NCBI GenBank assembly: GCA_035540975.1
Contig: DATLFN010000005.1
Coordinates: 9,599-73,598 of the forward strand
Source of the DNA: Acidimicrobiales bacterium
GTDB lineage: Bacteria > Actinomycetota > Acidimicrobiia > Acidimicrobiales > GCA-2861595
Reading direction: 5' to 3'
DNA length: 64,000 nt
Shown here: positions 1-64,000 of the stretch, piece after piece
How the letters are laid out: the number at the start of each line of letters is the position of its first letter
Position numbering within the stretch: the first letter of the stretch is position 1
Made by a program: the position numbers and the translations under genes
Notes under the pieces: model-generated
Database searches by the model: none
What the model saw: the letters and a program-made list of their open reading frames with translations, nothing else
Told to the model about the DNA's origin: nothing

Positions 1-354
1 GACGGCCGACGTGACGCCGGGGACGACCTCGAACGCCACGCCGGCGTCCATCAGGGCCAGCGCCTCCTCGCCGCCCCGCCCGAACACGAAGGGGTCGCCG
101 CCCTTGAGCCGCACCACCTCCAGTCCCGCCCCGCCCCGCTCGACCAGCAGGTCGTTGATCGACGCCTGGTCGACCGGGCCGCCCGGGCGCTTGCCCACGT
201 CGATGCGTTCGGCGCCCGGCGGCGCCAGGTCCAGCAGCGAGGCGTTGGCCAGCCGGTCGTGCACCACCACGTCGGCGCGGGCCAGCACCTCGGCCCCCCG
301 CACGGTGAGCAGCCCGGGGTCGCCCGGCCCGGCCCCGACGAGGTAGACGGTCAC
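1..354 (-). CDS. cobA: uroporphyrinogen-III C-methyltransferase domain protein, 5' part only (continues past window start)
   Basis: Hand translation of the minus strand from GTG at 354 gives [35 protein letters not shown]...GKRPGG...[18 protein letters not shown]...VVPGVTS, the classic tetrapyrrole methylase motifs. It lies downstream of hemA-hemC as in actinobacterial hem operons. It is absent from the ORF track because it is truncated. Confidence 0.85.
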
Positions 355-424
355 GCCGGCATTCTTGTGGCCGGGACCGGCCCTCCACCGCCCGTTCGTG
401 CTACCGGAACGTGAAACCCGCCGG

Positions 425-1321
425 TCAGGCCAGGCCCCGGAGGCTCTCGAGCAGCCACGCCCCGCCCGACTCGTCCACCAGGCGGTCGGCCAGGGCGGTG
501 CCGAGCGCCTCGGGGTCGTCGCCCGAGCCGGTGGCGGAGAGCACGATGTGGCCGTCGAGCGTGGCGAGCATGGCGGAGAGGGTGATGCGGCCGTCGCCCG
601 CCACCCGGGCGTGGCCGGCGACGGGGAGGTCGCACCCGCCGCCCAGGCGGCGGAGGTACGCCCGCTCGGCGTCGACGGCCAGGCGGGTGGGGCGGTGCTC
701 CAGGCGGGCCAGCGCCGCAAGGACGCGCTCGTCGTCCTCCCGCGCCTCCACCGCGATCGCCCCCTGCCCGACCTGGGGCAGCACCACGCCCGGGTCGAGG
801 AGCTCGGCGGCCGCGCCGGTCAGCCCGAGGCGCACGAGGGCGGCGGCGGCCACCACCACGGCGTCGAAGTCGGCCGCCTTCTCCAGCCGGGTCCCGATGT
901 TGCCCCGCAGCCCGGCGAAGGTGAGGTCGGGGCGCAGCGACGCCAGCTGGGCCCGGCGGCGCACCGACCCGGTGGCGACGTGGGCGCCGGGGGGCAGGTC
1001 GGCCAGCGCCGTGCCCACGAGGGCGTCGCGAGGGTCGCCGCGCTCGAGCACGGCGGCGATGACGAGCCCGGGCGGGGACGACGACGGCAGGTCCTTGGCC
1101 GAGTGGACGGCGAAGTCGGCCCGTCCGTCCAGGACGGCGGCCTGCACCTCCTTCACGAACACGCCCCGCCCGCCCAGCTCCCAGATGGGGACGTCCGGGC
1201 GGCGGTCGCCGACGGTCGAGACCACGACCTCCTCGGCCGGCTCGCCCAGCGCGGCGGTGACCCGGCGCGTCTGGGCGAGCGCCAGCTCGCTCCCCCGGGT
1301 GGCGGCCCGGAGCGGGCGCAC
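425..1321 (-). CDS. hemC: porphobilinogen deaminase (hydroxymethylbilane synthase)
   Basis: This is the C-terminal 298 aa of the 595-aa ORF. GTG at 1321 overlaps the hemA stop (TAGTG). Sequence: [18 protein letters not shown]...[10 protein letters not shown]...LRGNIGTRL...[13 protein letters not shown]. Confidence 0.93.
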
Positions 1322-2583
1322 TACAGGTCGAACAGGGCCCGCAGCGCCGAGGAGAGGCGCTCGCCGGAGACGGAGCCGGCGGCCGCCTTGACCCGCACCG
1401 TCGGCTCGTGGAGCACCTTGGCCAGCAGCGACCGGGTCAGGGCCTCGACGGCCTCTCGCTCGGCCGGCTCCAGCGACTCGAGGCGGGCGGCGTACCGCTC
1501 CAGCTCGGCCACCCGCAGGTCGTCGGCCCGCCGGCGCAGGGCCACGACGAGGGGGGCCACCTGGCGGGCGGTCGCCACCGCCGTGTACCGCTCGACCTCC
1601 TCGTCGACGATCTCCTGCACCCGGTCGATCTCGCGCCGGCGGCCGGCCAGGCCCTCGTCGGCGAACGCCCGCAGGTCGTCCATGTCCAGCAGGGTGACCC
1701 CGGCGACGCCGCCCACGTCGGCGGCCACGTCGCGCGGCACGGCGATGTCGACGATGAGCAGGGGGCGGTCGGGGCGGGCCGCCATCACCGGCTCGAGGTC
1801 CTCGGCGTTGAGCAGCACTTCGGGGGAGGCGGTGGAGGTGAGCAGGAGGTCGGCCTCCTCCAGGGCGGCGCCCAGGGCGCCCAGGGACACGGGCCGGCCG
1901 CCCACCTTGGTGGCCAGGGCGACGGCGCCCGCCCAGCTGCGGTTGGCGACCATCACGTCGGAGAGGCCGGGCGTGGCCGCCAGGGCGACGGCCATGCCCT
2001 CGCCCATGTCGCCGGCGCCGAGGACCAGGATGCGCCGGGCCTCCAGGGAGCCCAGCCGCTGGGCCGCCATGGCGACGGCCGCCTGGGACACCGACGTCGT
2101 GCCGCGGGCGATGGCCGTCTGCGACCGGGCCCGCTTGCCCACCTCGACGGCGTGGCGGAACAGCCCGCCGAGGACCGGCCCGGCGGCGCCCTCGGCCGCC
2201 GCCCGCTCCCACGCGCCGCGGACCTGGCCCTGGACCTCGCTCTCGCCCACCACCGCCGAGTCGAGGCCCGACACCACCCGGAACAGGTGGGCGGTGGCGG
2301 CGTCCTCCCAGTAGGCGTAGAGGTGGTCCGAGAAGTCCTCGGGCGGGGTGAAGCCGATCTCCGACAAGAAGTTGCGCACGTCCACCACCGCCCCGTGGAA
2401 GCGCTCGGTGGTGGCGTACACCTCGGTGCGCATGCAGGTGGACAGGACGACGACCTCGCCCAGGTTCTCGCGGGACGTCAGGTCGGCCAGCGCCTTGGGC
2501 AGGCGGGCGTCGTTCACCGTCATCCGCTCGAGGACCTCGAGCGGGACGCTGCGGTGGTTCAGGCCTACGACGAGGACAGACAC
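1321..2583 (-). CDS. hemA: glutamyl-tRNA reductase
   Basis: From GTG 2583: VSVLVVGLNHRSVPLEVLER...LSTCMRTEVY...GESEVQGQV...ILVLGAGDMG. The catalytic-Cys motif and the NADPH GxGxxG are present. The upstream part of the 589-aa ORF is Arg-rich shadow. Confidence 0.93.
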   Translation of the reverse strand: MSVLVVGLNHRSVPLEVLERMTVNDARLPKALADLTSRENLGEVVVLSTCMRTEVYATTERFHGAVVDVRNFLSEIGFTPPEDFSDHLYAYWEDAATAHLFRVVSGLDSAVVGESEVQGQVRGAWERAAAEGAAGPVLGGLFRHAVEVGKRARSQTAIARGTTSVSQAAVAMAAQRLGSLEARRILVLGAGDMGEGMAVALAATPGLSDVMVANRSWAGAVALATKVGGRPVSLGALGAALEEADLLLTSTASPEVLLNAEDLEPVMAARPDRPLLIVDIAVPRDVAADVGGVAGVTLLDMDDLRAFADEGLAGRRREIDRVQEIVDEEVERYTAVATARQVAPLVVALRRRADDLRVAELERYAARLESLEPAEREAVEALTRSLLAKVLHEPTVRVKAAAGSVSGERLSSALRALFDL

Positions 2584-3200
2584 GCCTGGAGGCGCTCCTT
2601 CGCTTGCTGGACGTGGCCGGAGCGGATCAGTTCGAGCATGTCGGACTCCAGGGCCTTCCGCCAGTCCACGTCCTCGGTGGACCGGCCGGCGGCCCTCACA
2701 GCATCGCGCTCCTCGGACAGCAGAGCGGCGAGCACCTCGTACTCCGGCCCGATCTCGGCGGCCAGCCGCTCCTTCAGCCACGACGCCAGGGCCGGGCTGT
2801 GCCCGCCGGTGGACACGGTGAGCATCACCGGGCCCCGCCGCACGACGGCGGGCAGGGTGAACGAGCAGCGGGCGGGGTCGTCGGCGCTGTTGACCCACAC
2901 GCCGGCCGCCTCCCCGTCGGCGAAGACGGCGCCGTCCACCTCGGGGACGCCGGTGGCGGTGACGGCCAGCCGGTAGCCGGCGACCTCGCCCGCCCGGTAG
3001 GGGCGCTGCTCCCACGTCGCCCCGGCTGCCTCCAGGGCCCGCACCTCGGAGCCGACCTCCGACGCCACGACGTGCACGGCGGCGCCGCACGCCAGCAGCC
3101 CCTCGGCCTTGCGGGCGGCCACCCGCCCGCCCCCGACCACCAGGCAGCGCCGGCCGGCGACGACCAGGTTGACGGGGTAGAGGGGGGCGTCGACGGGCAC
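2565..3200 (-). CDS. precorrin-2 dehydrogenase / sirohydrochlorin ferrochelatase (SirC/Met8, CysG N-domain-like)
   Basis: MPVDAPLYPVNLVVAGRRCLVVGGGRVAARKAEGLL... shows a Rossmann GGGxVA motif. The 211-aa size and the position between rex and hemA fit. Confidence 0.8.
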   Translation of the reverse strand: MPVDAPLYPVNLVVAGRRCLVVGGGRVAARKAEGLLACGAAVHVVASEVGSEVRALEAAGATWEQRPYRAGEVAGYRLAVTATGVPEVDGAVFADGEAAGVWVNSADDPARCSFTLPAVVRRGPVMLTVSTGGHSPALASWLKERLAAEIGPEYEVLAALLSEERDAVRAAGRSTEDVDWRKALESDMLELIRSGHVQQAKERLQACLSSS

Positions 3201-3202
3201 GG

Positions 3203-3907
3203 CTACGACGCGGTCGTGGTGGCGCCGTCGGCCCCCTGGACCGGGCGGCGCTGCTGGTAGAACGACAGGATCTGGAGCTCGATCGACAGGTCGACCTTGC
3301 GGACGGACACGTGCGCCGGCACGGTGAGCACGACGGGGGCGAAGTTGAGGATGGAGCCGATGCCGGCGGCGACCAGGCGGTCGGCCACGTCCTGGGCGGC
3401 GCCGGCCGGCGTGGCGATCACGCCGATGGCCAGCTCCTCGGCCTTGGCGACGTCCGCCAGCTCGTCGATGTGCCGCACGATGAGGTCGCCCACCCGCTCC
3501 CCCACCTTCGACACGTCGGCGTCGAACAGGGCGACGATGCGGAACCCCCGCGCCATGAAGCCGCGGTAGTTCGCCAGGGCGTGGCCCAGGTTGCCGAGCC
3601 CGAGGATGGCGACCGGCCAGTCCTGGGTGAGCCCCAGCTCGCGGCTGATCTGGTAGAGCAGGAACTCGACCTCGTAGCCGACGCCGCGCGTGCCGTAGGA
3701 GCCGAGGTACGACAGGTCCTTGCGCACCTTGGCGGCGTTGACCCCGGACATCTCGGCCAGCCGCTCCGACGAGATGGTCCCCGGCCCGTCGGCCAGCTCG
3801 TACAGGCTGCGCAGGTAGATGGGCAGCCGGGCGACCGTGGCCTCTGGTACCCGCCGTCGGCCCCGGTCAGCCACGGGGTCATGTAACCACTTCGTGCTCG
3901 CATTCAC
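3203..3907 (-). CDS. rex: redox-sensing transcriptional repressor Rex
   Basis: VPEATVARLPIYLRSL...LSYLGSYGTRGVGY...VAILGLGNLGHALANY... is typical of Rex. rex-hemA synteny is typical of actinobacteria. The start is ambiguous: GTG 3907 or the downstream GTG (V12). Confidence 0.92.
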   Translation of the reverse strand: MNASTKWLHDPVADRGRRRVPEATVARLPIYLRSLYELADGPGTISSERLAEMSGVNAAKVRKDLSYLGSYGTRGVGYEVEFLLYQISRELGLTQDWPVAILGLGNLGHALANYRGFMARGFRIVALFDADVSKVGERVGDLIVRHIDELADVAKAEELAIGVIATPAGAAQDVADRLVAAGIGSILNFAPVVLTVPAHVSVRKVDLSIELQILSFYQQRRPVQGADGATTTAS

Positions 3908-3909
3908 AA
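3892..3909. promoter_or_regulatory. possible Rex operator (ROP)-like site
   Basis: The plus strand reads TCGTGCT-CGCA-TTCACAA against the ROP consensus TTGTGAA-N4-TTCACAA. One half-site is perfect and the other matches 4/7. The site overlaps the most upstream rex start candidate. Confidence 0.3.
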
Positions 3910-3954
3910 AGCCGGCGGCGCGGGCCGAGCGGGCGGCGCCGCCAAGCGTCGGAG

Positions 3955-4041
3955 TCAGGCCAGGACGAAGAACTGGACCAGGGCGGCGCCCAGGATCAGC
4001 GCCAGCAGGATGACGACCACGATGGTGGTCCCGGGTCTCAT
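3955..4041 (-). CDS. 28-aa hydrophobic micro-protein (hypothetical)
   Basis: ATG at 4041 overlaps the stop of the upstream gene (ATGA). The product MRPGTTIVVVILLALILGAALVQFFVLA is a single TM helix. It is below the ORF-track size cutoff. Confidence 0.4.
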   Translation of the reverse strand: MRPGTTIVVVILLALILGAALVQFFVLA

Positions 4042-4847
4042 GCGGCCTCCAGGGTGACGGCGTCGCCGGGCCGCAGGCGCAGCTCCTCGGCCGCCGACCG
4101 GCGGTCGAGGGCGACCGACACCAGCCCGTAGGAATCGACCACCAGGCCGATCTCGCCCGTCTTCAGCGCCCCGTAGGTGGGGGCGCGGCGGGCGGTGCGG
4201 ACCTGCTCGGTGCCCCAGCGCAGGGTGACGCGGTCGCCCATGGCCACGATCTCCTCGGGGGCGACGTTGAGCTGGACGTTGCCGAACCCGTCCACCCACA
4301 GCACCTCGCCGACCAGGCGGCCCTCCTCCTCCCGGGTCAGGGGGAGGATGCCGGGCCTGAGGGTGATGGCGTCGACCTCGGGGCCGAGCTCGCCCAGGTC
4401 CACCCCGTTGCACAGGTGGGCGGCGGCGGGGGCGAAGACGTCGCGCCCGGCGAAGGTGGGCCCGGGGGCGGGGAGGTGGTACTCGGCGTTGGTGAGCTCG
4501 ACGGCGCGGGTGGCCCCTCCCGCCATGGCGACGGCCGGCGCCAGCAGCCCGTTGTCGGGCCCGAGGAACGCCGTGGCGCCGTCCCCCACCTCGACCGCCA
4601 CCGCCCGCCGGTCGGTGCCCACGCCGGGGTCGACCACGGCCATCACGACGCCCGGCGCCAGGTACTGGGCGCTGCGCACGAGGGCGAGCGACCCGGCCCG
4701 CACGTCGTGGCGGGGGACGCCGTGGGTGACGTCGACCACCGTGACGTGGGGGGCCAGAAGGCGCACGACGGAGTGCACCACGCCGACGAACTCGTCGACG
4801 AGGCCGTAGTCCGAGAGGAACGAGACGGTGTCGTGCCGGCGTCCCAC
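4038..4847 (-). CDS. SAM hydrolase / SAM-dependent halogenase family protein (DUF62, SAM hydroxide adenosyltransferase-like)
   Basis: VSFLSDYGLVDEFVGVV...VDPGVGTDRR...GPDNGLL...TFAGRDVFAPAAA shows the family hallmark motifs. Confidence 0.8.
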   Translation of the reverse strand: MGRRHDTVSFLSDYGLVDEFVGVVHSVVRLLAPHVTVVDVTHGVPRHDVRAGSLALVRSAQYLAPGVVMAVVDPGVGTDRRAVAVEVGDGATAFLGPDNGLLAPAVAMAGGATRAVELTNAEYHLPAPGPTFAGRDVFAPAAAHLCNGVDLGELGPEVDAITLRPGILPLTREEEGRLVGEVLWVDGFGNVQLNVAPEEIVAMGDRVTLRWGTEQVRTARRAPTYGALKTGEIGLVVDSYGLVSVALDRRSAAEELRLRPGDAVTLEAA

Positions 4848-4888
4848 CGACGGCTACGGCCCGGTCCTGCGTGCGCTGCCGAGGGGTA

Positions 4889-5095
4889 TCAGCCCGCCTC
4901 GGTGTAGCGGTCGCCGAGGTACTTGTCCACGTCGTCCTCCCGCAGGCGGTACGACTTGCCCACCCGCACGGCGGGGAGCTGGCCGGCGCCGATCAGGCGG
5001 TACACGGTCATGTTCGACACCCGAAGCAGGGCCGCCACCTCCGCGACCGTGAGGAACCGGGCCTTCGCATGGTCTTCCCGAGCCAGTGGAATCAC
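4889..5095 (-). CDS. excisionase-family helix-turn-helix DNA-binding protein
   Basis: FLTVAEVAALLRVSNMTVYRLIGAGQLPAVRVGKSYRLREDDVDKYL is an excisionase-type HTH. GGAGAGG lies just upstream of GTG 5095. A similar small HTH gene neighbours proC in mycobacteria. Confidence 0.8.
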   Translation of the reverse strand: MIPLAREDHAKARFLTVAEVAALLRVSNMTVYRLIGAGQLPAVRVGKSYRLREDDVDKYLGDRYTEAG

Positions 5096-5191
5096 CCCTC
5101 TCCGCGGCCCGCACTGTACGTCACTGTGGCTGCTGAGGGAAGTGGGACGGATGGGGCGGACGCCGGCCCCGCCAGGGGCGGTGCCGGCCGG

Positions 5192-5992
5192 TCAGGCCGG
5201 GCCCTGCCCGAGCTGGCGCGAGCGCTCGGTGGCCGCCGCGACCGCCTCCAGGAAGGCGGCCCGCACGGCGCGGGACTCGAGGGCCCGCAGGCCGGCCGCC
5301 GTGGTGCCGCCGGGCGACGTCACCGCGGCGCGCAGCGCCTCGGGCCCCTGGCCCGACTCGGCCAGCAGCCGGGCCGACCCCAGCAGGGTCTGCACCGCCA
5401 GCGCCGAGGCGGTGCCCCGGGGAAGGCCGGCCAGCACGCCCGCCTCGATCAGCGCCTCGGCGACCAGGAACACGTAGGCGGGGCCCGACCCCGACAGGCC
5501 GGTCACGGCGTCCAGGAGGTGCTCGGGCACCCGCACGACCGTGCCGACGGCCGACAGCAGGCCCTCGGCCCACCCCAGGTCGTCGTCGGTGGCCGCCGAG
5601 CCGCCGGCGATCGCCGACGCGCCCGCCCCGACCAGCGCCGGCGTGTTGGGCATCGCCCGCACCACCCGCACGTCGGGCCCGAGCCACCGCTCGAGGGAGG
5701 CGAGCCCGACCCCGGCGGCGATGGACAGGGCACGGGGCGTGCCGGTGGCGGCGACCGCCCGGCACGCCTCCTCGACGTCACCGGGCTTGACGGCGACCAC
5801 GGCGCCGTCGGCGGCGGCCGGCTCGGCGGCGACGGCGAGGCCCGGGAAGCGCTCCTGGAGCTCGCGGCGGCGGGCGCCGAGCTTCTCCACCACCGCCATC
5901 TCGCCCGTCTCGGCCCAGCCGGCGGCGACGAGCCCGGCCACCAGGGCCTCGCCCATGCGCCCACCGCCCACGACCGTCAGCCGGAGTCCCAC
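5192..5992 (-). CDS. proC: pyrroline-5-carboxylate reductase
   Basis: VGLRLTVVGGGRMGEALVAGL...VRAMPNTPALVGAGA...SGSGPAYVF...VTSPGGTTAAGL. The start is taken at GTG 5992; GTG 6010 is also possible. Confidence 0.9.
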   Translation of the reverse strand: MGLRLTVVGGGRMGEALVAGLVAAGWAETGEMAVVEKLGARRRELQERFPGLAVAAEPAAADGAVVAVKPGDVEEACRAVAATGTPRALSIAAGVGLASLERWLGPDVRVVRAMPNTPALVGAGASAIAGGSAATDDDLGWAEGLLSAVGTVVRVPEHLLDAVTGLSGSGPAYVFLVAEALIEAGVLAGLPRGTASALAVQTLLGSARLLAESGQGPEALRAAVTSPGGTTAAGLRALESRAVRAAFLEAVAAATERSRQLGQGPA

Positions 5993-6057
5993 GCCCGAAC
6001 GGTGCTCCACGAGCGGCCCGTCCGCAACTCGATCCGCCCCGGCTCCCGTGACGGGAC

Positions 6058-7215
6058 CTACGGCAGGTAGCGCCTCGGGTTCTGGGGCGAGCCGCCGACG
6101 CGGGTCTCGAAGTGGAGGTGGGGCCCCGTCGAGTGGCCGGTGGACCCGACGTAGCCGATGACGTCGCCCTGCCCCACGTCGGCGCCGTCGCTCGTCCCGA
6201 GGCGGCTCTGGTGGGCGTAGAGGGTGGTGAGCCCGCCACCGTGGTCGATGATCACGCAGTTGCCGTAGCCGCTCATGGAGCCGGCGAAGATCACCTGGCC
6301 GCCCTTGGCCGCCCGGATGGGCGTGCCGGTGCCGCCGCTGATGTCGAGGCCGGCGTGCAGGCGGCCCCACCGGGGCCCGAACGGCGAGGTCACCGTCCCC
6401 CGCAGCGGCCACACCAGGCCGGCGCCGGAGATGCGCCCGTCCAGGCCGGGGTCGGCCGCGCTCCGCGAGGCACGGGCCTGCGTGCGGGTCTGGATCAGGG
6501 CGGTGAGGCCCGACTCCTGGGCGGCCACCGCGTCGGCCTCCGCCTGGTACTGGCGGATCCGGGCGTCCAGAGCGGCGGACAGGCGCTGCTTCTCCTTGCG
6601 GGCCTTCTGCAGCTCGCTCAGGCGCGCCAGGACCGCCTCCCGCCGCTCGGCCGCCACGTCCCGTGCGGCGGCCGCCTTCGCCTGCTCGTCGCCCAGGTCC
6701 TCCCGCAGGGCGCGCAGGCGGTCCAGCACGTCGCGGTCCTTGTTCGTGACCTGGGCCAGCAGCGAGCTGCGGCGGCTGGCCTCGCCCAGGTCCTTGGCGC
6801 CGATGACGCCGACGATGGCGTTGTCCTTGGGACGGACGTAGACGGAGACGGCCCGGTTGATGACCGCGTTGTGCATGGTGGCCATCTCGGTCTCCGTGGC
6901 CTTGATCCTGGCCTCCGACTCGGCCACCGCGGCCAGCGCCGCCTGGACCGCCTGGCGGGCCGCGTCGGCACCCGCCTGCTGGGCCGCCACCTGCTGGTCG
7001 AGGGTCTTGACCGCCTTGGTGAGCTGGGCGTCGGAGGCGCGGAGGTGGTTCAGCTCCGCCGCCAGCTTGGCCCGCTTCTGGCGGGCCGCCTCACGCTTCT
7101 CCCGCATGGCGGCGACCGATTCGCGGGCCTCGGCGGGCGTGGCGAGGCTCAGCAGGAGCAGGGCGACGACCGCGGTCAGGAATGCATGCGCTGCGTTGCC
7201 GTGCCTTCGACGCAC
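6058..7215 (-). CDS. secreted M23 family metallopeptidase with N-terminal coiled coil
   Basis: Signal-like FLTAVVALLLLSLATPAEA is followed by a long Ala/Gln/Arg coiled coil. The C-terminus reads HAGLDISGGTGTPIRAA...GNCVIIDHGGGLTTLYAHQ...GSTGHSTGPHLHFE (HxxxD and HxH motifs). Confidence 0.88.
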   Translation of the reverse strand: MRRRHGNAAHAFLTAVVALLLLSLATPAEARESVAAMREKREAARQKRAKLAAELNHLRASDAQLTKAVKTLDQQVAAQQAGADAARQAVQAALAAVAESEARIKATETEMATMHNAVINRAVSVYVRPKDNAIVGVIGAKDLGEASRRSSLLAQVTNKDRDVLDRLRALREDLGDEQAKAAAARDVAAERREAVLARLSELQKARKEKQRLSAALDARIRQYQAEADAVAAQESGLTALIQTRTQARASRSAADPGLDGRISGAGLVWPLRGTVTSPFGPRWGRLHAGLDISGGTGTPIRAAKGGQVIFAGSMSGYGNCVIIDHGGGLTTLYAHQSRLGTSDGADVGQGDVIGYVGSTGHSTGPHLHFETRVGGSPQNPRRYLP

Positions 7216-7274
7216 CCAGCATCTCCCCGCGGGTTCCCGGTTGGAACTCGGGAAACGGTAGTGACCTTCGTCAC

Positions 7275-8510
7275 CTACGCGCAACCATCATCGACCGCAA
7301 CAGGCGCGCGGCGGCTCCCGCAGAGGAGCACCCGATGGCCCGCCGCCAGCACGGCGGCGGCCGCCGAGGCGGCCCCGAGAGTCCACCGGGCGCCCGCCGC
7401 CAGGCCCATCCCGGCCAGTACCGGGCCCGCCGTCTGGCCGGCGCGGGCGAAGCCGACCCAGGTGGCGACCACCGCCCCGCGGCTGCCCGGCGGCGCCTCG
7501 CCCGCCACCTTCTCCTGGAGCGTGGCCACCAGCAGGCCCTCGCCCGAGCCGTACAGGAGGAGGCCGGCCGCCACCGCCACGAGCGACGGGACGGCAGCGA
7601 CCACCGCCAGGCCGGCGGCGACGCCGAGCAGCCCGGTCATCACCACCGTCGCCGTCCCCGTGCGCGCCGTGAGCCGCCCGATGGAGAGCGCCCCTAGGGT
7701 GGACGTGGCCGCCGGCAGGGCCAGCACCGCACCGCGTCCTCCGGCGGAGAGGCCGAACTGCTCGTCGAGGTAGACGGGCAGGACGGTGAGGAGCAGGAAG
7801 ATCAGCACGAAGACGGCGGCGCCGAGGACCATGGGCCCGAGCACCGACCACGACCGCAGGGCCGGTGCCGTCGCCGCCAGCTGGCCGCGCAGCGTGCCCG
7901 GGCCGGGCGCCGACGCCGGCAGCCACACCATCACGGCGGCGGCCGTCGCCAGCGCGATCCAGTACGGCGCGAAGGTGGCCCGCCACCCGCCCACCTCGGC
8001 GAGCAGCCCGCCGATCGGGGGCAGGACGACGAGGGAGGCGGTGAGCGTCGCCGCGTTGCGCCCGATCCGCCGCGCCCGCTCGACGCCGTCCCAGTGGTCG
8101 CCGATGATGACGACAGCCAGGTTGATGAGCCCGGCCGAGCCGATCCCCTGGAGCGCCCGCAGCCCGACCAGCACCTCGAAGCTCGGGGCGAAGGCGGCCA
8201 CGCCGCCCGAGACGCCGAAGAGGGCGAGGCACGGCGTGAGCACGCGCCGCCGCCCGAACCGGTCGGCCAGCACGCCGATGACGGGCGCCAGGACGATCCC
8301 GGGGGCGGTCGTCGCGGCCAGGAGCAGCCCCACCCGGTCCCTGGCCACGCCGAGGTCGGCGGCCACGTCGGGCAGGGCGGGGATGAGCAGGACGTGGCCC
8401 ATGATCCCCGTGAGGGTGACGGCCAGGACCAGCGCGAACGGCGGCGGCCCCGCCCGCCGGGCCCGTCCCGTCGCGGACGCGCCGAGGCCCGAGGAACCTG
8501 CGGGCGTCAT
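7275..8510 (-). CDS. MFS transporter
   Basis: From ATG 8510 there are about 12 predicted TM segments and the MFS loop motif VLADRFGRRRVL. Confidence 0.8.
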   Translation of the reverse strand: MTPAGSSGLGASATGRARRAGPPPFALVLAVTLTGIMGHVLLIPALPDVAADLGVARDRVGLLLAATTAPGIVLAPVIGVLADRFGRRRVLTPCLALFGVSGGVAAFAPSFEVLVGLRALQGIGSAGLINLAVVIIGDHWDGVERARRIGRNAATLTASLVVLPPIGGLLAEVGGWRATFAPYWIALATAAAVMVWLPASAPGPGTLRGQLAATAPALRSWSVLGPMVLGAAVFVLIFLLLTVLPVYLDEQFGLSAGGRGAVLALPAATSTLGALSIGRLTARTGTATVVMTGLLGVAAGLAVVAAVPSLVAVAAGLLLYGSGEGLLVATLQEKVAGEAPPGSRGAVVATWVGFARAGQTAGPVLAGMGLAAGARWTLGAASAAAAVLAAGHRVLLCGSRRAPVAVDDGCA

Positions 8511-8646
8511 TCGCACTTCCCCGAACGAATGGCGCCGTTCCGCCCCTCGGGCCCTGCGGCGCCGATCAACGTAGCGCCCGGCGGCGGGGCCGACAAGGGG
8601 GAAACGGAGGCGCCGGCGGGCGCCGGCGGCACCTACCGACCGGCCG

Positions 8647-9867
8647 TCACCGGCACGCCACGAGGGTGCCGGCGGTGAGGTCGTCGCACAGCCGGTGCAG
8701 GCGGCCGGCCGCCTCCGACCACGTGTAGTCGAGGGCACGCACGGCGGCCCGGCCGGCCAAGTCGCCGGCCAGCCTGGGGTGGTGGAGCAGCTCGGCCGTG
8801 AAGGCCGCGAAGTCGCCCGGGTCGCGGCCGTCGACCAGGAAGCCGGTGCGGCCGTGGTCGACGAGGGTGCGCAGGCCGCCCACCGCCGACGCGACCACGG
8901 GGGTCCCGCACGCCGCCGCCTCCAGCGCCACCAGCCCGAACGACTCGGAGCGGCTCGGCACCAGGCACACGTCGGCGGCCCGGTAGTACGTGGACAGGAG
9001 CTCGTGGGGCTGCGGTGCGACCGTCCTGACCCTCCCCTCCAGGCCCAGGTCGGCCGCCAGCGCGGCGATGCGCTGCACCTCGGCGGCGCCCGCGCGCCCG
9101 CTGGGCCCGCCGACGACGACCAGGAACGAGTCGGGGAACGACGGCCTCAGCTGGGCCAGGGCCCGCACCGCGACGTCGAGACCCTTGAGGGGCTGGATGC
9201 GGCCCACGAACAGCAGCATGGGGCCGCCCCCCTCCAGGCCGAGGGCCCGGCGGGCCTGGGGCCGGTGGCCGGGCGAGAAGAAGGCGTGGTCCACCCCGGG
9301 CGCCACGATCTCGATGCGGTCGGGGTCGGCGTGGTAGAGGGAGGCGATCTGCTCGGCCTCGACGGTGCAGGAGGCGAGGACGGCGTCGGAACAGCCCATG
9401 ACCTCGAGCTCGGCCTTGGCCCGCCGGGCCGGGTCCTGGTCGCCCTCCGCCTTGACCCGCGAGAGCGTGTGGAACGTCGACACCAACGGGAGGTCGAGCC
9501 GGTGCTTCAGGGCGTGGCCCACCAGCCCCGACAGCCAGTAGTTGGCGGAGATGGCGTCGGCCGGGTGGCCCCGCCGGACGCGGGTGAGGACCCCGTCGGT
9601 GAACTCCTCGACCAGGCCGGGCAGGTCCTCCTTGGGCACGGCGGCGAGCGGGCCGGCGGCGACGTGGTGCACGCGCAGCCCGGGCTCCACGTCGACGACG
9701 GCCGGTTGGGCCGGCCCCTCGGCGCGCGTGTACACGTCGCACTCCACGTCCTGGCGGGCCAGCGCGGCGGAGAGCTGGCGCACGTAGACGTTCATGCCGC
9801 CGCCGTCGCCCGTGCCCGCCTGGGCCAGCGGCGAGGTGTGCATGGAGAGGACGGCGAGTCGACGCAT
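8647..9867 (-). CDS. mshA: D-inositol-3-phosphate glycosyltransferase (mycothiol biosynthesis)
   Basis: The N-terminus MRRLAVLSMHTSPLAQAGTGDGGGMNVYV is the MshA signature. The GT4 C-terminus reads PSRSESFGLVALEAAACGTPVVA. Confidence 0.88.
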   Translation of the reverse strand: MRRLAVLSMHTSPLAQAGTGDGGGMNVYVRQLSAALARQDVECDVYTRAEGPAQPAVVDVEPGLRVHHVAAGPLAAVPKEDLPGLVEEFTDGVLTRVRRGHPADAISANYWLSGLVGHALKHRLDLPLVSTFHTLSRVKAEGDQDPARRAKAELEVMGCSDAVLASCTVEAEQIASLYHADPDRIEIVAPGVDHAFFSPGHRPQARRALGLEGGGPMLLFVGRIQPLKGLDVAVRALAQLRPSFPDSFLVVVGGPSGRAGAAEVQRIAALAADLGLEGRVRTVAPQPHELLSTYYRAADVCLVPSRSESFGLVALEAAACGTPVVASAVGGLRTLVDHGRTGFLVDGRDPGDFAAFTAELLHHPRLAGDLAGRAAVRALDYTWSEAAGRLHRLCDDLTAGTLVACR

Positions 9868-9934
9868 GGATCAGCGTCAACCCTAGGCGGGGCCCGCCTC
9901 TTCCCTCACCCCGGCCCCACCGCCGCCGGTCCTG

Positions 9935-10477
9935 CTATTCGAGCAGGGACTCCGGGCTGGCCTCACCGGTCTTGTAGCGGCGGACCACCTCGGCCTGGAT
10001 GAGGTCCAGGCGCTCGTGGAGGGCCCGGCGGTCGCTCGACACGCGGCGCTCGAGGGCCTCCAATCGCTCGGCCAGCCGGCGGACCTCGGACTCGTCCATC
10101 TCGGCCAGCAGGGCGGCGCGGCCGACGTCGAAGATCCTGTCCAGATCGGCGGTGAGCATGCGGTGGTTGACGTCGGGCAGATCGACGCTGACCAGGCGAC
10201 CGGTGGTCGTGCGGGCCCCGCCCTCGGCCAGGATCTCGGGCAGGTGCTCGATGATCTCCGACAGCTCGCCGGTGCCACCATCGGCCCGGCGGGCGAGCTC
10301 GGTGCGCACGATGTCGAGGCGGACGCCCACCAGGCGGCGCAGGTACGACAGCGCGCCCTCGGCCCGGCTGCACTCCGCCTTCTTGGCCCGGACCTCCGCC
10401 ATGGGCATGGTGGACAGCCCCTCCAGGTAATCGTCCGCCACCAGGCGTTCGAGGTCGAGCCCGTCCATGGGAGGCAT
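9935..10477 (-). CDS. RsiG-like coiled-coil protein (anti-sigma / c-di-GMP-binding family, tentative)
   Basis: Two long helices each carry E-x3-S-x2-R-x3-[G/H]-x3-D: EGALSYLRRLVGVRLD and ERRVSSDRRALHERLD. Overall similarity to actinobacterial proteins annotated as 'aerial mycelium formation' is recalled from memory, not searched. Confidence 0.45.
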   Translation of the reverse strand: MPPMDGLDLERLVADDYLEGLSTMPMAEVRAKKAECSRAEGALSYLRRLVGVRLDIVRTELARRADGGTGELSEIIEHLPEILAEGGARTTTGRLVSVDLPDVNHRMLTADLDRIFDVGRAALLAEMDESEVRRLAERLEALERRVSSDRRALHERLDLIQAEVVRRYKTGEASPESLLE

Positions 10478-10500
10478 GGTAACCCCGGCACCCGCCGTCC

Positions 10501-10914
10501 TCACCGAAGGCGGCCGGCCCGCTCCCGCGGGCCGTAGCGGTACACCACCCGGCCCCACACCGACGGCACCGGCCCGAACGTGCGGCTGTCGGTGCTGGCG
10601 TCGGGCGCGTCACCGACCACGCTCACCGCGCCGGGCGCCACCGCGGCGACCCGCTTCACGAGTGTGCGCGCCGCCAGCCGGGGGTCGGCCAGCACGACGA
10701 GGTCGCCCGGCCGGGGGCGGCGGCAGCGCACGGCCACGACGCGATCTCCCGGGACGAGCGTCGGCCGCATACTGTCGCCCTCGACCACCACCCGCCGGAA
10801 CGCGCCGAGCCCAGCGAGGGCGCCCACCAGGCAACCCGCTGTTGCAGCAAGAACCGTTCGGGTAGGAACGGCAGAGTTCCGTCGCCCACGAAGGAGGAGC
10901 ATCGTCATGCCCAT
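10501..10914 (-). CDS. sodX: Ni-SOD maturation protease (S26 signal-peptidase-like)
   Basis: An N-terminal TM is followed by VVEGDSMRPTLVPGDRVV...LVKRV...GDAPDASTDSRTFGPV (Ser/Lys peptidase motifs). The gene is divergent from sodN. The start lies among three ATGs at 10914, 10908 and 10902. Confidence 0.8.
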   Translation of the reverse strand: MGMTMLLLRGRRNSAVPTRTVLAATAGCLVGALAGLGAFRRVVVEGDSMRPTLVPGDRVVAVRCRRPRPGDLVVLADPRLAARTLVKRVAAVAPGAVSVVGDAPDASTDSRTFGPVPSVWGRVVYRYGPRERAGRLR

Positions 10915-11326
10915 TCTCGTCCGCCTGCTCGAGTTGGCCGACCGGGCCCGGCCGCCGCGCACGGCGTCGGCGCACTGTGACGTCCCGTGCGGCGTCTACG
11001 ACCCCGCCCAGGCGCGCATCGAGGCGGAGTCGGTCCAGAAGATCATCGAGAAGTACCACGCGTCGGACGACGAGGCCTTCCGGACGCGGTGCCTGTTCAT
11101 CAAGGAGCAGCGGGCCGATCTCGCCAAGCACCACCTGTGGGTGCTGTGGACCGACTACTTCAAGCCGGAGCACCTCCAGGAGCACCCCGACCTGCACGAC
11201 CTGTTCTGGAACGCCACCAAGCTGGCCGGCCAGGCCAAGCAGACCAGCGACCCGGCGGTCGCCGAGAAGCTGCTCGCCGCCATCGAGGAGATCGCCGCGA
11301 TCTTCTGGAAGACCAAGGGCAAGTAG
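10907..11326 (+). CDS. sodN: nickel-containing superoxide dismutase precursor
   Basis: GAAGGAGGA lies upstream of ATG 10907. A propeptide is followed by the Ni-hook HCDVPCGVYDP, then AQARIEAESV...HHLWVLWTDYFK. Confidence 0.95.
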   Translation: MPILVRLLELADRARPPRTASAHCDVPCGVYDPAQARIEAESVQKIIEKYHASDDEAFRTRCLFIKEQRADLAKHHLWVLWTDYFKPEHLQEHPDLHDLFWNATKLAGQAKQTSDPAVAEKLLAAIEEIAAIFWKTKGK

Positions 11327-11389
11327 CGCTCGCACCTCCGGCCTGCGAGGTAGGTTGCGCCCGACACGGGTGAGCGTGGGGGTGCGACG

Positions 11390-12121
11390 ATGGAGATCTT
11401 CTCGCAGGCCGGGGGCGAGATGCTGTCCCGCTGGGGGCACTACCTCTCCGGGGTGACCTGGATCGGCCTCCTCTACTACTTCAACTTCGTGCAGGTCCCG
11501 TCGTTCGCCGAGTTCGAGGCGGCCGGGCGCACCGAGGCCATTCGCAAGCTGGTCCCCCGGGCCCTGTGGTGGTTCCGGTTCGGGGCCATGTTCACCCTCC
11601 TCACCGGCGTCATGATCCTGGGCTTCCAGGACAACCTCACCGGCGGCGAGTACTTCAAGACCGCACCCGGCATCGCCATCTCGACCGGGATCCTCCTGGC
11701 CCTGGTCATGTTCGGCAACGTCTTCGGCGTCATCTGGCCGAACCAGAAGAGGGTCATCGCCAACGCCGAGCGGGTGGCCGCCGGCGGGGAGACCGACCCG
11801 GCGGCCGCGGTCGCCGGGCGCAGGGCCCTGCTCGCCTCGCGCACCAACGCCTTCCTGTCCATCCCGATGCTGTGGTTCATGGGCGTGACGTCGCACCTGG
11901 CCGCCCGCGAGTACGAGATCACCCCGGCCGGCGGCGAGCGGGGCCTGTACTGGCTGATCACGCTGGCCCTGGTCGTGGCGTTCGAGCTGAACGGCCTCGG
12001 CAAGATCGGCGGCCCGGGGCCCGGGCCCACCAAGGTGTACCTGGAGGAGCACCCGAAGACGATCATGGCCGGGTTCGGCCTGTGGCTGGTCTTCGTGGTC
12101 CTCTGGGAGGTGCTCTTCTAG
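11390..12121 (+). CDS. integral membrane protein resembling the membrane domain of urate hydroxylase PuuD
   Basis: WGHYLSGVTWIGLLYYFNFVQ plus about 6 TM segments. The match is at pattern level only. Confidence 0.4.
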   Translation: MEIFSQAGGEMLSRWGHYLSGVTWIGLLYYFNFVQVPSFAEFEAAGRTEAIRKLVPRALWWFRFGAMFTLLTGVMILGFQDNLTGGEYFKTAPGIAISTGILLALVMFGNVFGVIWPNQKRVIANAERVAAGGETDPAAAVAGRRALLASRTNAFLSIPMLWFMGVTSHLAAREYEITPAGGERGLYWLITLALVVAFELNGLGKIGGPGPGPTKVYLEEHPKTIMAGFGLWLVFVVLWEVLF

Positions 12122-12253
12122 GGCTTCGACGTCATTCGTTCGCTTCGCTCACTCCATTCGTCGAGTTGGATCGTGCTCCGGCGGGCCCGCGGAGCTGGCG
12201 CCGTCGGACCTTGCCGCGGCGAACGTTCTGCCCAGGGCACGAGGCGGAACTGA

Positions 12254-13123
12254 CTAGCCCCGGGTGGGCGACTCGAGCACCACGGCGGCGACGAGCGACC
12301 ACACCGGCGCGAGCACCAGCAGCGAGTCGAGCCGGCGCAGGGCCGGGACGCGCGCCCCGCGGTGGCCGAGCAGGGCCGACCCGACGTACGGGCCGATCGG
12401 GGCCAGCACGATGGCGAGCCCGCCGAGGACCCACGGGCTGGCTCCCCGGAACGGCGGCACCAGGACGGCAGCCACGCCCAGGGTGACCGCCGCGATGCTG
12501 GCCGCGCCGGCGGCCGGTCCCTCCCACGCGTTGCGGGCGCCGGTACCGACGACGTAGGCGCTGGCGTCGTGGACGGCGGCGAACACGAGGAGCACGAACA
12601 CGGCGGCGGCGCCGCGGTGGAGCAGGAGCACGGGGGAGGCGGCTGCCAGACCGACCGTCCCCGCGATCGCCAGCGTGAGGACGGGGTCGGCCCGCCGCTC
12701 GCCCGCCGCCGCCGCGCCGGCCACCACGAGGCCGACCACCACCACCGCGGTGCCGCCCACCGCCACCGGTCCGGCGGCGGCGGCCAGGACGAGGGCGGCG
12801 GCGGCGCCACCGGACACGGGCACGGCGGGCCGGGGCCGCACCCGCCAGGAGCGGGCGGCCTGCACGGCGGCCAGGCCGGCGCAACCGGCCATCAGGACGG
12901 CGAACGGCAGTCGTCCGGCGGCCAGCGCCAGCATCGACACCGCGAACCACACCACGCCGAGCCGGGCGTGGGGGCCGACCACCCGGGGCCGCACCTCCAG
13001 GGCGCGGACGCGCGCCAGCACGCCGGCGGCGCCGCCCGCCGGGTCGCCGTCGCGCGCCCGGAGGCGCCGCCGGGCGCCGGTGGCGCCGAGGGACCGCAGG
13101 CGCACGGTGCGGTCCGCCGTCAA
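12254..13123 (-). CDS. divergent phosphatidate cytidylyltransferase (CdsA) family membrane protein
   Basis: HDASAYVVGTG...NAWEG and the C-terminal GH..G....LRRLDSLLVLAPV resemble the CdsA motifs DxxAYxxG, TWEG and HGGxxDRxDS. The SPKKT-type lysines are not seen. The TTG start overlaps the upstream stop (TTGA). Confidence 0.5.
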   Translation of the reverse strand: MTADRTVRLRSLGATGARRRLRARDGDPAGGAAGVLARVRALEVRPRVVGPHARLGVVWFAVSMLALAAGRLPFAVLMAGCAGLAAVQAARSWRVRPRPAVPVSGGAAAALVLAAAAGPVAVGGTAVVVVGLVVAGAAAAGERRADPVLTLAIAGTVGLAAASPVLLLHRGAAAVFVLLVFAAVHDASAYVVGTGARNAWEGPAAGAASIAAVTLGVAAVLVPPFRGASPWVLGGLAIVLAPIGPYVGSALLGHRGARVPALRRLDSLLVLAPVWSLVAAVVLESPTRG

Positions 13124-13362
13124 CGGGAGCCGCCCGACACCGGCGGCAGCACCGCCACCTCGTCGCCGTCGGCGACGGCGTCGTCCTCGCCGGCGGGTGC
13201 CCCGTTCAGCCAGACCCGGCTGGCGGCCAGCACCTCGGCGAAGCGCTGGCCGTGGCGCGCCCTGGCCCGGGCGAGCACCTCGCCCACGGTGGCGCCCTCG
13301 ACGTCCTCCCGCCCCGTGCCGGCGGCCTCCCGGGCGGCGGCGAACAGCCTCAGCACGGGCAC
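13120..13362 (-). CDS. MoaD/ThiS-family ubiquitin-like sulfur-carrier protein
   Basis: From GTG 13362: VPVLRLFAAAREAAGT...VWLNGAPAGEDDAVADGDEVAVLPPVSGGSR. The beta-grasp carrier pattern has a C-terminal GG followed by two extra residues. Confidence 0.7.
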   Translation of the reverse strand: MPVLRLFAAAREAAGTGREDVEGATVGEVLARARARHGQRFAEVLAASRVWLNGAPAGEDDAVADGDEVAVLPPVSGGSR

Positions 13363-13376
13363 CGCCGGCCCCGCTC

Positions 13377-14225
13377 TCAGGCCGGGATCTCGGCCCGGCC
13401 GTTGGAGATGACCAGTTGGCCGCCGCTGTGGGCCTCGAAGGCGAACACCCGCCGGTTGCCGTCGACGCCCGCGTCGTAGACCGTCGTCGTCACGTCGGCG
13501 CCCGGGAAGACGGGCCGGGAGAAGCGCACGGCCAGGCGGCGCAGCCTGGTGGGGTCGCCCTCCGCACCCAGCGCGATCACGGCCTGTCCCGTCATGGCCA
13601 TGGTGCACAGGCCGTGCAGGATGATCCCCGGCAGCCCGACGGCGGTGGCGGCGGCGGGATCGGTGTGGATCGGGTTGTGGTCGCCCGACGCCTCGGCGTA
13701 GCGCAGCGTCTGGTCGTCGTCGACGTGGACGGTGTAGGTGCCGACCGGGCGTTCGCGCGCCTCCTTGGGGAACCCGTGCTCCGGCTTGTCGGGGCCGGCG
13801 CTGTCACCGTCGCTCATGCCGCGGATGAACATCGTCCCGTACTGCTCCAGCACGAGCGTCCCGCTGTGGTTGTCGCTGCTGAGGACCCGCACCGTGTACC
13901 GGGTGCCCGACCGGCTGACCCGCACGGCGTAGGCCTCCGCCGTGGTCACCAGCTCCTGGCCGGGCACGAGGGGCTGGTGGAAGTGCATGTCGTGCTCACC
14001 GTGGACGATGCGGGCATACCACTCGGGCGACACGAGGTCGTGCAGCGGAGCGCTCATCGACTCCCACGACGGGACGACGCCGAACACGGGCGGGGCGACC
14101 AGCCCCGACGCGTACACGGGGTTGGCATCGTTCGTGGCCTCCGCGTAGGCCAGGGCGCGCACCGGGTCGACCTTCTCGACCCGCTCGCCGTAGGTCGTCC
14201 CCAGCTTCTCGACGGCCAGTGCCAT
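13377..14225 (-). CDS. double hot-dog MaoC-like (R)-specific enoyl-CoA hydratase/dehydratase
   Basis: From ATG 14225 there are two hot-dog halves. The second contains YAEASGDHNPIHTDPAAA. Confidence 0.8.
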   Translation of the reverse strand: MALAVEKLGTTYGERVEKVDPVRALAYAEATNDANPVYASGLVAPPVFGVVPSWESMSAPLHDLVSPEWYARIVHGEHDMHFHQPLVPGQELVTTAEAYAVRVSRSGTRYTVRVLSSDNHSGTLVLEQYGTMFIRGMSDGDSAGPDKPEHGFPKEARERPVGTYTVHVDDDQTLRYAEASGDHNPIHTDPAAATAVGLPGIILHGLCTMAMTGQAVIALGAEGDPTRLRRLAVRFSRPVFPGADVTTTVYDAGVDGNRRVFAFEAHSGGQLVISNGRAEIPA

Positions 14226-14342
14226 GGCGGCCACCGTACCGTGCGCCCTCTCTCCCGGGCGGGGCCCCATCCCCGCCCTCCTCGCCGAGGCGGGGCCCCC
14301 AACCCCAGCTGCCGCCGGCGGCGCCGGCCGTAGGCTGGCGGA

Positions 14343-14957
14343 ATGGGCCGGCTGCTGCTGATCCGCCACGCGCGCTCGACGTGGAACGCCGAGGGGCGCT
14401 GGCAGGGATGGGCCGACGCGCCGCTCCACCCCGGCGGCGAGGCCCAGGCCCGTGCCCTCGGCGCCGCGCTGGCCGCCACCGGCGAGCGCTTCGCGGGAGC
14501 CGTGTCGTCCGACCTGGAGCGCTCGGCGGCGACGGCGCGCATCGTCGCCGGCATGCTCGGTCTGAGCGAGGTGGAGGTGGAGCCGGACCTGCGGGAGCGG
14601 GACGTGGGCGACTGGAGCGGCCGCACCACCGAGGAGATCGAGCTGATCTGGCCGGGCGCCATCGACGCCTGGCGGGCCGGCCGCCTGGACCGGCCCCCCG
14701 GCGGGGAGCACGAGCCGTCGTTCCGGGCCCGGGTGGTGGGGGCCGTCGAACGGCTGGCGGCCCGGCCCGACGAGCCGCTCCTGGTCGTCACCCACGGCGG
14801 CGTGATCCGGGCCGTCGAGCGCCACCTCGGTGGCGACCCCCGGTCGACCGCCAACCTCTCGGGTCGCTGGCTCGACGCGGTCGACGGCGTCCTCACCCCC
14901 GGGGACGTGGTCTCGCTTCCCGTGGGCGAGGACGAGACCATCACCACGGCCCTGTAG
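14343..14957 (+). CDS. histidine phosphatase family protein (phosphoglycerate-mutase-like)
   Basis: LLLIRHARSTWNAEGRWQGWAD (RHG-type motif) ... VVTHGGVIRA. Confidence 0.85.
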   Translation: MGRLLLIRHARSTWNAEGRWQGWADAPLHPGGEAQARALGAALAATGERFAGAVSSDLERSAATARIVAGMLGLSEVEVEPDLRERDVGDWSGRTTEEIELIWPGAIDAWRAGRLDRPPGGEHEPSFRARVVGAVERLAARPDEPLLVVTHGGVIRAVERHLGGDPRSTANLSGRWLDAVDGVLTPGDVVSLPVGEDETITTAL

Positions 14958-15011
14958 TCGGGCCGCGACCGTCGCCCCCGGTGTCGCCGGGCGGCGCTAC
15001 CTTTCCGGCCC

Positions 15012-15488
15012 GTGGAGGTCGAGGTCATCCGCAGTCCGCGCCGGCGCAAGACGGTGCAGGCCCGGCAGGTGGGCGGCGTGCTCCAGGTGTCCATCCCGGC
15101 CACCATGTCGACGGCCGACGAGCAGCGCCACGTGGCCGAGATGGTCCGCCGCATGCGCCGGCGCACCGAGTCGTCGGTCGTCGACCTGGCGGGGCGCGCC
15201 GCCGCCCTGGGAGCCGCCCACGGGCTGGAGCGGCCGGCCTCGATCCGCTGGGTCGACAACCAGCTGTGGCGGTGGGGATCGTGCACCCCGGCCGACGGCA
15301 CCATCCGCATCTCCACCCGGCTCGCCGCCGAGCCCCCGTGGGTGCTCGACTACGTGATCGTGCACGAGCTCGCCCACCTCACCGTGGCCGGCCACGGCCC
15401 GAGGTTCTGGGCGCTGGTCGGGCGCTACCCGCTCGCCGAGCGGGCCCGCGGCTTCCTCATGGCCCGCGGCCTCGAGCACTCGGGGTGA
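15012..15488 (+). CDS. M48-like metal-dependent hydrolase (YgjP/DUF45 family)
   Basis: RWGSCTPADGTIRIS...LDYVIVHELAHL carries the HExxH motif. Confidence 0.8.
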   Translation: MEVEVIRSPRRRKTVQARQVGGVLQVSIPATMSTADEQRHVAEMVRRMRRRTESSVVDLAGRAAALGAAHGLERPASIRWVDNQLWRWGSCTPADGTIRISTRLAAEPPWVLDYVIVHELAHLTVAGHGPRFWALVGRYPLAERARGFLMARGLEHSG

Positions 15489-15495
15489 GCCAGCG

Positions 15496-15750
15496 GTGAC
15501 CACGAACAACGGCGACGGCAGCGGGCCGGTGCCGACCGAGCAGCCTGGCCCACCCGTCCCGCTGGTGCTGTCGATCGCCTTCGGCGTGCTCGGCTCCGTG
15601 CTGCTGGTCGCCGGCCTGGTCGGCGGGAGCCCCGGCCTGGCCGTCGGAGGGTTCGCCGCCGGGTCGCTGTCCCTCGGCGCCGCCCTCTACTGGCGCTCGC
15701 TGCTGATCAGCTCGTGGGCGGCGCAGAAGCGGGGCCGCCCTCCGGGCTGA
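15496..15750 (+). CDS. small membrane protein (hypothetical)
   Basis: 84 aa with two hydrophobic segments. It overlaps the convergent hydrolase gene end by 44 nt. Confidence 0.4.
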   Translation: MTTNNGDGSGPVPTEQPGPPVPLVLSIAFGVLGSVLLVAGLVGGSPGLAVGGFAAGSLSLGAALYWRSLLISSWAAQKRGRPPG

Positions 15751-16510
15751 CGCCGGGCGCCAGCCGCCGCTCCAGCTCGCCCAGCAACCGGGCGGCGAGC
15801 TCGGGCGTGAGCAGGTCACCGCCATGGCCGCCGCCGTGGTACCACCACAGCGCCTTGGGCTGCTCGGCCCAGTCGTGGATGGCCTGGGCGTGCTCGGGGC
15901 CGAAGTACCAGTCGTCGGGGTCGTGCACCACGAGGGTGAACGCGGGGGCGATGTTGGCGACCACCGACTGCGCCTCGGGCAGGTAGATGCAGTCGGGCCC
16001 CACCCGGGTGCGGAGGGCCGCCGCCAGGAACACCCGCCCGGTGCGGCCGCTCACCCAGCGGCGCACGCGGTGGGTGCCCATGCGGTCCAGCTCCCCGTGG
16101 GCGGGGGCGCTGATGCCGACCACGCCGGCCACCCCGCCGAAGGTGCCGGCGTGCATGAACACGGCGGCGCCGCCCAGGCTGGTGCCCACGGTGACGACCG
16201 GGGCCCCCGGCGTGGCGGCGGCGACGGCGGCGTCCACGTCGAGGGGCTCGTGGCGCCCCATCGAGCACCGCCCCGCCGACCGGCCGTGGCCCCGCAGGTC
16301 GGGGACGATGACCTCGGCCCGGGATGCCAGCAGGTGGGCGAAGCGGTGGATGCCGGGCGAGCGGGACGAGTTCACGAAGCCGTGCACGAGCACGATGGTG
16401 CACAGCGGGTCGGGCGGGCCAGTGACCCGCCAGGCGTTCAGGCGCACGCCGTCGGCGGTGGTGAGCGCGAGGCGCTGCTCCTCCCGGTACCGGGGAGGAG
16501 CGAGGTACAT
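15707..16510 (-). CDS. alpha/beta hydrolase
   Basis: From ATG 16510: IVLVHGFVNS...TVGTSLGGAA (GxSxG-type nucleophile elbow)...GGGHGGD. Confidence 0.8.
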   Translation of the reverse strand: MYLAPPRYREEQRLALTTADGVRLNAWRVTGPPDPLCTIVLVHGFVNSSRSPGIHRFAHLLASRAEVIVPDLRGHGRSAGRCSMGRHEPLDVDAAVAAATPGAPVVTVGTSLGGAAVFMHAGTFGGVAGVVGISAPAHGELDRMGTHRVRRWVSGRTGRVFLAAALRTRVGPDCIYLPEAQSVVANIAPAFTLVVHDPDDWYFGPEHAQAIHDWAEQPKALWWYHGGGHGGDLLTPELAARLLGELERRLAPGVSPEGGPASAPPTS

Positions 16511-16524
16511 GCGGTAATAGCGGG

Positions 16525-17985
16525 CTAGCGCCTGCCCGCCGACGCCCGGCGCCATTCCGCCTCGATGCGGCCCAGCTCGGTGGCCGGCGGCGTCCCCTTG
16601 CGGTACTCGAAGAGGATGCCGCGCCACGAGTTCGACGCCTCCAACCGGCTGAGAAGGGCGCTCACGCCCCAGACCACGCGGTCGAGGATCACGTACGACG
16701 TCGGCATGTTGAGCTTCTTGATCAGCTCGCCGTACCGGCCCTGCACGTCCACCACCGTCTGGAGGGCCTTTGCCGTCGAGTCCCGCGTGTAGGTGAAGTG
16801 GTCCACCATGAACGGCTCGTACGGCCCCCGCACGTACTCGAGCACGAACTTGGGTTCGAACCCGTGGTCGGGCGGGAGGAAGCGGGCCGCCACCGACCGG
16901 TCGACCAGGGCCTGGGCGTCCTCGTCGAGCACGGCGTCCAGCAGCGGCGCCAGGCGCTCGAACTCGCCCGGTGTCCAGCGCTTCACCAGCCCGAAGTCGA
17001 GGAACGTCACCGAGCCGTCGTCGTGGAAGCGGTAGTTGCCGGGATGGGGGTCCCCGTTGAACATCCCGTGCAGGTGGATCGAGCCCTGGGCGAACCGGCA
17101 GATCACCTCGCCGGCGTGGTCGCGCGCCGCCTGGTCGGAGCGCTCCAGGAACTCGTCCCAGCGCATGCCGTCGACCCACTCGCTGGTGAGGACCCGGCGG
17201 CTGCTCCGCTCGGGCACCACCCGGGGGATGCGGATGAAGGGGTGGCCCTCGTACAACCCGGCGAACTCGGCCTGGCGGGCCGCCTCGTGCCGGTAGTCCA
17301 GCTCCTCGGCCATCCGGGCCCGCAGCTCGTCGACCAGCGCCCGCACCTCGAGGTTCTTGAGGGCGAACTGGGCGAACAGGCCGTAGAGCATCTCGGCGTT
17401 GTCGAGGTCGCTCTTGATGGCGCGGTCCACGCCGGGGTACTGCACCTTCACGGCGACGATGCGGCCGTCGTGGAGGACGGCCCGGTGGACCTGGCCGATG
17501 GATGCGGCGGCCACCGGCACCAGCTCGAAGTCGAGGAACAGGCGCTCGGGGTCGTCGCCCAGCTCCTCCCGGATGACGCCCTCGGCCAGGCTGGGGGCCA
17601 TGGGCGGCACGTCGGCCTGGAGGGTGGCCAGTGCCGCCTTCGCCTCGGGCGGCAGGCCGTCGGCGATGAACGACAGCATCTGGCCCGCCTTCATGATGGC
17701 GCCCTTCATGCCCCCGAGGACCTTGGCCACGTCCTCGGCCGAGCGGATGGCGAAGTGCTCCTCCAGCCGGGCCCGCTCGGCCTCGTCGGCGCCGCGGCCC
17801 TTGATCCGCATGTGGGCGTAGTGCACGAACCGGCGGGTGGTCAGCCGCCACACGCGCAGCTGCCGCTCGAGGTGCACCCGCCGTCCCTCGTCGCGCAGGG
17901 CGGTGGCCACGCCCGCCCCCGCGGCCGCCGCACCGGCGGCCGCACCCACGGCGACCGCCCGGCGGCGCGTGCTACGAGCGGCCAC
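16525..17985 (-). CDS. ABC1/UbiB-family atypical protein kinase
   Basis: PVAAASIGQVHRAVLHDGRIVAVKVQYPGV...ELDYRHEA...GDPHPGNY shows the ABC1 kinase motifs. Confidence 0.88.
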   Translation of the reverse strand: MAARSTRRRAVAVGAAAGAAAAGAGVATALRDEGRRVHLERQLRVWRLTTRRFVHYAHMRIKGRGADEAERARLEEHFAIRSAEDVAKVLGGMKGAIMKAGQMLSFIADGLPPEAKAALATLQADVPPMAPSLAEGVIREELGDDPERLFLDFELVPVAAASIGQVHRAVLHDGRIVAVKVQYPGVDRAIKSDLDNAEMLYGLFAQFALKNLEVRALVDELRARMAEELDYRHEAARQAEFAGLYEGHPFIRIPRVVPERSSRRVLTSEWVDGMRWDEFLERSDQAARDHAGEVICRFAQGSIHLHGMFNGDPHPGNYRFHDDGSVTFLDFGLVKRWTPGEFERLAPLLDAVLDEDAQALVDRSVAARFLPPDHGFEPKFVLEYVRGPYEPFMVDHFTYTRDSTAKALQTVVDVQGRYGELIKKLNMPTSYVILDRVVWGVSALLSRLEASNSWRGILFEYRKGTPPATELGRIEAEWRRASAGRR

Positions 17986-18361
17986 CGGGCAGACGGACCT
18001 CCCGCTCGGCGCGGGCCTGGTCGTCCAGGCAGAACCGGGCTGCGGGCACCGCCTCCAGGCGGCCCTCGTCGATCGGCTTGCCGCACGCCTCGCACGTGCC
18101 GTACCCGCCGTCGTCGAGGCGGTTCAGCGCGTGCTCCACGTCCGCCAGCTCGGCCTGCACCTGCTCGAGGAGCGACAGGTCGGCCTCCCGGTGGAACGTC
18201 TCGGTGCCGACGTCCGCCTGGTGCTGGTCCATGGAGGACAGCTCGCCGAGGCTGTCGTTCTCCGACTCCGAGGTCAGGCCCTGTTCCACGAAGTCGTCCC
18301 GCAGCTTCGAGAGTCGGGACCGCTCTTCCTCGAGGCGGTTGCGCGCGGCGTCGGTGTCCAT
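17972..18361 (-). CDS. TraR/DksA-family zinc-finger protein
   Basis: From ATG 18361 a coiled-coil N-part is followed by GYGTCEACGKPIDEGRLEAVPAARFCLDD. The last Cys of the usual C4 appears replaced by Asp. Confidence 0.8.
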   Translation of the reverse strand: MDTDAARNRLEEERSRLSKLRDDFVEQGLTSESENDSLGELSSMDQHQADVGTETFHREADLSLLEQVQAELADVEHALNRLDDGGYGTCEACGKPIDEGRLEAVPAARFCLDDQARAEREVRLPGGRS

Positions 18362-18417
18362 CGCGCCGATCGTACCGGCGTTCGGCGCGCTACCCGCTGG
18401 TCGGGCGCCCGGTCTCG

Positions 18418-18489
18418 TGGGGGCGGGGAGGATCGAACTCCCGGCGCCGGGATTAAAAGTCCCGCGGTCTACCACTGACCTACGCCCCC
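18418..18489 (-). tRNA. tRNA-Lys(TTT): tRNA-Lys (anticodon TTT)
   Basis: The reverse complement GGGGGCGTAGGTCAGTGGTAGACCGCGGGACTTTTAATCCCGGCGCCGGGAGTTCGATCCTCCCCGCCCCCA folds by hand into a canonical cloverleaf. It has a 7-bp acceptor, anticodon loop CTTTTAA and T-loop TTCGATC. No CCA is encoded. Confidence 0.93.
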
Positions 18490-18838
18490 AGGGAGACGGC
18501 ACCGGACCAGGGACCATCGGCGAGACCTCCCAGAGGCCGCCACCGTACCGGGCGGCCCGGGGGCGTGCCCCCGCAGCCGGTCGCCGATGGCCCGCTCCCG
18601 CGGAGAGCGGCGGTGCACCGGTGCCGGGCAGTCGTCCCGACCTCGCCCGGCCGGGTCGAACGGGACGGTGCGGCAGGGCAAGCGACGAGGTGTGCGGTGC
18701 GCGAAGCCGGCCCCGCCGCCCGCCCTCGGTGTCGGCGCCGTTCTCGCGGGCACCACCGCGACCCGTCGAGCCGCCCCCCGTCGCTGCCGCCGTCGCCACC
18801 GCGCCCGCGCCCGCCGCCCCCCTGGGGCGCGTCGTCGG

Positions 18839-18898
18839 CTAGGTGAGGAGAAGGATCAGGATGATGATGAGGATCAGGGTTCCCAGGCCGATGTACAC
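18839..18898 (-). CDS. 19-aa hydrophobic micro-ORF (hypothetical)
   Basis: AAAGGAGACGAC-GTG provides a good SD 6 nt upstream. The product VYIGLGTLILIIILILLLT resembles the first half of DUF3309-type tiny membrane proteins; that similarity is from memory only. Confidence 0.3.
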   Translation of the reverse strand: MYIGLGTLILIIILILLLT

Positions 18899-19013
18899 GT
18901 CGTCTCCTTTGCCGTGGATCGCTCGACGAGCAGACCGTGCCCGGTCGCTCCTGGCGGCAAACCTGGCACCACAGCACGGTTTCCGGCCCGCGGAGCGCGG
19001 GAACAGAGCCGGC

Positions 19014-19226
19014 ATGATCACGTTCTTCATCATCCTGGCGGTCCTGATGGTGCTCGTCGTGGCGGCCGGGCAGTGGTCCGCCGCCGGCCCGCGGCGCCGC
19101 GTGCTCTACGACCGCGACGTGGTGGTGGACCGGCGGCCCGACGTCATCGAGGAGGAGATCGTCGAGGACCCCTACCCGGTAGCTACCCGGTCGCGCCGGG
19201 TCGTCCGCCGGCGCCGCGGCTACTGA
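19014..19226 (+). CDS. small membrane-anchored protein (hypothetical)
   Basis: From ATG 19014: MITFFIILAVLMVLVVAAG followed by a charged tail. Confidence 0.4.
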   Translation: MITFFIILAVLMVLVVAAGQWSAAGPRRRVLYDRDVVVDRRPDVIEEEIVEDPYPVATRSRRVVRRRRGY

Positions 19227-19443
19227 TCCTCCCGCTGATCGCTGCCGCGGCGCGCCGTTCCCGTCCCGGCGGCGCGACTGGTGCCTGGGGAAAGAACTCG
19301 GCGATCAGCTCGGCGCAGTTGGCCCAGGGGTGGGCTCCGGCCGCGGATTGGGGCGCTATGCGCCCGTTCTTGCCGCCGGAACCGCCGGAACGGTTGCTGG
19401 CCCGGGCCCACACGACGCCCGGCGTACGGGCGACAGAGATGCT

Positions 19444-20424
19444 CTAGACGGCGAACGAGAGCGACAGTGCGAAGTCGCCCCGGGCGTCGGTCCACCACGC
19501 GGCGGGCTCCAGTCCCGCCCCGGCCAGCTCCGACTCGACGCCCGGCCGCCGGAACTTGGCGCTGATCTCGGTACGGATGACCTCGCCGTCGTCCAGGCTG
19601 ATCGACAGGCCCGGGTCCGGGATCGTCACCAGCTGGGCGCGCCGGGAGCGCAGGCCCAGGTCGACCCACTCGTCGTCCTCGTCGAAGCGCGCCACGTGGG
19701 CGAACTGTGCCGGGTCGAAGTCGGCGCCCAGCTCGCGGTTGAGCACGGTGAGGACGTTCTTGTTGAACTCGGCGGTGACGCCCGCCGAGTCGTCGTAGGC
19801 CGCCTCCAGGCGCGCTCGCGACTTCACCAGGTCGGTGCCGAGGAGCAGCGAGTCGCCCGGCTCCATCCCGGCGGCCACGTCGGCGAGGAAGCGCTTGCGC
19901 TCCGCCGGCCGCAGGTTCCCGATGGTGCTGCCGAGGAAGGCGACCATGCGCCGCCCGCCGCCCGGCAGGCGGTCGAGGTGGTGGTCGAAGTCGCCCACCA
20001 CGCCGTGCACCGAGGTACCCGGGTACTCCCGGGCCAGGGCGGCGGTGGCGGACCGGATGGTCGGCTCGCTGACGTCGAAGGCCACGATGCGCCGGAGGGA
20101 ACCCGTGGCGGCCATGGCGTCGAGGAGGAGCCGCGTCTTCTCGGACGTCCCCGAACCCAGCTCGACCAGCGTGTCGGCGCCGGCGCGATCGGCGATGGTG
20201 GCCGCCTCGCGCGCCAGGATCTCCCGCTCGCGGCGGGTCGGGTAGTACTCGGGAAGGCGGGTGATCCGGTCGAACAGCTCGCAGCCCCGTTCGTCGTAGA
20301 ACCACTTCGGCGGCAGCTCGCGGGGCGGCGCGCCCAGGCCGGCACGGACGTCGTCGCGGAGGGCGGAGGCGATGGCCTCGGGCCCCAGGTGGACGTCGAC
20401 GCGCACGGGCTCGGGTCCGGTCAC
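19444..20424 (-). CDS. egtD: L-histidine N-alpha-methyltransferase (ergothioneine pathway)
   Basis: From GTG 20424 (GTGA overlap with egtC): LPPKWFYDERGCELFDRITRLPEYYPTRRE...LVELGSGTSEKTR...FLGSTIGN. Confidence 0.92.
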   Translation of the reverse strand: MTGPEPVRVDVHLGPEAIASALRDDVRAGLGAPPRELPPKWFYDERGCELFDRITRLPEYYPTRREREILAREAATIADRAGADTLVELGSGTSEKTRLLLDAMAATGSLRRIVAFDVSEPTIRSATAALAREYPGTSVHGVVGDFDHHLDRLPGGGRRMVAFLGSTIGNLRPAERKRFLADVAAGMEPGDSLLLGTDLVKSRARLEAAYDDSAGVTAEFNKNVLTVLNRELGADFDPAQFAHVARFDEDDEWVDLGLRSRRAQLVTIPDPGLSISLDDGEVIRTEISAKFRRPGVESELAGAGLEPAAWWTDARGDFALSLSFAV

Positions 20425-21176
20425 AGAGCGGTCCTCCCCACGCCCGCCGCGGCCGACGCCTCGATGACGGTGGCGTCGGGCAGCCGCTCCCACCCGCCCT
20501 CCTCGTCGAACGGCTCCGACGCCACGACGACGGCGCCTCCGCCCGCCCGCACGAACAGCGAGTCGCCGCACGCCGTGGCGGCGATGCGCTCGCCGTCGGA
20601 GAGGACGAGGTTGAGCCGGCTGGGCCCGGCGCCGCCGGTGGCGGCGGCGACCGCTTCCACCGCGCCGGCCAGGGCGGTGGCGGGCGCGGCGCCGGCGTCG
20701 AGGCGGTCGAGGACGTGGGCGAAGACCACCTCGCTGTCGGTCGGCCCCAGGATGCCGGCCTCCCGCCGTTCGGTCAGCGCCCGGCGCAGGCGGGCGGCGG
20801 CCCCGTCGTGGAAGCCGGCGACGGCGCCGTTGTGGGCGAACAGCCACGGGCCGTCGGCGAACGGCGGTGTGGCGCTAGCCTCGGTGGGCAGGGGCGGCGT
20901 GGCGCTGCGGACGGCAGCGAGCACCGACCCGGCCGCCACCAGTCCGGCCATGCTCAGGAACGACCGGTCAGCCCACAAGGGCAGCGTCGAGCGGTAGAGG
21001 GCTGGCTCGGGGCGCCGGTCGCGGTCGTGCCAGCCGACGCCGAAGCCGTCGGCGTTCACGACGCCGCTCACCTGGTGGTGTGGCTCCCAGCACTGGCGCA
21101 GCAGCGAGTGGCCGGGCTCCACGAGCAGTGACTCCAGGGTGCGCGGCGCGCCGAGGTACGCCAGGAACCGGCACAC
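20421..21176 (-). CDS. egtC: ergothioneine biosynthesis amidohydrolase EgtC (class-II glutamine amidotransferase fold)
   Basis: (M)CRFLAYLG places the Ntn Cys at position 2, followed by NADGFGVGW...FAHNG. The gene sits between egtB and egtD. Confidence 0.9.
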   Translation of the reverse strand: MCRFLAYLGAPRTLESLLVEPGHSLLRQCWEPHHQVSGVVNADGFGVGWHDRDRRPEPALYRSTLPLWADRSFLSMAGLVAAGSVLAAVRSATPPLPTEASATPPFADGPWLFAHNGAVAGFHDGAAARLRRALTERREAGILGPTDSEVVFAHVLDRLDAGAAPATALAGAVEAVAAATGGAGPSRLNLVLSDGERIAATACGDSLFVRAGGGAVVVASEPFDEEGGWERLPDATVIEASAAAGVGRTAL

Positions 21177-21179
21177 CGC

Positions 21180-22496
21180 TCAGGACCGCCGACCGTCGTC
21201 GCGGGCGCAGCGGAAGCCGGAGAAGATCTGGCGGCGGACCGGGAGGTCCCAGTTGCGGAACGTCCCGCGCACGGCGGAAGGCGCCGTCGCCCATGACCCT
21301 CCCCGCAGCACCTTGTGGTCGCTCCCGAAGAACACCTCGGAGTACTCGCGGTACGGGAACGGGGCGAAGCCGGGGTAGGCGGCGAAGTCCGACGACGTCC
21401 ACTCCCACACGTCGCCCATCATCTGGTGGCAGCCCCACCCGCTGGCGCCCTCGGGGTAGGCGCCCACCGGCGACGGGCCGTCGTGGCGCTGGCCCAGGTT
21501 GGCGTGCGCCGGGGTGGCTGCGGCCTCGCCCCACGGCCACCACCGCTTGGCGCCGCCGGGGCCGGTGGTGGCCGCCACCTCCCACTCCACCTCGGTGGGG
21601 AGCCGCTTGCCCATCCAACGGGCGCAGGCGTCGGCCTCGTACCAGCACACGTGCTGCACGGGCTCGGTCGGGGGCAGGTCGAGGCGGCGGCCGAACCGCA
21701 GCACGCTCCATGCACCGTCGCCCTCTCGACGCCAGAACTCCGGGTGCTCGAGACCCGCCTCCATGCGCCACACCCAGCCGTCCGGCGTCCACCACCGGGG
21801 GTCGTCGTAGCCACCGGCCGCCAAGAACTCGGCGTAGCGCTCGTTCGTGACGGGAGTGGTGTCGATCCGGAACGGGCCGACGGTGACCTCGTGGGCGGGC
21901 CGCTCGTTGTCGTAGGCCCACGGCTCCAGGTCGGTGCCGAGGACGTAGGTGCCGCCGTCGACCGCCACCTCGGCGGGCAGCGTCCCGGCCGGCGCGCCCG
22001 TCGCCGGGGGGAGGAGGACATCCAACGGGGCGGCCGCCTCGCCCATGAGCTGGCGGGTGGCGAGCATCGTCTCGTCGTGCTGGTGCTCGTGCTGGATCAC
22101 CATGCCGTAGACGAAGGCCCGGTCCAGCAGGGCGACCGAGGGGTCGAGCTCCGTCCGGTCCAGCACGGCCAGCACCTCGTCGCGCACCCGAGCGGCGTAG
22201 GCGCGCGCCTCGCCGGGCGGGAGGAGCGGCAGGGCGGGGCGGTTGGCGCGGGGGTGGCGGAACGCGTCGTAGAGGTGGTCGACGTCCCGGCGGACGCCCG
22301 GGTGGGCGGCGGCGGCCCGCAGCAGCCACAGCTCCTCGTAGTTGGCGACGTGGGCCAGGTCCCACACCAGCGGTGACATGAGGCGGGAGTGCTGGCGGCT
22401 CAGGTCGTCGTCGTCGAGGGGGTCGAGGATCGCCAGCGAACGGCGACGGGCGGCGCCCAGCTCGGCGGCGACCAGCGTCTTGACGCCGTCGCTCAT
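21180..22496 (-). CDS. egtB: hercynine sulfoxide synthase EgtB (DinB + FGE-sulfatase domains)
   Basis: From ATG 22496: SPLVWDLAHVANYEE...HEHQHDET (iron ligands)...VTNERYAEF...GDVWEWT...RGGSW...RSGFRCA. Confidence 0.92.
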   Translation of the reverse strand: MSDGVKTLVAAELGAARRRSLAILDPLDDDDLSRQHSRLMSPLVWDLAHVANYEELWLLRAAAAHPGVRRDVDHLYDAFRHPRANRPALPLLPPGEARAYAARVRDEVLAVLDRTELDPSVALLDRAFVYGMVIQHEHQHDETMLATRQLMGEAAAPLDVLLPPATGAPAGTLPAEVAVDGGTYVLGTDLEPWAYDNERPAHEVTVGPFRIDTTPVTNERYAEFLAAGGYDDPRWWTPDGWVWRMEAGLEHPEFWRREGDGAWSVLRFGRRLDLPPTEPVQHVCWYEADACARWMGKRLPTEVEWEVAATTGPGGAKRWWPWGEAAATPAHANLGQRHDGPSPVGAYPEGASGWGCHQMMGDVWEWTSSDFAAYPGFAPFPYREYSEVFFGSDHKVLRGGSWATAPSAVRGTFRNWDLPVRRQIFSGFRCARDDGRRS

Positions 22497-22512
22497 GGCG
22501 GGCCGATCCCGG

Positions 22513-23202
22513 TCACTCGTCGTCGGCGAGGCGCTTCCCCACCCAGGTGCGGGCATCGTCGACCTCCTGGTCGCACAGCTCGTGCCCGGCGTCGTACCAG
22601 TGCAGCTCCACATCGGCTCCCGCGGTGACCAGTCCCTCGACCAGCTCCTCGTAGTCGTCCATGGTGACCGTCTCGTCGTTACGCCCGGTGGCGCAGAAGA
22701 TCTCGCGCTTGTCGAGGATGCGGCCCCGGGGAGGCCTGAACGGCTGGCGGGCGCTCAACACGATGGCGGCCCGCAGGACCTTCGGGTGGTCGTAGAACAG
22801 GGCGACGGCCGCCGTGGCACCCTCCGAGAAACCCAGGGCGCAGACGTTGTCGGCGTCGAAGCCGAGGCCGTCGGCGGCGGCAGCCAGGAAGGCGGCCAGG
22901 CCCGGCGTGCAGTCGTGGACGGCCTGCTCGTGCGGCGTGGGCAGGTCGGGGTCGTGGACGACGCCCTCCTCCTCGACGGGCGGCGGCGGCAGGTGCCGGT
23001 ACCCGCCGCCCTCGTTCTCCAGCGTGCCTCGGGGGCTCAGGATCCCAGCACCGGGGGCGATGCGCCGGGCGGTGTCGACCAGGGAGCTCTCGCCGCCGCC
23101 GGCCTCGTGGAGGACCAGCAAGGTGAGCCCGGCGGTGGGGCCGCCGTCGGCTGCGGCCGGCTCGTACCGGTACGGCACACCGAGGTCGGGGAGGTCGGCC
23201 AT
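22513..23202 (-). CDS. phospholipase/carboxylesterase-family alpha/beta hydrolase
   Basis: LLVLHEAGGGE...ALGFSEGA (GxSxG)...GRNDETV...GHEL. It lies 16 nt upstream of egtB and 12 nt downstream of sdhD. Confidence 0.75.
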   Translation of the reverse strand: MADLPDLGVPYRYEPAAADGGPTAGLTLLVLHEAGGGESSLVDTARRIAPGAGILSPRGTLENEGGGYRHLPPPPVEEEGVVHDPDLPTPHEQAVHDCTPGLAAFLAAAADGLGFDADNVCALGFSEGATAAVALFYDHPKVLRAAIVLSARQPFRPPRGRILDKREIFCATGRNDETVTMDDYEELVEGLVTAGADVELHWYDAGHELCDQEVDDARTWVGKRLADDE

Positions 23203-23214
23203 AGGGATCCGACG

Positions 23215-23634
23215 CTACCCCTCGAACGTCACGATGGTCAGCGTGCCCAGGCCCAGCAGCCCGAACGACAGGGAGTACAGCACGGCCTTCACCACCGCCC
23301 GGCGGGCGGGCGTGCGCACGTAGTCGTCGATGATCCACCGCAGCCCGTTCAGCCCGTGGAGCAGCGCCAGCACCAGCAGGGCCCAGTCGAACAGCCGCCA
23401 CAGCGGGTTGTCCCAGCGCTGGGCGACGAAGCGGTGATCGGTCTCCACGACGTCGTTGACGATGTGGGTGAGGGCGAAGTGGACGAGGGCCAGGAACAGC
23501 AGGGCCAGGCCCGATATCCGCATGAAGAACCACGACCACGTCTCGAAGTTCGGCCGCGGCCGCCGCCCGAACGGCTGGCCCCGGGTCCCGCCCTCGGGTG
23601 CCTGCGGCGGCCGCTCGGTGGTGGGCGCGGTCAC
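23215..23634 (-). CDS. sdhD: succinate dehydrogenase hydrophobic membrane anchor subunit
   Basis: From GTG 23634 (GTGA overlap with sdhC): WSWFFMRISGLALLFLALVHF...LLHGLNGLRWIIDDY. Confidence 0.8.
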   Translation of the reverse strand: MTAPTTERPPQAPEGGTRGQPFGRRPRPNFETWSWFFMRISGLALLFLALVHFALTHIVNDVVETDHRFVAQRWDNPLWRLFDWALLVLALLHGLNGLRWIIDDYVRTPARRAVVKAVLYSLSFGLLGLGTLTIVTFEG

Positions 23635-24047
23635 AGGATCCGCCCGTCGATGAACGGCTTCAGGATGACGTAGCCGCCGACGACGGTGAGGAGGACGCTC
23701 AGCACGACGACGGCCCTGAGCATGCGCCTCTCGTTGCGGATGCTGCCCGGGAAGAAGTCGAGCATCACCACCCGCAGCCCGTTCAGGGAGTGGTACACGA
23801 GGGCGAACAGCAGCCCGACCTCGAACAGCCGCAGCATCACGTTGCCGTACAGCTCGTGCACCTCGTCGTACAGGTGCGGCCGGGCGACCAGGGCCACGTC
23901 GACGATGTGCAGGAGGAGGAAGAAGAAGACGAGGAACCCGGTGATGCGATGGGTGAGGAACGCCCACTGGCCCGAACGGCCCTGGTAGACGCTGCCCCGC
24001 TGGTCGGTCACCGTCGCCTCCTCCTGCGCAGCCAACGCCCCGACCAC
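23631..24047 (-). CDS. sdhC: succinate dehydrogenase cytochrome b subunit
   Basis: WAFLTHRITGFLVFFFLLLHIVD...VYHSLNGLRVVMLDF. The probable true start is GTG 24011 (VTDQRG...), which forms a GTGA overlap with an upstream micro-ORF. Confidence 0.8.
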   Translation of the reverse strand: MVGALAAQEEATVTDQRGSVYQGRSGQWAFLTHRITGFLVFFFLLLHIVDVALVARPHLYDEVHELYGNVMLRLFEVGLLFALVYHSLNGLRVVMLDFFPGSIRNERRMLRAVVVLSVLLTVVGGYVILKPFIDGRIL

Positions 24048-24139
24048 ATGGTCGACGACACCACGTACACGGCGAAGGCGGTGATCAGCAACGTGACGGC
24101 GCCCAGGGCGATGGCGAACACCGTCTGCGCCGTCGTCAT
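24008..24139 (-). CDS. 43-aa single-TM micro-protein (hypothetical), coupled to sdhC
   Basis: Hand translation from ATG 24139 gives MTTAQTVFAIALGAVTLLITAFAVYVVSSTMWSGRWLRRRRRR. Third codon positions are strongly G/C. The stop overlaps the candidate sdhC GTG. No clear SD is present. Confidence 0.35.
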   Translation of the reverse strand: MTTAQTVFAIALGAVTLLITAFAVYVVSSTMWSGRWLRRRRRR

Positions 24140-24151
24140 CGACGGTCGACG

Positions 24152-24979
24152 CTAGCGCCCCACGGGGCCCGGGCGGTCCGTGCCGTCGCTACCGTTCTCG
24201 GGACGGACCAGGCCCTCCAGCCACAGCGGCAGGTCGTCCTGGTGGACGCCGAGGCTGACGCCGGTGGCCGCCAGGTCGGCGGGGGGACCGTCGAAGTACA
24301 CGTGGCCGCGGCGCATGACCACCACGCGGTCGAGGTCGTCGGCCACCGCGCCCAGCTCGTGGGACACCAGCAGCACGGCGGCCGCGTGCTCCTCCACCAG
24401 GTGGACCAGCGAGTCGCGGAACCGGTGCTGCGACTCGGCGTCGATGCCGGCGACCGGCTCGTCCAGCACCAGCAGCTCGGGCTGGCCGGCCAGCGCCTTG
24501 GCGATGAACGCCCGCTGGAGCTGCCCGCCCGAGAGCTCGCTGACCCGACGGCCCCGGTGCTCGAGCAGGGCGACGGCCGACATGGCGTGCTCGATCTCGG
24601 CCCGGTCCTCCTCCCGGAAGCGCCGGCGCCAGCCCGACCTCGCCAGCCGCCCGGCGCCGACGACCTCCTCGACGGTCGCCGGCAGCTCGCGCGCCACCGC
24701 CGCCGTCTGGGGGACGTAGCCGAGCCGCCAGCGGTCGGTGAGCCGGCCCGGCTCGGCCCCGAACAGGCGGACCGCCCCCGACGAGGGCGCCAGCAGCCCG
24801 AGCAGGCAGCGCAGGAGCGTCGACTTGCCCGATCCGTTGGGCCCCACCAGGGCCACGAACTCGCCGGGCGCCACGGCCAGGTCGACCCCGTCGAGGACCG
24901 CCTCGGGGCCGTAGGCGAACGAAAGGGCCTCGGCCTCGAGGACGGGCTGGGAGGAGCCGTTCATGGGAATCGTTCCCAT
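24152..24979 (-). CDS. metal-type ABC transporter ATP-binding protein
   Basis: From ATG 24979 (or 24964): GPNGSGKSTLL, LSGGQLQRAFIAKAL, LLVLDEP. It has ZnuC/MntA-like organisation. Confidence 0.85.
   Translation of the reverse strand: MGTIPMNGSSQPVLEAEALSFAYGPEAVLDGVDLAVAPGEFVALVGPNGSGKSTLLRCLLGLLAPSSGAVRLFGAEPGRLTDRWRLGYVPQTAAVARELPATVEEVVGAGRLARSGWRRRFREEDRAEIEHAMSAVALLEHRGRRVSELSGGQLQRAFIAKALAGQPELLVLDEPVAGIDAESQHRFRDSLVHLVEEHAAAVLLVSHELGAVADDLDRVVVMRRGHVYFDGPPADLAATGVSLGVHQDDLPLWLEGLVRPENGSDGTDRPGPVGR
24963..24979. promoter_or_regulatory. perfect 7-3-7 palindrome ATGGGAA-TCG-TTCCCAT (candidate metalloregulator operator)
   Basis: Read directly from the sequence. It spans both candidate start codons of the ABC ATPase and the stop of the YibE/F gene. 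It shares the 11-mer GAATCGTTCCC with the start region of the metal-binding-protein gene at 32161. Confidence 0.4.
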
Positions 24980-26187
24980 TATGCCGGAGGCTCGAGGGCG
25001 TCGGCGGCCGGTGGTCGGTGCCAGGGGCCGCCGCCGGCGACGAGCGCCGCCAGCGCGGTGGTGATGGGCACCGACGCCACGAGCCCGACGCTGCCGACGA
25101 GCGTGCGCACGATCTCGGCGGCGACCACCTCGCCGGTGAGGACGTCGGCCACCCGGCGGTTGGCCTCGACCAGGAGGATGAGGAGCGGGAGGGAGGCGCC
25201 GGCGTAGGCGAGGACCAGCGTGTTGACCGTCGACGCCACGTGGTCGCGCCCGATGCGCAGCGCCGAACGGTACAGGCCGGCCGGGCCCAGGGTGGGGTTG
25301 GCGGCGTGCAGCTCCCAGACCGCCGACGCCTGGGTGACGGTGACGTCGTCGAGCACGCCGAGGGAGCCGATGATGATGCCGCCGAGGAGCAGCCCCTCCA
25401 GGTTCACCCGCCCCGACGCGGCCTGGAGGAACGAGGCCTCCTCCGAGCCCATGCCGGTCAGGTGGGTGGCGCCGACGAAGGCGACGGCCAGCAGGCCGAT
25501 GAGCGCCAGGCTCGCCAACGTCCCCACCACGGCCGTCGTGGTGGCCAGGCTCGGGCCGTGGGCCAGGTACAGGTTGACCAGCAGGATCGCCGACGCCGCC
25601 ACCACGGCCACCGCCACCGGGCTCTCCCCCTCGAGGACGGCCGGGATGAGGAACGTCACCAGCAGCACGAGGGTGAAGCCCAGGCCCAGCAGCGCCCGCA
25701 GGCCCCGCATGCGGCCGAGGACGACCACGGCGACGGCGAAGAGGAGGACCAGGAGGACCATCGGCGTCTTCCGTTGGAAGTCGGCCAGGTAGTACTGGCT
25801 CCCCGGCGGGGCGTCGGCCGTGAACCCCAGGACGACCCGGTCCCCTTCCTCGACGGGCGGCGACCCCGGCCCCTCCGCCACCTGGAGGACGACGGCCGTC
25901 CCCTCGTCGGGCCCCTCCGACGGCACGACCGTCACCTCCCGGCACCGCACGCCCTCGGCGGCGCCGGTGCCGAAGCACGGCTTCACCTCGACCTGCTCGG
26001 CGGTGGCGGACACGAGGTCGGCGGCGGGCCCGAGGAAGCGGGCCACGCCGGTGTCCCGCCCGCTCGGCCACAGGACCGCCGCCGCCACGAAGGTCACCAC
26101 GGCGGCCACGGCGACGACGCCGAGGAGCACCCGGTGGCTGAGCAGCAGGGGGCCCTCGGGAGGCGGGACGTCGTGCACGTGCGCCAC
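24979..26187 (-). CDS. YibE/F-family membrane protein
   Basis: An N-terminal TM plus an extracytoplasmic domain is followed by a multi-TM core with GVLDDVTVTQASAV...GRDHVASTVNTLVLAY. Confidence 0.8.
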   Translation of the reverse strand: MAHVHDVPPPEGPLLLSHRVLLGVVAVAAVVTFVAAAVLWPSGRDTGVARFLGPAADLVSATAEQVEVKPCFGTGAAEGVRCREVTVVPSEGPDEGTAVVLQVAEGPGSPPVEEGDRVVLGFTADAPPGSQYYLADFQRKTPMVLLVLLFAVAVVVLGRMRGLRALLGLGFTLVLLVTFLIPAVLEGESPVAVAVVAASAILLVNLYLAHGPSLATTTAVVGTLASLALIGLLAVAFVGATHLTGMGSEEASFLQAASGRVNLEGLLLGGIIIGSLGVLDDVTVTQASAVWELHAANPTLGPAGLYRSALRIGRDHVASTVNTLVLAYAGASLPLLILLVEANRRVADVLTGEVVAAEIVRTLVGSVGLVASVPITTALAALVAGGGPWHRPPAADALEPPA

Positions 26188-26241
26188 CGGACGGACGCTA
26201 CCGGAGCCGCCCCGGCGTTCCCGGGACGGGGGCCGCCGCGA

Positions 26242-27531
26242 TCAGCCGGGCGCGGGGATCACCTGCTGGCCGCGCAGGTAGGGCGCCAGCACGTCGGGGA
26301 GGCGGACCGAGCCGTCGGGCCTGCGGTTGGTCTCCACCACGGCCGCCCAGACCCGGGGGACGGCCAGCGCCGAGCCGTTCAGCGTGTGGACGAAGGCGGT
26401 CCCCCGGCCGTCGGCCGGGCGGAACCGGATGTTCGCCCTCCGGGCCTGGTAGTCGCTGAACCACGAGACCGACGACACCTCCAGCCACTGGTCGACGCCC
26501 GGTGAGTACACCTCCAGGTCGAAGGCGCGGGCGTGCGACTGGCCCAGGTCGCCGGTGCAGATGTCGACCACCCGGTAGCCGAGGCCGAGCTCCTGGAGCA
26601 CCCGCTCCGCCCGGGACAGCAGCTCCAGGTGGACGGCCTCGGCCTGCTCGGGCGTGGAGAAGGCGAGGATCTCCACCTTGTCGAACTCGTGGACGCGAAG
26701 CAGGCCGCGGGTGTCCCGGCCTGCCGAACCCGCCTCCCGCCGGTAGCAGGTGGTGTGGGCCATCAGCCGCACGGGCAGGGCCGACTGGTCGAACAACTCG
26801 TCGCGGCCGAGCGACGTGAGCGGCACCTCGGCCGTGGGGATGGCCCACAGGTCGTCGCGCTCGAGGTGGTACGCCTCGTCGGCGAACCTGGGCAGCTGGC
26901 CGGTGGCCGTCAGCGTGTCGGTGCGGACGAGCGTGGGCGGGCGGATCTCCTCGAAGGCGTCGGCGTTGCGGTCCAGGCCGAGCTGGCACAGGGCCCGCAC
27001 GAGCGTGGCCCCGGCGCCCCGGTAGACGACGAACATCGACCCCGAGATGCGGGCGCCCCGCTCCAGGTCGAGGATGCCGAGGTGGGCGCCGATCTCCCAG
27101 TGGGGGACGCGCTGGTGGGGCTGGAAGCGGTCGGGGTCGTGGCCCTCGACCCGCACCACCACGTTGTCCTCGGCCGAGGCGCCGTCGGGCGCATCGGGCG
27201 CCGGCGTGTTCGGGATGCGCAGGAGCAGGTCGTGCAACTCCGCCTCGACGGCGCTCGTCTCCGCCTCGAGGGCGCCCGCCTCCTCGCCCAGCGCCCGGCT
27301 CTCGGCGGCCGCCTTGTCGGCCGCGCCGGCGTCACCGTCCCGCCGGGCGCGGCCCACCTGGTGCGAGAGCGCCTTGACGGCGGCCCGCACCTCGTCGCGA
27401 CGACCGGCCAGCTGGCGGCGGCGCACGTCGAGGGCGGCGGCCCGGTCCACCTCCGCGGCGTCGACGCCCTTGCGGGCCAGTGCCGCCTTCACCTCGTCGA
27501 GCTCGGTGCGCAGCCGGCGGACGTCGATCAT
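26242..27531 (-). CDS. serS: seryl-tRNA synthetase
   Basis: From ATG 27531: MIDVRRLR..., a coiled-coil arm, then the class-II core TCYRREAGSAGRDTRGLLRVHEFDKVE...HTLNGSALAVPR. Confidence 0.95.
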   Translation of the reverse strand: MIDVRRLRTELDEVKAALARKGVDAAEVDRAAALDVRRRQLAGRRDEVRAAVKALSHQVGRARRDGDAGAADKAAAESRALGEEAGALEAETSAVEAELHDLLLRIPNTPAPDAPDGASAEDNVVVRVEGHDPDRFQPHQRVPHWEIGAHLGILDLERGARISGSMFVVYRGAGATLVRALCQLGLDRNADAFEEIRPPTLVRTDTLTATGQLPRFADEAYHLERDDLWAIPTAEVPLTSLGRDELFDQSALPVRLMAHTTCYRREAGSAGRDTRGLLRVHEFDKVEILAFSTPEQAEAVHLELLSRAERVLQELGLGYRVVDICTGDLGQSHARAFDLEVYSPGVDQWLEVSSVSWFSDYQARRANIRFRPADGRGTAFVHTLNGSALAVPRVWAAVVETNRRPDGSVRLPDVLAPYLRGQQVIPAPG

Positions 27532-27558
27532 GAGGGCCGAACGGTAGCGTGCGCCGCC

Positions 27559-29283
27559 ATGCCGGCCGTCGACGTTTCCGACCTGGTGGTCCGGTACGGC
27601 GACCTGGTGGCGGTCGACGGCGTGTCCTTCACGGCGTCGGCGGGCGAGGTGGTCGCCCTGCTCGGGCCCAACGGCGCCGGCAAGACGTCCACCATCGAGG
27701 CGCTCGAAGGGTACCGCCGGCCGGCGTCGGGACGGGTGCGCGTCCTCGGCCTCGACCCGCGGTCGCAGCGGGCGGCACTCGCCCCGTCCATCGGCGTGAT
27801 GCTCCAGCGGGGCGGCGTCTACCCCGCCATGGGAGCGCTGGACGTCGTCCGCCTGTTCGCGTCGTACCACGCCGACCCCGAGGGCCCGGAGGCCCTGCTG
27901 GAGCGGGTCGGCCTGACCTCGGTGGCGCGGACCCGTTGGCGGCGACTGTCGGGAGGCGAGCAGCAGCGGCTCTCGCTCGCTCTCGCCCTGGTCGGGAAGC
28001 CGTCGGTCGCCTTCCTCGACGAGCCCACCGCCGGCGTCGACCCGGCCGGCCGCCGGGCCATCAGGGCGGTGATCGCCGGCCTCCGGGACCGGGGCGCCTG
28101 CGTCCTGCTCGCCACCCACGAGCTGGACGAGGCGGAGCGCCTGGCCGATCGGGTGGTGATCGTCGATGGCGGCCGGGTGGTGGCGGCGGGCACCCCCGCC
28201 CAGCTCGCCTCCTCGATGGGCGACCGGCGGGTCATCCGCTTCGCCGCCCCCGCCGGGCTCGACGCGGCGTCCCTCGGCGCCGCCCTCGGCGCGCCGGTGA
28301 CGGAGGAGCGGCCGGGCGACTACCGGGCCGACGCCGAGCCCACCCCGGCCGCCGTCGCCCGCCTCACCGCCTGGCTGGCCGAGCACGACCTGGCCCTGGG
28401 CGAGCTGCACACCGGTCGCCCGACGCTCGAGGAGGTGTTCCTCGGCCTCACCGGGCCCGGCGCGTCGCCGGCGGTGCCGGCACCGGAAGCGGTGGCGGCC
28501 GCGCCGGTGGACGGGGCGGCGACCGACGACGTCCCGCCGCCGCCGGAGCAGGGCGGCACGCTCCGGCGGCTGGCCGCCCACGCTCGGGCCGAGCTGGTGA
28601 TGACCCTGCGCCGGGGCGAGTCCGTCCTGCTCGCCCTCGGCATCCCCGTGCTGCTGCTCGTGTTCTTCTCGGTCGTCGACGTGCTCCCGACGGGCACCGA
28701 CGACCCCGTTGACTTCCTCGCCCCCGGCATCCTGGCCCTGGCCGTGATGTCGACCGCCATGGTCGGGCTGGCCATCGCCACCGGCTTCGAGCGCGAGTAC
28801 CTCGTGCTCAAGCGCCTGGGCACCACGCCGCTGCGGCGGGGCGAGCTGCTGGCCGCCAAGACGGCAGCCGTCCTGGCCGTCGAGGCCGTCCAGGTCGCCG
28901 TCCTGCTCCCCGTCGCCCTCGCCCTCGGATGGAGCCCCGGGGGCGACGCCCTGCTCGCACTGGTGGCCGTGCTCCTCGCCACGGTCGGGTTCGCCGGTGC
29001 CGGGCTCCTGATGGCGGGGACGCTGCCGGCCATGACGACCCTGGCCGCGGCCAACGGCGCCTACCTCGTGCTGCTGCTCCTCGGGGGCATGGTCGTGCCC
29101 GTCGACCGCCTCCCCGCCGCGCTCGGGGTCGTCGCCCGGGCCCTGCCCGCCGCCGCCCTGTCCGACGCCCTGCACGGGGCCCTGGCCGCCGGCGCGTCGG
29201 TGCCGGGAAGGGCGTGGGCGGTGCTGGCGGCGTGGGCGGTGGCCGCGCCGGCGGCCGCGGCGGCCACCTTCCGCTGGGAGTGA
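27559..29283 (+). CDS. fused ABC transporter: ATP-binding domain plus ABC-2-type permease domain
   Basis: From ATG 27559: [33 protein letters not shown] Pro/Ala linker then leads to a 6-TM ABC-2-like domain in the same frame with no stop. Confidence 0.8.
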   Translation: MPAVDVSDLVVRYGDLVAVDGVSFTASAGEVVALLGPNGAGKTSTIEALEGYRRPASGRVRVLGLDPRSQRAALAPSIGVMLQRGGVYPAMGALDVVRLFASYHADPEGPEALLERVGLTSVARTRWRRLSGGEQQRLSLALALVGKPSVAFLDEPTAGVDPAGRRAIRAVIAGLRDRGACVLLATHELDEAERLADRVVIVDGGRVVAAGTPAQLASSMGDRRVIRFAAPAGLDAASLGAALGAPVTEERPGDYRADAEPTPAAVARLTAWLAEHDLALGELHTGRPTLEEVFLGLTGPGASPAVPAPEAVAAAPVDGAATDDVPPPPEQGGTLRRLAAHARAELVMTLRRGESVLLALGIPVLLLVFFSVVDVLPTGTDDPVDFLAPGILALAVMSTAMVGLAIATGFEREYLVLKRLGTTPLRRGELLAAKTAAVLAVEAVQVAVLLPVALALGWSPGGDALLALVAVLLATVGFAGAGLLMAGTLPAMTTLAAANGAYLVLLLLGGMVVPVDRLPAALGVVARALPAAALSDALHGALAAGASVPGRAWAVLAAWAVAAPAAAAATFRWE

Positions 29284-29473
29284 GGACCCGGAGCGCCGGT
29301 CGCCCTGGACCGTTCCGCTCCCCGCCAGACGGCGCGCCCTCGCCACTGCGTACCCCGCGACGCTCGGGTCCAGGTGATCCACTCCGGGTCGAGCGACTCG
29401 CCCGACGGCGGGTCCCACCGGGCCCGCGGAAGGCCGAGGGCAGCGGCCGCCTCCGGCAGTGGCGCCCCCCGCT

Positions 29474-30346
29474 CTACGAATGCAGCGTGGGCCCGGCCGG
29501 TGCGGGCGCGTGGTCCGGCATGGCGGCGCGGCGGCGGCCCCGCGGGCCGGTGACCGCGAACACCACCGCGAACACGGCGGCGCCCACCAGCACGATGGTG
29601 GGCCCGGACTGGATGTCGAGGTGATAGCTGAGGTTCATCCCGACGAACCCGCACGTCGCCCCGATGGCCGTCGACAGGACGAGCATCCGGGAGAACGAGT
29701 TGGTGAGCATCCGGGCCACCGTCGGCGGGATCACCAGCGTGGCGGCGATCAGGGTGACGCCCAGCACCTGCATGGTGGCCACGATGGCGAGGGCGAGCAC
29801 GAGCATGAGCAGGGCGTCGAGGCGGGCCGTGCGCACGCCCGACGCCTCGGCCACCTCGGGGTCGAACGTGGTGAACAGCAGGGGCCGGTAGGCGAAGAAC
29901 ACCACCCCGGCGGCGAAGGCGGTGACGAGGCCGACCACCACGACGTCGGCCACGGAGACGCCGAGGATGCTCCCGAACAGCGCGGCGTCGAAGCTGCGCC
30001 CCCGGCGCCCGAACACCGCGAACAGGGCCAGTCCGAGGGCGAACGAGGCGGTCGTGACCACACCGATGGCGGCGTCGGAGCCGATGACCCGCCGCCGGGT
30101 GACCCCGTTGATCATCAGGGCCGACGCCACGCCCCACGCCCCCGCCCCGAGCAGGAGGTTCACCCCCAGCAGGGCGCTCGCCGCGAACCCCCCGAAGATG
30201 GCGTGCGACAGGCCGTGGCCGATGTAGCTCATCCCCTTCAGCACCACGTACACGCCGACCAGCCCGCACAGGGCGCCGGCGAGCACGGCGACGGCCAGGC
30301 CGTTGCGGAAGAACTCGAACTCGAACGGCCGGAGCAGGTCGCCCAT
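29474..30346 (-). CDS. metal ABC transporter permease (ZnuB/MntB/TroC family)
   Basis: FEFEFFRNGLAVAVLAGALCGLVGVYVVLKGMSYIGHGLSHAIFGG is the family-typical N-terminus. About 8-9 TM segments follow. Confidence 0.88.
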   Translation of the reverse strand: MGDLLRPFEFEFFRNGLAVAVLAGALCGLVGVYVVLKGMSYIGHGLSHAIFGGFAASALLGVNLLLGAGAWGVASALMINGVTRRRVIGSDAAIGVVTTASFALGLALFAVFGRRGRSFDAALFGSILGVSVADVVVVGLVTAFAAGVVFFAYRPLLFTTFDPEVAEASGVRTARLDALLMLVLALAIVATMQVLGVTLIAATLVIPPTVARMLTNSFSRMLVLSTAIGATCGFVGMNLSYHLDIQSGPTIVLVGAAVFAVVFAVTGPRGRRRAAMPDHAPAPAGPTLHS

Positions 30347-30353
30347 CAGGCCG

Positions 30354-31148
30354 TCACGATCCCGACGCCCGCCGCATGCGGAGGACGTCGGCGCCCCGGA
30401 GCTGGTCGACGACGACGGGCATGCCGCCGTGCTCGAGCACGTCCAGACCGGCGCCGTAGGTCCGTTCCAGGATGGGGCGGGTGAGCACCTCTCGGGGGGG
30501 ACCGGCGCCCACCACCTCCCGGTTCAGGCACACCAGGTGGGGCAGGTGGGCGGCGATGCCGTTGAGGTCGTGGGTCGTGAGGACGACGGCTAGGCCGTCG
30601 CCGTTGAGCTCGTCGAGGAGGTGGAGGACCTCGTGGCGGGTCCGCACGTCCACACCCGAGGTCGGCTCGTCCAGCAGGAGCAGCTCCGGCCGCTGGACCA
30701 GGGCCCGGGCGACGAACATGCGCTGCTGCTGGCCGCCGGAGAGGGCGCCGATGTGACGGTCGGCCAGCCCGTCGAGCTCCAGCCGTTCGAGGACCCGGGC
30801 CACCTCGGCCCGCTCCGGGGCACTGGGCCACGGCAGGGGCCGGCCCGACGTACGGCCCATCAGCACGCACTCCCGCACCGTCACCGGGAAGCGCCAGCTC
30901 ACCGTGTCGACCTGGGGCACGTAGGCGACGCGCAGGCCCGGGCGGCGGACGACGGTGCCGGAGACGGGCGCCACCGAGCCGAGGACGGCGCGCAGGAGCG
31001 TGGTCTTGCCCGAGCCGGACGGCCCCACCACCCCCGTGAACTGGCCTTGGGCCACCGACAGGTCGACGTCGACCAGCACCGGCTCGTGCCCGTACCGGCA
31101 GGAGACGCGGCGCAGCTCGACGAGGGGCGGGGCGGCGGCGGCGGTCAT
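30354..31148 (-). CDS. metal ABC transporter ATP-binding protein
   Basis: From ATG 31148 (ATGA overlap with the binding-protein gene): [36 protein letters not shown]. Confidence 0.9.
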
Positions 31149-32176
31149 TGAGGGTAGGTCGCCCGGTCGGGAGCGACGTCGGAGACGTCGAGGGCCTCCA
31201 GCGGGGCGGGGTCGCCGCCGAGGGCCCGGGTGACGGTCACGTAGTCGAAGCGCAGCAGCCCCAGCCACGAGTGGCCGGGATCGCCCGGCTCGCCGGGCAG
31301 GTCGTCGTCGCGCAGGGTGTCGACGTAGGCGACGCCCGTCTCCTTCCCGATCTGCTCGAGGACGGTGCTGGGGAACACCTCGCTCCCGAAGACGGCGGGC
31401 ACGCCCGAGGACCGGACCTGGTCGATCAACCGCGCCACCTCCCTCGGCGAGGGGTCCTCGAAGTCCGAGACCTGGATGGCACCGATCACCTCCCACCCGT
31501 AGGTCCGGGCGAAATGGGCGTAGGCGTCGTGGTAGGTCAGCAGTCTGCGCCGTTCGGGCGCCACGGTGGCGAATGCCTCCCGCATGGCCTCGTCGAGGCG
31601 GTCGACGGCGGCCGTGAAGGCGGCCACGTTGCGCCGGTAGTAGTCGGCGTTGGCCGGGTCGCGGCCGGCCAGGGTGTCCCCCACGAGGGCCGCGTACTCC
31701 GCCCCGTACCGGGGATCGGTCCACAGGTGGGGGTTGGGCCGGCCCTCCTCGGCGGGGAACGAGAAGTCGAAGATGTAGTCCTCCTCGGGGAGCACCCGCG
31801 TGCCCAGCTCGACCACCTCGGCGCCTTCGCGCACCGACGACTCGGCCAACCGGCGCAGGGGCTCCTCGAGGGACAGGCCGTTGAGGAACACCACGTCGGC
31901 GGTCGCCAGGAGCTCGGCCGCGCTGGGCTTCGGTTCGAACGTGTGCGAGTCGGCGCCCTCCGGCACGATGCCGGTGACGTCGGCGCGGTCGCCGGCGACG
32001 TTGGCCACGATGCTGGTGATCGGGGCCACCGAGGTCGCGATCTTCAGGCGCCCGCCCGCTCCGGCCCCGCCGGCGGCCGTCCCGTCGCCTCCGCACGCGA
32101 CGAGGGCGGCCAGGCAGACCACGGCTGCGGTGGTGGAAATCCGCCGCAGGCGTCGGCGACGAATCGTTCCCGGCAC
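31145..32176 (-). CDS. metal ABC transporter substrate-binding lipoprotein (ZnuA/TroA family)
   Basis: From GTG 32176: a lipobox LAALVACGG, then HTFEPKP...NPHLWTDP...HDAYAHF. No His-rich loop is seen, so metal specificity is open. Confidence 0.85.
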
Positions 32177-32186
32177 GGGTTCCCAT
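32161..32186. promoter_or_regulatory. candidate operator: GAATCGTTCCC plus GTTCCCAT half-sites
   Basis: GAATCGTTCCC (32161-32171) is identical to the core of the 24963 palindrome, and TTCCCAT recurs at 32180-32186. The element straddles the start of the binding-protein gene and faces the divergent Fur-family gene. Confidence 0.35.
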
Positions 32187-32249
32187 GGTACCGGCAACCA
32201 GCTCGTACCTGCGTGCAGCTCGCAAGAATTTCTCCGGTAGCCTGGCACG

Positions 32250-32792
32250 GTGGAGGATCGGCTGGGCGCCCTGTTGCACGTCCTGCGCGCCAACGGCGTC
32301 CGCATCACCGTGCCGCGCCGGGCCATCGTGGAGTCGCTGGTGGCCAACGGGCCCCACGTGACCGCCGAGGAGCTGGCCGCCCTCGTACGGGCGAGGCACC
32401 CCGAGGTCCACGAGTCGACCGTGTACCGGACGCTCGACCGGCTGAGCACGCTCGGCGTCGTCGACCATGTCCACCTCGGCCACGGCCGGGCCGTGTACCA
32501 CGTCCCCGGCGACGCCCACCAGCACCTCCACTGCGACGCCTGCGGCGCCGTCGTCGAGGCGCCCGACGAGCTGTTCGCCGGGCTGGTCGCCGCCGTCGAC
32601 GAGCGCTACGGCTTCGAGCTCGACCTCGACCACTTCGCCCTGGGCGGCCGCTGCCGCACCTGCCGGGAGGCGGGAGTCCCGGCCGGTACCGGGCATCGCC
32701 GGCGGTCAGGCCGGCGGTCGGCTCACCAGCCCTCGGAGCCCGGCGCGCCCTTGAACGGCCCCACCACGTCGGGGGTCACCCAGCCGCCGTAG
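32250..32792 (+). CDS. Fur-family metalloregulator (Zur-like) with unusual C-terminal extension
   Basis: RITVPRRAIVESL...TVYRTLDRL...HLHCDACGAVV...GRCRTCR shows a wHTH and two CxxC pairs. About 40 low-complexity residues follow the last CxxC and overlap the convergent gene. Confidence 0.8.
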   Translation: MEDRLGALLHVLRANGVRITVPRRAIVESLVANGPHVTAEELAALVRARHPEVHESTVYRTLDRLSTLGVVDHVHLGHGRAVYHVPGDAHQHLHCDACGAVVEAPDELFAGLVAAVDERYGFELDLDHFALGGRCRTCREAGVPAGTGHRRRSGRRSAHQPSEPGAPLNGPTTSGVTQPP

Positions 32793-33223
32793 AACCGGCC
32801 CGGCTGGGGCTCCACCGGCTGGAGCTCGACGAGGCAGACGTCGACCCGGGCCGGGTAGAACGCCACGTACCCGGCCAGCGCCTCGTAGCCGGGCGACGGG
32901 TCGAGGTACGTCCAGGCCGCATCGGCCGACGTCCGGCCCTTCCAGCGGGCGTCGAGGTACGACGCCGTGCCCTTGAACTCGCACCAGCTCGTCCGGCCGT
33001 TGGGGACGACGGCCCCCGGGAACACGGAATCGGGCGGCAGGTAGTACACGGGCGGGTGGCTCGTCTCCAGCACGCGCAGGGCGGCCAGCGTCACCGCGAT
33101 GGTCTCCCCGGCGAAGATCACCTCGACCTGGCGGGAGAACGGCTCGACCCGGGGCGGGCGCGGGTAGTCCCACACCGACTCCTGGCCGGGGCCGGCGGGC
33201 AGGGGCTCGGGACGGGGCAGCAC
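32723..33223 (-). CDS. DUF427 domain protein
   Basis: From GTG 33223: VWDYPRPPRVEP...SHPPVYYLP...CEFKGTASYLD...YVAFYP. Confidence 0.75.
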   Translation of the reverse strand: MLPRPEPLPAGPGQESVWDYPRPPRVEPFSRQVEVIFAGETIAVTLAALRVLETSHPPVYYLPPDSVFPGAVVPNGRTSWCEFKGTASYLDARWKGRTSADAAWTYLDPSPGYEALAGYVAFYPARVDVCLVELQPVEPQPGRFYGGWVTPDVVGPFKGAPGSEGW

Positions 33224-33234
33224 GGCCGCCGATC

Positions 33235-33675
33235 CTACGGGTGGCGGCTGTGCCGGCGGCCGCGGCCCCCGCCCAGGACGGCGCCGGCCGGCGCCCCGAA
33301 CGCCACGTGGTCGGCCCACTGCGGGGCCTGGGGGAGGGCGCGCACGGCGGGCAACCGACGGGCCACCACGCCGAGGTCGAGGGCGGCGATCCCGAGCCCG
33401 GCGGCGGCGCCGCCCAGGGCGCCGGCCAGGCGGCCCCGGGGGCGCAGGACGACGGCCAGGACGGCCGTCCAGAACGCCGACACGGCCAGGTGGACGACCA
33501 GGCCGGCGGCGCACTCGTTCAGTTCGCGCCGGCGCGCCAGGTGCTGGCGCGTGATCGCGACCAGAGGAGCGCCGGCGGCCCGGGCCGCCTCCAGCGGGTC
33601 GCGTCCCGTCGCCACGGCCCAGGCGGTGGACGGTGCCCCGCTGAGCGCCGACGCCACCGCCCACGCCACGGCCAC
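33235..33675 (-). CDS. hypothetical membrane protein
   Basis: From GTG 33675 there are about 4 hydrophobic segments. No family is recognised and the start is uncertain. Confidence 0.35.
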   Translation of the reverse strand: MAVAWAVASALSGAPSTAWAVATGRDPLEAARAAGAPLVAITRQHLARRRELNECAAGLVVHLAVSAFWTAVLAVVLRPRGRLAGALGGAAAGLGIAALDLGVVARRLPAVRALPQAPQWADHVAFGAPAGAVLGGGRGRRHSRHP

Positions 33676-33704
33676 CCGGGCGACACGACGGCGGGGAGAC
33701 CGGC

Positions 33705-33917
33705 TCAGCCGTCGGCCGCCTTGGACGAGTCGTGGAGGCGGTCGTGGAGACCCTCGGCGGTCGTGGGGCTGACGGCCGGCGGCACGTCCAGCCCGTGGAC
33801 CACGGCGAGGTGCTCGGCCAGCGTGCCGTCCTCGGCGGTGATGCCCCGGTGGTCGTGGCCGGACGACGCCGGGTCGTGCTCGGCCTGCGCGATCTCCTCG
33901 TCGGGGACCTCGTCCAC
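33705..33917 (-). CDS. small acidic His-rich protein (hypothetical)
   Basis: 70 aa with no TM and many D/E/H residues (HDPASSGHDH...HLAVVH...HDRLHD). It lies directly downstream of the TlpA-like gene in the cta assembly cluster. Confidence 0.45.
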   Translation of the reverse strand: MDEVPDEEIAQAEHDPASSGHDHRGITAEDGTLAEHLAVVHGLDVPPAVSPTTAEGLHDRLHDSSKAADG

Positions 33918-33926
33918 GGCCCGTCC

Positions 33927-34439
33927 CTACCCGCCCGACGCCGCTCGCACCAGCCGGTCCACGTCCTCGCGCCGCAGCTCGCCGACGTGGCGCTCCACCA
34001 GCACGCCGGCGCGGTCGACCGCCACGGTCACCGGCAGGCCGGGCCGGAACCCGACGTCGTACGACTCGGCGATGCGCCCGCCCGGGTCCTCGAGGGCGGG
34101 CCACGTCGCCCCCTGGTCGCGCATGAAGTCCCGCGCCGCGTCGGCCGTGTCCTCGAAGACCACCCCGAGGAGGGTCGCCCCCCTGCCGTGCACCGCCTTG
34201 AGCAGGGGGAACTCCTTGCGGCACGGGACGCACCACGACGCCCAGAAGTTGACGAGGACGGGCTCGCCCCGGTGGTCGGACAGGCGGACGGTCCGCCCCT
34301 CCAGGTCGACCGTCTCGAACGCCGGCGCGGCGCCGGCCGGCGCCGGGTCGTCGCCCGCCGGGCGCAGGGCGAGCAGCGCCAGCACCACCACCGCGAGCGC
34401 CCCGGCGGCGACGAGGGCCGCCCGCCGGCGCCCGGTCAC
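33927..34439 (-). CDS. TlpA/ResA-family thiol:disulfide oxidoreductase (membrane-anchored thioredoxin)
   Basis: From GTG 34439 (GTGA overlap with ctaG): a TM anchor, then VLVNFWASWCVPCRKEFP. Confidence 0.85.
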   Translation of the reverse strand: MTGRRRAALVAAGALAVVVLALLALRPAGDDPAPAGAAPAFETVDLEGRTVRLSDHRGEPVLVNFWASWCVPCRKEFPLLKAVHGRGATLLGVVFEDTADAARDFMRDQGATWPALEDPGGRIAESYDVGFRPGLPVTVAVDRAGVLVERHVGELRREDVDRLVRAASGG

Positions 34440-35332
34440 GGGCCCGGGGCGGGAGGTGCCGGCTCGACCGGGGCCGGCTCGGTGCGGGCCAGCTCGCGCT
34501 CGACGTCGGCCCACGTGAGCACGCCGTCACCCGCCTCCCTCTGGTCCCGCGCGTACCAGCGGAAGAAGATCACGACGATCACCGACCACAGCAGCAGCCC
34601 GGCGTAGATCTTCATCATGGCGCCGGCCAGGCGCTGGTCCTCGAGGGCGGACATGGCGAACGGCCGGGGCGCCTCGCCGTAGAACGGGTAGAGCAGGCCC
34701 TCGCCGAAGGTGAGGAAGGACGCCGGGATGGTGGGGATGACCGACTGGAGGAAGACGTAGACCATCCGTGCCCCGGGCGAGAGCCGGGGGAACTCGGGGA
34801 GCGAGTTGAGCACCGGGAACCACATGAGCAGTGCGCTGGTGAAGATCACCACGTGCACGAGGAAGTGCAGGGGGTGGTTGCGCACGGACGCCTCGACGAC
34901 CACCGGCCAGTGGGTGAGGACCGTCACCACGTTGAAGGTCACCGCCGCCGGCAGCGGCCGGGCCAGCCTGGTCATCAAGAAGCGCACGGCGGCGCCACGG
35001 GCCATCCACCGCAGCAGCCACGACGGGAGGCCGAGGATCAGCAGCGGCGCCGCCACCAGGGTGAAGCCGATGTGCTGGAACATGTGCACGCTGAACAGGT
35101 AGTGCTCGCCGATGTCGTGGATCGGCCAGTCGGCGTGGAGCCACAGGGCGCCGAGGCCGAGGCAGAACTGGGTGACCTGGCGGCGGGAGGCGACCGGCCG
35201 GCCCGGCCCGACGTGCCTGGGCCCGAGGCGGGTGAGCGCCAGCCAGTACAGCGTGCCCAGCCCGGCCACCAGAGCCCACACGTCGGCGTGGGCGTGCCAC
35301 TCCCACCCCGAGAGCCCGGCATGGGCCAGCAT
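34436..35332 (-). CDS. ctaG: cytochrome c oxidase assembly factor CtaG (Bacillus-type, multi-TM)
   Basis: The multi-TM protein contains HMFQHIGFTLVAAPLLILG...THWPVV...HFLVHVV. It lies directly downstream of ctaF. Confidence 0.8.
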   Translation of the reverse strand: MLAHAGLSGWEWHAHADVWALVAGLGTLYWLALTRLGPRHVGPGRPVASRRQVTQFCLGLGALWLHADWPIHDIGEHYLFSVHMFQHIGFTLVAAPLLILGLPSWLLRWMARGAAVRFLMTRLARPLPAAVTFNVVTVLTHWPVVVEASVRNHPLHFLVHVVIFTSALLMWFPVLNSLPEFPRLSPGARMVYVFLQSVIPTIPASFLTFGEGLLYPFYGEAPRPFAMSALEDQRLAGAMMKIYAGLLLWSVIVVIFFRWYARDQREAGDGVLTWADVERELARTEPAPVEPAPPAPGP

Positions 35333-35334
35333 GA

Positions 35335-35676
35335 TCAGAGGAAGACCCCGAGGGTCAGCAGGTAGGCGATGTAGCAGAACGCCGCCAGGACGAACCCGGT
35401 GATGAACAGGCGGCGCAGGAGCTTGTTGTCGAACTTGAGGTGCATGAAGTAGGCGGCCACGATGACGAACTTGACGGCCGCCAGCACGAGCAGGACGGCG
35501 TTGTTCGCCGCCTCGTTGGAGAAGCTCCAGTAGAAGAGGGCGACCTCGACGGCGGTGACGGCGGCGAGGATCAGGGCGATCTTGATGTACTTCGCCTCGT
35601 CGGGGTGCCCGGCGTGGTCGTCGTGGTCGCCCGCCGGCTCCACCTCGTGGTCGGCCTGCGCCGCACCGGTGCTCAT
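35335..35676 (-). CDS. ctaF: cytochrome c oxidase subunit IV (prokaryotic COX4/CtaF type)
   Basis: YIKIALILAAVTAVEVALFY...AAYFMHLKFDNKL. Confidence 0.85.
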   Translation of the reverse strand: MSTGAAQADHEVEPAGDHDDHAGHPDEAKYIKIALILAAVTAVEVALFYWSFSNEAANNAVLLVLAAVKFVIVAAYFMHLKFDNKLLRRLFITGFVLAAFCYIAYLLTLGVFL

Positions 35677-35697
35677 GACGCGCTCCTCATCCGGTTC

Positions 35698-36333
35698 CTA
35701 GCTCGGGATCAGGTAGATGACGGTGAAGATCACGATCCACACCACGTCGACGAAGTGCCAGTAGAGGCCGGCGATCTCGACGACCTCGGACCGGGACTGG
35801 GGCAGCTTGCCCCGCATCGACAGGTTCCACAGGGACAGCAGCATGACGATGCCGAGGGTGACGTGGACGCCGTGGAACCCGGTCAGCACGTAGAAGCTGC
35901 TTCCGAACAGGTTGGTGCGGATGGTGAGCCCCTCACGGATGAACGAGGTGAACTCGTAGACCTGGCCGGCGATGAAGCTGGCGCCCAGCAGGGCGGTGGC
36001 CATGAGCCACACCCGCAGCCGCCGGTGGTCGCCCCGCTGGATGGCGGCGAGGGCCAGCACCATGGTGAGCGAGCTCATGAGCAGGACGAACGAGCTCACG
36101 GACGTGTAGGGGATGTCGTAGATGTCCTCGGGGGTGGGGCCCGAGGCGCTGCGGCCGCGGTAGAGGAAGTACGCCGAGATGAGGGCGCCGAAGAGCAGGC
36201 ACTCGGACCCGAGGAACGCCCACATGGCGAGCTTCTCGTTGGAGAGACCCGTGTTGGTGACGTGGGCGTGCCCGTCGCCGTGACCCTCGCCGGCAGCCGG
36301 CGGGTGGGCGGCGGAGACCTCCGCGGTCGCCAT
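35698..36333 (-). CDS. ctaE: cytochrome c oxidase subunit III
   Basis: FGALISAYF...FYVLTGFHGVHVTLG...YWHFVDVVWIVIFTVIY. Confidence 0.92.
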   Translation of the reverse strand: MATAEVSAAHPPAAGEGHGDGHAHVTNTGLSNEKLAMWAFLGSECLLFGALISAYFLYRGRSASGPTPEDIYDIPYTSVSSFVLLMSSLTMVLALAAIQRGDHRRLRVWLMATALLGASFIAGQVYEFTSFIREGLTIRTNLFGSSFYVLTGFHGVHVTLGIVMLLSLWNLSMRGKLPQSRSEVVEIAGLYWHFVDVVWIVIFTVIYLIPS

Positions 36334-38504
36334 CAGCCCTCCTTCCCGTCGCCGTCGCCGGCGCCGCTCCCGGAGGACGTCGCGTCACCGTCACCGTTGC
36401 CGGCGCCGGTGCCGTTCCCGGAGCGCGGCTCCCCGCCGTCGGCCGGCGCGTCGGCGCCCGCCTCGAGCTCGGCCGCACCGCCGCCGACGAGCACCGGCTG
36501 CTGGTCGTCACCGTGGTCGTCGTGGTCGTCGTGGGGCTCGGCCGACGGCTCCAGCCCCCATGCGTAGATGGCGCCCAGGAAGAGGAGGGCCCCGAGGACG
36601 GCGACGGCGTAGTTGCTGCCGGAGTCGCGCCCGTAGACCATCCCGTAGCAGATGACCGGGATGGCGAGGGCGGCGATGATCGGGTAGTAGCTGGGCGACG
36701 GCATGTGGATGCCGAGCTCGGCGGCGGTGGGGACGCGAGCGGGCGCGGCGCGGTCGCCGCCCTCGCCGTCGGCGACCGCCACCGCCGTGGAGGCCGTCTC
36801 CCGTTCGGCCGGCGTGCGCCGCACGGGCCGGCCCTCCTCGTCCTCCGCGTACTTCTCGTGCCACAGCGTGTCCACGGCGTGGGCGACCGGCTGCGTGGCG
36901 AAGTTGTAGTCGGGCGGCGGCGACGTCGTCGCCCACTCGAGGGTTCGGGCGTCCCACGGGTCGTCGGGGGCCGTGAGCCCGGTCCGGTGCTTGGCCGACC
37001 AGCGGATGTTGTAGATGAAGACCAGCGTCGAGAAGGCGATCACGAACGACCCGACCGTCGCCAGCATGTTGAGGAAGTCGAGGCCCAGGCTCTCGTCGTA
37101 GGTGTAGATGCGCCGGGGCATGCCCTGGAGCCCCATCCAGTGCATCGGCGCGAAGGTGAGGTTGAAGCCGACGAACCACGTCCAGAAGTTGAGCTTCCCG
37201 AGCCGCTCGTTCAGCTGGAAGCCGAAGACCTTGGGCCACCAGTAGTAGATGCCGCCCATGATCCCGAACAGGGCGCCGCCGAACAGCACGTAGTGGAAGT
37301 GGGCGACCACGTAGTACGTGTCGGTCTGCTGGCGGTCGTGTGGAGAGACGGAGTGGGTGACGCCCGAGAGGCCGCCGATGGTGAACATGGCCACGAAGCC
37401 CATGGCGAAGAGCATCGGGGTGGAGAACTTGAGCGAGCCCTTCCACACCGTCCCCAGCCAGTTGAAGATCTTCACGCCCGTGGGCACGGCGATGAACATC
37501 GTCGATATGGAGAAGGCGGAGACCGCCACCGGGCCCAGGCCCACGGCGAACATGTGGTGGACCCAGACGCCCCAGCCCATGAACCCGATGGCGATGCCGG
37601 AGAAGACGATGACCGGGTAGCCGAAGAGGGGCTTGCGGGCGAACACCGGCAGGATCTCCGACACCATGCCCATGGCGGGCAGGATGAGGATGTACACCTC
37701 TGGATGGCCGAACAACCAGAACAGGTGCTGCCACAGGAGTGGGTCCCCGCCGGCCGCCGGGTTGAAGAAGTTGGCCCCGAAGTTGCGGTCGAACATGAGC
37801 AGGAACAGGGCCACCGTGATGACCGGCATGGCGAACAGGATGAGGAACGACGAGACGAGCGTCATCCACGTGAACACCGGCATGCGCATGAGGGTCATCC
37901 CCGGGGCGCGCATGTTCAGCATGGTGACGATCAGGTTCACGGAGCCGACGGTGGAGGCGATGCCCAGGATCTGCAGGCCGAACACCCAGTAGTCGATGTT
38001 GTGGCCCGGCGAGAAGGTGATGCTGGTGTTGGGGGCGTAGCCGAACCACCCGCCGTTGGGAGCGCCCCCGAGGAAGAAGCTCGAGTACATGAAGAGGCCG
38101 CCGAACAGGAAGAGCCAGTAGCTGAAGGCGTTCAGGCGGGGGAAGGCGACGTCGCGGGCGCCGATCTGCAGCGGCACCAGGAAGTTGAAGAACGCCGCCG
38201 ACATCGGCATGACGACCAGGAAGACCATCGTCGTGCCGTGCATGGTGAAGAGCTGGTTGTAGGCGTCCGCCGACAGGACGGTGCCGTTCGGCTTGGCCAG
38301 CTGGAGGCGCATGAGCAGGGCCTCGATGCCGCCCAGGATGAAGAAGACGAAGGCGGTGACGCCGTAGAGGATCCCGATGCGCTTGTGGTCCACCGTGGTC
38401 ATCCACGACCACACGCCCTTGGGGTCGGTGGGCCGGCGGAGGAGGCCGGTGTCCGCGCGGGTGGCGACCTCGGGGACCGAGGTGGGCTCCAGGACGGTGG
38501 TCAT
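36333..38504 (-). CDS. ctaD: cytochrome c oxidase subunit I (with extra C-terminal TM pair and acidic Gly/Asp tail)
   Basis: All canonical motifs are present: LFTMHGTTMVF, WLFGHPEVY, VWVHHMF, PTGVKIFNW, VVAHFHYV. The C-terminus reads IHMPSPSYYPI...GAIYAWGLEP, then HDDHDDHGDD...GNGDGD. Confidence 0.95.
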   Translation of the reverse strand: MTTVLEPTSVPEVATRADTGLLRRPTDPKGVWSWMTTVDHKRIGILYGVTAFVFFILGGIEALLMRLQLAKPNGTVLSADAYNQLFTMHGTTMVFLVVMPMSAAFFNFLVPLQIGARDVAFPRLNAFSYWLFLFGGLFMYSSFFLGGAPNGGWFGYAPNTSITFSPGHNIDYWVFGLQILGIASTVGSVNLIVTMLNMRAPGMTLMRMPVFTWMTLVSSFLILFAMPVITVALFLLMFDRNFGANFFNPAAGGDPLLWQHLFWLFGHPEVYILILPAMGMVSEILPVFARKPLFGYPVIVFSGIAIGFMGWGVWVHHMFAVGLGPVAVSAFSISTMFIAVPTGVKIFNWLGTVWKGSLKFSTPMLFAMGFVAMFTIGGLSGVTHSVSPHDRQQTDTYYVVAHFHYVLFGGALFGIMGGIYYWWPKVFGFQLNERLGKLNFWTWFVGFNLTFAPMHWMGLQGMPRRIYTYDESLGLDFLNMLATVGSFVIAFSTLVFIYNIRWSAKHRTGLTAPDDPWDARTLEWATTSPPPDYNFATQPVAHAVDTLWHEKYAEDEEGRPVRRTPAERETASTAVAVADGEGGDRAAPARVPTAAELGIHMPSPSYYPIIAALAIPVICYGMVYGRDSGSNYAVAVLGALLFLGAIYAWGLEPSAEPHDDHDDHGDDQQPVLVGGGAAELEAGADAPADGGEPRSGNGTGAGNGDGDATSSGSGAGDGDGKEG

Positions 38505-38529
38505 CTCGGCGCTCCGGGGTTCTGGGCGG

Positions 38530-39582
38530 TCACTTCAGCGTCTCCAGGTAGGCGATGAGATCGGTGATCTCCTCTTCGGTGAGGTCGAGGTTCGGCATCA
38601 GCGCCCCGGGCTTCTCGGCGGGGGGGTCGCGGAGCCAGGCGCGGAGGTTGGCGGGGTTGAGGTCGAAGATCGCCCCCGCGAACACCTTGCGCTGCTGGAG
38701 GTGGGTGAGGTCGGGGCCGAGCTCGCCGGCCGAGAACCCCTTGACGGTGTGGCAGCTGGCGCACCCCTTGGCGCGGAACAGGGCGGCGCCGGCGGCGGCC
38801 TCGGGCTGCGTCTTCTCGTCCGGGCGGGCCGCCTCCTCGGCGTTGGACTCCAGCCACTCCTCGAACTCGGCCGGCTCGTGGGCGACGACGCGCAGGCGCA
38901 TGTCGGCGTGGGAGATGCCGCAGAACTCGGCGCACTGCCCGTAGTACGTCCCCGGCTCGTCGGCCTGGAGCGTCAGGTGGTTGGTGCGGTTCGGGATGGC
39001 GTCCAGCTTGCCCGCCAGCTTGGGCGGCCAGAAGCTGTGGATGACGTCCACCGACTCGAGCTTGACGGCCACCGGCCGCCCGGTCGGGATGTGCAGCTCG
39101 TTGGCCGTGGTGACGTCGTGGTCGGTGTAGTCGTACTCCCACCACCACTGGTGCCCGATGACGGTGACGTTCAGGACGTCGCCCTTGGGGACCCGGTCGA
39201 GGTCGACGATGTTGCCCACGGTCAGGACGCCGACCACGGCGAGGACGGCGGCCGGGATGATGGTCCAGGTCAGCTCCATGCGGATGTTGCCGTGGACCTG
39301 GACGGGCGCCTCGTCCTCGGACCGGCGGCGGAACTTCACGGCGGAGTAGATGACCAGCGCCTGGACGAGGACGAAGACGACGCCGGCGATGATGAACACC
39401 GGCTTGGCCAGGTTGTGGACCTGGCGGGCGTAGGGCCCCTGGGGGTCGAGGGCGTCCTGGGGGAGGTCGTCGCCGCCCCCGCACGCGCCGAGCACCAGGG
39501 TGAGCCCGACGGCGGTCACGACGACCGGCCATCGCCTCCCCGCCGGCTGCCGGCGCCGCGTCACGGTGTCACCCTGTCGCAT
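38530..39582 (-). CDS. ctaC: cytochrome c oxidase subunit II with fused C-terminal cytochrome c domain (caa3-type)
   Basis: From ATG 39582: lipobox-like LVLGACGG, CuA site HSFW...CAEFCGISHADM, and haem c motif GCASCHTVKG...M. Confidence 0.92.
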   Translation of the reverse strand: MRQGDTVTRRRQPAGRRWPVVVTAVGLTLVLGACGGGDDLPQDALDPQGPYARQVHNLAKPVFIIAGVVFVLVQALVIYSAVKFRRRSEDEAPVQVHGNIRMELTWTIIPAAVLAVVGVLTVGNIVDLDRVPKGDVLNVTVIGHQWWWEYDYTDHDVTTANELHIPTGRPVAVKLESVDVIHSFWPPKLAGKLDAIPNRTNHLTLQADEPGTYYGQCAEFCGISHADMRLRVVAHEPAEFEEWLESNAEEAARPDEKTQPEAAAGAALFRAKGCASCHTVKGFSAGELGPDLTHLQQRKVFAGAIFDLNPANLRAWLRDPPAEKPGALMPNLDLTEEEITDLIAYLETLK

Positions 39583-39586
39583 CTGC

Positions 39587-40171
39587 TCACGATGTGCCAA
39601 CTCCGGATCGGCCCGTCAGGCGGGCCAGTCGACGGTCGAGATCGGCGGCCGACAGGCGGCCGTGGGCCACGTCCGCCACCCGCCCGCGGGCGTCGACGAA
39701 CACGGTGGTGGGCATGCCGCGGAGGCGGTAGTCCGTCGCCACGGCCCGGTCCGGGTCGTAGCCGGCGGGGAAGGTGACGCCGGTGGCGGCCAGCAGCTCG
39801 ACGGCCTTCGAGCGTGAGTCGTTCACGTCCACGCCGACGAACGCCACCGAACCGGCGGCCTGCCGCGACGCCTGCTCCAGCGCGGGCAGCTCCTCGCGGC
39901 AGGGGACGCACCACGAGGCGAAGAAGTTGACGACCACCGGCCTGCCGGCGGGCAGCTCGACGGCCGGGCCGGTCGAGCGGACGTCCTCCAGCGAGAACGG
40001 GGGGGCGACCGAGCCGACCAGCGCGGGCGCTGCCGCGTCCTGCCCCCCGCCGGTGAGCCCGGCGCCGACGGCGACGGCCAGGGTCGCCACCGCCGCAGCG
40101 GCGGCGAGGGCGCGCCGCGGTACACGGGCACGCCGGACGCGGGGCAACGGGACGGCGGTGGGAGCGGCCAT
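39587..40171 (-). CDS. TlpA/ResA-family thiol:disulfide oxidoreductase, second copy
   Basis: From ATG 40171: a signal/anchor, then VVVNFFASWCVPCREELP. Confidence 0.85.
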   Translation of the reverse strand: MAAPTAVPLPRVRRARVPRRALAAAAAVATLAVAVGAGLTGGGQDAAAPALVGSVAPPFSLEDVRSTGPAVELPAGRPVVVNFFASWCVPCREELPALEQASRQAAGSVAFVGVDVNDSRSKAVELLAATGVTFPAGYDPDRAVATDYRLRGMPTTVFVDARGRVADVAHGRLSAADLDRRLARLTGRSGVGTS

Positions 40172-41181
40172 CACTTCGCCTCGGTGACGAAGGAGCCCTT
40201 CATGTTCGGGTGGAAGTCGCAGACGAAGAAGTAGGTGCCCGGCTCGGGAGTCTCGAACTCGTAGACGCGCTCGTCCTCGCCGGGGAAGCCCTCGCCGTTG
40301 AAGATGGGGGCGGCGTCGGGCGCCTCGCTCTCGTACACGGCGACGTTGTGGAACACGTCGACGTCCTCGTTCACGAACTCGATGCGGACGTGCTCCTCGG
40401 CCGGGACGACGATCTGGTCCTTGTCGAACTTCACCTCGCGGGCGACGACGTGGACGGGCTCGCCGTGCTCCTCGCCGGCGTGGTGGAACTCGCGCTCGCC
40501 GGCGGCCACGCCGGTGATGCCGGCGCCGGCGGTGGACAGCACGGCGAGGGCGACGAGGGCGAGGATGGCCGAGGAGCTGATGCGGGGCCGGGCCGCCACC
40601 CACGCGCACGCGCCCAGGATGGCGACGGCCGCCACGAAGGCGATCGCCACCGCCCCGTTCTTCGACACGGCCAGCAGGATCCGCGACATGCTGATGGCGA
40701 TGGTGGCCGCCAGCAGGAAGGCGCCGGCGGGCAGCGCCACCGGGACCACGAGGCGCAGGCTGAGCCGCTCGCTGGCGCGGGGCGACCACACCGGGTCCTC
40801 GCTCCACGCCTTGGCGAACCAGCCGACGGCGGCGACGAGGACGGCGAGCACGCCGGCGACGACGACCGGGCCGCCGACGGCGGCGGTGGTGGCCAGCACG
40901 GCGAGGCAGAGGGCGGCGAACGCGGGCCAGCCACTCCCCCGGGCCGGGCTCCCCGTGGTGGTGGCCCGGCGCTCGGGCGCCGGGGCGCCGGCCGGGATCA
41001 TCGGCGCCTCGTCGGGGACGGCGGCACCGGAGGCGACGATGGCCAGCACCAGGCCGGCCACGCCCAGGGCGAGGAGCAGGACCATGCCGGCCCTCTCGTC
41101 CACCGCCACGTGGTAGAGCAACCCCGTGGCGGCGCCGGCGGCGGCCATGGCGAGGAGCAGCTTGGAGGCGGGGTTCAGCAC
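40171..41181 (-). CDS. polytopic (about 7 TM) membrane protein with C-terminal type-1 (blue) cupredoxin domain
   Basis: The C-terminal ~100 aa read VRIEFVNEDVDVFHNVAVYE...TYFFVCDFHPNMKGSF. The ligands follow a His...Cys-x2-His-x2-Met pattern with amicyanin spacing. Confidence 0.75.
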   Translation of the reverse strand: MLNPASKLLLAMAAAGAATGLLYHVAVDERAGMVLLLALGVAGLVLAIVASGAAVPDEAPMIPAGAPAPERRATTTGSPARGSGWPAFAALCLAVLATTAAVGGPVVVAGVLAVLVAAVGWFAKAWSEDPVWSPRASERLSLRLVVPVALPAGAFLLAATIAISMSRILLAVSKNGAVAIAFVAAVAILGACAWVAARPRISSSAILALVALAVLSTAGAGITGVAAGEREFHHAGEEHGEPVHVVAREVKFDKDQIVVPAEEHVRIEFVNEDVDVFHNVAVYESEAPDAAPIFNGEGFPGEDERVYEFETPEPGTYFFVCDFHPNMKGSFVTEAK

Positions 41182-41188
41182 CGGCGGC

Positions 41189-41773
41189 CTACTTCAGGAC
41201 GATGACCGTGTACCACACGGCCACCGCGGCGACGGTTGCGAAGTGCCAGGCCCAGGCGGTCGCTCGGGGCTGGTCGGCCCCGGGCTCGAGCAGCTGGCGG
41301 CCGGCGACCCGGAACAGGGTGAGGCTGACGAAGGCGACCGAGAGGCCGACGACGAGCCCGAGCAGCATCGTCAGCGCCGCCACCACCGTCCCGTAGGGAT
41401 GGGTCACGGCGTCGAACTCCACGTGCCCGGCAGCGAACGACATGAGGTTGAGGAACGCCAGCCCGAGGCCGAGCGTCACGGCGAAGCCGGCCACGCCCTC
41501 CTTGCGCTGGCCCCGGTCGAGGGCGGAGCGCGCCCACTCGACGGTGACCGACCCCATCAGCATGGTGAGCACCATGAGGTTGCCCCAGTACTGGTCGATC
41601 TCGGTGTCGGGCGGCGGGAACGGCTCGGCCAGCCGGCGCATGTGGAGGTAGGCGCCCAGGAGGGCGGCGAACATCATCCCGCCCCCGGCGGCGAGGAACA
41701 GGACGGCCATGGTCAGCACCCTGCGGGGCCGGGTGCCGCCGGCCGAGGGCAGGGCGAGCGTGGGGCTAGCCAC
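41189..41773 (-). CDS. haem-copper oxidase subunit III-like membrane protein (paralogue)
   Basis: 5 TM segments. The C-terminus AWHFATVAAVAVWYTVIVL parallels YWHFVDVVWIVIFTVIY of ctaE. The GTG start overlaps the stop of the upstream subunit-I-like gene by 8 nt. Confidence 0.65.
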   Translation of the reverse strand: MASPTLALPSAGGTRPRRVLTMAVLFLAAGGGMMFAALLGAYLHMRRLAEPFPPPDTEIDQYWGNLMVLTMLMGSVTVEWARSALDRGQRKEGVAGFAVTLGLGLAFLNLMSFAAGHVEFDAVTHPYGTVVAALTMLLGLVVGLSVAFVSLTLFRVAGRQLLEPGADQPRATAWAWHFATVAAVAVWYTVIVLK

Positions 41774-43400
41774 CGGCAGCCTCCGACGAGGTGCGCAGGT
41801 CGAGCAGGGGGTGCGCCGATCGGACCTCGGGCACGGCGTCGAAGCCCTGGGGCGGCGGCGGCGACGACGTGGCCCACTCCAGGGTGAGCCCGCCGTAGGG
41901 GTCGGCGTCGGTCCGGGCCGTGCGGCGGCCGGCCATGCCGCGGGCCACGTCGAGGACGAAGGCCAGCGCGCCCAGCAGCGTCACCACGCCGCCGACGGCG
42001 GCCAGCAGCCCGTACGTGGAGGAGCTGGACGAGAACTCGAAGTCCCGCACGTGGGCGGGCGCCCCGTCGTAACCGGCCAGGTAGCTGCCCAGGCCGAGCA
42101 GCAAGAAGCCGCCGAACAGCCCGAGGAACGCCACCCGGCCGAGGCCGGCCGACAGCTCCCGGCCGAACAGCTTGGGCGCCCAGTGGTAGACGGCGCCGGC
42201 CAGCAGGAGGGTGGGCGCGCCGAAGGCGACGGTGTGGAGGTGGCCCGTCGTCCACGCCGAGCCGTCCACCTTGGCGGCGGCGGCCACCAGCGCGTGGAGG
42301 GCGCCGACGGCGCTGAGGGCAACGAAGCCGAGGACGAACTGCATGCTCGTGTGCATCCGGGGCCGGCCCTTGGCCACCGTGCCCAGCCACACGAGGACGA
42401 GCACGGCCAGGGGCGCCGCCACCAGGGCGGTGAGCGGGGTGTAGGTGGGGAGGACGATGGCGTCGGCGACGTCGGTGCCGGCCGCCCACGACCCGAAGGC
42501 GAGGATGGTGAACAGGGCGATGTGGGCCCGGGCCGCGTCCAGGCCGAGCAGCGGGCGGCGGGCGTGGGTGGCGACGATGTCGCACGCCGCGCCGAGGCCG
42601 GGGACGAGCAGCAGGTAGACCTCGGGCCGACCGAACAGCCACAGCGTGTGCTGCCACACCGTCTGGCCGGCCACGTTGTCGGGGCCGAAGAAGTCGCCCC
42701 CCAGCCGTTGGTCGATGAAGAGCAGGAGCAGGCCGCCGAGGAACACCGGGGTGGCGACGATGGTGGCGACGCCGCTCGCCAGGGTGGCCCAGCTGAACAT
42801 GGGCAGGCGGCGCAGCGTGAGCCCCGGGGTGCGGAGCTTGAGGATGGTGGTGACCAGGCTCACCGAGGCGACGACCATGGCGATGGAGACGAGGGCCATC
42901 GACGTGATGGCCAGGGCGTTGGCCTTGGTGCCGCCGCCGCCGGGCATGGGGCGGGCATCGGCGATGCCCAGGCCCTCGGGCGGGCCGAGCAGGTAGGCGG
43001 CCACTAAGAGGGCGCCCCCGAACACGAACAGCCAGGCCGCGAAGGCGTGGAGCCGGGGCAGGACCAGGCGGCCGGCCCCGATCTGGAGGGGGACGACGTA
43101 GGTGGCGAGCCCGACGAAGGCAGGGCCGAGGAACAGCATCGACGAGACGGTGGCGTGCAGGGAGAAGAGCCGCCCGTAGTTGCCGCCGACGATCTGGACG
43201 CCCTCGTCGGCCAGCTCGCCCCGCAGCACCATGCCTACGGCTCCCCCGATGACGAGGAACACCAGGGCGCCGCCCAGGAAGACCAGGCCCAGCCGCTTGT
43301 GGTCGGCGGTCGCCGGGAGTGCCTCGGAGCCGGCCGGGCCGGGGGCGGTCGGCGGAGGCGGCGGCGCGACGTCGTCGGGCCGGGTCTCGGTGATGGTCAC
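41766..43400 (-). CDS. haem-copper oxidase subunit I-like protein lacking the CuB histidine ligands
   Basis: From GTG 43400 it aligns by eye to the ctaD in this window. LFSLHATV keeps the haem His and GHLHTV keeps both His. WLFGRPEVY has His replaced by Arg (codon 42627-42629). SWAAGTD replaces VWVHHMF (codons 42480-42485). Confidence 0.8.
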   Translation of the reverse strand: MTITETRPDDVAPPPPPTAPGPAGSEALPATADHKRLGLVFLGGALVFLVIGGAVGMVLRGELADEGVQIVGGNYGRLFSLHATVSSMLFLGPAFVGLATYVVPLQIGAGRLVLPRLHAFAAWLFVFGGALLVAAYLLGPPEGLGIADARPMPGGGGTKANALAITSMALVSIAMVVASVSLVTTILKLRTPGLTLRRLPMFSWATLASGVATIVATPVFLGGLLLLFIDQRLGGDFFGPDNVAGQTVWQHTLWLFGRPEVYLLLVPGLGAACDIVATHARRPLLGLDAARAHIALFTILAFGSWAAGTDVADAIVLPTYTPLTALVAAPLAVLVLVWLGTVAKGRPRMHTSMQFVLGFVALSAVGALHALVAAAAKVDGSAWTTGHLHTVAFGAPTLLLAGAVYHWAPKLFGRELSAGLGRVAFLGLFGGFLLLGLGSYLAGYDGAPAHVRDFEFSSSSSTYGLLAAVGGVVTLLGALAFVLDVARGMAGRRTARTDADPYGGLTLEWATSSPPPPQGFDAVPEVRSAHPLLDLRTSSEAAGG

Positions 43401-43407
43401 GGGCGGC

Positions 43408-44304
43408 TCAAAGGGATCGGAGGAGCTGGTCCAGGGCCATGGCGGAGAACAGCAGGGTGACGTAGGTGATCGACCAGCCGAACAGGCGCATGGCCCGCTT
43501 GGGGGTGGGGTCGCGGCGCAACTGGAAGGCGTGGCGCAGGAACACGCCACCGAGCACGGTGGCCGACCCCAGGTAGAGCAGGCCCATGTGGGCCACCGGC
43601 GAGAACATGAGGGAGGCGGCCACCAGGGCCACCGTGTAGAGCTCGATCTGCCGGCACACCTCCTCCATGGGGACGACCGCGGGCAGCATGGGGACCTCGG
43701 CCGCCGCGTAGTCTTCGCGGTAGCGGATGGCCAGGGCCCAGAAGTGGGGCGGCGTCCAGACGAAGATGATGGCGAAGAGCACGAACGGGGCCAGCCCCAG
43801 GGTGCCGGTGACGGCCGACCACCCGACCAGCACGGGCACGGCGCCCGCCGCCCCGCCGACGACGATGTTGCTGGTGGACGTGCGCTTCAGCCACATCGTG
43901 TAGACGAAGACGTAGAAGAGGGTGGCGCTGACGGCGAGGACGGCGCTCAGGAGGTTGACCGCGCCCCAGAGGAGGGCGAAGGCGGCCACCTCGAGCACCA
44001 CGGCGAAGGCCAGGGCGTGGGACGGCTCGATCTCGCCGGTGACCAGGGGCCGGTGCTGCGTGCGCTTCATGATGCGGTCGATGTCCCGGTCGACGTACAT
44101 GTTGATGGCGTTGGCCCCGCCCGCCGCCAGCGTCCCTCCGACGAGGGTGACGAGGACGAGCCAGGCGGGCGGGAGGCCGCGGGCGGCCACGACCATGGTG
44201 GGCACGGTGGTGACCAGCAGGAGCTCGATGATCCGAGGCTTCGTCAGCGCCACATACGCGGACACCCGGGTACGCGGCCGGATGGAGGCGGTGGTCACGG
44301 CCAT
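43408..44304 (-). CDS. ctaB: protohaem IX farnesyltransferase (haem O synthase)
   Basis: From ATG 44304: [14 protein letters not shown]...[20 protein letters not shown]...[12 protein letters not shown]. Confidence 0.93.
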
Positions 44305-44391
44305 GTCGGGTGGCACATTACGGGGACGCCCGCCGGGACGACAAAAGCAGGCGTTTGGCCCTCGGAAACCACGGCTCCCTACCATCGTTCG

Positions 44392-45330
44392 ATGGCCCGC
44401 CGCACGCTGTCACCCTCCGCCTACCGGCGGGTCACCCTGGTCGCCCTCCTCGCCCTCGCCTTCATCATCGTCACCGGGGGCGCCGTGCGGCTCACGGGGT
44501 CGGGGCTGGGCTGCCCGGACTGGCCGACCTGCGACGGCGGCCGCATCGTGGCGCCCCTGGAGACCCACGCCATGGTGGAGTTCGTCAACCGGACGGTGAC
44601 CGGCCTCGTCTCGGTGGCGGTGATCGTGGCCGTCCTGGCGTCGCTCCGGCGCTCGCCCCGCCGCAGGGACCTGGTGCGGCTCTCGCTCGGCCTCGTCGCC
44701 GGGGTCGTCGGCCAGATCGTGCTCGGGGGCCTCACCGTGCTGTTCGACCTGGCCCCGCCCCTGGTGATGGCCCACTTCCTGCTCTCCATCGCCATCCTGG
44801 CCGACGCCCTGGTCCTCCACTGGCGGGCGGGGCAGCCCGACGGCGTCCCCCGGCGGCCGCTGGTCGGGCCCGAGCTGCGCACCCTGGGCCGGGTGGTGAC
44901 GGCGGCGACCGCCCTGGTGATCCTCCTGGGGACGGTCGTCACCGCCGCCGGCCCCCACGCCGGCGACAAGGACGTGCCCCGCCTCGGCGTGTCCGTGCAC
45001 CGCGCCGCCCAGCTCCACGGGTTCGCCGTCGTCCTCCTGCTGGCGCTGGTCGTCACGGCCGCCCTCATGCTCCGCCGGGCGGGCGCACCGCGGGCCGTGC
45101 GGCGCAGGGTCGAGGTGCTGCTCGCCGTGCTGGTGGCCCAGGGGGCGGTCGGCTACGTCCAGTACTTCACCGGCGTGCCGGTCCTGCTCGTCGGCATCCA
45201 CATCGCCGGCGCGGTGGCCGTGTGGTCGGCGGCCGTCCGCTTCCAGCTGGGCCTGTCCGGGCCCGAGGCGGCCCCCCGCCGGCCCGGGGGCGCCACGTCC
45301 GAAGGACGCCACGCCTACGCCGGCGCGTAG
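44392..45330 (+). CDS. ctaA: haem A synthase (COX15/CtaA)
   Basis: From ATG 44392: [15 protein letters not shown]...H-containing helices ([21 protein letters not shown]). It is divergent from ctaB. Confidence 0.88.
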
Positions 45331-45360
45331 ACGGGCCCGATCCGCGGGAGAATCCCGGCG

Positions 45361-45651
45361 ATGACCCTCGCCCCCGCCGAAGTCGAGCAACCGACCTCGG
45401 ACGACGTCGCCGAGCCCGACCGTCCGTGGGTCGTCATCGTCTGGAACGACCCGATCAACCTCATGTCCTACGTCACCTTCGTGTTCCAGAAGCTGTTCGG
45501 GTACTCCCACGAGAAGGCCACCAGGCTGATGCTGGACGTGCACCAGAAGGGCAGGGCGGTGGTGTCCAGCGGGCCCCGCGAGCGGGCCGAGCTGGATGTG
45601 TTCCGCCTCCACGAGCACGGCCTGTGGGCGACCATGGAGCACGACCGGTGA
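45361..45651 (+). CDS. clpS: ATP-dependent Clp protease adaptor ClpS
   Basis: [46 protein letters not shown]. Confidence 0.93.
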
Positions 45652-45667
45652 GATCGGCCCGCTGACG

Positions 45668-46168
45668 TTGTTGTTCGGACGGGCCGTCAAGCGGCTCCCC
45701 GACGGGGAGCTCCGGCTCAGGCTGAGCGCCCGCGAGCGCGACGTCCTCCGATCGCTGCCCGCCCAGCTGCGGGCGCTGCTGGAGGCGGCACCGGACGACC
45801 CGACGGTCCGTCGCCTGGCGCCTCCCGCCTACCGGGACGACGCCGAGCACGAGGCCGAGTACCGCCGGCTCATGGGCGACGACCTGTCGGAGCGACGCCT
45901 GGCCGCCCTCGCCGTGCTGGAGGAGACGGCCGGGGCGGAGCGGCTGAGCGAGGAGCAGGCCCAGGGGTGGGTGGCGGCGCTCAACAGCCTGCGCCTGGTG
46001 CTCGGGACGCAGCTGGACGTCAGCGAGGAGATGGAGGACGTGCCCACCGACCCCGACGACCCCCGCGCCCCCGCGTTCGCCCTCTACGGGTACCTCAGCG
46101 GGCTGCTGTCGGAGTTGGTCGAAGCGCTGTCGGAGGGCCTCCCCGAGGTCGTGGACGACGACTCCTGA
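45668..46168 (+). CDS. DUF2017-like protein (conserved clpS neighbour)
   Basis: An acidic helical protein sits immediately after clpS, as in many actinobacteria. The start is uncertain: TTG 45668/45671, or ATG 45596 overlapping clpS. Confidence 0.55.
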   Translation: MLFGRAVKRLPDGELRLRLSARERDVLRSLPAQLRALLEAAPDDPTVRRLAPPAYRDDAEHEAEYRRLMGDDLSERRLAALAVLEETAGAERLSEEQAQGWVAALNSLRLVLGTQLDVSEEMEDVPTDPDDPRAPAFALYGYLSGLLSELVEALSEGLPEVVDDDS

Positions 46169-46175
46169 AGGACGA

Positions 46176-47033
46176 TCACCCGGCGGTGGTCGCGGTGGTC
46201 GGGTACCACATGGCGCCGGCCGTACCCGGGCCGGTGTGGACGCCGACGCTGGGGCCGACGCGGTAGCGCACCAGGTCGACGACCTGGTGCGCCCCGTCCA
46301 GTCGAGACTCCAGGGCCTGGCGGACGGGCGCGCCGGCGGCGTCGGCCACGCTGATGCCGACCCGGAGGCGGTCGCCGCTCCCGAGGACGACGGCCGCCAT
46401 GGCGTCAGCCGCCTCGTCCACCGACCGCACCCGGGCCACCGGCTGATAGGACCCCCCGGCGAGGGAGACGACGGGGAAGGCCTCGGCCTCCTGCGCCCCC
46501 TCGGCGGCCGCCGCGCTCATCCGCCCGCCCCGGCGGACCAGCTCGACGGCCTGGACGACGAACACGTTGCCCGTGCGGGCGGCCACCGCCTCGGCCACGG
46601 CCGCCGCGTCGTCCAGCCCAGCCCCGGCGGCGATCGCCTCGGCCGCCTCCCAGAGGCAGCAGGCGATGCCGAACGACGCGGTGCCGGTGTCGACCAGGCG
46701 GACGGGGACGGGCGACGCGGCGGCGGCCAGCCGGGCCGCGTTGAGTGTGGCCGAGATAGCCGAGCCGATGTGGACGGAGAGGATCTCGTCGGCGCCGGCG
46801 TCGGCCAGCGCCCGGTAGGCGGCGGCGAAGCGCCCGGGCGACGGGGCCGCCGTGGCGACGGTGGGCGTGGCGCCGCCGGCGAAGCGGGCGTAGAACCCGT
46901 CGGCGTCCAGGTCGACGCCCTCCAGGTGGTCCACGCCGTCGACGGTCACGGTGAGGGGGACCACCTCGACGCCGTACCGGCGGGCCAGATCGGGCGGGAC
47001 CTGGGCGTTGGAGTCGGTGCAGAGGCCGATCAT
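46176..47033 (-). CDS. DegV-family fatty-acid-binding protein
   Basis: From ATG 47033: MIGLCTDSNAQVP...TAAPSPGRF...ILSVHIGSAISATLNAA...VDTGTASFG. Confidence 0.85.
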   Translation of the reverse strand: MIGLCTDSNAQVPPDLARRYGVEVVPLTVTVDGVDHLEGVDLDADGFYARFAGGATPTVATAAPSPGRFAAAYRALADAGADEILSVHIGSAISATLNAARLAAAASPVPVRLVDTGTASFGIACCLWEAAEAIAAGAGLDDAAAVAEAVAARTGNVFVVQAVELVRRGGRMSAAAAEGAQEAEAFPVVSLAGGSYQPVARVRSVDEAADAMAAVVLGSGDRLRVGISVADAAGAPVRQALESRLDGAHQVVDLVRYRVGPSVGVHTGPGTAGAMWYPTTATTAG

Positions 47034-47695
47034 GCCGCCGCCTCGGCGGCGCGGGCCCGGCGCACGGCGGCGGCGAACCGGGACAGGATGACGGCGCTGG
47101 AGGCGGCGGCGGCCAGCGGGAGGCCGGCGGTGGCCCGGGGCGCCCACCCGTTGGGCCACCCCCGCCGCCACCACAGGGTGGCAGCCGCCACCCAGGCGCC
47201 GGAGGCGACACCGGTGGCGATCAGCGTGCGGGTGCCCACCTTGCGCGACCACTGGGGCGTGGCCGTCAGCCACGCCAGTCCCACGTCGAAGGGGACGTAG
47301 ACGGGGAAGGTGGCGACGCACTGGCCCACGCTGGCGGCCACGCCCTTGCCACCCCGGAACCCGTTCCAGACGGGGAAGCAGTGGCCGACCACGGCCGCCG
47401 TCCCCGCCACGTGGGCGCCCGCCTCGCCCCCCAGCCGGCGGCCGACGACGCACGCGGCGGCGCCCTTGGCGATGTCGACGGCCATCACGCCGTAGCCCCA
47501 CCCCTTCCCGAGGACGACCAGGGCGTTGGCGCCGCCCGGGTTGCCGGTGCCCGCCGTGCGCAGGTCGGCGGCGCCCTTCGACGCCAGCCGGGCGGCGGCG
47601 TCGGCCGCCGGGGCGGTGCCCAGCAGGTACCCGGACGCGGCCGCCGCCAGGAGCCCGGCGGCCCCCCGGGGAGGCGTGGCGCGGGCCGTCGGCAT
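47030..47695 (-). CDS. plsY: glycerol-3-phosphate acyltransferase PlsY
   Basis: GTGNPGGANA...DIAKGAAA...FRGGKGVA motifs are present. The stop overlaps the DegV gene start. Confidence 0.85.
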   Translation of the reverse strand: MPTARATPPRGAAGLLAAAASGYLLGTAPAADAAARLASKGAADLRTAGTGNPGGANALVVLGKGWGYGVMAVDIAKGAAACVVGRRLGGEAGAHVAGTAAVVGHCFPVWNGFRGGKGVAASVGQCVATFPVYVPFDVGLAWLTATPQWSRKVGTRTLIATGVASGAWVAAATLWWRRGWPNGWAPRATAGLPLAAAASSAVILSRFAAAVRRARAAEAAA

Positions 47696-47814
47696 CGCCG
47701 CCGACCCTACCGAAGCCGGCGCAGCGTTCTCGCACCGGGTGCGGGCCGATCACCGGGCCCGCGACGAGCCGGCGACGGGCCGGGGCGGGCCGGGCGACGC
47801 TACGGTCGCCCGTC

Positions 47815-49086
47815 GTGGAGGTGCCCCGGCTGCTGGCGGTGATGGGCTCGGGCGAGACCAGTCCCACCATGGTGAAGACCCACCGCGAGCTGTTGGCGCG
47901 CCTGGGGCCGCCGCCCGCGCCCGCCGTCGTCCTCGACACCCCCTACGGCTTCCAGTCCAACGCCGCCGACCTGGCGGCACGAGCGGTCGAGTACTTCCGG
48001 GAGAGCGTCGGCCAGACCGTGGAGGTGGCGCACTTCGGGGCGGCCGGCGGGGACCCGCTGGAGTACGAGACGATGCTCGCCCAGGTGCGGGCGGCCCGCT
48101 ACGTGTTCTCGGGCCCCGGCAGCCCGTCATACGCGCTGCGCCAGTGGCGGGACACCCTGGTGCCGGGGTTGCTGGCCGAGAAGCTGCGGACGGGCGGCTG
48201 CCTCACGTTCGCCAGCGCCGCGGCCCTGACGCTCGGTGTGGCCACCGTCCCCGTCTACGAGATCTACAAGGCGGGCGAGGAGCCGCGCTGGCTGGAGGGG
48301 CTCGACGTGCTGGCCGAGGCCGGGCTGCGGGCGGCCGTCGTGCCCCATTACAACAACGCCGAGGGGGGGACCCACGACACCCGGTTCTGCTATCTCGGCG
48401 AGGAGCGGCTGGCCCGCATGGAGGCGATGCTCCCCGAGGGCGCCTTCGTCCTCGGGGTCGACGAGCACACCGCCCTCGTGCTCGACCTCGACGCGGGGAC
48501 GGCGAGCGTCCACGGGCTCGGGGCGGTGACCGTCCGCCGGGCCGGCGAGTCCACCGAGATCCCGGCCGGCGAGTCGGTGCCGGTCTCCGAGCTGGCCCGC
48601 CTGGCCGGCACCGCCGCCGGCCGCCCGAGGGACCGCCGAGGGTCGGCGGGTGCCCGCTCGGTGACGGCGGAGCCCGTCCCCCGGGCCGCGCCGGGGTCGC
48701 CGCTGCTCGAGCGGGTCGCCACCGTCGAGGCCGCCTTCGACGCCGCGCTGGACGCCCGGGACGTGGACGGCGCCGTGCGGGCCGTCCTCGATCTCGAGGA
48801 GGAGCTCACCTCGTGGTCGCGCGACACCCTCCAGTCCGACGAGCTGGACCGGGGCCGGGGGGCGCTCCGCTCGATGGTGGTCCGCCTCGGCTCGGCGGCG
48901 GAGGCCGGCGCAGCCGATCCCGCCGAGGTCGTGGGGCCGTTCGTCGACGCCCTGCTCGGCCAGCGCGACGCGGCCCGGGCATCGAAGCGGTGGGGCGACG
49001 CCGACACCGTCCGCGACCGCCTGGCCGAGCTCGGCGTGGAGGTCCGGGACACTCCGGAGGGGACGACCTGGCGGCTATCCTCCTGA
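47815..49086 (+). CDS. two-domain protein: peptidase-E/cyanophycinase-like (class-I amidotransferase fold) N-domain plus CysRS-C-terminal-like helical domain
   Basis: N-part: LLAVMGSGETSPTM...FSGPGSPSY. C-terminus: QRDAARASKRWGDADTVRDRLAELGVEVRDTPEGTTWRL closely resembles the extreme C-terminus of CysRS/MshC. The match is at pattern level. Confidence 0.5.
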   Translation: MEVPRLLAVMGSGETSPTMVKTHRELLARLGPPPAPAVVLDTPYGFQSNAADLAARAVEYFRESVGQTVEVAHFGAAGGDPLEYETMLAQVRAARYVFSGPGSPSYALRQWRDTLVPGLLAEKLRTGGCLTFASAAALTLGVATVPVYEIYKAGEEPRWLEGLDVLAEAGLRAAVVPHYNNAEGGTHDTRFCYLGEERLARMEAMLPEGAFVLGVDEHTALVLDLDAGTASVHGLGAVTVRRAGESTEIPAGESVPVSELARLAGTAAGRPRDRRGSAGARSVTAEPVPRAAPGSPLLERVATVEAAFDAALDARDVDGAVRAVLDLEEELTSWSRDTLQSDELDRGRGALRSMVVRLGSAAEAGAADPAEVVGPFVDALLGQRDAARASKRWGDADTVRDRLAELGVEVRDTPEGTTWRLSS

Positions 49087-49103
49087 CCAGCCCCCTCGGC
49101 CCG

Positions 49104-49176
49104 GCCCCCATCGTCTAGAGGCCTAGGACACCACCCTTTCAAGGTGGCGACACGGGTTCGAATCCCGTTGGGGGTG
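49104..49176 (+). tRNA. tRNA-Glu(TTC): tRNA-Glu (anticodon TTC)
   Basis: GCCCCCATCGTCTAGAGGCCTAGGACACCACCCTTTCAAGGTGGCGACACGGGTTCGAATCCCGTTGGGGGTG folds as a cloverleaf by hand. The anticodon loop is CTTTCAA and the T-loop TTCGAAT. Confidence 0.93.
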
Positions 49177-49238
49177 CTAAGGAAATCCGCAGGTCAACGG
49201 GCATTTCTCAGCGAGAGATCGCATCGAGGGCAGCGGTC

Positions 49239-49284
49239 TTGCTACTGAAATTGCTACTGAAATTGCTACTGAATTGCTACTGGA
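49239..49284. repeat. four tandem copies of TTGCTACTGAA(A)
   Basis: Read directly: ttgctactgaaa ttgctactgaaa ttgctactgaa ttgctactgga, starting 63 nt after the tRNA-Glu. Confidence 0.9.
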
Positions 49285-49539
49285 TCCGCCGCTGACGCCG
49301 TACACGTGAGGGCCGTGCGAGGCCACATGAGGGAACGCAGCAAGGGGATGGAGTCACGGGTCTGCGAGGCGCTCCGGGGCGACCGCCCCCGGGGCGCTAC
49401 CGACCCGTCTCCTCGGCGACAAGCGCCAGCCTCTGTGTGCGCCCCGGACCCCTACGTCTGCGCTTCGAGTCTCCTCGGCCGAAACTCGGGACTTAAAGTT
49501 CTTTACTTTGAGAAGTGCCATCTTTAAGGTTACTCCTTG

Positions 49540-50730
49540 ATGACTGCTCCTTCGGGCCGCAACCCGTTCCGGCCGGGGGTCGGCACGCGGCCTGCGTACC
49601 TGGCAGGACGTGAAGGCCCCACTCGTCGCTTCGCTGCAACCCTCCGAGCTGCTCCCGAGCAGCCGGGGAACATGCGGCTCACAGGCCTGCGTGGCGTTGG
49701 CAAGACGGTGCTGCTCGGGGAGTTCGCCAAGGTCGCCGAGCGAGAGCTGTGGACCGCTGCGAGTCTCGAGTTGAATCCCCGCCACAACACGGACGACTCG
49801 ATGGTGCAGGCGCTTGTGTCCCTCACCGAAAGGACTCGAGCGGCACTTTCGCGGGTCAAACGATTGAAGTCAGCGATGGGCCGGGCCGCCCGAACAGCAG
49901 GGACCTTAGGGGTCACCTACAACGACATCAGACTTTCCTTCGACCAAACGATGGATCCAGGCTCTGAAGACCTAGCGGCCCACCTGTTTGACGCGGTCGA
50001 AGTTGCAGTCGAGCAGGGCTATGTCGGCCTCATACTTCTGCTCGATGAAGCGCAGGTAATCCGAGACGAGCGGGCTCGCTCTGGCGAGCACCCACTCTCG
50101 CTTCTCATCTCGGCCATTTCCGCGCTTCAAAGAGAGGAGATCCCGCTGGGGCTGGTGGTGTGTGGTCTGCCTACCTTGACTGGCAACCTCCTTCACGCGC
50201 GCTCGTACACCGAGCGAATGTTTCGCGGGGAGGAGATCGGGCGGTTGGAGTCAGTAGAGGCCACCGCCGCCTTTACCGAACCCTTACGTGACACCGGCAT
50301 CAGCGCCGACCCTGAGTTGGTCCGGCAAGTGGTGGAGGAGGTCGAGGGTTACCCCTACTTCATTCAGCTCTGGGGGGCTGAGCTGTGGGACGCCGCCGTC
50401 GCAGCTGACGTGGATAAGTTGGATCTCCGTTTGTTGGAGGCCACGACGCCAGATATCTACCGCCGGCTCGATATTGACTTCTATGAGCCACGGGTCTCCA
50501 CGCTAACACCCGCCGAGCAGGATGTGTTGCTGGCAAGCGCGTTGTGTCCATACCCACCGCTTATGACGGTTGATATGAACTCGAACGTCAACAAGCGTCC
50601 GGGCAACATCAACGTTCTGCTCGGCCGTCTCGTTGAAGCTGGTGTATTATACCGGACACGGAAGGGCCAATATGAGTACACGGCCCCAAAGTTTCGGGAG
50701 TACCTGACACGACGCCTTCAGACGGCATGA
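49540..50730 (+). CDS. AAA ATPase with C-terminal winged-helix (Orc1/Cdc6-like, 'archaeal ATPase' type)
   Basis: NPFRPGVGTRPAYLAGRE..., Walker A GLRGVGKT and Walker B LILLLDEAQ. The C-terminus LTPAEQDVLL...LLGRLVEAGVLYRTRKGQYEYTAPKFREYL looks like a wHTH. TTG 49537 is an alternative start. Confidence 0.7.
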   Translation: MTAPSGRNPFRPGVGTRPAYLAGREGPTRRFAATLRAAPEQPGNMRLTGLRGVGKTVLLGEFAKVAERELWTAASLELNPRHNTDDSMVQALVSLTERTRAALSRVKRLKSAMGRAARTAGTLGVTYNDIRLSFDQTMDPGSEDLAAHLFDAVEVAVEQGYVGLILLLDEAQVIRDERARSGEHPLSLLISAISALQREEIPLGLVVCGLPTLTGNLLHARSYTERMFRGEEIGRLESVEATAAFTEPLRDTGISADPELVRQVVEEVEGYPYFIQLWGAELWDAAVAADVDKLDLRLLEATTPDIYRRLDIDFYEPRVSTLTPAEQDVLLASALCPYPPLMTVDMNSNVNKRPGNINVLLGRLVEAGVLYRTRKGQYEYTAPKFREYLTRRLQTA

Positions 50731-50752
50731 CATCCGGTCGATCATCCGCGAC

Positions 50753-51100
50753 TTATTGTTGCCCGCCACGCTCGATGAACACGCCGGCGACACTCAGCTT
50801 CGAGACGCTGTGGGACGCGCTGAACTGCTGGGGGGTCTCCACGGTGTCGTGGGTCATCAGTCGGCGGTGACCTCGGTGACGGCGGCCCGGGCCGAGGACT
50901 CGTCGCAGATGGCCTTCTTGGCGGCGTAGGCGGCGACGAGGGCCTGGGCGAGGTTGTTGACCGCCCGAGGCAGGCACGGGCGACCTGGTGGATGAGGGCG
51001 CAGGTCGCCGAGACGACCGCCGCAATGTCCGCGAGCGCGCTCAGGGCCGCCCGAGGACACCATCCTCCGTACCGCTCTTCTGGCCATGCGTTGCCGAAGT
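50753..51100 (-). pseudogene. decayed ORFs (frameshifted helical protein fragment plus 34-aa ORF)
   Basis: Protein-like stretches switch frame: ...ALSALADIAAVVSATCALIHQVARACLG then RAVNNLAQALVAAYAAKKAICDESSARAAVTEVTAD. The stop overlaps (TGATG) MTHDTVETPQQFSASHSVSKLSVAGVFIERGGQQ. No family is recognised. Confidence 0.3.
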
Positions 51101-51172
51101 GTGCCCAACCACGTCGACTGGCATCCCCGGGCCGCTCCCCGTCGCTCGATACCGTAGGCATCCAAGGAGGCC

Positions 51173-52669
51173 GTGTTGTTCGAGCCACGCCGAACCTCGA
51201 CATCGAACTTCGGCGTCGGCAAGCGTGAGAGCCACGACGCGTCGGGGTTCTATGCCCGCTTCCGGCCTCCCGAGCTGTCAACCGACGACGGCATCGCCGA
51301 AGCACCTGATCTCGGCGACGGCTGCATCAGCGGCGACATCCGGGAGCGGGACGACCTGCCGGACGGGTCGGTCGCGCTCGTCGTGACATCACCTCCGTAC
51401 TTTGCAGGCAAGGAATACGAGGAGGCCCTCGGCGAGGGGCGTGTCCCAGGCTCCTACGCCGACTTCCTCGACATGCTCCGCGAGGTGTTCGCCGTCTGTG
51501 TTCGCAAGCTCGAGCCGGGCGGCCGGATCGCCGTCAACGTCGCCAACCTCGGGCGCAAGCCGTATCGAAGCCTGTCGGCCGACGTCATCGGGTTGCTGCA
51601 GGACGACCTGGGCCTGCTGCTCCGAGGCGAGGTGATCTGGCAGAAGGGCGAGGGAGCGAGCGGCAGCTGCGCCTGGGGATCTTTCCGGAGCGCGGCGAAC
51701 CCCGTGCTCCGAGACGTCACAGAGCGGGTGATCATCGCGAGCAAGGGCCGCTTCGACAGGGCGAAGAGCCTGCAGCAGCGCGCCGCCGAACACCGGCCCC
51801 ACGTCAGCTCGTTGACGAGCGACGAGTTCATGTCAGCGACGCTCGACGTATGGCGCATCGAACCCGAGAGCGCCCGGCGGGTGAACCACCCGGCGCCGTT
51901 CCCGGTGCAGCTGCCCGAGCGGTTGATCCACCTCTACACCTTCGTCGGTGACATCGTGCTCGATCCGTTCCTCGGCTCCGGGAGCACGCTGGTCGCGGCT
52001 CGGCGCACTGGGCGAATCGGCGTCGGGTACGACGTCGATGCCGAGTACGTCGCGGTCGCCCGGGACCGGGTCCGCAGGGTGGAGGTGTCGCCTCACGTCG
52101 TTCCCACGACGGGCGCCAGCCCTCTCCCGGAGGTGCCGGTCCCTGATGACGGCTCCGCCGACTCGCCCGAGAGCTTCCAAGCTCTAGCGACGAAGGAGGG
52201 CAAGGCAGCGCAGGCGATCGCGATGCGCGTCCTCGAAGACGCCGGGTTCCGCATCACCCATCGGAACCGCAAGCTCCGTGGCACTGGCGTCACGATGAAC
52301 CTCGTCGCCGTCGACGGCGACGAGCGTCCTTGGTACTTCGACGTGACGGGTGCCTTCACCACGACGCGGGCCGGACTCTCCAGGACTGACTCAGTGTGGA
52401 AGTGCCTGGGGCGTGCACACGTGGTGCAGAACAAGGTCAACCTCGGTGCACGAGAGAAGACGAACCTGGTCTTCTTGACCTCGCACCTTCCGCTCGGCGG
52501 GAGCGAAGGCGACGTGGCGCTGCACGCGGCGGGCCCCAACGCGTTCTTCGATGCCATCGCCATGCTCTCTGATGCGGGCAGGTGGCGGCTCGGTGCCTAC
52601 GCCGCGGGCCGGTGCACGCGTCCGCTGCCGGGGTTCTGGACGGACCGAGAGCTCGCACGTCTGGACTGA
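51173..52669 (+). CDS. beta-class N4/N6 DNA methyltransferase fused to a C-terminal Mrr-like (PD-(D/E)xK-fold) domain
   Basis: AAGGAGG lies before GTG 51173 / TTG 51176. Motif IV is VVTSPPYF and motif I is LDPFLGSGSTLVAA (order IV then I, so beta class). The C-terminal ~165 aa read VLEDAGF...NLVAVDGDERPWYFDVTG...NLVFLTSHLP. Confidence 0.8.
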   Translation: MLFEPRRTSTSNFGVGKRESHDASGFYARFRPPELSTDDGIAEAPDLGDGCISGDIRERDDLPDGSVALVVTSPPYFAGKEYEEALGEGRVPGSYADFLDMLREVFAVCVRKLEPGGRIAVNVANLGRKPYRSLSADVIGLLQDDLGLLLRGEVIWQKGEGASGSCAWGSFRSAANPVLRDVTERVIIASKGRFDRAKSLQQRAAEHRPHVSSLTSDEFMSATLDVWRIEPESARRVNHPAPFPVQLPERLIHLYTFVGDIVLDPFLGSGSTLVAARRTGRIGVGYDVDAEYVAVARDRVRRVEVSPHVVPTTGASPLPEVPVPDDGSADSPESFQALATKEGKAAQAIAMRVLEDAGFRITHRNRKLRGTGVTMNLVAVDGDERPWYFDVTGAFTTTRAGLSRTDSVWKCLGRAHVVQNKVNLGAREKTNLVFLTSHLPLGGSEGDVALHAAGPNAFFDAIAMLSDAGRWRLGAYAAGRCTRPLPGFWTDRELARLD

Positions 52670-52678
52670 CTCGCGCCG

Positions 52679-52996
52679 ATGGACCTGGCCTACGCCGTGG
52701 TGCACGGCGATCCCCCCGAAGTGTTCGCCGCTCGCGACATCGACACTCTGCAGAAGGTCATCGCCTTGGAGCTGGTCGCACGCAGCCCAGCCTCGACGCT
52801 GCAGAGCGATCGCGCAGCGACCATCCGGCAGGCGCTGCTCGACGAGAGATGGGGCGACGCGCTCGTCGACTGGATGGCCGCGGCCGCGACCGTCGTCGAC
52901 GTGTACCCGGACGGCCTGACGGTGTGGGCCGCCCCTGACGTCGAGCCCGAGACCGTCGGGCTCCGCCTGCAGTTCAGGCCTCTCTTCACCGACTGA
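52679..52996 (+). CDS. hypothetical protein (105 aa)
   Basis: ATG 52679 lies 9 nt after the methyltransferase stop. Coding-like codon usage; no family recognised. Confidence 0.45.
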   Translation: MDLAYAVVHGDPPEVFAARDIDTLQKVIALELVARSPASTLQSDRAATIRQALLDERWGDALVDWMAAAATVVDVYPDGLTVWAAPDVEPETVGLRLQFRPLFTD

Positions 52997-53226
52997 TGCC
53001 GCGCCTGCTGCGAGACCTCGGACCGGAGGAACGCGCTCCGGTCATCGCAACCATTCGTCACGAGGCGGAGGCGGCGGCTTGGCGCACCGTGCCGAACGCG
53101 CAAAGGGCGCTCTGTGCAACCGATGGCCGAGGCGAGTTCGAACTGAGCCGGGAACTCGCCGGACGGCCGGCCACTGGCCGGAGCGCGCATCGTCTCTTGC
53201 CTGCGGGGACGCCTTCGACAGGGTGA
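52996..53226 (+). CDS. hypothetical protein (76 aa)
   Basis: The start overlaps the previous stop (TGATG). No family recognised. Confidence 0.35.
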   Translation: MPRLLRDLGPEERAPVIATIRHEAEAAAWRTVPNAQRALCATDGRGEFELSRELAGRPATGRSAHRLLPAGTPSTG

Positions 53227-53551
53227 GCCGAGATGGCCCTCGGTCCCGGCGGTTTCACGTGCGGCGACTCCACTGCACGATCGCAGCCGGCTTCGACCCC
53301 GGGCGGGGTGCAGGCCGTGACCTCGGCATCGGCGAGCCCCAGTCCGTCCAGGCCGGCAGGGAAAGTGCTTGCCGGCGATTCACGGCCGGTGCTCGAGGAG
53401 ACCGGCGGCACGGATCCGCGCCGTTCCTCCTGGGGAACTCGGGCGCTCTGGCATGGGCCCGGCGCTGGGGGCACCGACTCCGCCAGGCGGTGAGGCGGAC
53501 CCTTCTCGCCGGAAGGTCGTCGCCGTGCGATCCGCTCGGTCGTGGCCTGCG

Positions 53552-54400
53552 TCAGTTCTTGCGGTACAGGCGCGTCGTCAGGGGTGCGAACACGGCCGTC
53601 AGCCCGGCCGCCACGACCAGCACGATGGTGATGTCGCCGGCGTCGGCGTCCCCGGCCATGAGGCCTCGCGAGGCGTCGGCCAGGATGGAGATCGGGTTGA
53701 CGTTGACGAAGGCTTCGAGCGGACCGGGGAGCGTCTCGGGCTCCACGAACACGTTGGAGAGGAACGTCAGCGGGAAGACGCCCATGAACCCGGCGTTGAG
53801 CACCGCGCTCGGCGAACGGAGGACGAGCCCGAGGGTGGTGAACACCCACGACAGGCCGAAGGCGAAGACGACCACGAGCAGCAACGCAGCGACCGCCCCT
53901 CCCGCCCCCGCGTCGGGCCGGAAGCCGAGGGCGACGCCGACGAGGATGATCACGGTGCCGGCCAGCACGTAGCGGACCGTGTCGCCGATCATCGAGCCGA
54001 GCAGCGGCGCCGGACGCCAGATCGGAAGCGAGCGGAACCGGTCCACGACGCCCTTGGTGAGGTCGGTGTTGAGCGCCACGCCGGAGTACACGGTGGTGAA
54101 GAGCACCGACATGACGAGGATGCCGGGGAGCAGGTAGTCGCGGTACTCGCCCGTCGAGCCCGAGACGGCCCCGCCGAAGATGTAGGTGAACATCACCACG
54201 AACATCACGGGTGTGACGGTGACGTCGAGGAGCTGCTCCGGGACGTGCTTCACCTTCAGCATTCCGCGCCACGCGAACGTGAGCGCTGCCGACACGGCGC
54301 TCGCCTTCGGCGGGCGTGGTGTCGAGGAGATGGCGCGGCGGACCGCCGCCTGGTCAGCCGTCGTGGCCGACGCCGCCTCTGCAATCGGCTTGCCGCTCAT
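53552..54400 (-). CDS. ABC-2-type exporter permease (DrrB-like)
   Basis: From ATG 54400 (ATGA overlap with the ATPase gene): 6 TM segments and [33 protein letters not shown], typical of DrrB/NodJ-type permeases. Confidence 0.85.
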
Positions 54401-55302
54401 GCGTGGATCCCCTCGTCGTCGGCGCCGGTCCGGTCGCCGGGGCGTTCCTCGGCGGGATGGCCGGTGAGGGCCAGGAACACCTCGTCCAGGCTGGGCTGGC
54501 CGAGGGAGAAGGCGGCCACGTGGATGCCGGCGCCGGCCAGGTGGGCGACGACCGCCGCTCCCAGGTCGCCGTTCGCGCACGGAGCCGACAGGGCAGCCGG
54601 ATCCGCCTCCCGGGTGACGCCGCCCAGCTCTCGGTGGAGCACCGTCTCTGCCTCGTCACGCTGGCTGGGGTCCAGGAGGCGCACGTGCAGTGTGCCCGAG
54701 CCGACGGACGCCTTGAGCTGGCTCGGCGTGCCCTCGGCGATGACGCTCCCGTGGTCGATGACGGCGATGCCCTCGGCGAGCTGGTCGGCCTCCTCCAGGT
54801 ACTGAGTGCAGAGCAGGATTGTCGTGCCCTCCGCGACCAGTGCCCGGATGATGTCCCACACCTGGCTGCGGGAGCGGGGGTCGAGCCCGGTGGTGGGCTC
54901 GTCGAGGAACATCAGCTGAGGCGTGACGACGATGCTGGCAGCGATGTCCAGCCGGCGTCGCATCCCGCCCGAGTAGTGCTTGACGAGCTTGCCGGCGAAC
55001 TCGGCCAGACCGAAGGCGTCCAGCAACTCGGTGGCCCGGGTCTTGGCGCCCGCTCGCTTCAGGCCTAGGAGGCGGCCCAGGAGGATGAGGTTCTCGCGGC
55101 CGGTGAGATCCTCGTCGACCGAGGCGTTCTGGCCGGTGAGGCTCATGGCAGCGCGCACGGCCTCCGCCTCGCGCACCATGTCGTGCCCGAGGATCTGCGC
55201 CCTCCCGGCGTCGGGGTGCAGCAGGGTGGCCAGCATGCGGATGGTGGTGGTCTTCCCGGCGCCGTTGGGCCCGAGCACTCCGTAGATCGAGCCGCGGCGC
55301 AC
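54397..55302 (-). CDS. ABC exporter ATP-binding protein (DrrA-like), 5' end apparently disrupted
   Basis: [37 protein letters not shown]. The in-frame ORF only starts at GTG 55302, 11 aa before Walker A. The SD-preceded ATG at 55363 is in another frame. Confidence 0.75.
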
Positions 55303-55375
55303 CGCCAGGTCGACACCGTTGACGGCGCGGGTGTCGCCTGTGGCTGCGGCGGATGCCGTCCATCTCTCCGTCCCC

Positions 55376-56026
55376 TCAGTTGCTGAAGGCGAGCACGTAC
55401 GCCTGGCGGTAGTACGTGTAGGCCTTCTTGTAGTTCCCGGCGGCGAGCTGGCTGTCGGCGGCGGCGAGGTACGACTTGGCCGAGGTGCACGTGCACTGCT
55501 TCAGCTCGACCATGGCGTCGATCGTGTTGCCCACCTCGGACTGCACGCCCACGCCCTTGGAGTTGATGAAGTCCGGGGCGTGGCCCTCGCCGTCGGCGGG
55601 CAGCACGAACCCCGAGTCGGCGGTCGTCGTGACGGCGAGGTCGGCCTGGATCCGGATCTGCATGAGCTGGTCCTCGAGGTTCCAGTGCTCGTCGATGCGG
55701 CAGATGTCCGCCGTCTGGTTCTGGCCCTTGACGACCAGGGCCGCCACCTTGGTGGCCGTCGTGACGCCGGCGGCCACGAGGGCGGCGATGGCGCTGAGCT
55801 TGCTGTCCTCGAGGAGCGCCTGGGTCAGCTCGGCGAGGATCACCGCCGAGTTGGCGATGTGCTCGTCGTGGGCGCCCATGGGCGTGTACGGCTTCTCGAC
55901 GCACGCCTCCTCGTGGATGGCGAGCGCGGGGCCCGGCCCGAGGGCGAGCCCGGCGGCGACCAGCGACGCCACGAGCGCGACGCACAGCCCTGTCGCCCGC
56001 CGGCGCCGGTGCAGCGGCGGCCTCAC
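55376..56026 (-). CDS. secreted 4-Cys protein, paralogue B (unknown family)
   Basis: From GTG 56026 (GTGA overlap): signal peptide ...GPALA, then IHEEAC...[14 protein letters not shown]...[16 protein letters not shown]...[23 protein letters not shown]. Confidence 0.7.
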
Positions 56027-56532
56027 GGCATCCTCGCCAGTGCGCGATCGGCCAGGCCCGCCATCTGCGAGATGCGCTCGTCGGCCGACCCCGACCCGTT
56101 GACGAGCACCACGGTGACGAAGGTCTCGCCCCTCCGGGCCACGAGCTGCGACACCAGCTCGCCGAGCGTGGCCATGGCCTCGTCGCCGGCGTCCGCCGTC
56201 CGGAGGGTCGCGTTGCCGGAGCCGGCGTAGTCGCCCATGGCGGTGGCGAAGTTCTCGGCGGTGAGCGGTTCGGGTGCCGGTCCGACCGAGAGCGACCGGA
56301 ACTCCCCGCGGGTCGCCACGGTGAACGAGCACAGCGCGGGGTTCTCGTTGACCACCACGGACGACCCGAGCACGGCCTCGGCCTCGGCCTTGGTCACCAG
56401 CGTGCAGGCGTCCGGCGGTGCGTCGCCGGTCGAGCTCTCCTGTGCGCCGGCCAGGTGGCCCCCGGTGACGAAGCCCCCGGCCGCCACTGCCGCCACGACG
56501 AGCAGGGCTCTCGCCCTCGGTCGAGTCATCAT
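56023..56532 (-). CDS. secreted protein, DUF3558-like pattern (hypothetical)
   Basis: From ATG 56532: a signal peptide, then DACTLVTKAEAEAVLG...ALCSF, which is reminiscent of DUF3558-type actinobacterial secreted proteins and lipoproteins. Confidence 0.55.
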   Translation of the reverse strand: MMTRPRARALLVVAAVAAGGFVTGGHLAGAQESSTGDAPPDACTLVTKAEAEAVLGSSVVVNENPALCSFTVATRGEFRSLSVGPAPEPLTAENFATAMGDYAGSGNATLRTADAGDEAMATLGELVSQLVARRGETFVTVVLVNGSGSADERISQMAGLADRALARMP

Positions 56533-56549
56533 CCGTCTCACGGCGCCCC

Positions 56550-57332
56550 CTAGTTGCTGAACGCCAGCACGTACGCCTGGCGATAGGCGGTGTAGGCCTT
56601 CTTGTAGCTGCCGGCGGCCAAGTGGCTGTTGCCCTGGGACAGGTACGACTTGGCCGACGTGCACGTGCACTGCTTCAGCTCGACCATGCGGTCGATCGTC
56701 GCCGTGACCAGGTCCCGCACGCCGAACTTCTCGACGTCGATGAACCCGCCGTTGGCCTCGGGGAGCACGAACAGCGCCACCGGCGTGGTCGTGGCGGCGA
56801 GGTCCCTGCGTATCGCCGAGGCGAGCAGCTCGTCCTCCAGCTGCCAGTGCCGGTCGGTGCGGCAGATGTCCGCCAGCTTGTTCTGCGTCACCAGGGCGAG
56901 GTGCGCGACCTTGCCGGCGGCGACGGTGCCGTCGGCGATCATCACGGCGATGCGCATGATCAGCGTGGACCGCTCGAGGGTGTGCGCGGCGGTGAACATG
57001 GCCTTGGAGGAGACGGGCTCGGGGTTGGCGACCGCCGCGTCCTCCGCCTTCTCGGCCGCCTGCTCCACGGCGTCGGCGGCGGCCGACAGGATCGTCTGGA
57101 CGAGCTCGAGCCCGATGACGATGCCCTCGGCGATGCTCTCGTCCCGCACCGTGTCCATCGACGTGTAGGGGTAGGGCCCGTCGCACTTCTCGGCGTGGAT
57201 GGCGGCGGCCGGCGGCGGCGCCAGGAAGGCCGTCGCCGTGACGGCCACGACGGCGGCCAGCAGCCCGGCCAGGCGCCGGCGGCCCACACCCGCGCCGGTG
57301 CTCGCGGCGCCCGCCCGTGTCGTTCGTCGCAT
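56550..57332 (-). CDS. secreted 4-Cys protein, paralogue A (unknown family)
   Basis: GGAGG SD before ATG 57332. Signal peptide ...PPAAA, then IHAEKC...ADICRTDRHWQLED...[16 protein letters not shown]...[23 protein letters not shown]. Confidence 0.75.
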   Translation of the reverse strand: MRRTTRAGAASTGAGVGRRRLAGLLAAVVAVTATAFLAPPPAAAIHAEKCDGPYPYTSMDTVRDESIAEGIVIGLELVQTILSAAADAVEQAAEKAEDAAVANPEPVSSKAMFTAAHTLERSTLIMRIAVMIADGTVAAGKVAHLALVTQNKLADICRTDRHWQLEDELLASAIRRDLAATTTPVALFVLPEANGGFIDVEKFGVRDLVTATIDRMVELKQCTCTSAKSYLSQGNSHLAAGSYKKAYTAYRQAYVLAFSN

Positions 57333-57347
57333 CAGGCCTCCTTCCCC

Positions 57348-59927
57348 CTACGGCGCCGGCGGCGGCGGGACGGCGCACCCGGTGGACGCCGTGTAACCGG
57401 AGCCGTCGACGACCACGGCGGGGGCGCCGCTCGGGTTGCGGGTGTTCAGCTTGGTGGTGACGACCCAGCTCTCGACGTGGAGCGGGTTGTTGCCGTTGCT
57501 GGTGGCGGGGAAGTCCGCCAGCAGGAACGCCGAGTCGTCGGACTTCTCCAGCCGGTAGTCGGCGCCGGCCGTCGCCGTCGACCGGTTGCCGGCCAGGTCG
57601 AGGCACATCCACGACTCGGCGTCGGACGGGGGCGGCGGCACGAGGATGTCGTCCGACGTCGGCGCGGTGAACACCGTCCTGGCGTCGATGCCGACGGCGG
57701 CGCCCGAGCTCGGGGCGACGGTGTTGCCCACGACGGCGGCGTCGAGCCGGGCCACGCCGCCCAGCGCCTTGTCGGTGTCGGCCTCCACGACGATGCCGCG
57801 CTCGCCCACCGACCCGCCGATCGTGTTGGCCTGGATGCGGACGCTCCCCGTGCTGTCGACGTCGCCGGCGCCGAGCGCCCGTACCCTGATGCCGTTGCCG
57901 GCCGGGTTCTCCACCCGCAGGTCGCGCGCCGTCCCCGTGAACGTCCCGCCGAACCGGGAGGCGACGCTGACGCCGTCACCGCCCGTACCGGATACGGCGG
58001 GGCCCGCCGCCCCGCCGCCCACCACGGTGAAGTCGACGGCCGACCGGCGCAGCGCCGAGCCGCCCGACGATTCGAGGTGGACGCCGTGGCGGGAGCCGCC
58101 CGAGCGGGTGAGGCCGGAGACGGCGACGTCGGCGTGGGACAGGCCCCCGGCCGCCACGTGCACACCGTCGCGCCCCCCGCTCAGCCGGTCGTCGGTCGAC
58201 TCGAGGGAGCCGGCCGCCTCGCCGGCGAGCGCCATGGCGATGCCGGCGGCGGGGGCGGTGGTGAGGGCGACGACGTTGCGGACGGACGTGAGCTCGATCG
58301 TCCCGCCCAGGGCCGTGGCGGCGATGGCGTCGCCCGGGCGGCTCTGGTCGACGACCGGCGTGTTCGGCGGCTCGGGGACGTCGGCCCGCCCGAAGCTGCA
58401 CGGGCGCGTCTGCTCCACCCGGTTGCCGTCGACCACGACGGCAGCGTCGCTGTCCGCCCCCTGCGCCCGTCCCAGGATCCCGTGCCCGAGCGAGTCGACG
58501 ACGGTGTTCTTGCGGATGGCGGCCCTCGCCGTGCTCGGCGTGCCGCCCGAGGCGAGGGCGACCGCCTCGATGCCCACGGGCAGCGTCGTGGCGGCGAGCG
58601 GCGCGCACTCCGTCTGGCCGGCCGGGACCGCGCAGCTGTCGTCGAGCCCCGTGCCGCAGCCGGCCCGGCGGACCTGGTTCTGCTGGATGGTGACGTCGAC
58701 CGTCCCCCCGTCGGCAGCGGCGACGATGCCGCTCCCGTTCGGGTCGTCGATCAGGTTGTTCTCGACGGTGCCCGTCACGAGGCCGCCGGCCGTCGCCCGC
58801 AGCAGCACGCCGCTCGCCATCCGGAAGCTGCCGCGGCCCGGGCGGAGGATCTGCCCACCGCGGTCGGGCGTGTTGTCGATCATGGCCACCGTGGCGACCG
58901 AGCCCGCTCCGTCGGCGAGGACGTCGACGGCGTTCTGCTGGGCGAACAGGGCGGTGAGCTTGGTGAGGTGGAGGTCGAGCACGCCTCCGTCGCGGGCGGA
59001 GCCGGCCACGGCCTGCACCCCCTCGGTGAAGGTGTTGCCGCCGTTCAGGTCGAGCGCGCTGCCGACGAGAACCCGGAGCCGGCCGGCGCCCGAAGCCTCG
59101 GCGACCAGGCTGCGGGTCGTGTCCAGCTCGCTGCGGTTCCCGGCCAGGGTGAGCACGTCGGCCACGCCGGGCGCCGGCGCCGTGGCGTTGCGCACCCACA
59201 GGTTGCCGGCGCCCCGCGACCCGCGGACCGTGGTGGTGGCGATCCGGGAGGCGCCGTGCGCCTCCGCCAGCGCGACGCCGCTTCCCAGGCTGCGCTGCAC
59301 GGTCGCGCCGGTGATGGACAGCCGGTTCACCCGCTCGGCGTGGATGCCGTCAGCGCCGGCGTCGTCGACGGAGAGCCGCTCGAGGGCGACGTCGTCGGCG
59401 TCGAGCACGACCACGCCGTGGGCGTCGCTGGCGTTGACGCGGAGCAGGGCGATGGTCGACCTGGCGCCGCTCTCGATCCGGACGCCGGCCACGGTGGGGT
59501 TGGCGACGACGCCGCCGCTGTCGGGCGTCCCCGTGCCGGTGAGCCGGAGCCCTCCGGCCGTCCCGGTGCGCACGAGCGAGACGCCGTACGGGGCGCCCGA
59601 GGCGGAGATGCTCCGGAAGGTGAGACCGGCGGGCGTGAGGGCCACGTCGTGGACGTCGAGGGGGATCCCGGTGGTCGTGCGCAGCACGTTGGCGCTGCCG
59701 CTGACCTCGAGCGACGAGCTGTCGGTGGCCACAAACGCGGGCAGCGCCCCGGTGGAGAGGTCGAGGCCGCCGCTGAACACGACGGTCGAGCCGTCCCGGT
59801 TGTCCACCACGGCGACGCCGCCCGTGGTGCTCGAGACCGGGCCGGCCACCAGCACCGCGCCGGCGCCGCAGTCCGGCGAGGACACCTCGCACCGCACGTG
59901 GACGGCGCGGCCGCTGCCCTCGCTCAC
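57348..59927 (-). CDS. right-handed parallel beta-helix repeat region; probably the C-terminal part of the giant surface protein
   Basis: Repetitive Gly/Ala/Val/Thr-rich approximately 22-25-aa turns (e.g. GVRIESGARSTIALLRVNASDAHGVVVLDADDVALERLSV). There is no signal peptide of its own. The frame is open upstream of the GTG and directly continues the beta-helix region of the upstream ORF after a +1 shift. Confidence 0.7.
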   Translation of the reverse strand: MSEGSGRAVHVRCEVSSPDCGAGAVLVAGPVSSTTGGVAVVDNRDGSTVVFSGGLDLSTGALPAFVATDSSSLEVSGSANVLRTTTGIPLDVHDVALTPAGLTFRSISASGAPYGVSLVRTGTAGGLRLTGTGTPDSGGVVANPTVAGVRIESGARSTIALLRVNASDAHGVVVLDADDVALERLSVDDAGADGIHAERVNRLSITGATVQRSLGSGVALAEAHGASRIATTTVRGSRGAGNLWVRNATAPAPGVADVLTLAGNRSELDTTRSLVAEASGAGRLRVLVGSALDLNGGNTFTEGVQAVAGSARDGGVLDLHLTKLTALFAQQNAVDVLADGAGSVATVAMIDNTPDRGGQILRPGRGSFRMASGVLLRATAGGLVTGTVENNLIDDPNGSGIVAAADGGTVDVTIQQNQVRRAGCGTGLDDSCAVPAGQTECAPLAATTLPVGIEAVALASGGTPSTARAAIRKNTVVDSLGHGILGRAQGADSDAAVVVDGNRVEQTRPCSFGRADVPEPPNTPVVDQSRPGDAIAATALGGTIELTSVRNVVALTTAPAAGIAMALAGEAAGSLESTDDRLSGGRDGVHVAAGGLSHADVAVSGLTRSGGSRHGVHLESSGGSALRRSAVDFTVVGGGAAGPAVSGTGGDGVSVASRFGGTFTGTARDLRVENPAGNGIRVRALGAGDVDSTGSVRIQANTIGGSVGERGIVVEADTDKALGGVARLDAAVVGNTVAPSSGAAVGIDARTVFTAPTSDDILVPPPPSDAESWMCLDLAGNRSTATAGADYRLEKSDDSAFLLADFPATSNGNNPLHVESWVVTTKLNTRNPSGAPAVVVDGSGYTASTGCAVPPPPAP

Positions 59928-62900
59928 CGCCCGCCCGCACCACCAGCGACCCGTTGTCGGCGCCGCCTCGGACCTCGAGCCCCGTGCCGGCGGTTCGCGC
60001 GATCGTCCCGCCGTTCACGGCGACGGCCCCGCGGTTGTCGACGACCTCCAGGCCGGCGCCGGTGGCGTCGCTCACCGCCACCGACGACAGCGTCACCTGC
60101 GCGGTGTTGGCGAGGATGCGGACGCCGGCGGCGGCGGGCGACGCCACCGTCGTGGCGCCGGGCACGCTGAGCGCCCCGGCCACCCGGTCGAGGTGGACCC
60201 CGTCGGTGAGCGAGCCCGTCGAGTCGAGGACGGCGGCCGTGGCGGCGGGGGCCCCGGCGCCGGCCAGGCTCCCGTTCGCCAGGCTCAGGGCCGGTCCCCC
60301 GGCGCTGCTCAGCCGGCCGGCGGCCATGGTGAGGGTGCCGAACCCGTCGCCGTGGAGGGCGGGCCCGCCGGCGCCGGCCACGTCGACGCCGCGGACGTCG
60401 TTCCCGGTGGCCAGCTCGACGCCGCCGGCGGCGGTGGAGAAGGCGATGGTCGGCGCCGTCGGGGCGCGGGCGATCAGCAGCGTCCCGTCCACCACCAGGT
60501 CGGCGCCCTGGCCGACGAGGCGCTCGCCGTCCTCCAGGACGAGCGGCCCCTGATACGGCGTGGTGGTCGACGCGAGGTGGACCCAGTCGCACGACAGCGT
60601 GGGACCCGTCCCCGTGCACGGGCCGTCGGGGCCGCCCGAGGCGCCCGCCACCGGCGCCAGCGAGGAGAAGGGCGACCGCGAGGTGCCGGTCCCCGCCCCC
60701 GCCAGGCGGTTGTCGACGTACCACACCCGGTTGCGCACCGTGATCCGGACGGTGGCGGCCGGCGTGGTGTTCGTGCCGTCGGTCGCCGTGTACGTGAACG
60801 TGTCCGTCCCCACGAAGCCGGCCGGCGGGTCGTACACGAACCGCCCGTCGGGCTGCATCACGTACGAGCCGCCCTGCGACGTGGGCTGCGGGCCGTTCGG
60901 CGCCGGCACCACGACCGAGAGCGACCCAGACCCGTCGGGATCGCTGTCGTTGTCGAGCACCTTGGCCGCCGCCGTGCGGGCCGCCACCGTTCCGGTGGGG
61001 GCGGCGCCGCCCGCGGCCAGCTGGGTGTTCCCGATGGCCGCGTAGGCGTCGTCGGCCGACGCGCCCTGCTCGTTCACGTCGACGACCCGGACGGTGAGCG
61101 CGCCGGAGCCCGAGGCGCCCGCCTCGTCGGTGACGGTGAGCGTCAGGGCATAGGCCGGCGTGGTCTCGAAGTCCAGGTCGGGGCGGTTCAGGAGGAGCGT
61201 CCCGGCCGCGTCGACGTCGAAGAGGTCCGTCGGGTCGCCCGCCACGATGGCGAACGAGTGCGACTGGCCGGGGTCCGGGTCGGAGAAGGCGACCTGGCCG
61301 ATCACGTGCCCGGCGCCGCGGTCCTCGCGGACGGTGAGCTCCTGGGCGGGGACGGCCGGCGGGTGGTTGACCCCCTGGATCTGGACGGACGCCGTGGCCG
61401 TACCGGACTCGGCGCGGCCGTCGCTGGCGCGGTACGAGAAGGTGACGGTGGCCGCCTGCCCGGCGGGCAGGTCGTCGGCCGGCTCGTACACGAACGACCC
61501 GTCCGGGTCGAGCGTGAGCCGGCCCCGGGCCGGTGGCGAGACCAGCACGGCCGACAGCGGGTCGCCCTCGGCGTCGGTGTCGTTGCCCAGCACGCCGGGC
61601 GCGGGCACCGTCAGCCGCTGGCCGCTCGGGACGGAGTAGCCGGCGTCGGCCACGGCCACCGGGGCGTCGTTGCGGCCGGCGACGCGGACCACCACGTTGC
61701 CCTGCACGGAGCCCTCGGCGTTGGTGACGGTGTACGTGAACCCGTCCGTGCCCGTCGTCCCGGCCTGCAGGTGGTCGAACGGGTCCTGGTCGGCGGCCGC
61801 CTTGTCGCGCGCCCTCGGGTCGTAGGTGAGCAGCTGGCGGCTGTCCGGCCCCTGCACCGATCCGAGCGCCGGCCCGACGGCGGTGATGGCACCACCCCGG
61901 CGGGCGTCGTTGGCCAGGACGTCGACGGCGACGGCCGTGTCCTCGTCGGTCGTCACCTCGTCGTTCACCGCCACCGGCAGCCCGACGCCGACGACCGTGA
62001 CCGTCACCTGGCCCTCGGCCTCACCGCCCTGGGCGTCCACGGCCCGGTAGACGAACGTGGCCGTCGCCGACTGGCCCGTGTCGAGCCCGTCGAAGGCGAC
62101 CCGCGGGTCGAAGGCGAACGAGCCGTCGCCCGCCAGCGGCGCCGACAGCGTGCCGGCGGTGGGGCCGGACACCAGATGGGCGGCGAGCGCCTGGTTCTCG
62201 GCGTCGGTGTCGTTGGCCAGCACGCCCGGTGCCGCCACGGTGAGGACGGTGTTCTCGTCCGTCGTGTACTGGTCGCTCCGCACGACGGGCGCGTCGTTCA
62301 CGCCCTTGACGGTGACGGTGACGGTGGCGGTCGAGGATTCCGAGGTGCCGTCCCTGGTGAGGTAGGTGAACGTCACCGCCGACGACTGCCCACCGGCCAG
62401 CGACTGGAACGTGGCGCCGGGGTCGTAGCGGAGCGAGCCGTCGGAGTTGAGCGTCAGGGCGCCCTGCGCCGGCCCGGACACGAGCACGGCCGACAGCGGG
62501 TGCGTCTCGGCGTCGGTGTCGTTGGCCAGCACGCCGGCGCCCGCCGGGACCGTGAGGACCGAGTCCTCGGGCACGTCGTACGCGTCCGGGAGGGCGACGG
62601 GCACGTCGTTGCGGCCCCGGACCACGATGGTCGCCCGCGCCGGCGCCGAGCGCAGGGCCCCGTCGTCGGCCGCGTAGTCGAAGGGCACGTAGGCGACGGC
62701 GCCGTCGTCGAGGTGGTCGAACAGCGTGCGCGGGTCGTACCGGAACGAGCCGTCGGTGCGGAGGAGGAAGGTCCCGAGCGGGCTCGGGGGCGTCACGGCG
62801 TGCGCGGTCAGCGGCTGGCCCGTGAGGTCGAAGTCGTTGGCCAGCACGCCCCTCGGCGGCACCTCGAGCAGCTCGTCCTCGCTGGCGTGGAACGTGTCCG

Positions 62901-63342
62901 CCGCGGGGACGGGCGCCGCAGGCGTGACGTACGGCGTCTCCGCCTTCGGGTCGCACTGCCCGGGGTCGCTCACGTGGCGCAGGAGCCCCGTCGGGAGCAC
63001 GGCGCCGGCCTGCTTGTTGCGCGAGCACACGTAGATCGGACCGCTGTCGGGCACCGTCAGCAGCGACTCCCGGCTCGTGCACCCGTTCGACTTCGCCACC
63101 CAGCGGAGGGCGCCGGAGCGGTTGTCCGAGCACATGAGGAACGGGCGGTCCTGCGGCAGGCGATAGACGGTCGTGCGGCGGCCGCAGTCGCCCGCCGACG
63201 CCGCCTGGTACACGTTGCCCTGCGAGTCGACGCAGACGACGTTCAGCTCGGCCGGCGGCTCGTTGGCGCCGCCCACGTTGGCGAACGCGAGCCACAGACC
63301 GGCCAGCGCCGCACCGACCAGCAACCGATGTCGTGCCGTCAC
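59928..63342 (-). CDS. giant secreted repeat protein, N-terminal reading frame (signal peptide, Cys-pair repeats, tandem VLANDTD-type Ig/cadherin-like repeats, start of beta-helix)
   Basis: GGGGGA SD precedes GTG 63342, followed by signal peptide LLVGAALAGLWLAFANVGGA. At least 6 repeats carry the motif (P/A)GVL(A/G)NDTDAE..PL. One cadherin-like module ends ...VRVVDVNE. After about 59930 the frame turns into Arg-rich nonsense until the stop at 59350. Confidence 0.75.
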
Positions 63343-63692
63343 AGCATCGTCCCCCGACTCGCCCCGTGAGCGACGGGAACGGCCCCTCGCCCCTGCTCGG
63401 CCCGTTCGCGTCGTGCGCCGGAAACGTAGGTGGACGCGCGGTTCGATTCTTCGGTAGCCCGCTACTTAGTCGCGCCGCCGGACACGGTCTCGGTTGCTCA
63501 GTAGTGGACCGGAAACGGGCCGCGCGTCAGTGTCTGGCTCCTGCGACGGCCCCGGAAGGCCTCCGCCCGCGAGTGCCCGCCCACCCGAGATCGTCGCCGG
63601 TGCCGGTGCCGCTCACCTCACTGGCTCCGTCCCGTGGAGGTTCACCGGCCCGGGCGCACGCCGATCGGTACCGCGGGGACGCCCCGCTGTGT

Positions 63693-63726
63693 ATGCCATG
63701 ACTGTGGCATAGTTGTGCCATGGCAC
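63693..63726. promoter_or_regulatory. inverted repeats at the antitoxin start (candidate TA operator)
   Basis: ATGCCA-N6-TGGCAT lies at 63693-63710. The perfect 12-nt palindrome GTGCCATGGCAC at 63715-63726 contains the ATG. Confidence 0.45.
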
Positions 63727-63956
63727 GGGAGCGCATCAGTACGACCGTCGACGGCGACCTCCTCGCCGAAGCGCGAGCGGTTCGGGCCGGGCTCAACGAT
63801 GCGGCGCTGCTCGACGCCGCCCTTGCGGCGCTGGTCAGCAAGAGCCGGGCGGCCGAGATCGACGCTGCGTATGCCGCGTACGACGACCATCCGATGGATG
63901 AGCCCGACGAGTGGGGCGACCTCGCGTCGTTCCGAGAAGCTGCGGCGGCGTCGTGA
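63720..63956 (+). CDS. type II antitoxin (MazE/RHH-like)
   Basis: [20 protein letters not shown]... looks like an RHH N-terminus and is followed by an acidic C-terminus [12 protein letters not shown]. The stop overlaps the toxin start (GTGA). Confidence 0.7.
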
Positions 63957-64000
63957 CCGACGTTCCTCGGCGGGGAGAGGTCTGGTGGTGCGAGCTCCCC
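63953..64000 (+). CDS. MazF/PemK-family toxin, first 16 codons only (runs off window end)
   Basis: [16 protein letters not shown] matches the RGE/D-(V/I)-(W/Y)-W-x-(D/E)-L N-terminal pattern of MazF toxins. Confidence 0.6.

Follow-up and report, generated by a model that had tools for sequence, protein, structure and literature searches.

A catalytically dead haem-copper oxidase subunit I paralogue maintained within one caa3 operon type of Acidimicrobiia

What selects for a cytochrome c oxidase subunit I that has no CuB site? The question is raised by a gene cluster in the window, by which we mean the whole stretch of 64,000 nucleotides that was analysed. Beside the genes for a canonical caa3 oxidase, the cluster encodes a paralogue of subunit I (I'), a divergent subunit III-like protein (III') and a membrane protein with a cupredoxin domain (X). 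The features of the cluster are listed below.

33927 to 34514, minus strand: second TlpA-like thioredoxin, last gene of the cluster
34436 to 35332, minus strand: ctaG, caa3-type assembly factor (Pfam Caa3_CtaG, 1.6e-45)
35335 to 35676, minus strand: ctaF, subunit IV (COX4_pro)
35698 to 36333, minus strand: ctaE, canonical subunit III (Pfam COX3, 3.5e-22)
36333 to 38504, minus strand: ctaD, canonical subunit I with a C-terminal extension (TIGR02891, 727 bits, above the cut-off)
38530 to 39600, minus strand: ctaC, canonical subunit II of the caa3 type, fused to a cytochrome c domain (Pfam COX2, COX2_TM, Cytochrom_C)
39587 to 40171, minus strand: TlpA-like thiol-disulfide oxidoreductase (Pfam Redoxin/AhpC-TSA), its start overlapping the stop of X by 1 nt
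40171 to 41181, minus strand: X, 7-TM protein with a C-terminal cupredoxin domain (Pfam Cupredoxin_1, PF13473, 2.2e-10)
41189 to 41773, minus strand: III', divergent subunit III-like protein of 194 aa, its GTG start overlapping the end of I' by 8 nt
41766 to 43400, minus strand: I', catalytically dead subunit I paralogue of the A-family haem-copper oxidases, 544 aa, 12 TM
43408 to 44385, minus strand: ctaB, haem O synthase (Pfam UbiA, 2.4e-66), 7 nt upstream of I'
44392 to 45330, plus strand: ctaA, haem A synthase, divergent from ctaB (Pfam COX15-CtaA, 2.2e-28)

The 544-aa model of I' was favoured over a 594-aa open reading frame, which would overlap ctaB, because the N-terminus from the GTG at 43400 (VTITETRP) agrees with the MTxTETRP start of homologues of about 545 aa. 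Pfam COX1 (PF00115) spans all of I' (1.3e-76, profile positions 1–436 of 436) and the AlphaFold2 model has 12 helices (pLDDT 82.7, pTM 0.87), bearing out the preliminary description of a full-length, 12-TM-like protein. The top PDB matches of the model in Foldseek were actinobacterial CtaD subunits of the A1-type aa3/caa3 oxidases (7qho_D and 6adq_F), which share its 12-TM fold with a TM-score of 0.86. Sequence identity to A1-type CtaD is 30–33% over the full length, and 33% by BLASTP to the canonical CtaD encoded 3 kb away in the window. I' is a member of subunit I of the haem-copper oxidoreductase (HCO) superfamily over the whole 12-TM domain. It falls under the NCBIfam equivalog cut-offs for CtaD/CoxA, QoxB and CyoB, reaching about half the required scores: 337.7 against a cut-off of 670.75 for TIGR02891, which the neighbouring CtaD passes with 727.4, and 324.6 against 880 for NF050116. 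A broad I' profile recovered 907 proteins at E ≤ 1e-20, and in a neighbour-joining tree 60 of 72 representatives of CuB-less clusters formed one clade with no canonical members inside. The family is large, carries no name, is so far found only in Acidimicrobiales metagenomes and MAGs, and derives from one old duplication.

Ligand and channel residues were called with three aligners (BLASTP, MAFFT, and HMMER against M. smegmatis CtaD), and all three agree. In R. sphaeroides numbering, the haem ligands H102, H419 and H421 are kept as H82, H387 and H389 of I', and E286 and Y288 as E260 and Y262, as had been proposed. The loss of the three CuB histidines was likewise upheld. H284 is replaced by R258 (codon 42627–42629) and H333/H334 by A307/G308; the latter substitution stands, but its codons are 42477–42482, the position first given (42480–42485) being one codon off. 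The aligners also agree with the earlier calls for the proton channels, in which T359 is L331, K362 is L334 and D132 is R111. Further losses, absent from the preliminary description, are N139 to H, R481/R482 to A/H and W172 to I. W280 is retained, as are the motifs VPLQIGA..PR, WxPK and TLEWA..SPPP. By comparison, the CtaD of the window has every haem, CuB and channel residue (H D N W H E Y H H T K H H R R).

The consequences for catalysis are direct. Away from the lost CuB positions, the outer halves of helices VI and VII contain no histidine. Y262 is still present, but its cross-link partner H284 is an arginine, so that the His-Tyr cofactor is chemically impossible, and E286 is the sole survivor of the A-family D- and K-channel set (D132, N139, E286; T359, K362). 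Without CuB, the His-Tyr cofactor or a D or K proton path, I' is unable to reduce O2 or NO, in keeping with the original view, which ruled out a conventional reductase of either gas. Nor does it fit the NO reductase (NOR) pattern, in which FeB or CuB is bound by three histidines, accompanied by a Glu or with one of them exchanged for Asp or Asn, and the active-site tyrosine is absent (PMC11214002). In I' the three positions have no metal ligands and the tyrosine is present. The substitutions recur in relatives and are therefore neither chance nor error: the arginine at H284 is found in 119/119 close homologues, and Ala/Gly at H333/H334 in about 107–109 of the 119. The low-spin haem pair (H102, H421) is likewise invariant in all 119. 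At the position of H419, the proximal ligand of the high-spin haem, 21 of them (18%) have Q, N or P, on scattered backgrounds. Residues R77, H279, H350 and H406 are invariant and specific to the clade.

We also considered a bo3-type quinol site that would feed the low-spin haem of I'. The quinol-site residues of E. coli CyoB are R71, D75, H98 and Q101. Judged by eye, helix I of I' lacks the Arg/Asp pair, and the position eight residues before the haem histidine is Asn. R77 occupies the position equivalent to Q101, but that position is Gln in ordinary CtaD as well. A quinol site thus finds no support.

The partners of I' differ in how far they have diverged. III' matches Pfam COX3 (PF00510) just over the cut-off (7e-7, 29.8 bits) and over residues 69–186 only, and it falls far under the cut-off of NCBIfam aa3_CtaE_Actin (2.5e-9). 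Like A1-type CtaD, I' therefore has a putative subunit III homologue as its partner. The place taken in the canonical enzyme by the CuA subunit II is held next to I' by X, a 7-TM protein with a predicted type-1 copper site. AlphaFold2 models X as seven helices and a beta-domain (pLDDT about 90), with a flexible, GER-containing linker after TM7; by the positive-inside rule the cupredoxin domain lies outside the membrane on this tether. The 7-TM body has weak subunit IV-like similarity. With its cupredoxin fold and its His, Cys, His and Met ligands (H278, C321, H324 and M327, in HNV...CDFHPNM), X has the signature of a type-1 copper protein and is predicted to bind copper. These ligands are invariant across 33 diverse homologues, down to 30% identity. 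Sulfocyanin (SoxE), halocyanin and auracyanin are membrane-anchored blue copper carriers linked to terminal oxidases. X shares with them the four ligands, an amicyanin-like spacing (C-x2-H-x2-M) and co-encoding with an oxidase, but it has a conserved 7-TM body where they have one anchor.

The setting of I' between ctaB, a III-like gene and a TM-anchored cupredoxin, noted at the outset, is a constant feature of the family. The order ctaB-I'-III'-X-(tlpA)-ctaCDEFG was found in every related locus examined, III' following I' in each, and ctaB-I'-III'-X-ctaC-ctaD is present in all of L001–L009, L075, L089, L091 and L092. A survey of the I-like/III-like/cupredoxin triad had been proposed; in metagenomes, which were scanned for I' by its WAPK motif, the same ctaB-I'-III'-X order was present in 35/35 loci that had an orthologous caa3 ctaD and enough upstream DNA, many of these having been retrieved through ctaD itself and not through I'. 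The junctions among ctaB, I', III', X and tlpA are overlapping or just 7 nt apart, with a 4-nt overlap of ctaB and I' in L001. L006 carries an additional Caa3_CtaG gene adjoining I'. When genome contigs were searched with the I' profile, the only true members among the matches listed were L009, L010 and L075, the rest being canonical CtaD from many phyla. A patchy distribution of I' within Acidimicrobiia was considered and set aside: loci without I' (L030, L037 and others) carry a different aa3 operon type, whose CtaD is just 48–51% identical to that of the window. I', III' and X are accordingly not a free-standing module, as they are always met inside one caa3 operon type.

These genes are under purifying selection. 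Relative to locus L089, dN/dS is 0.25 for I', 0.21 for III' and 0.32 for X, similar to the neighbouring ctaD (0.20) and ctaB (0.21), and the open reading frames are full length, with no internal stops, in about 60 independent loci. The GC3 of I' is 0.95. Among the 119 homologues, 90 alignment columns are at least 97% conserved. The evolutionary rate of I', III' and X is about double that of CtaB and CtaD. The proposal that I' is maintained and not decayed agrees with its dN/dS and with hundreds of intact homologues; its relatives are not riddled with stops. The constraint is distributed unevenly over the protein. The mean frequency of the commonest residue per column was 0.55 in the cytoplasmic loops, 0.44 in the TM segments and 0.23 in the outer loops of the dead set, compared to 0.51, 0.54 and 0.47 in the canonical set. 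The helix boundaries in this comparison come from the model, and the canonical controls span a wider range of taxa than the dead set. Constraint thus persists on the cytoplasmic face and in the membrane core of I', and is relaxed on the outer face.

The cofactor sites behave quite differently across the wider family. Only 7 of the 72 CuB-less cluster representatives have all three haem histidines, and 28 have none. The high-spin haem ligand is gone in most of the deeper lineages and both low-spin ligands are missing in many of them, the low-spin pocket being the longest-lasting cofactor site. Many lineages also lack the cupredoxin domain of X or its copper ligands, the conserved part of X being the TM body. 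All four combinations of haem histidines and type-1 copper site occur. The low-spin pair and the copper site are mostly retained or lost jointly, a link that is confounded by phylogeny and has exceptions in L008, L134, L136, L091, L115 and L132. In a cofactor-free lineage of I', dN was 0.10 and dS saturated, which gives a dN/dS of about 0.03 or lower. Since these cofactor-free versions are intact and under strong purifying selection, the function selected across the family depends little on cofactors and is linked to the neighbouring live oxidase; ligands that A1-type CtaD keeps are dispensable here.

We tentatively favour a reading in which I', III' and X form a non-catalytic structural partner of the neighbouring caa3, as a pseudo-protomer or accessory module, with a Cu-haem relay in the lineage of the window; we regard this as a distinct possibility. 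The three proteins would mirror the membrane core of the oxidase as a "shadow" copy with I-like, III-like and IV-like members, X being a IV-like TM protein that brings a blue-copper domain to where subunit II would be. This copy would share a transcript with a particular type of Acidimicrobiia caa3 cytochrome c oxidase, as its invariable companion. We infer that it associates physically with caa3, which I' would contact by way of its conserved cytoplasmic face and membrane core. In the window lineage, I' probably binds one low-spin haem through its two histidines, and possibly a second haem as well, and X is predicted still to bind type-1 copper. The two sites would probably form a short outer-face relay, with electrons passing from the copper to the haem or the reverse, which may feed the cytochrome c/CuA entry of caa3. 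This relay is probably retained there as a vestige.

A broader form of the structural reading, in which the caa3 of the class Acidimicrobiia is built with an obligatory shadow core, as a live/dead heterodimer or as a NifEN-like scaffold for assembling subunit I, is a looser conjecture but one with a real chance of being correct. NifEN is a scaffold paralogue of the nitrogenase NifDK that binds and matures the cofactor. By analogy only, it resembles I': each is a non-catalytic paralogue of an enzyme core whose genes lie next to those for the enzyme itself and for cofactor biosynthesis. NifEN handles a cofactor, however, whereas in many lineages I' lacks every cofactor ligand.

A transient role in biogenesis, with I', III' and X mimicking the oxidase core before hand-over to CtaD, is rather unlikely but accounts for several of the observations. 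Such a scaffold might hold haem A coming from CtaB/CtaA, or present and stabilise partner subunits or copper chaperones. The position of the genes, between ctaB (with ctaA divergent) and tlpA/ctaC and no more than 7 nt from ctaB, suits assembly as well as it suits the partner role, and the ctaB overlap in L001, the extra ctaG in L006 and the persistence of the low-spin pocket point the same way. The delivery of haem A to subunit I is itself an unsolved problem in bacteria (PMC9145763). On the other side, the 28 representatives that lack every haem histidine are still conserved, so holding haem cannot be a universal function of I', and the twofold faster evolution relative to CtaB and CtaD also weighs against a scaffold. 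Type-1 sites in general bind copper too tightly for use as a chaperone.

The suggestion of a novel bis-haem redox enzyme was right as to a maintained CuB-less paralogue, but the loss of the high-spin ligand in 21 of the 119 close homologues, of all three haem ligands in 28 of the 72 representatives, and often of the cupredoxin or its copper ligands does not support bis-haem redox chemistry as the essence of the module. An independent redox enzyme confined to the window clade is improbable. Electrons would pass there from type-1 copper via the low-spin haem to a five-coordinate high-spin haem, with a distal pocket of R258, E260, Y262 and W249 in place of CuB and a substrate such as peroxide, NO, nitrite or a chlorite-type compound. 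The window protein does have all three haem histidines with E286, Y288 and W280, and the clade-wide invariance of R258, the copper ligands, R77, H279, H350 and H406 could mean a real redox or catalytic job that the degenerate clades abandoned. Against this, the proximal histidine is replaced on scattered backgrounds even among close relatives and is absent from the majority of deeper lineages; R481, R482 and W172, which partner the haem propionates, have disappeared along with the two proton paths; the outer face is the least constrained part of the protein; and the module is never seen away from caa3. A functionless, decaying duplicate, to which the stepwise loss of catalytic residues and the faster evolution than CtaD could be ascribed, is effectively refuted by the stop-free reading frames, the low dN/dS (lowest in the cofactor-free lineage), the invariant family-specific motifs, the high GC3 and the translational coupling of the genes, and is scarcely credible.

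The literature yielded nothing on a CuB-less HCO family or on oxidase accessory proteins of Acidimicrobiia, nor a paper describing I', consistent with the initial opinion that the module had not been characterised. In a 2024 survey of the HCO superfamily by Murali et al., the active-site histidines are fully conserved in all families but gNOR, in which one is changed to Asp and which is presented as the first family to do so (PMC11214002); this agrees with the earlier statement that NOR relatives keep the three histidines or replace them conservatively. The cNOR, qNOR, eNOR, bNOR, sNOR, nNOR and gNOR families resemble I' in having altered active sites and lost proton channels within the superfamily. 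They differ in that they retain three metal ligands (PMC11214002), whereas I' has no metal-binding side chain at these positions, and in that they lie on the B/C-family side and lack the active-site tyrosine, whereas I' comes from the A family and keeps it. Subunit II of bo3 (CyoA) and that of gNOR have a cupredoxin fold without CuA (PMC11214002), a precedent for a fold and a place in the complex that outlast the metal site; in those systems the catalytic subunit I is still active, whereas here subunit I itself is dead.

The I' family, in which all three active-site histidines are replaced, breaks the stated rule that these residues form an invariant signature of the superfamily. It is environmentally abundant and strongly conserved, exhibits every further stage of cofactor loss, and is locked to a working caa3 operon; as a natural experiment, it offers a view of what in the subunit I scaffold matters beyond catalysis, namely the cytoplasmic face and TM core. 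A structural or assembly partner would open a new route to studying the assembly or organisation of subunit I in Gram-positive bacteria, and a shadow core acting as heterodimer or scaffold would be the first known HCO-superfamily pseudoenzyme with a defined cellular role. Database entries for I' read "cytochrome c oxidase subunit I" and in some cases even "cbb3-type", which inflates the number of terminal oxidases inferred for Acidimicrobiia genomes and metagenomes.

I', the 544-aa paralogue of haem-copper oxidase (HCO) subunit I, is encoded in a packed cluster of cytochrome oxidase genes, in a window of approximately 75% G+C. The cluster and the gene divergent from it are as follows:

Upstream of ctaB, divergent, in the opposite orientation: ctaA
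43408-44385, minus strand: ctaB, first gene of the cluster
41766-43400, minus strand: I', directly after ctaB
41189-41773, minus strand: III', a subunit III-like gene, after I'
40171-41181, minus strand: X, a membrane protein with a C-terminal cupredoxin domain, after III'
Minus strand, between X and ctaC: a TlpA-like thioredoxin gene
Minus strand, before ctaD: ctaC with a fused cytochrome c
36333-38504, minus strand: ctaD, complete
Minus strand, downstream of ctaD: ctaE, ctaF and ctaG (caa3 type), then a second TlpA-like gene

The gaps between ctaB and I' and between III' and X are 7 nt each, and I' overlaps III' by 8 nt and X overlaps tlpA by 1 nt. These junctions point to a single, translationally coupled operon.

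I' is a member of the HCO superfamily in both fold and sequence. Pfam COX1 covers the protein end to end (1.3e-76), and I' shares 33% identity with the window's CtaD; it reaches only half of the curated cut-off for every subunit I equivalog, which CtaD passes. The AlphaFold2 model is confident (pLDDT 82.7, pTM 0.87) and contains the 12 helices expected from the preliminary description, the nearest solved structures being actinobacterial CtaD (TM-score 0.86). The GTG start at 43400 agrees with homologue N-termini, and the codon usage is good, as had been judged (GC3 0.95).

We assigned residues by BLASTP, by MAFFT and by HMMER with the M. smegmatis CtaD of known structure as reference, and all three agreed with the ligand pattern originally read by eye. 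In R. sphaeroides numbering, the haem ligands H102, H419 and H421 are retained as H82, H387 and H389, and E286 and Y288 as E260 and Y262. The CuB histidines are replaced (H284 by R258, H333/H334 by A307/G308), as are the channel residues D132 (R111), T359 (L331) and K362 (L334). The H333/H334 substitution thus stands, but its codons, placed in the preliminary description at 42480-42485, were one codon off and lie at 42477-42482. Further losses are N139 to H, R481/R482 to A/H and W172 to I. Because the PEVY glutamate is retained, I' is placed as a descendant of the A1 type. Six residues (R77, H279, H350, H406, D274 and T278) are invariant across the window's clade and differ in canonical CtaD. 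The new histidines H279 (codon 42564-42566), H350 (42351-42353) and H406 (42183-42185) map to predicted cytoplasmic loops VI-VII, VIII-IX and X-XI, respectively; bovine subunit I also has a histidine at the H406 position.

I' fails the defining active-site features of each described O2- or NO-reducing HCO family. According to a 2024 survey of the superfamily, gNOR, with one active-site histidine replaced, is the only family in which these histidines are not completely conserved (PMC11214002), whereas I' replaces all three CuB histidines. Judged from its sequence, a catalytic role for I' in reducing O2 or NO is excluded, in line with the original proposal: CuB, the His-Tyr cofactor and a proton path are all missing. 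Full-text literature searches found nothing on a family lacking CuB or on these genes of Acidimicrobiia, and a review on assembly factors of bacterial oxidases lists nothing like I', III' or X (PMC9145763), in keeping with the view that the module is uncharacterised. Given its superfamily fold and sequence, its failed active-site features and this lack of a published description, we class the I' family as an apparently undescribed pseudoenzyme branch of the HCO superfamily.

In a first search, I' had at least 119 full-length homologues (52-96% identity), all from metagenomes or MAGs and labelled, where labels were given, Acidimicrobiales or Actinomycetota. Arginine at the H284 position, H102 and H421 were each found in 119/119 and D132R in 118/119; the H419 position held His in 98 and Q, N or P in 21, on scattered backgrounds. 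Against L089, a relative of 82% identity, dN/dS was 0.25 for I', 0.21 for III', 0.32 for X and 0.20-0.31 for ctaB, ctaC and ctaD, values meaningful only relative to one another since NG86 dS is compressed at 97% GC3. That I' is maintained rather than decayed is borne out by a dN/dS in the range of its neighbours and by the large family of full-length homologues. A pseudogene is excluded by the same value, by family-wide conservation and by purifying selection even where cofactor ligands are missing. In deeper comparisons the triad of I', III' and X evolves about twice as fast as the canonical subunits (identity 35-60% for I' versus 63-77% for CtaD and 72-76% for CtaB). The homologues are named 'cbb3-type cytochrome c oxidase subunit I' (NCBI MAG annotation), despite their A-family derivation, or 'cytochrome c oxidase subunit 1' (JGI); either label would lead to too many terminal oxidases being counted in Acidimicrobiia.

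An exhaustive profile search covered 1.8 billion cluster representatives, and the best 150 matches were classified. Among these, 72 full-length representatives had at most one of the three CuB histidines and 59 were canonical. None of the three haem histidines remained in 28 of the 72, the low-spin pair only in 24, all three (the state of I') in 7 and other partial combinations in 13. The family-wide alignments (MAFFT, L-INS-i) upheld the substitutions in I', and the L-INS-i realignment reproduced the haem histidine states. In a neighbour-joining tree with short internal branches, 60 of the 72 formed one clade with zero canonical members, within which haem-ligand loss was scattered. A profile of degenerate members matched 907 proteins at E <= 1e-20, only from environmental Acidimicrobiales. 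About a dozen COX1 homologues with incomplete CuB ligands (P0259, P0272, P0311, P0331, P0292, P0346, P0386 and others) fall outside the clade, so CuB ligands may have been lost independently elsewhere; some are fusions of 830-920 aa, with, for example, HYY, HGQ or IGQ at the three CuB positions.

The type-1 copper (T1Cu) ligands of X (H278, C321, H324, M327) showed no variation among 33 homologues, the most distant at 30% identity. The cupredoxin domain is cleanly deleted after the GER linker in L008 and the SNTQF-type loci, and in L092 the Cys, His and Met of the site are mutated. Haem histidines and T1Cu are found in all four combinations but are mostly retained or lost jointly, a pattern uncorrected for phylogeny. 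Between L166 and L172, of a lineage without any cofactor ligands, dN was 0.10 with dS saturated, resembling dN for ctaC from the same genomes; this lineage is still under strong purifying selection.

The order ctaB-I'-III'-X-(tlpA)-ctaC-ctaD-ctaE-ctaF-ctaG was found in all loci recovered via I' or X, with ctaA, ClpS and DUF2017 upstream on the opposite strand. This trio, at 44392-46168 (plus strand) in the window, is conserved in the relatives that reach far enough upstream (L001-L003, L005, L007, L008, L089). We surveyed co-occurrence, as had been suggested, in metagenome loci: the triad was present in the same order in 35/35 loci with orthologous ctaD (>=60% identity to the window's CtaD) and sufficient upstream DNA, and absent from 13/13 loci with a different aa3 type. 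Many of the 35 were matched through ctaD itself, making the ascertainment independent of I'. One distant lineage, L006, has the usual ctaG at the operon end and an extra, divergent Caa3_CtaG (4211-5089) directly upstream of I'. ZnuA-type and ABC-3 metal-uptake genes lie directly downstream of the window's oxidase cluster (29474-32449, minus strand); ZnuA is also found close to the cluster in three relatives (L001, L006, L089), two of them with a FUR-family regulator.

As a measure of conservation, the frequency of the commonest residue in each alignment column was averaged by region, with helix boundaries from the I' model. Outer loops scored 0.23 in the 72 CuB-less representatives versus 0.47 in the 59 canonical ones, TM helices 0.44 versus 0.54, and cytoplasmic loops plus tail 0.55 versus 0.51. 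Constraint is therefore selectively released at the outer face, the side that docks subunit II, holds the haem propionates and lets protons out. It is fully kept at the cytoplasmic face, with the motifs DHKxxG, VPLQIGA..PR, WAPK..GR and TLEWA..SPPP..F.

Evolution has thus dispensed with the cofactor ligands but not with the three genes, with their order or with the link to caa3. The best explanation is that selection acts on a non-catalytic role of the triad at the protein level, tied to the adjacent oxidase. A bis-haem redox protein as the essence of the module is not supported, with 28/72 representatives lacking every haem histidine and 7/72 keeping three. We favour a structural accessory module, in which the triad would form a pseudo-protomer of I-like, III-like and IV-like parts. 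The IV-like part is suggested by X, which is weakly similar to actinobacterial subunit IV and whose TM3-TM4 can be aligned, though weakly, with the hairpin at the C-terminal end of CtaD (hhalign probability 31%, E 5e-4). The main rival is a transient assembly scaffold for caa3; that haem ligands are missing from many lineages speaks against the holding of haem as its universal task. Neither the low-spin haem pair nor the T1Cu site varies in the clade to which the window belongs, and to our knowledge electron transfer is the only known role of a tethered blue-copper domain. For these reasons we infer that a short Cu-haem relay, possibly feeding the cytochrome c/CuA entry of caa3, is plausible in that clade. 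A haem-only catalytic site with R258 as distal residue is the least supported redox reading because the proximal histidine is repeatedly lost even among close relatives.

The live CtaD has 723 aa, of which the C-terminal ~190 (36333-36902, minus strand) run past the usual end of subunit I as a two-helix hairpin (MPSPSYYPIIAALAIP...) and an acidic, Gly-rich low-complexity tail; searched alone, this extension gave zero Pfam matches. Elsewhere in the window, a 1058-aa ORF at 26242-29418 (minus strand) is over-extended, its seryl-tRNA synthetase domains beginning at residue 630, and faces a 916-aa shadow ORF on the opposite strand, so raw ORF lengths are unreliable at this G+C. A small island of foreign DNA may lie at 49500-52700, where G+C falls to 0.65 (50-52 kb); motifs in the translated ORFs resemble those of an AAA-type ATPase (GLRGVGKT, 49537-50730) and of a DNA methyltransferase (DPFLGSGST, 51173-52669).
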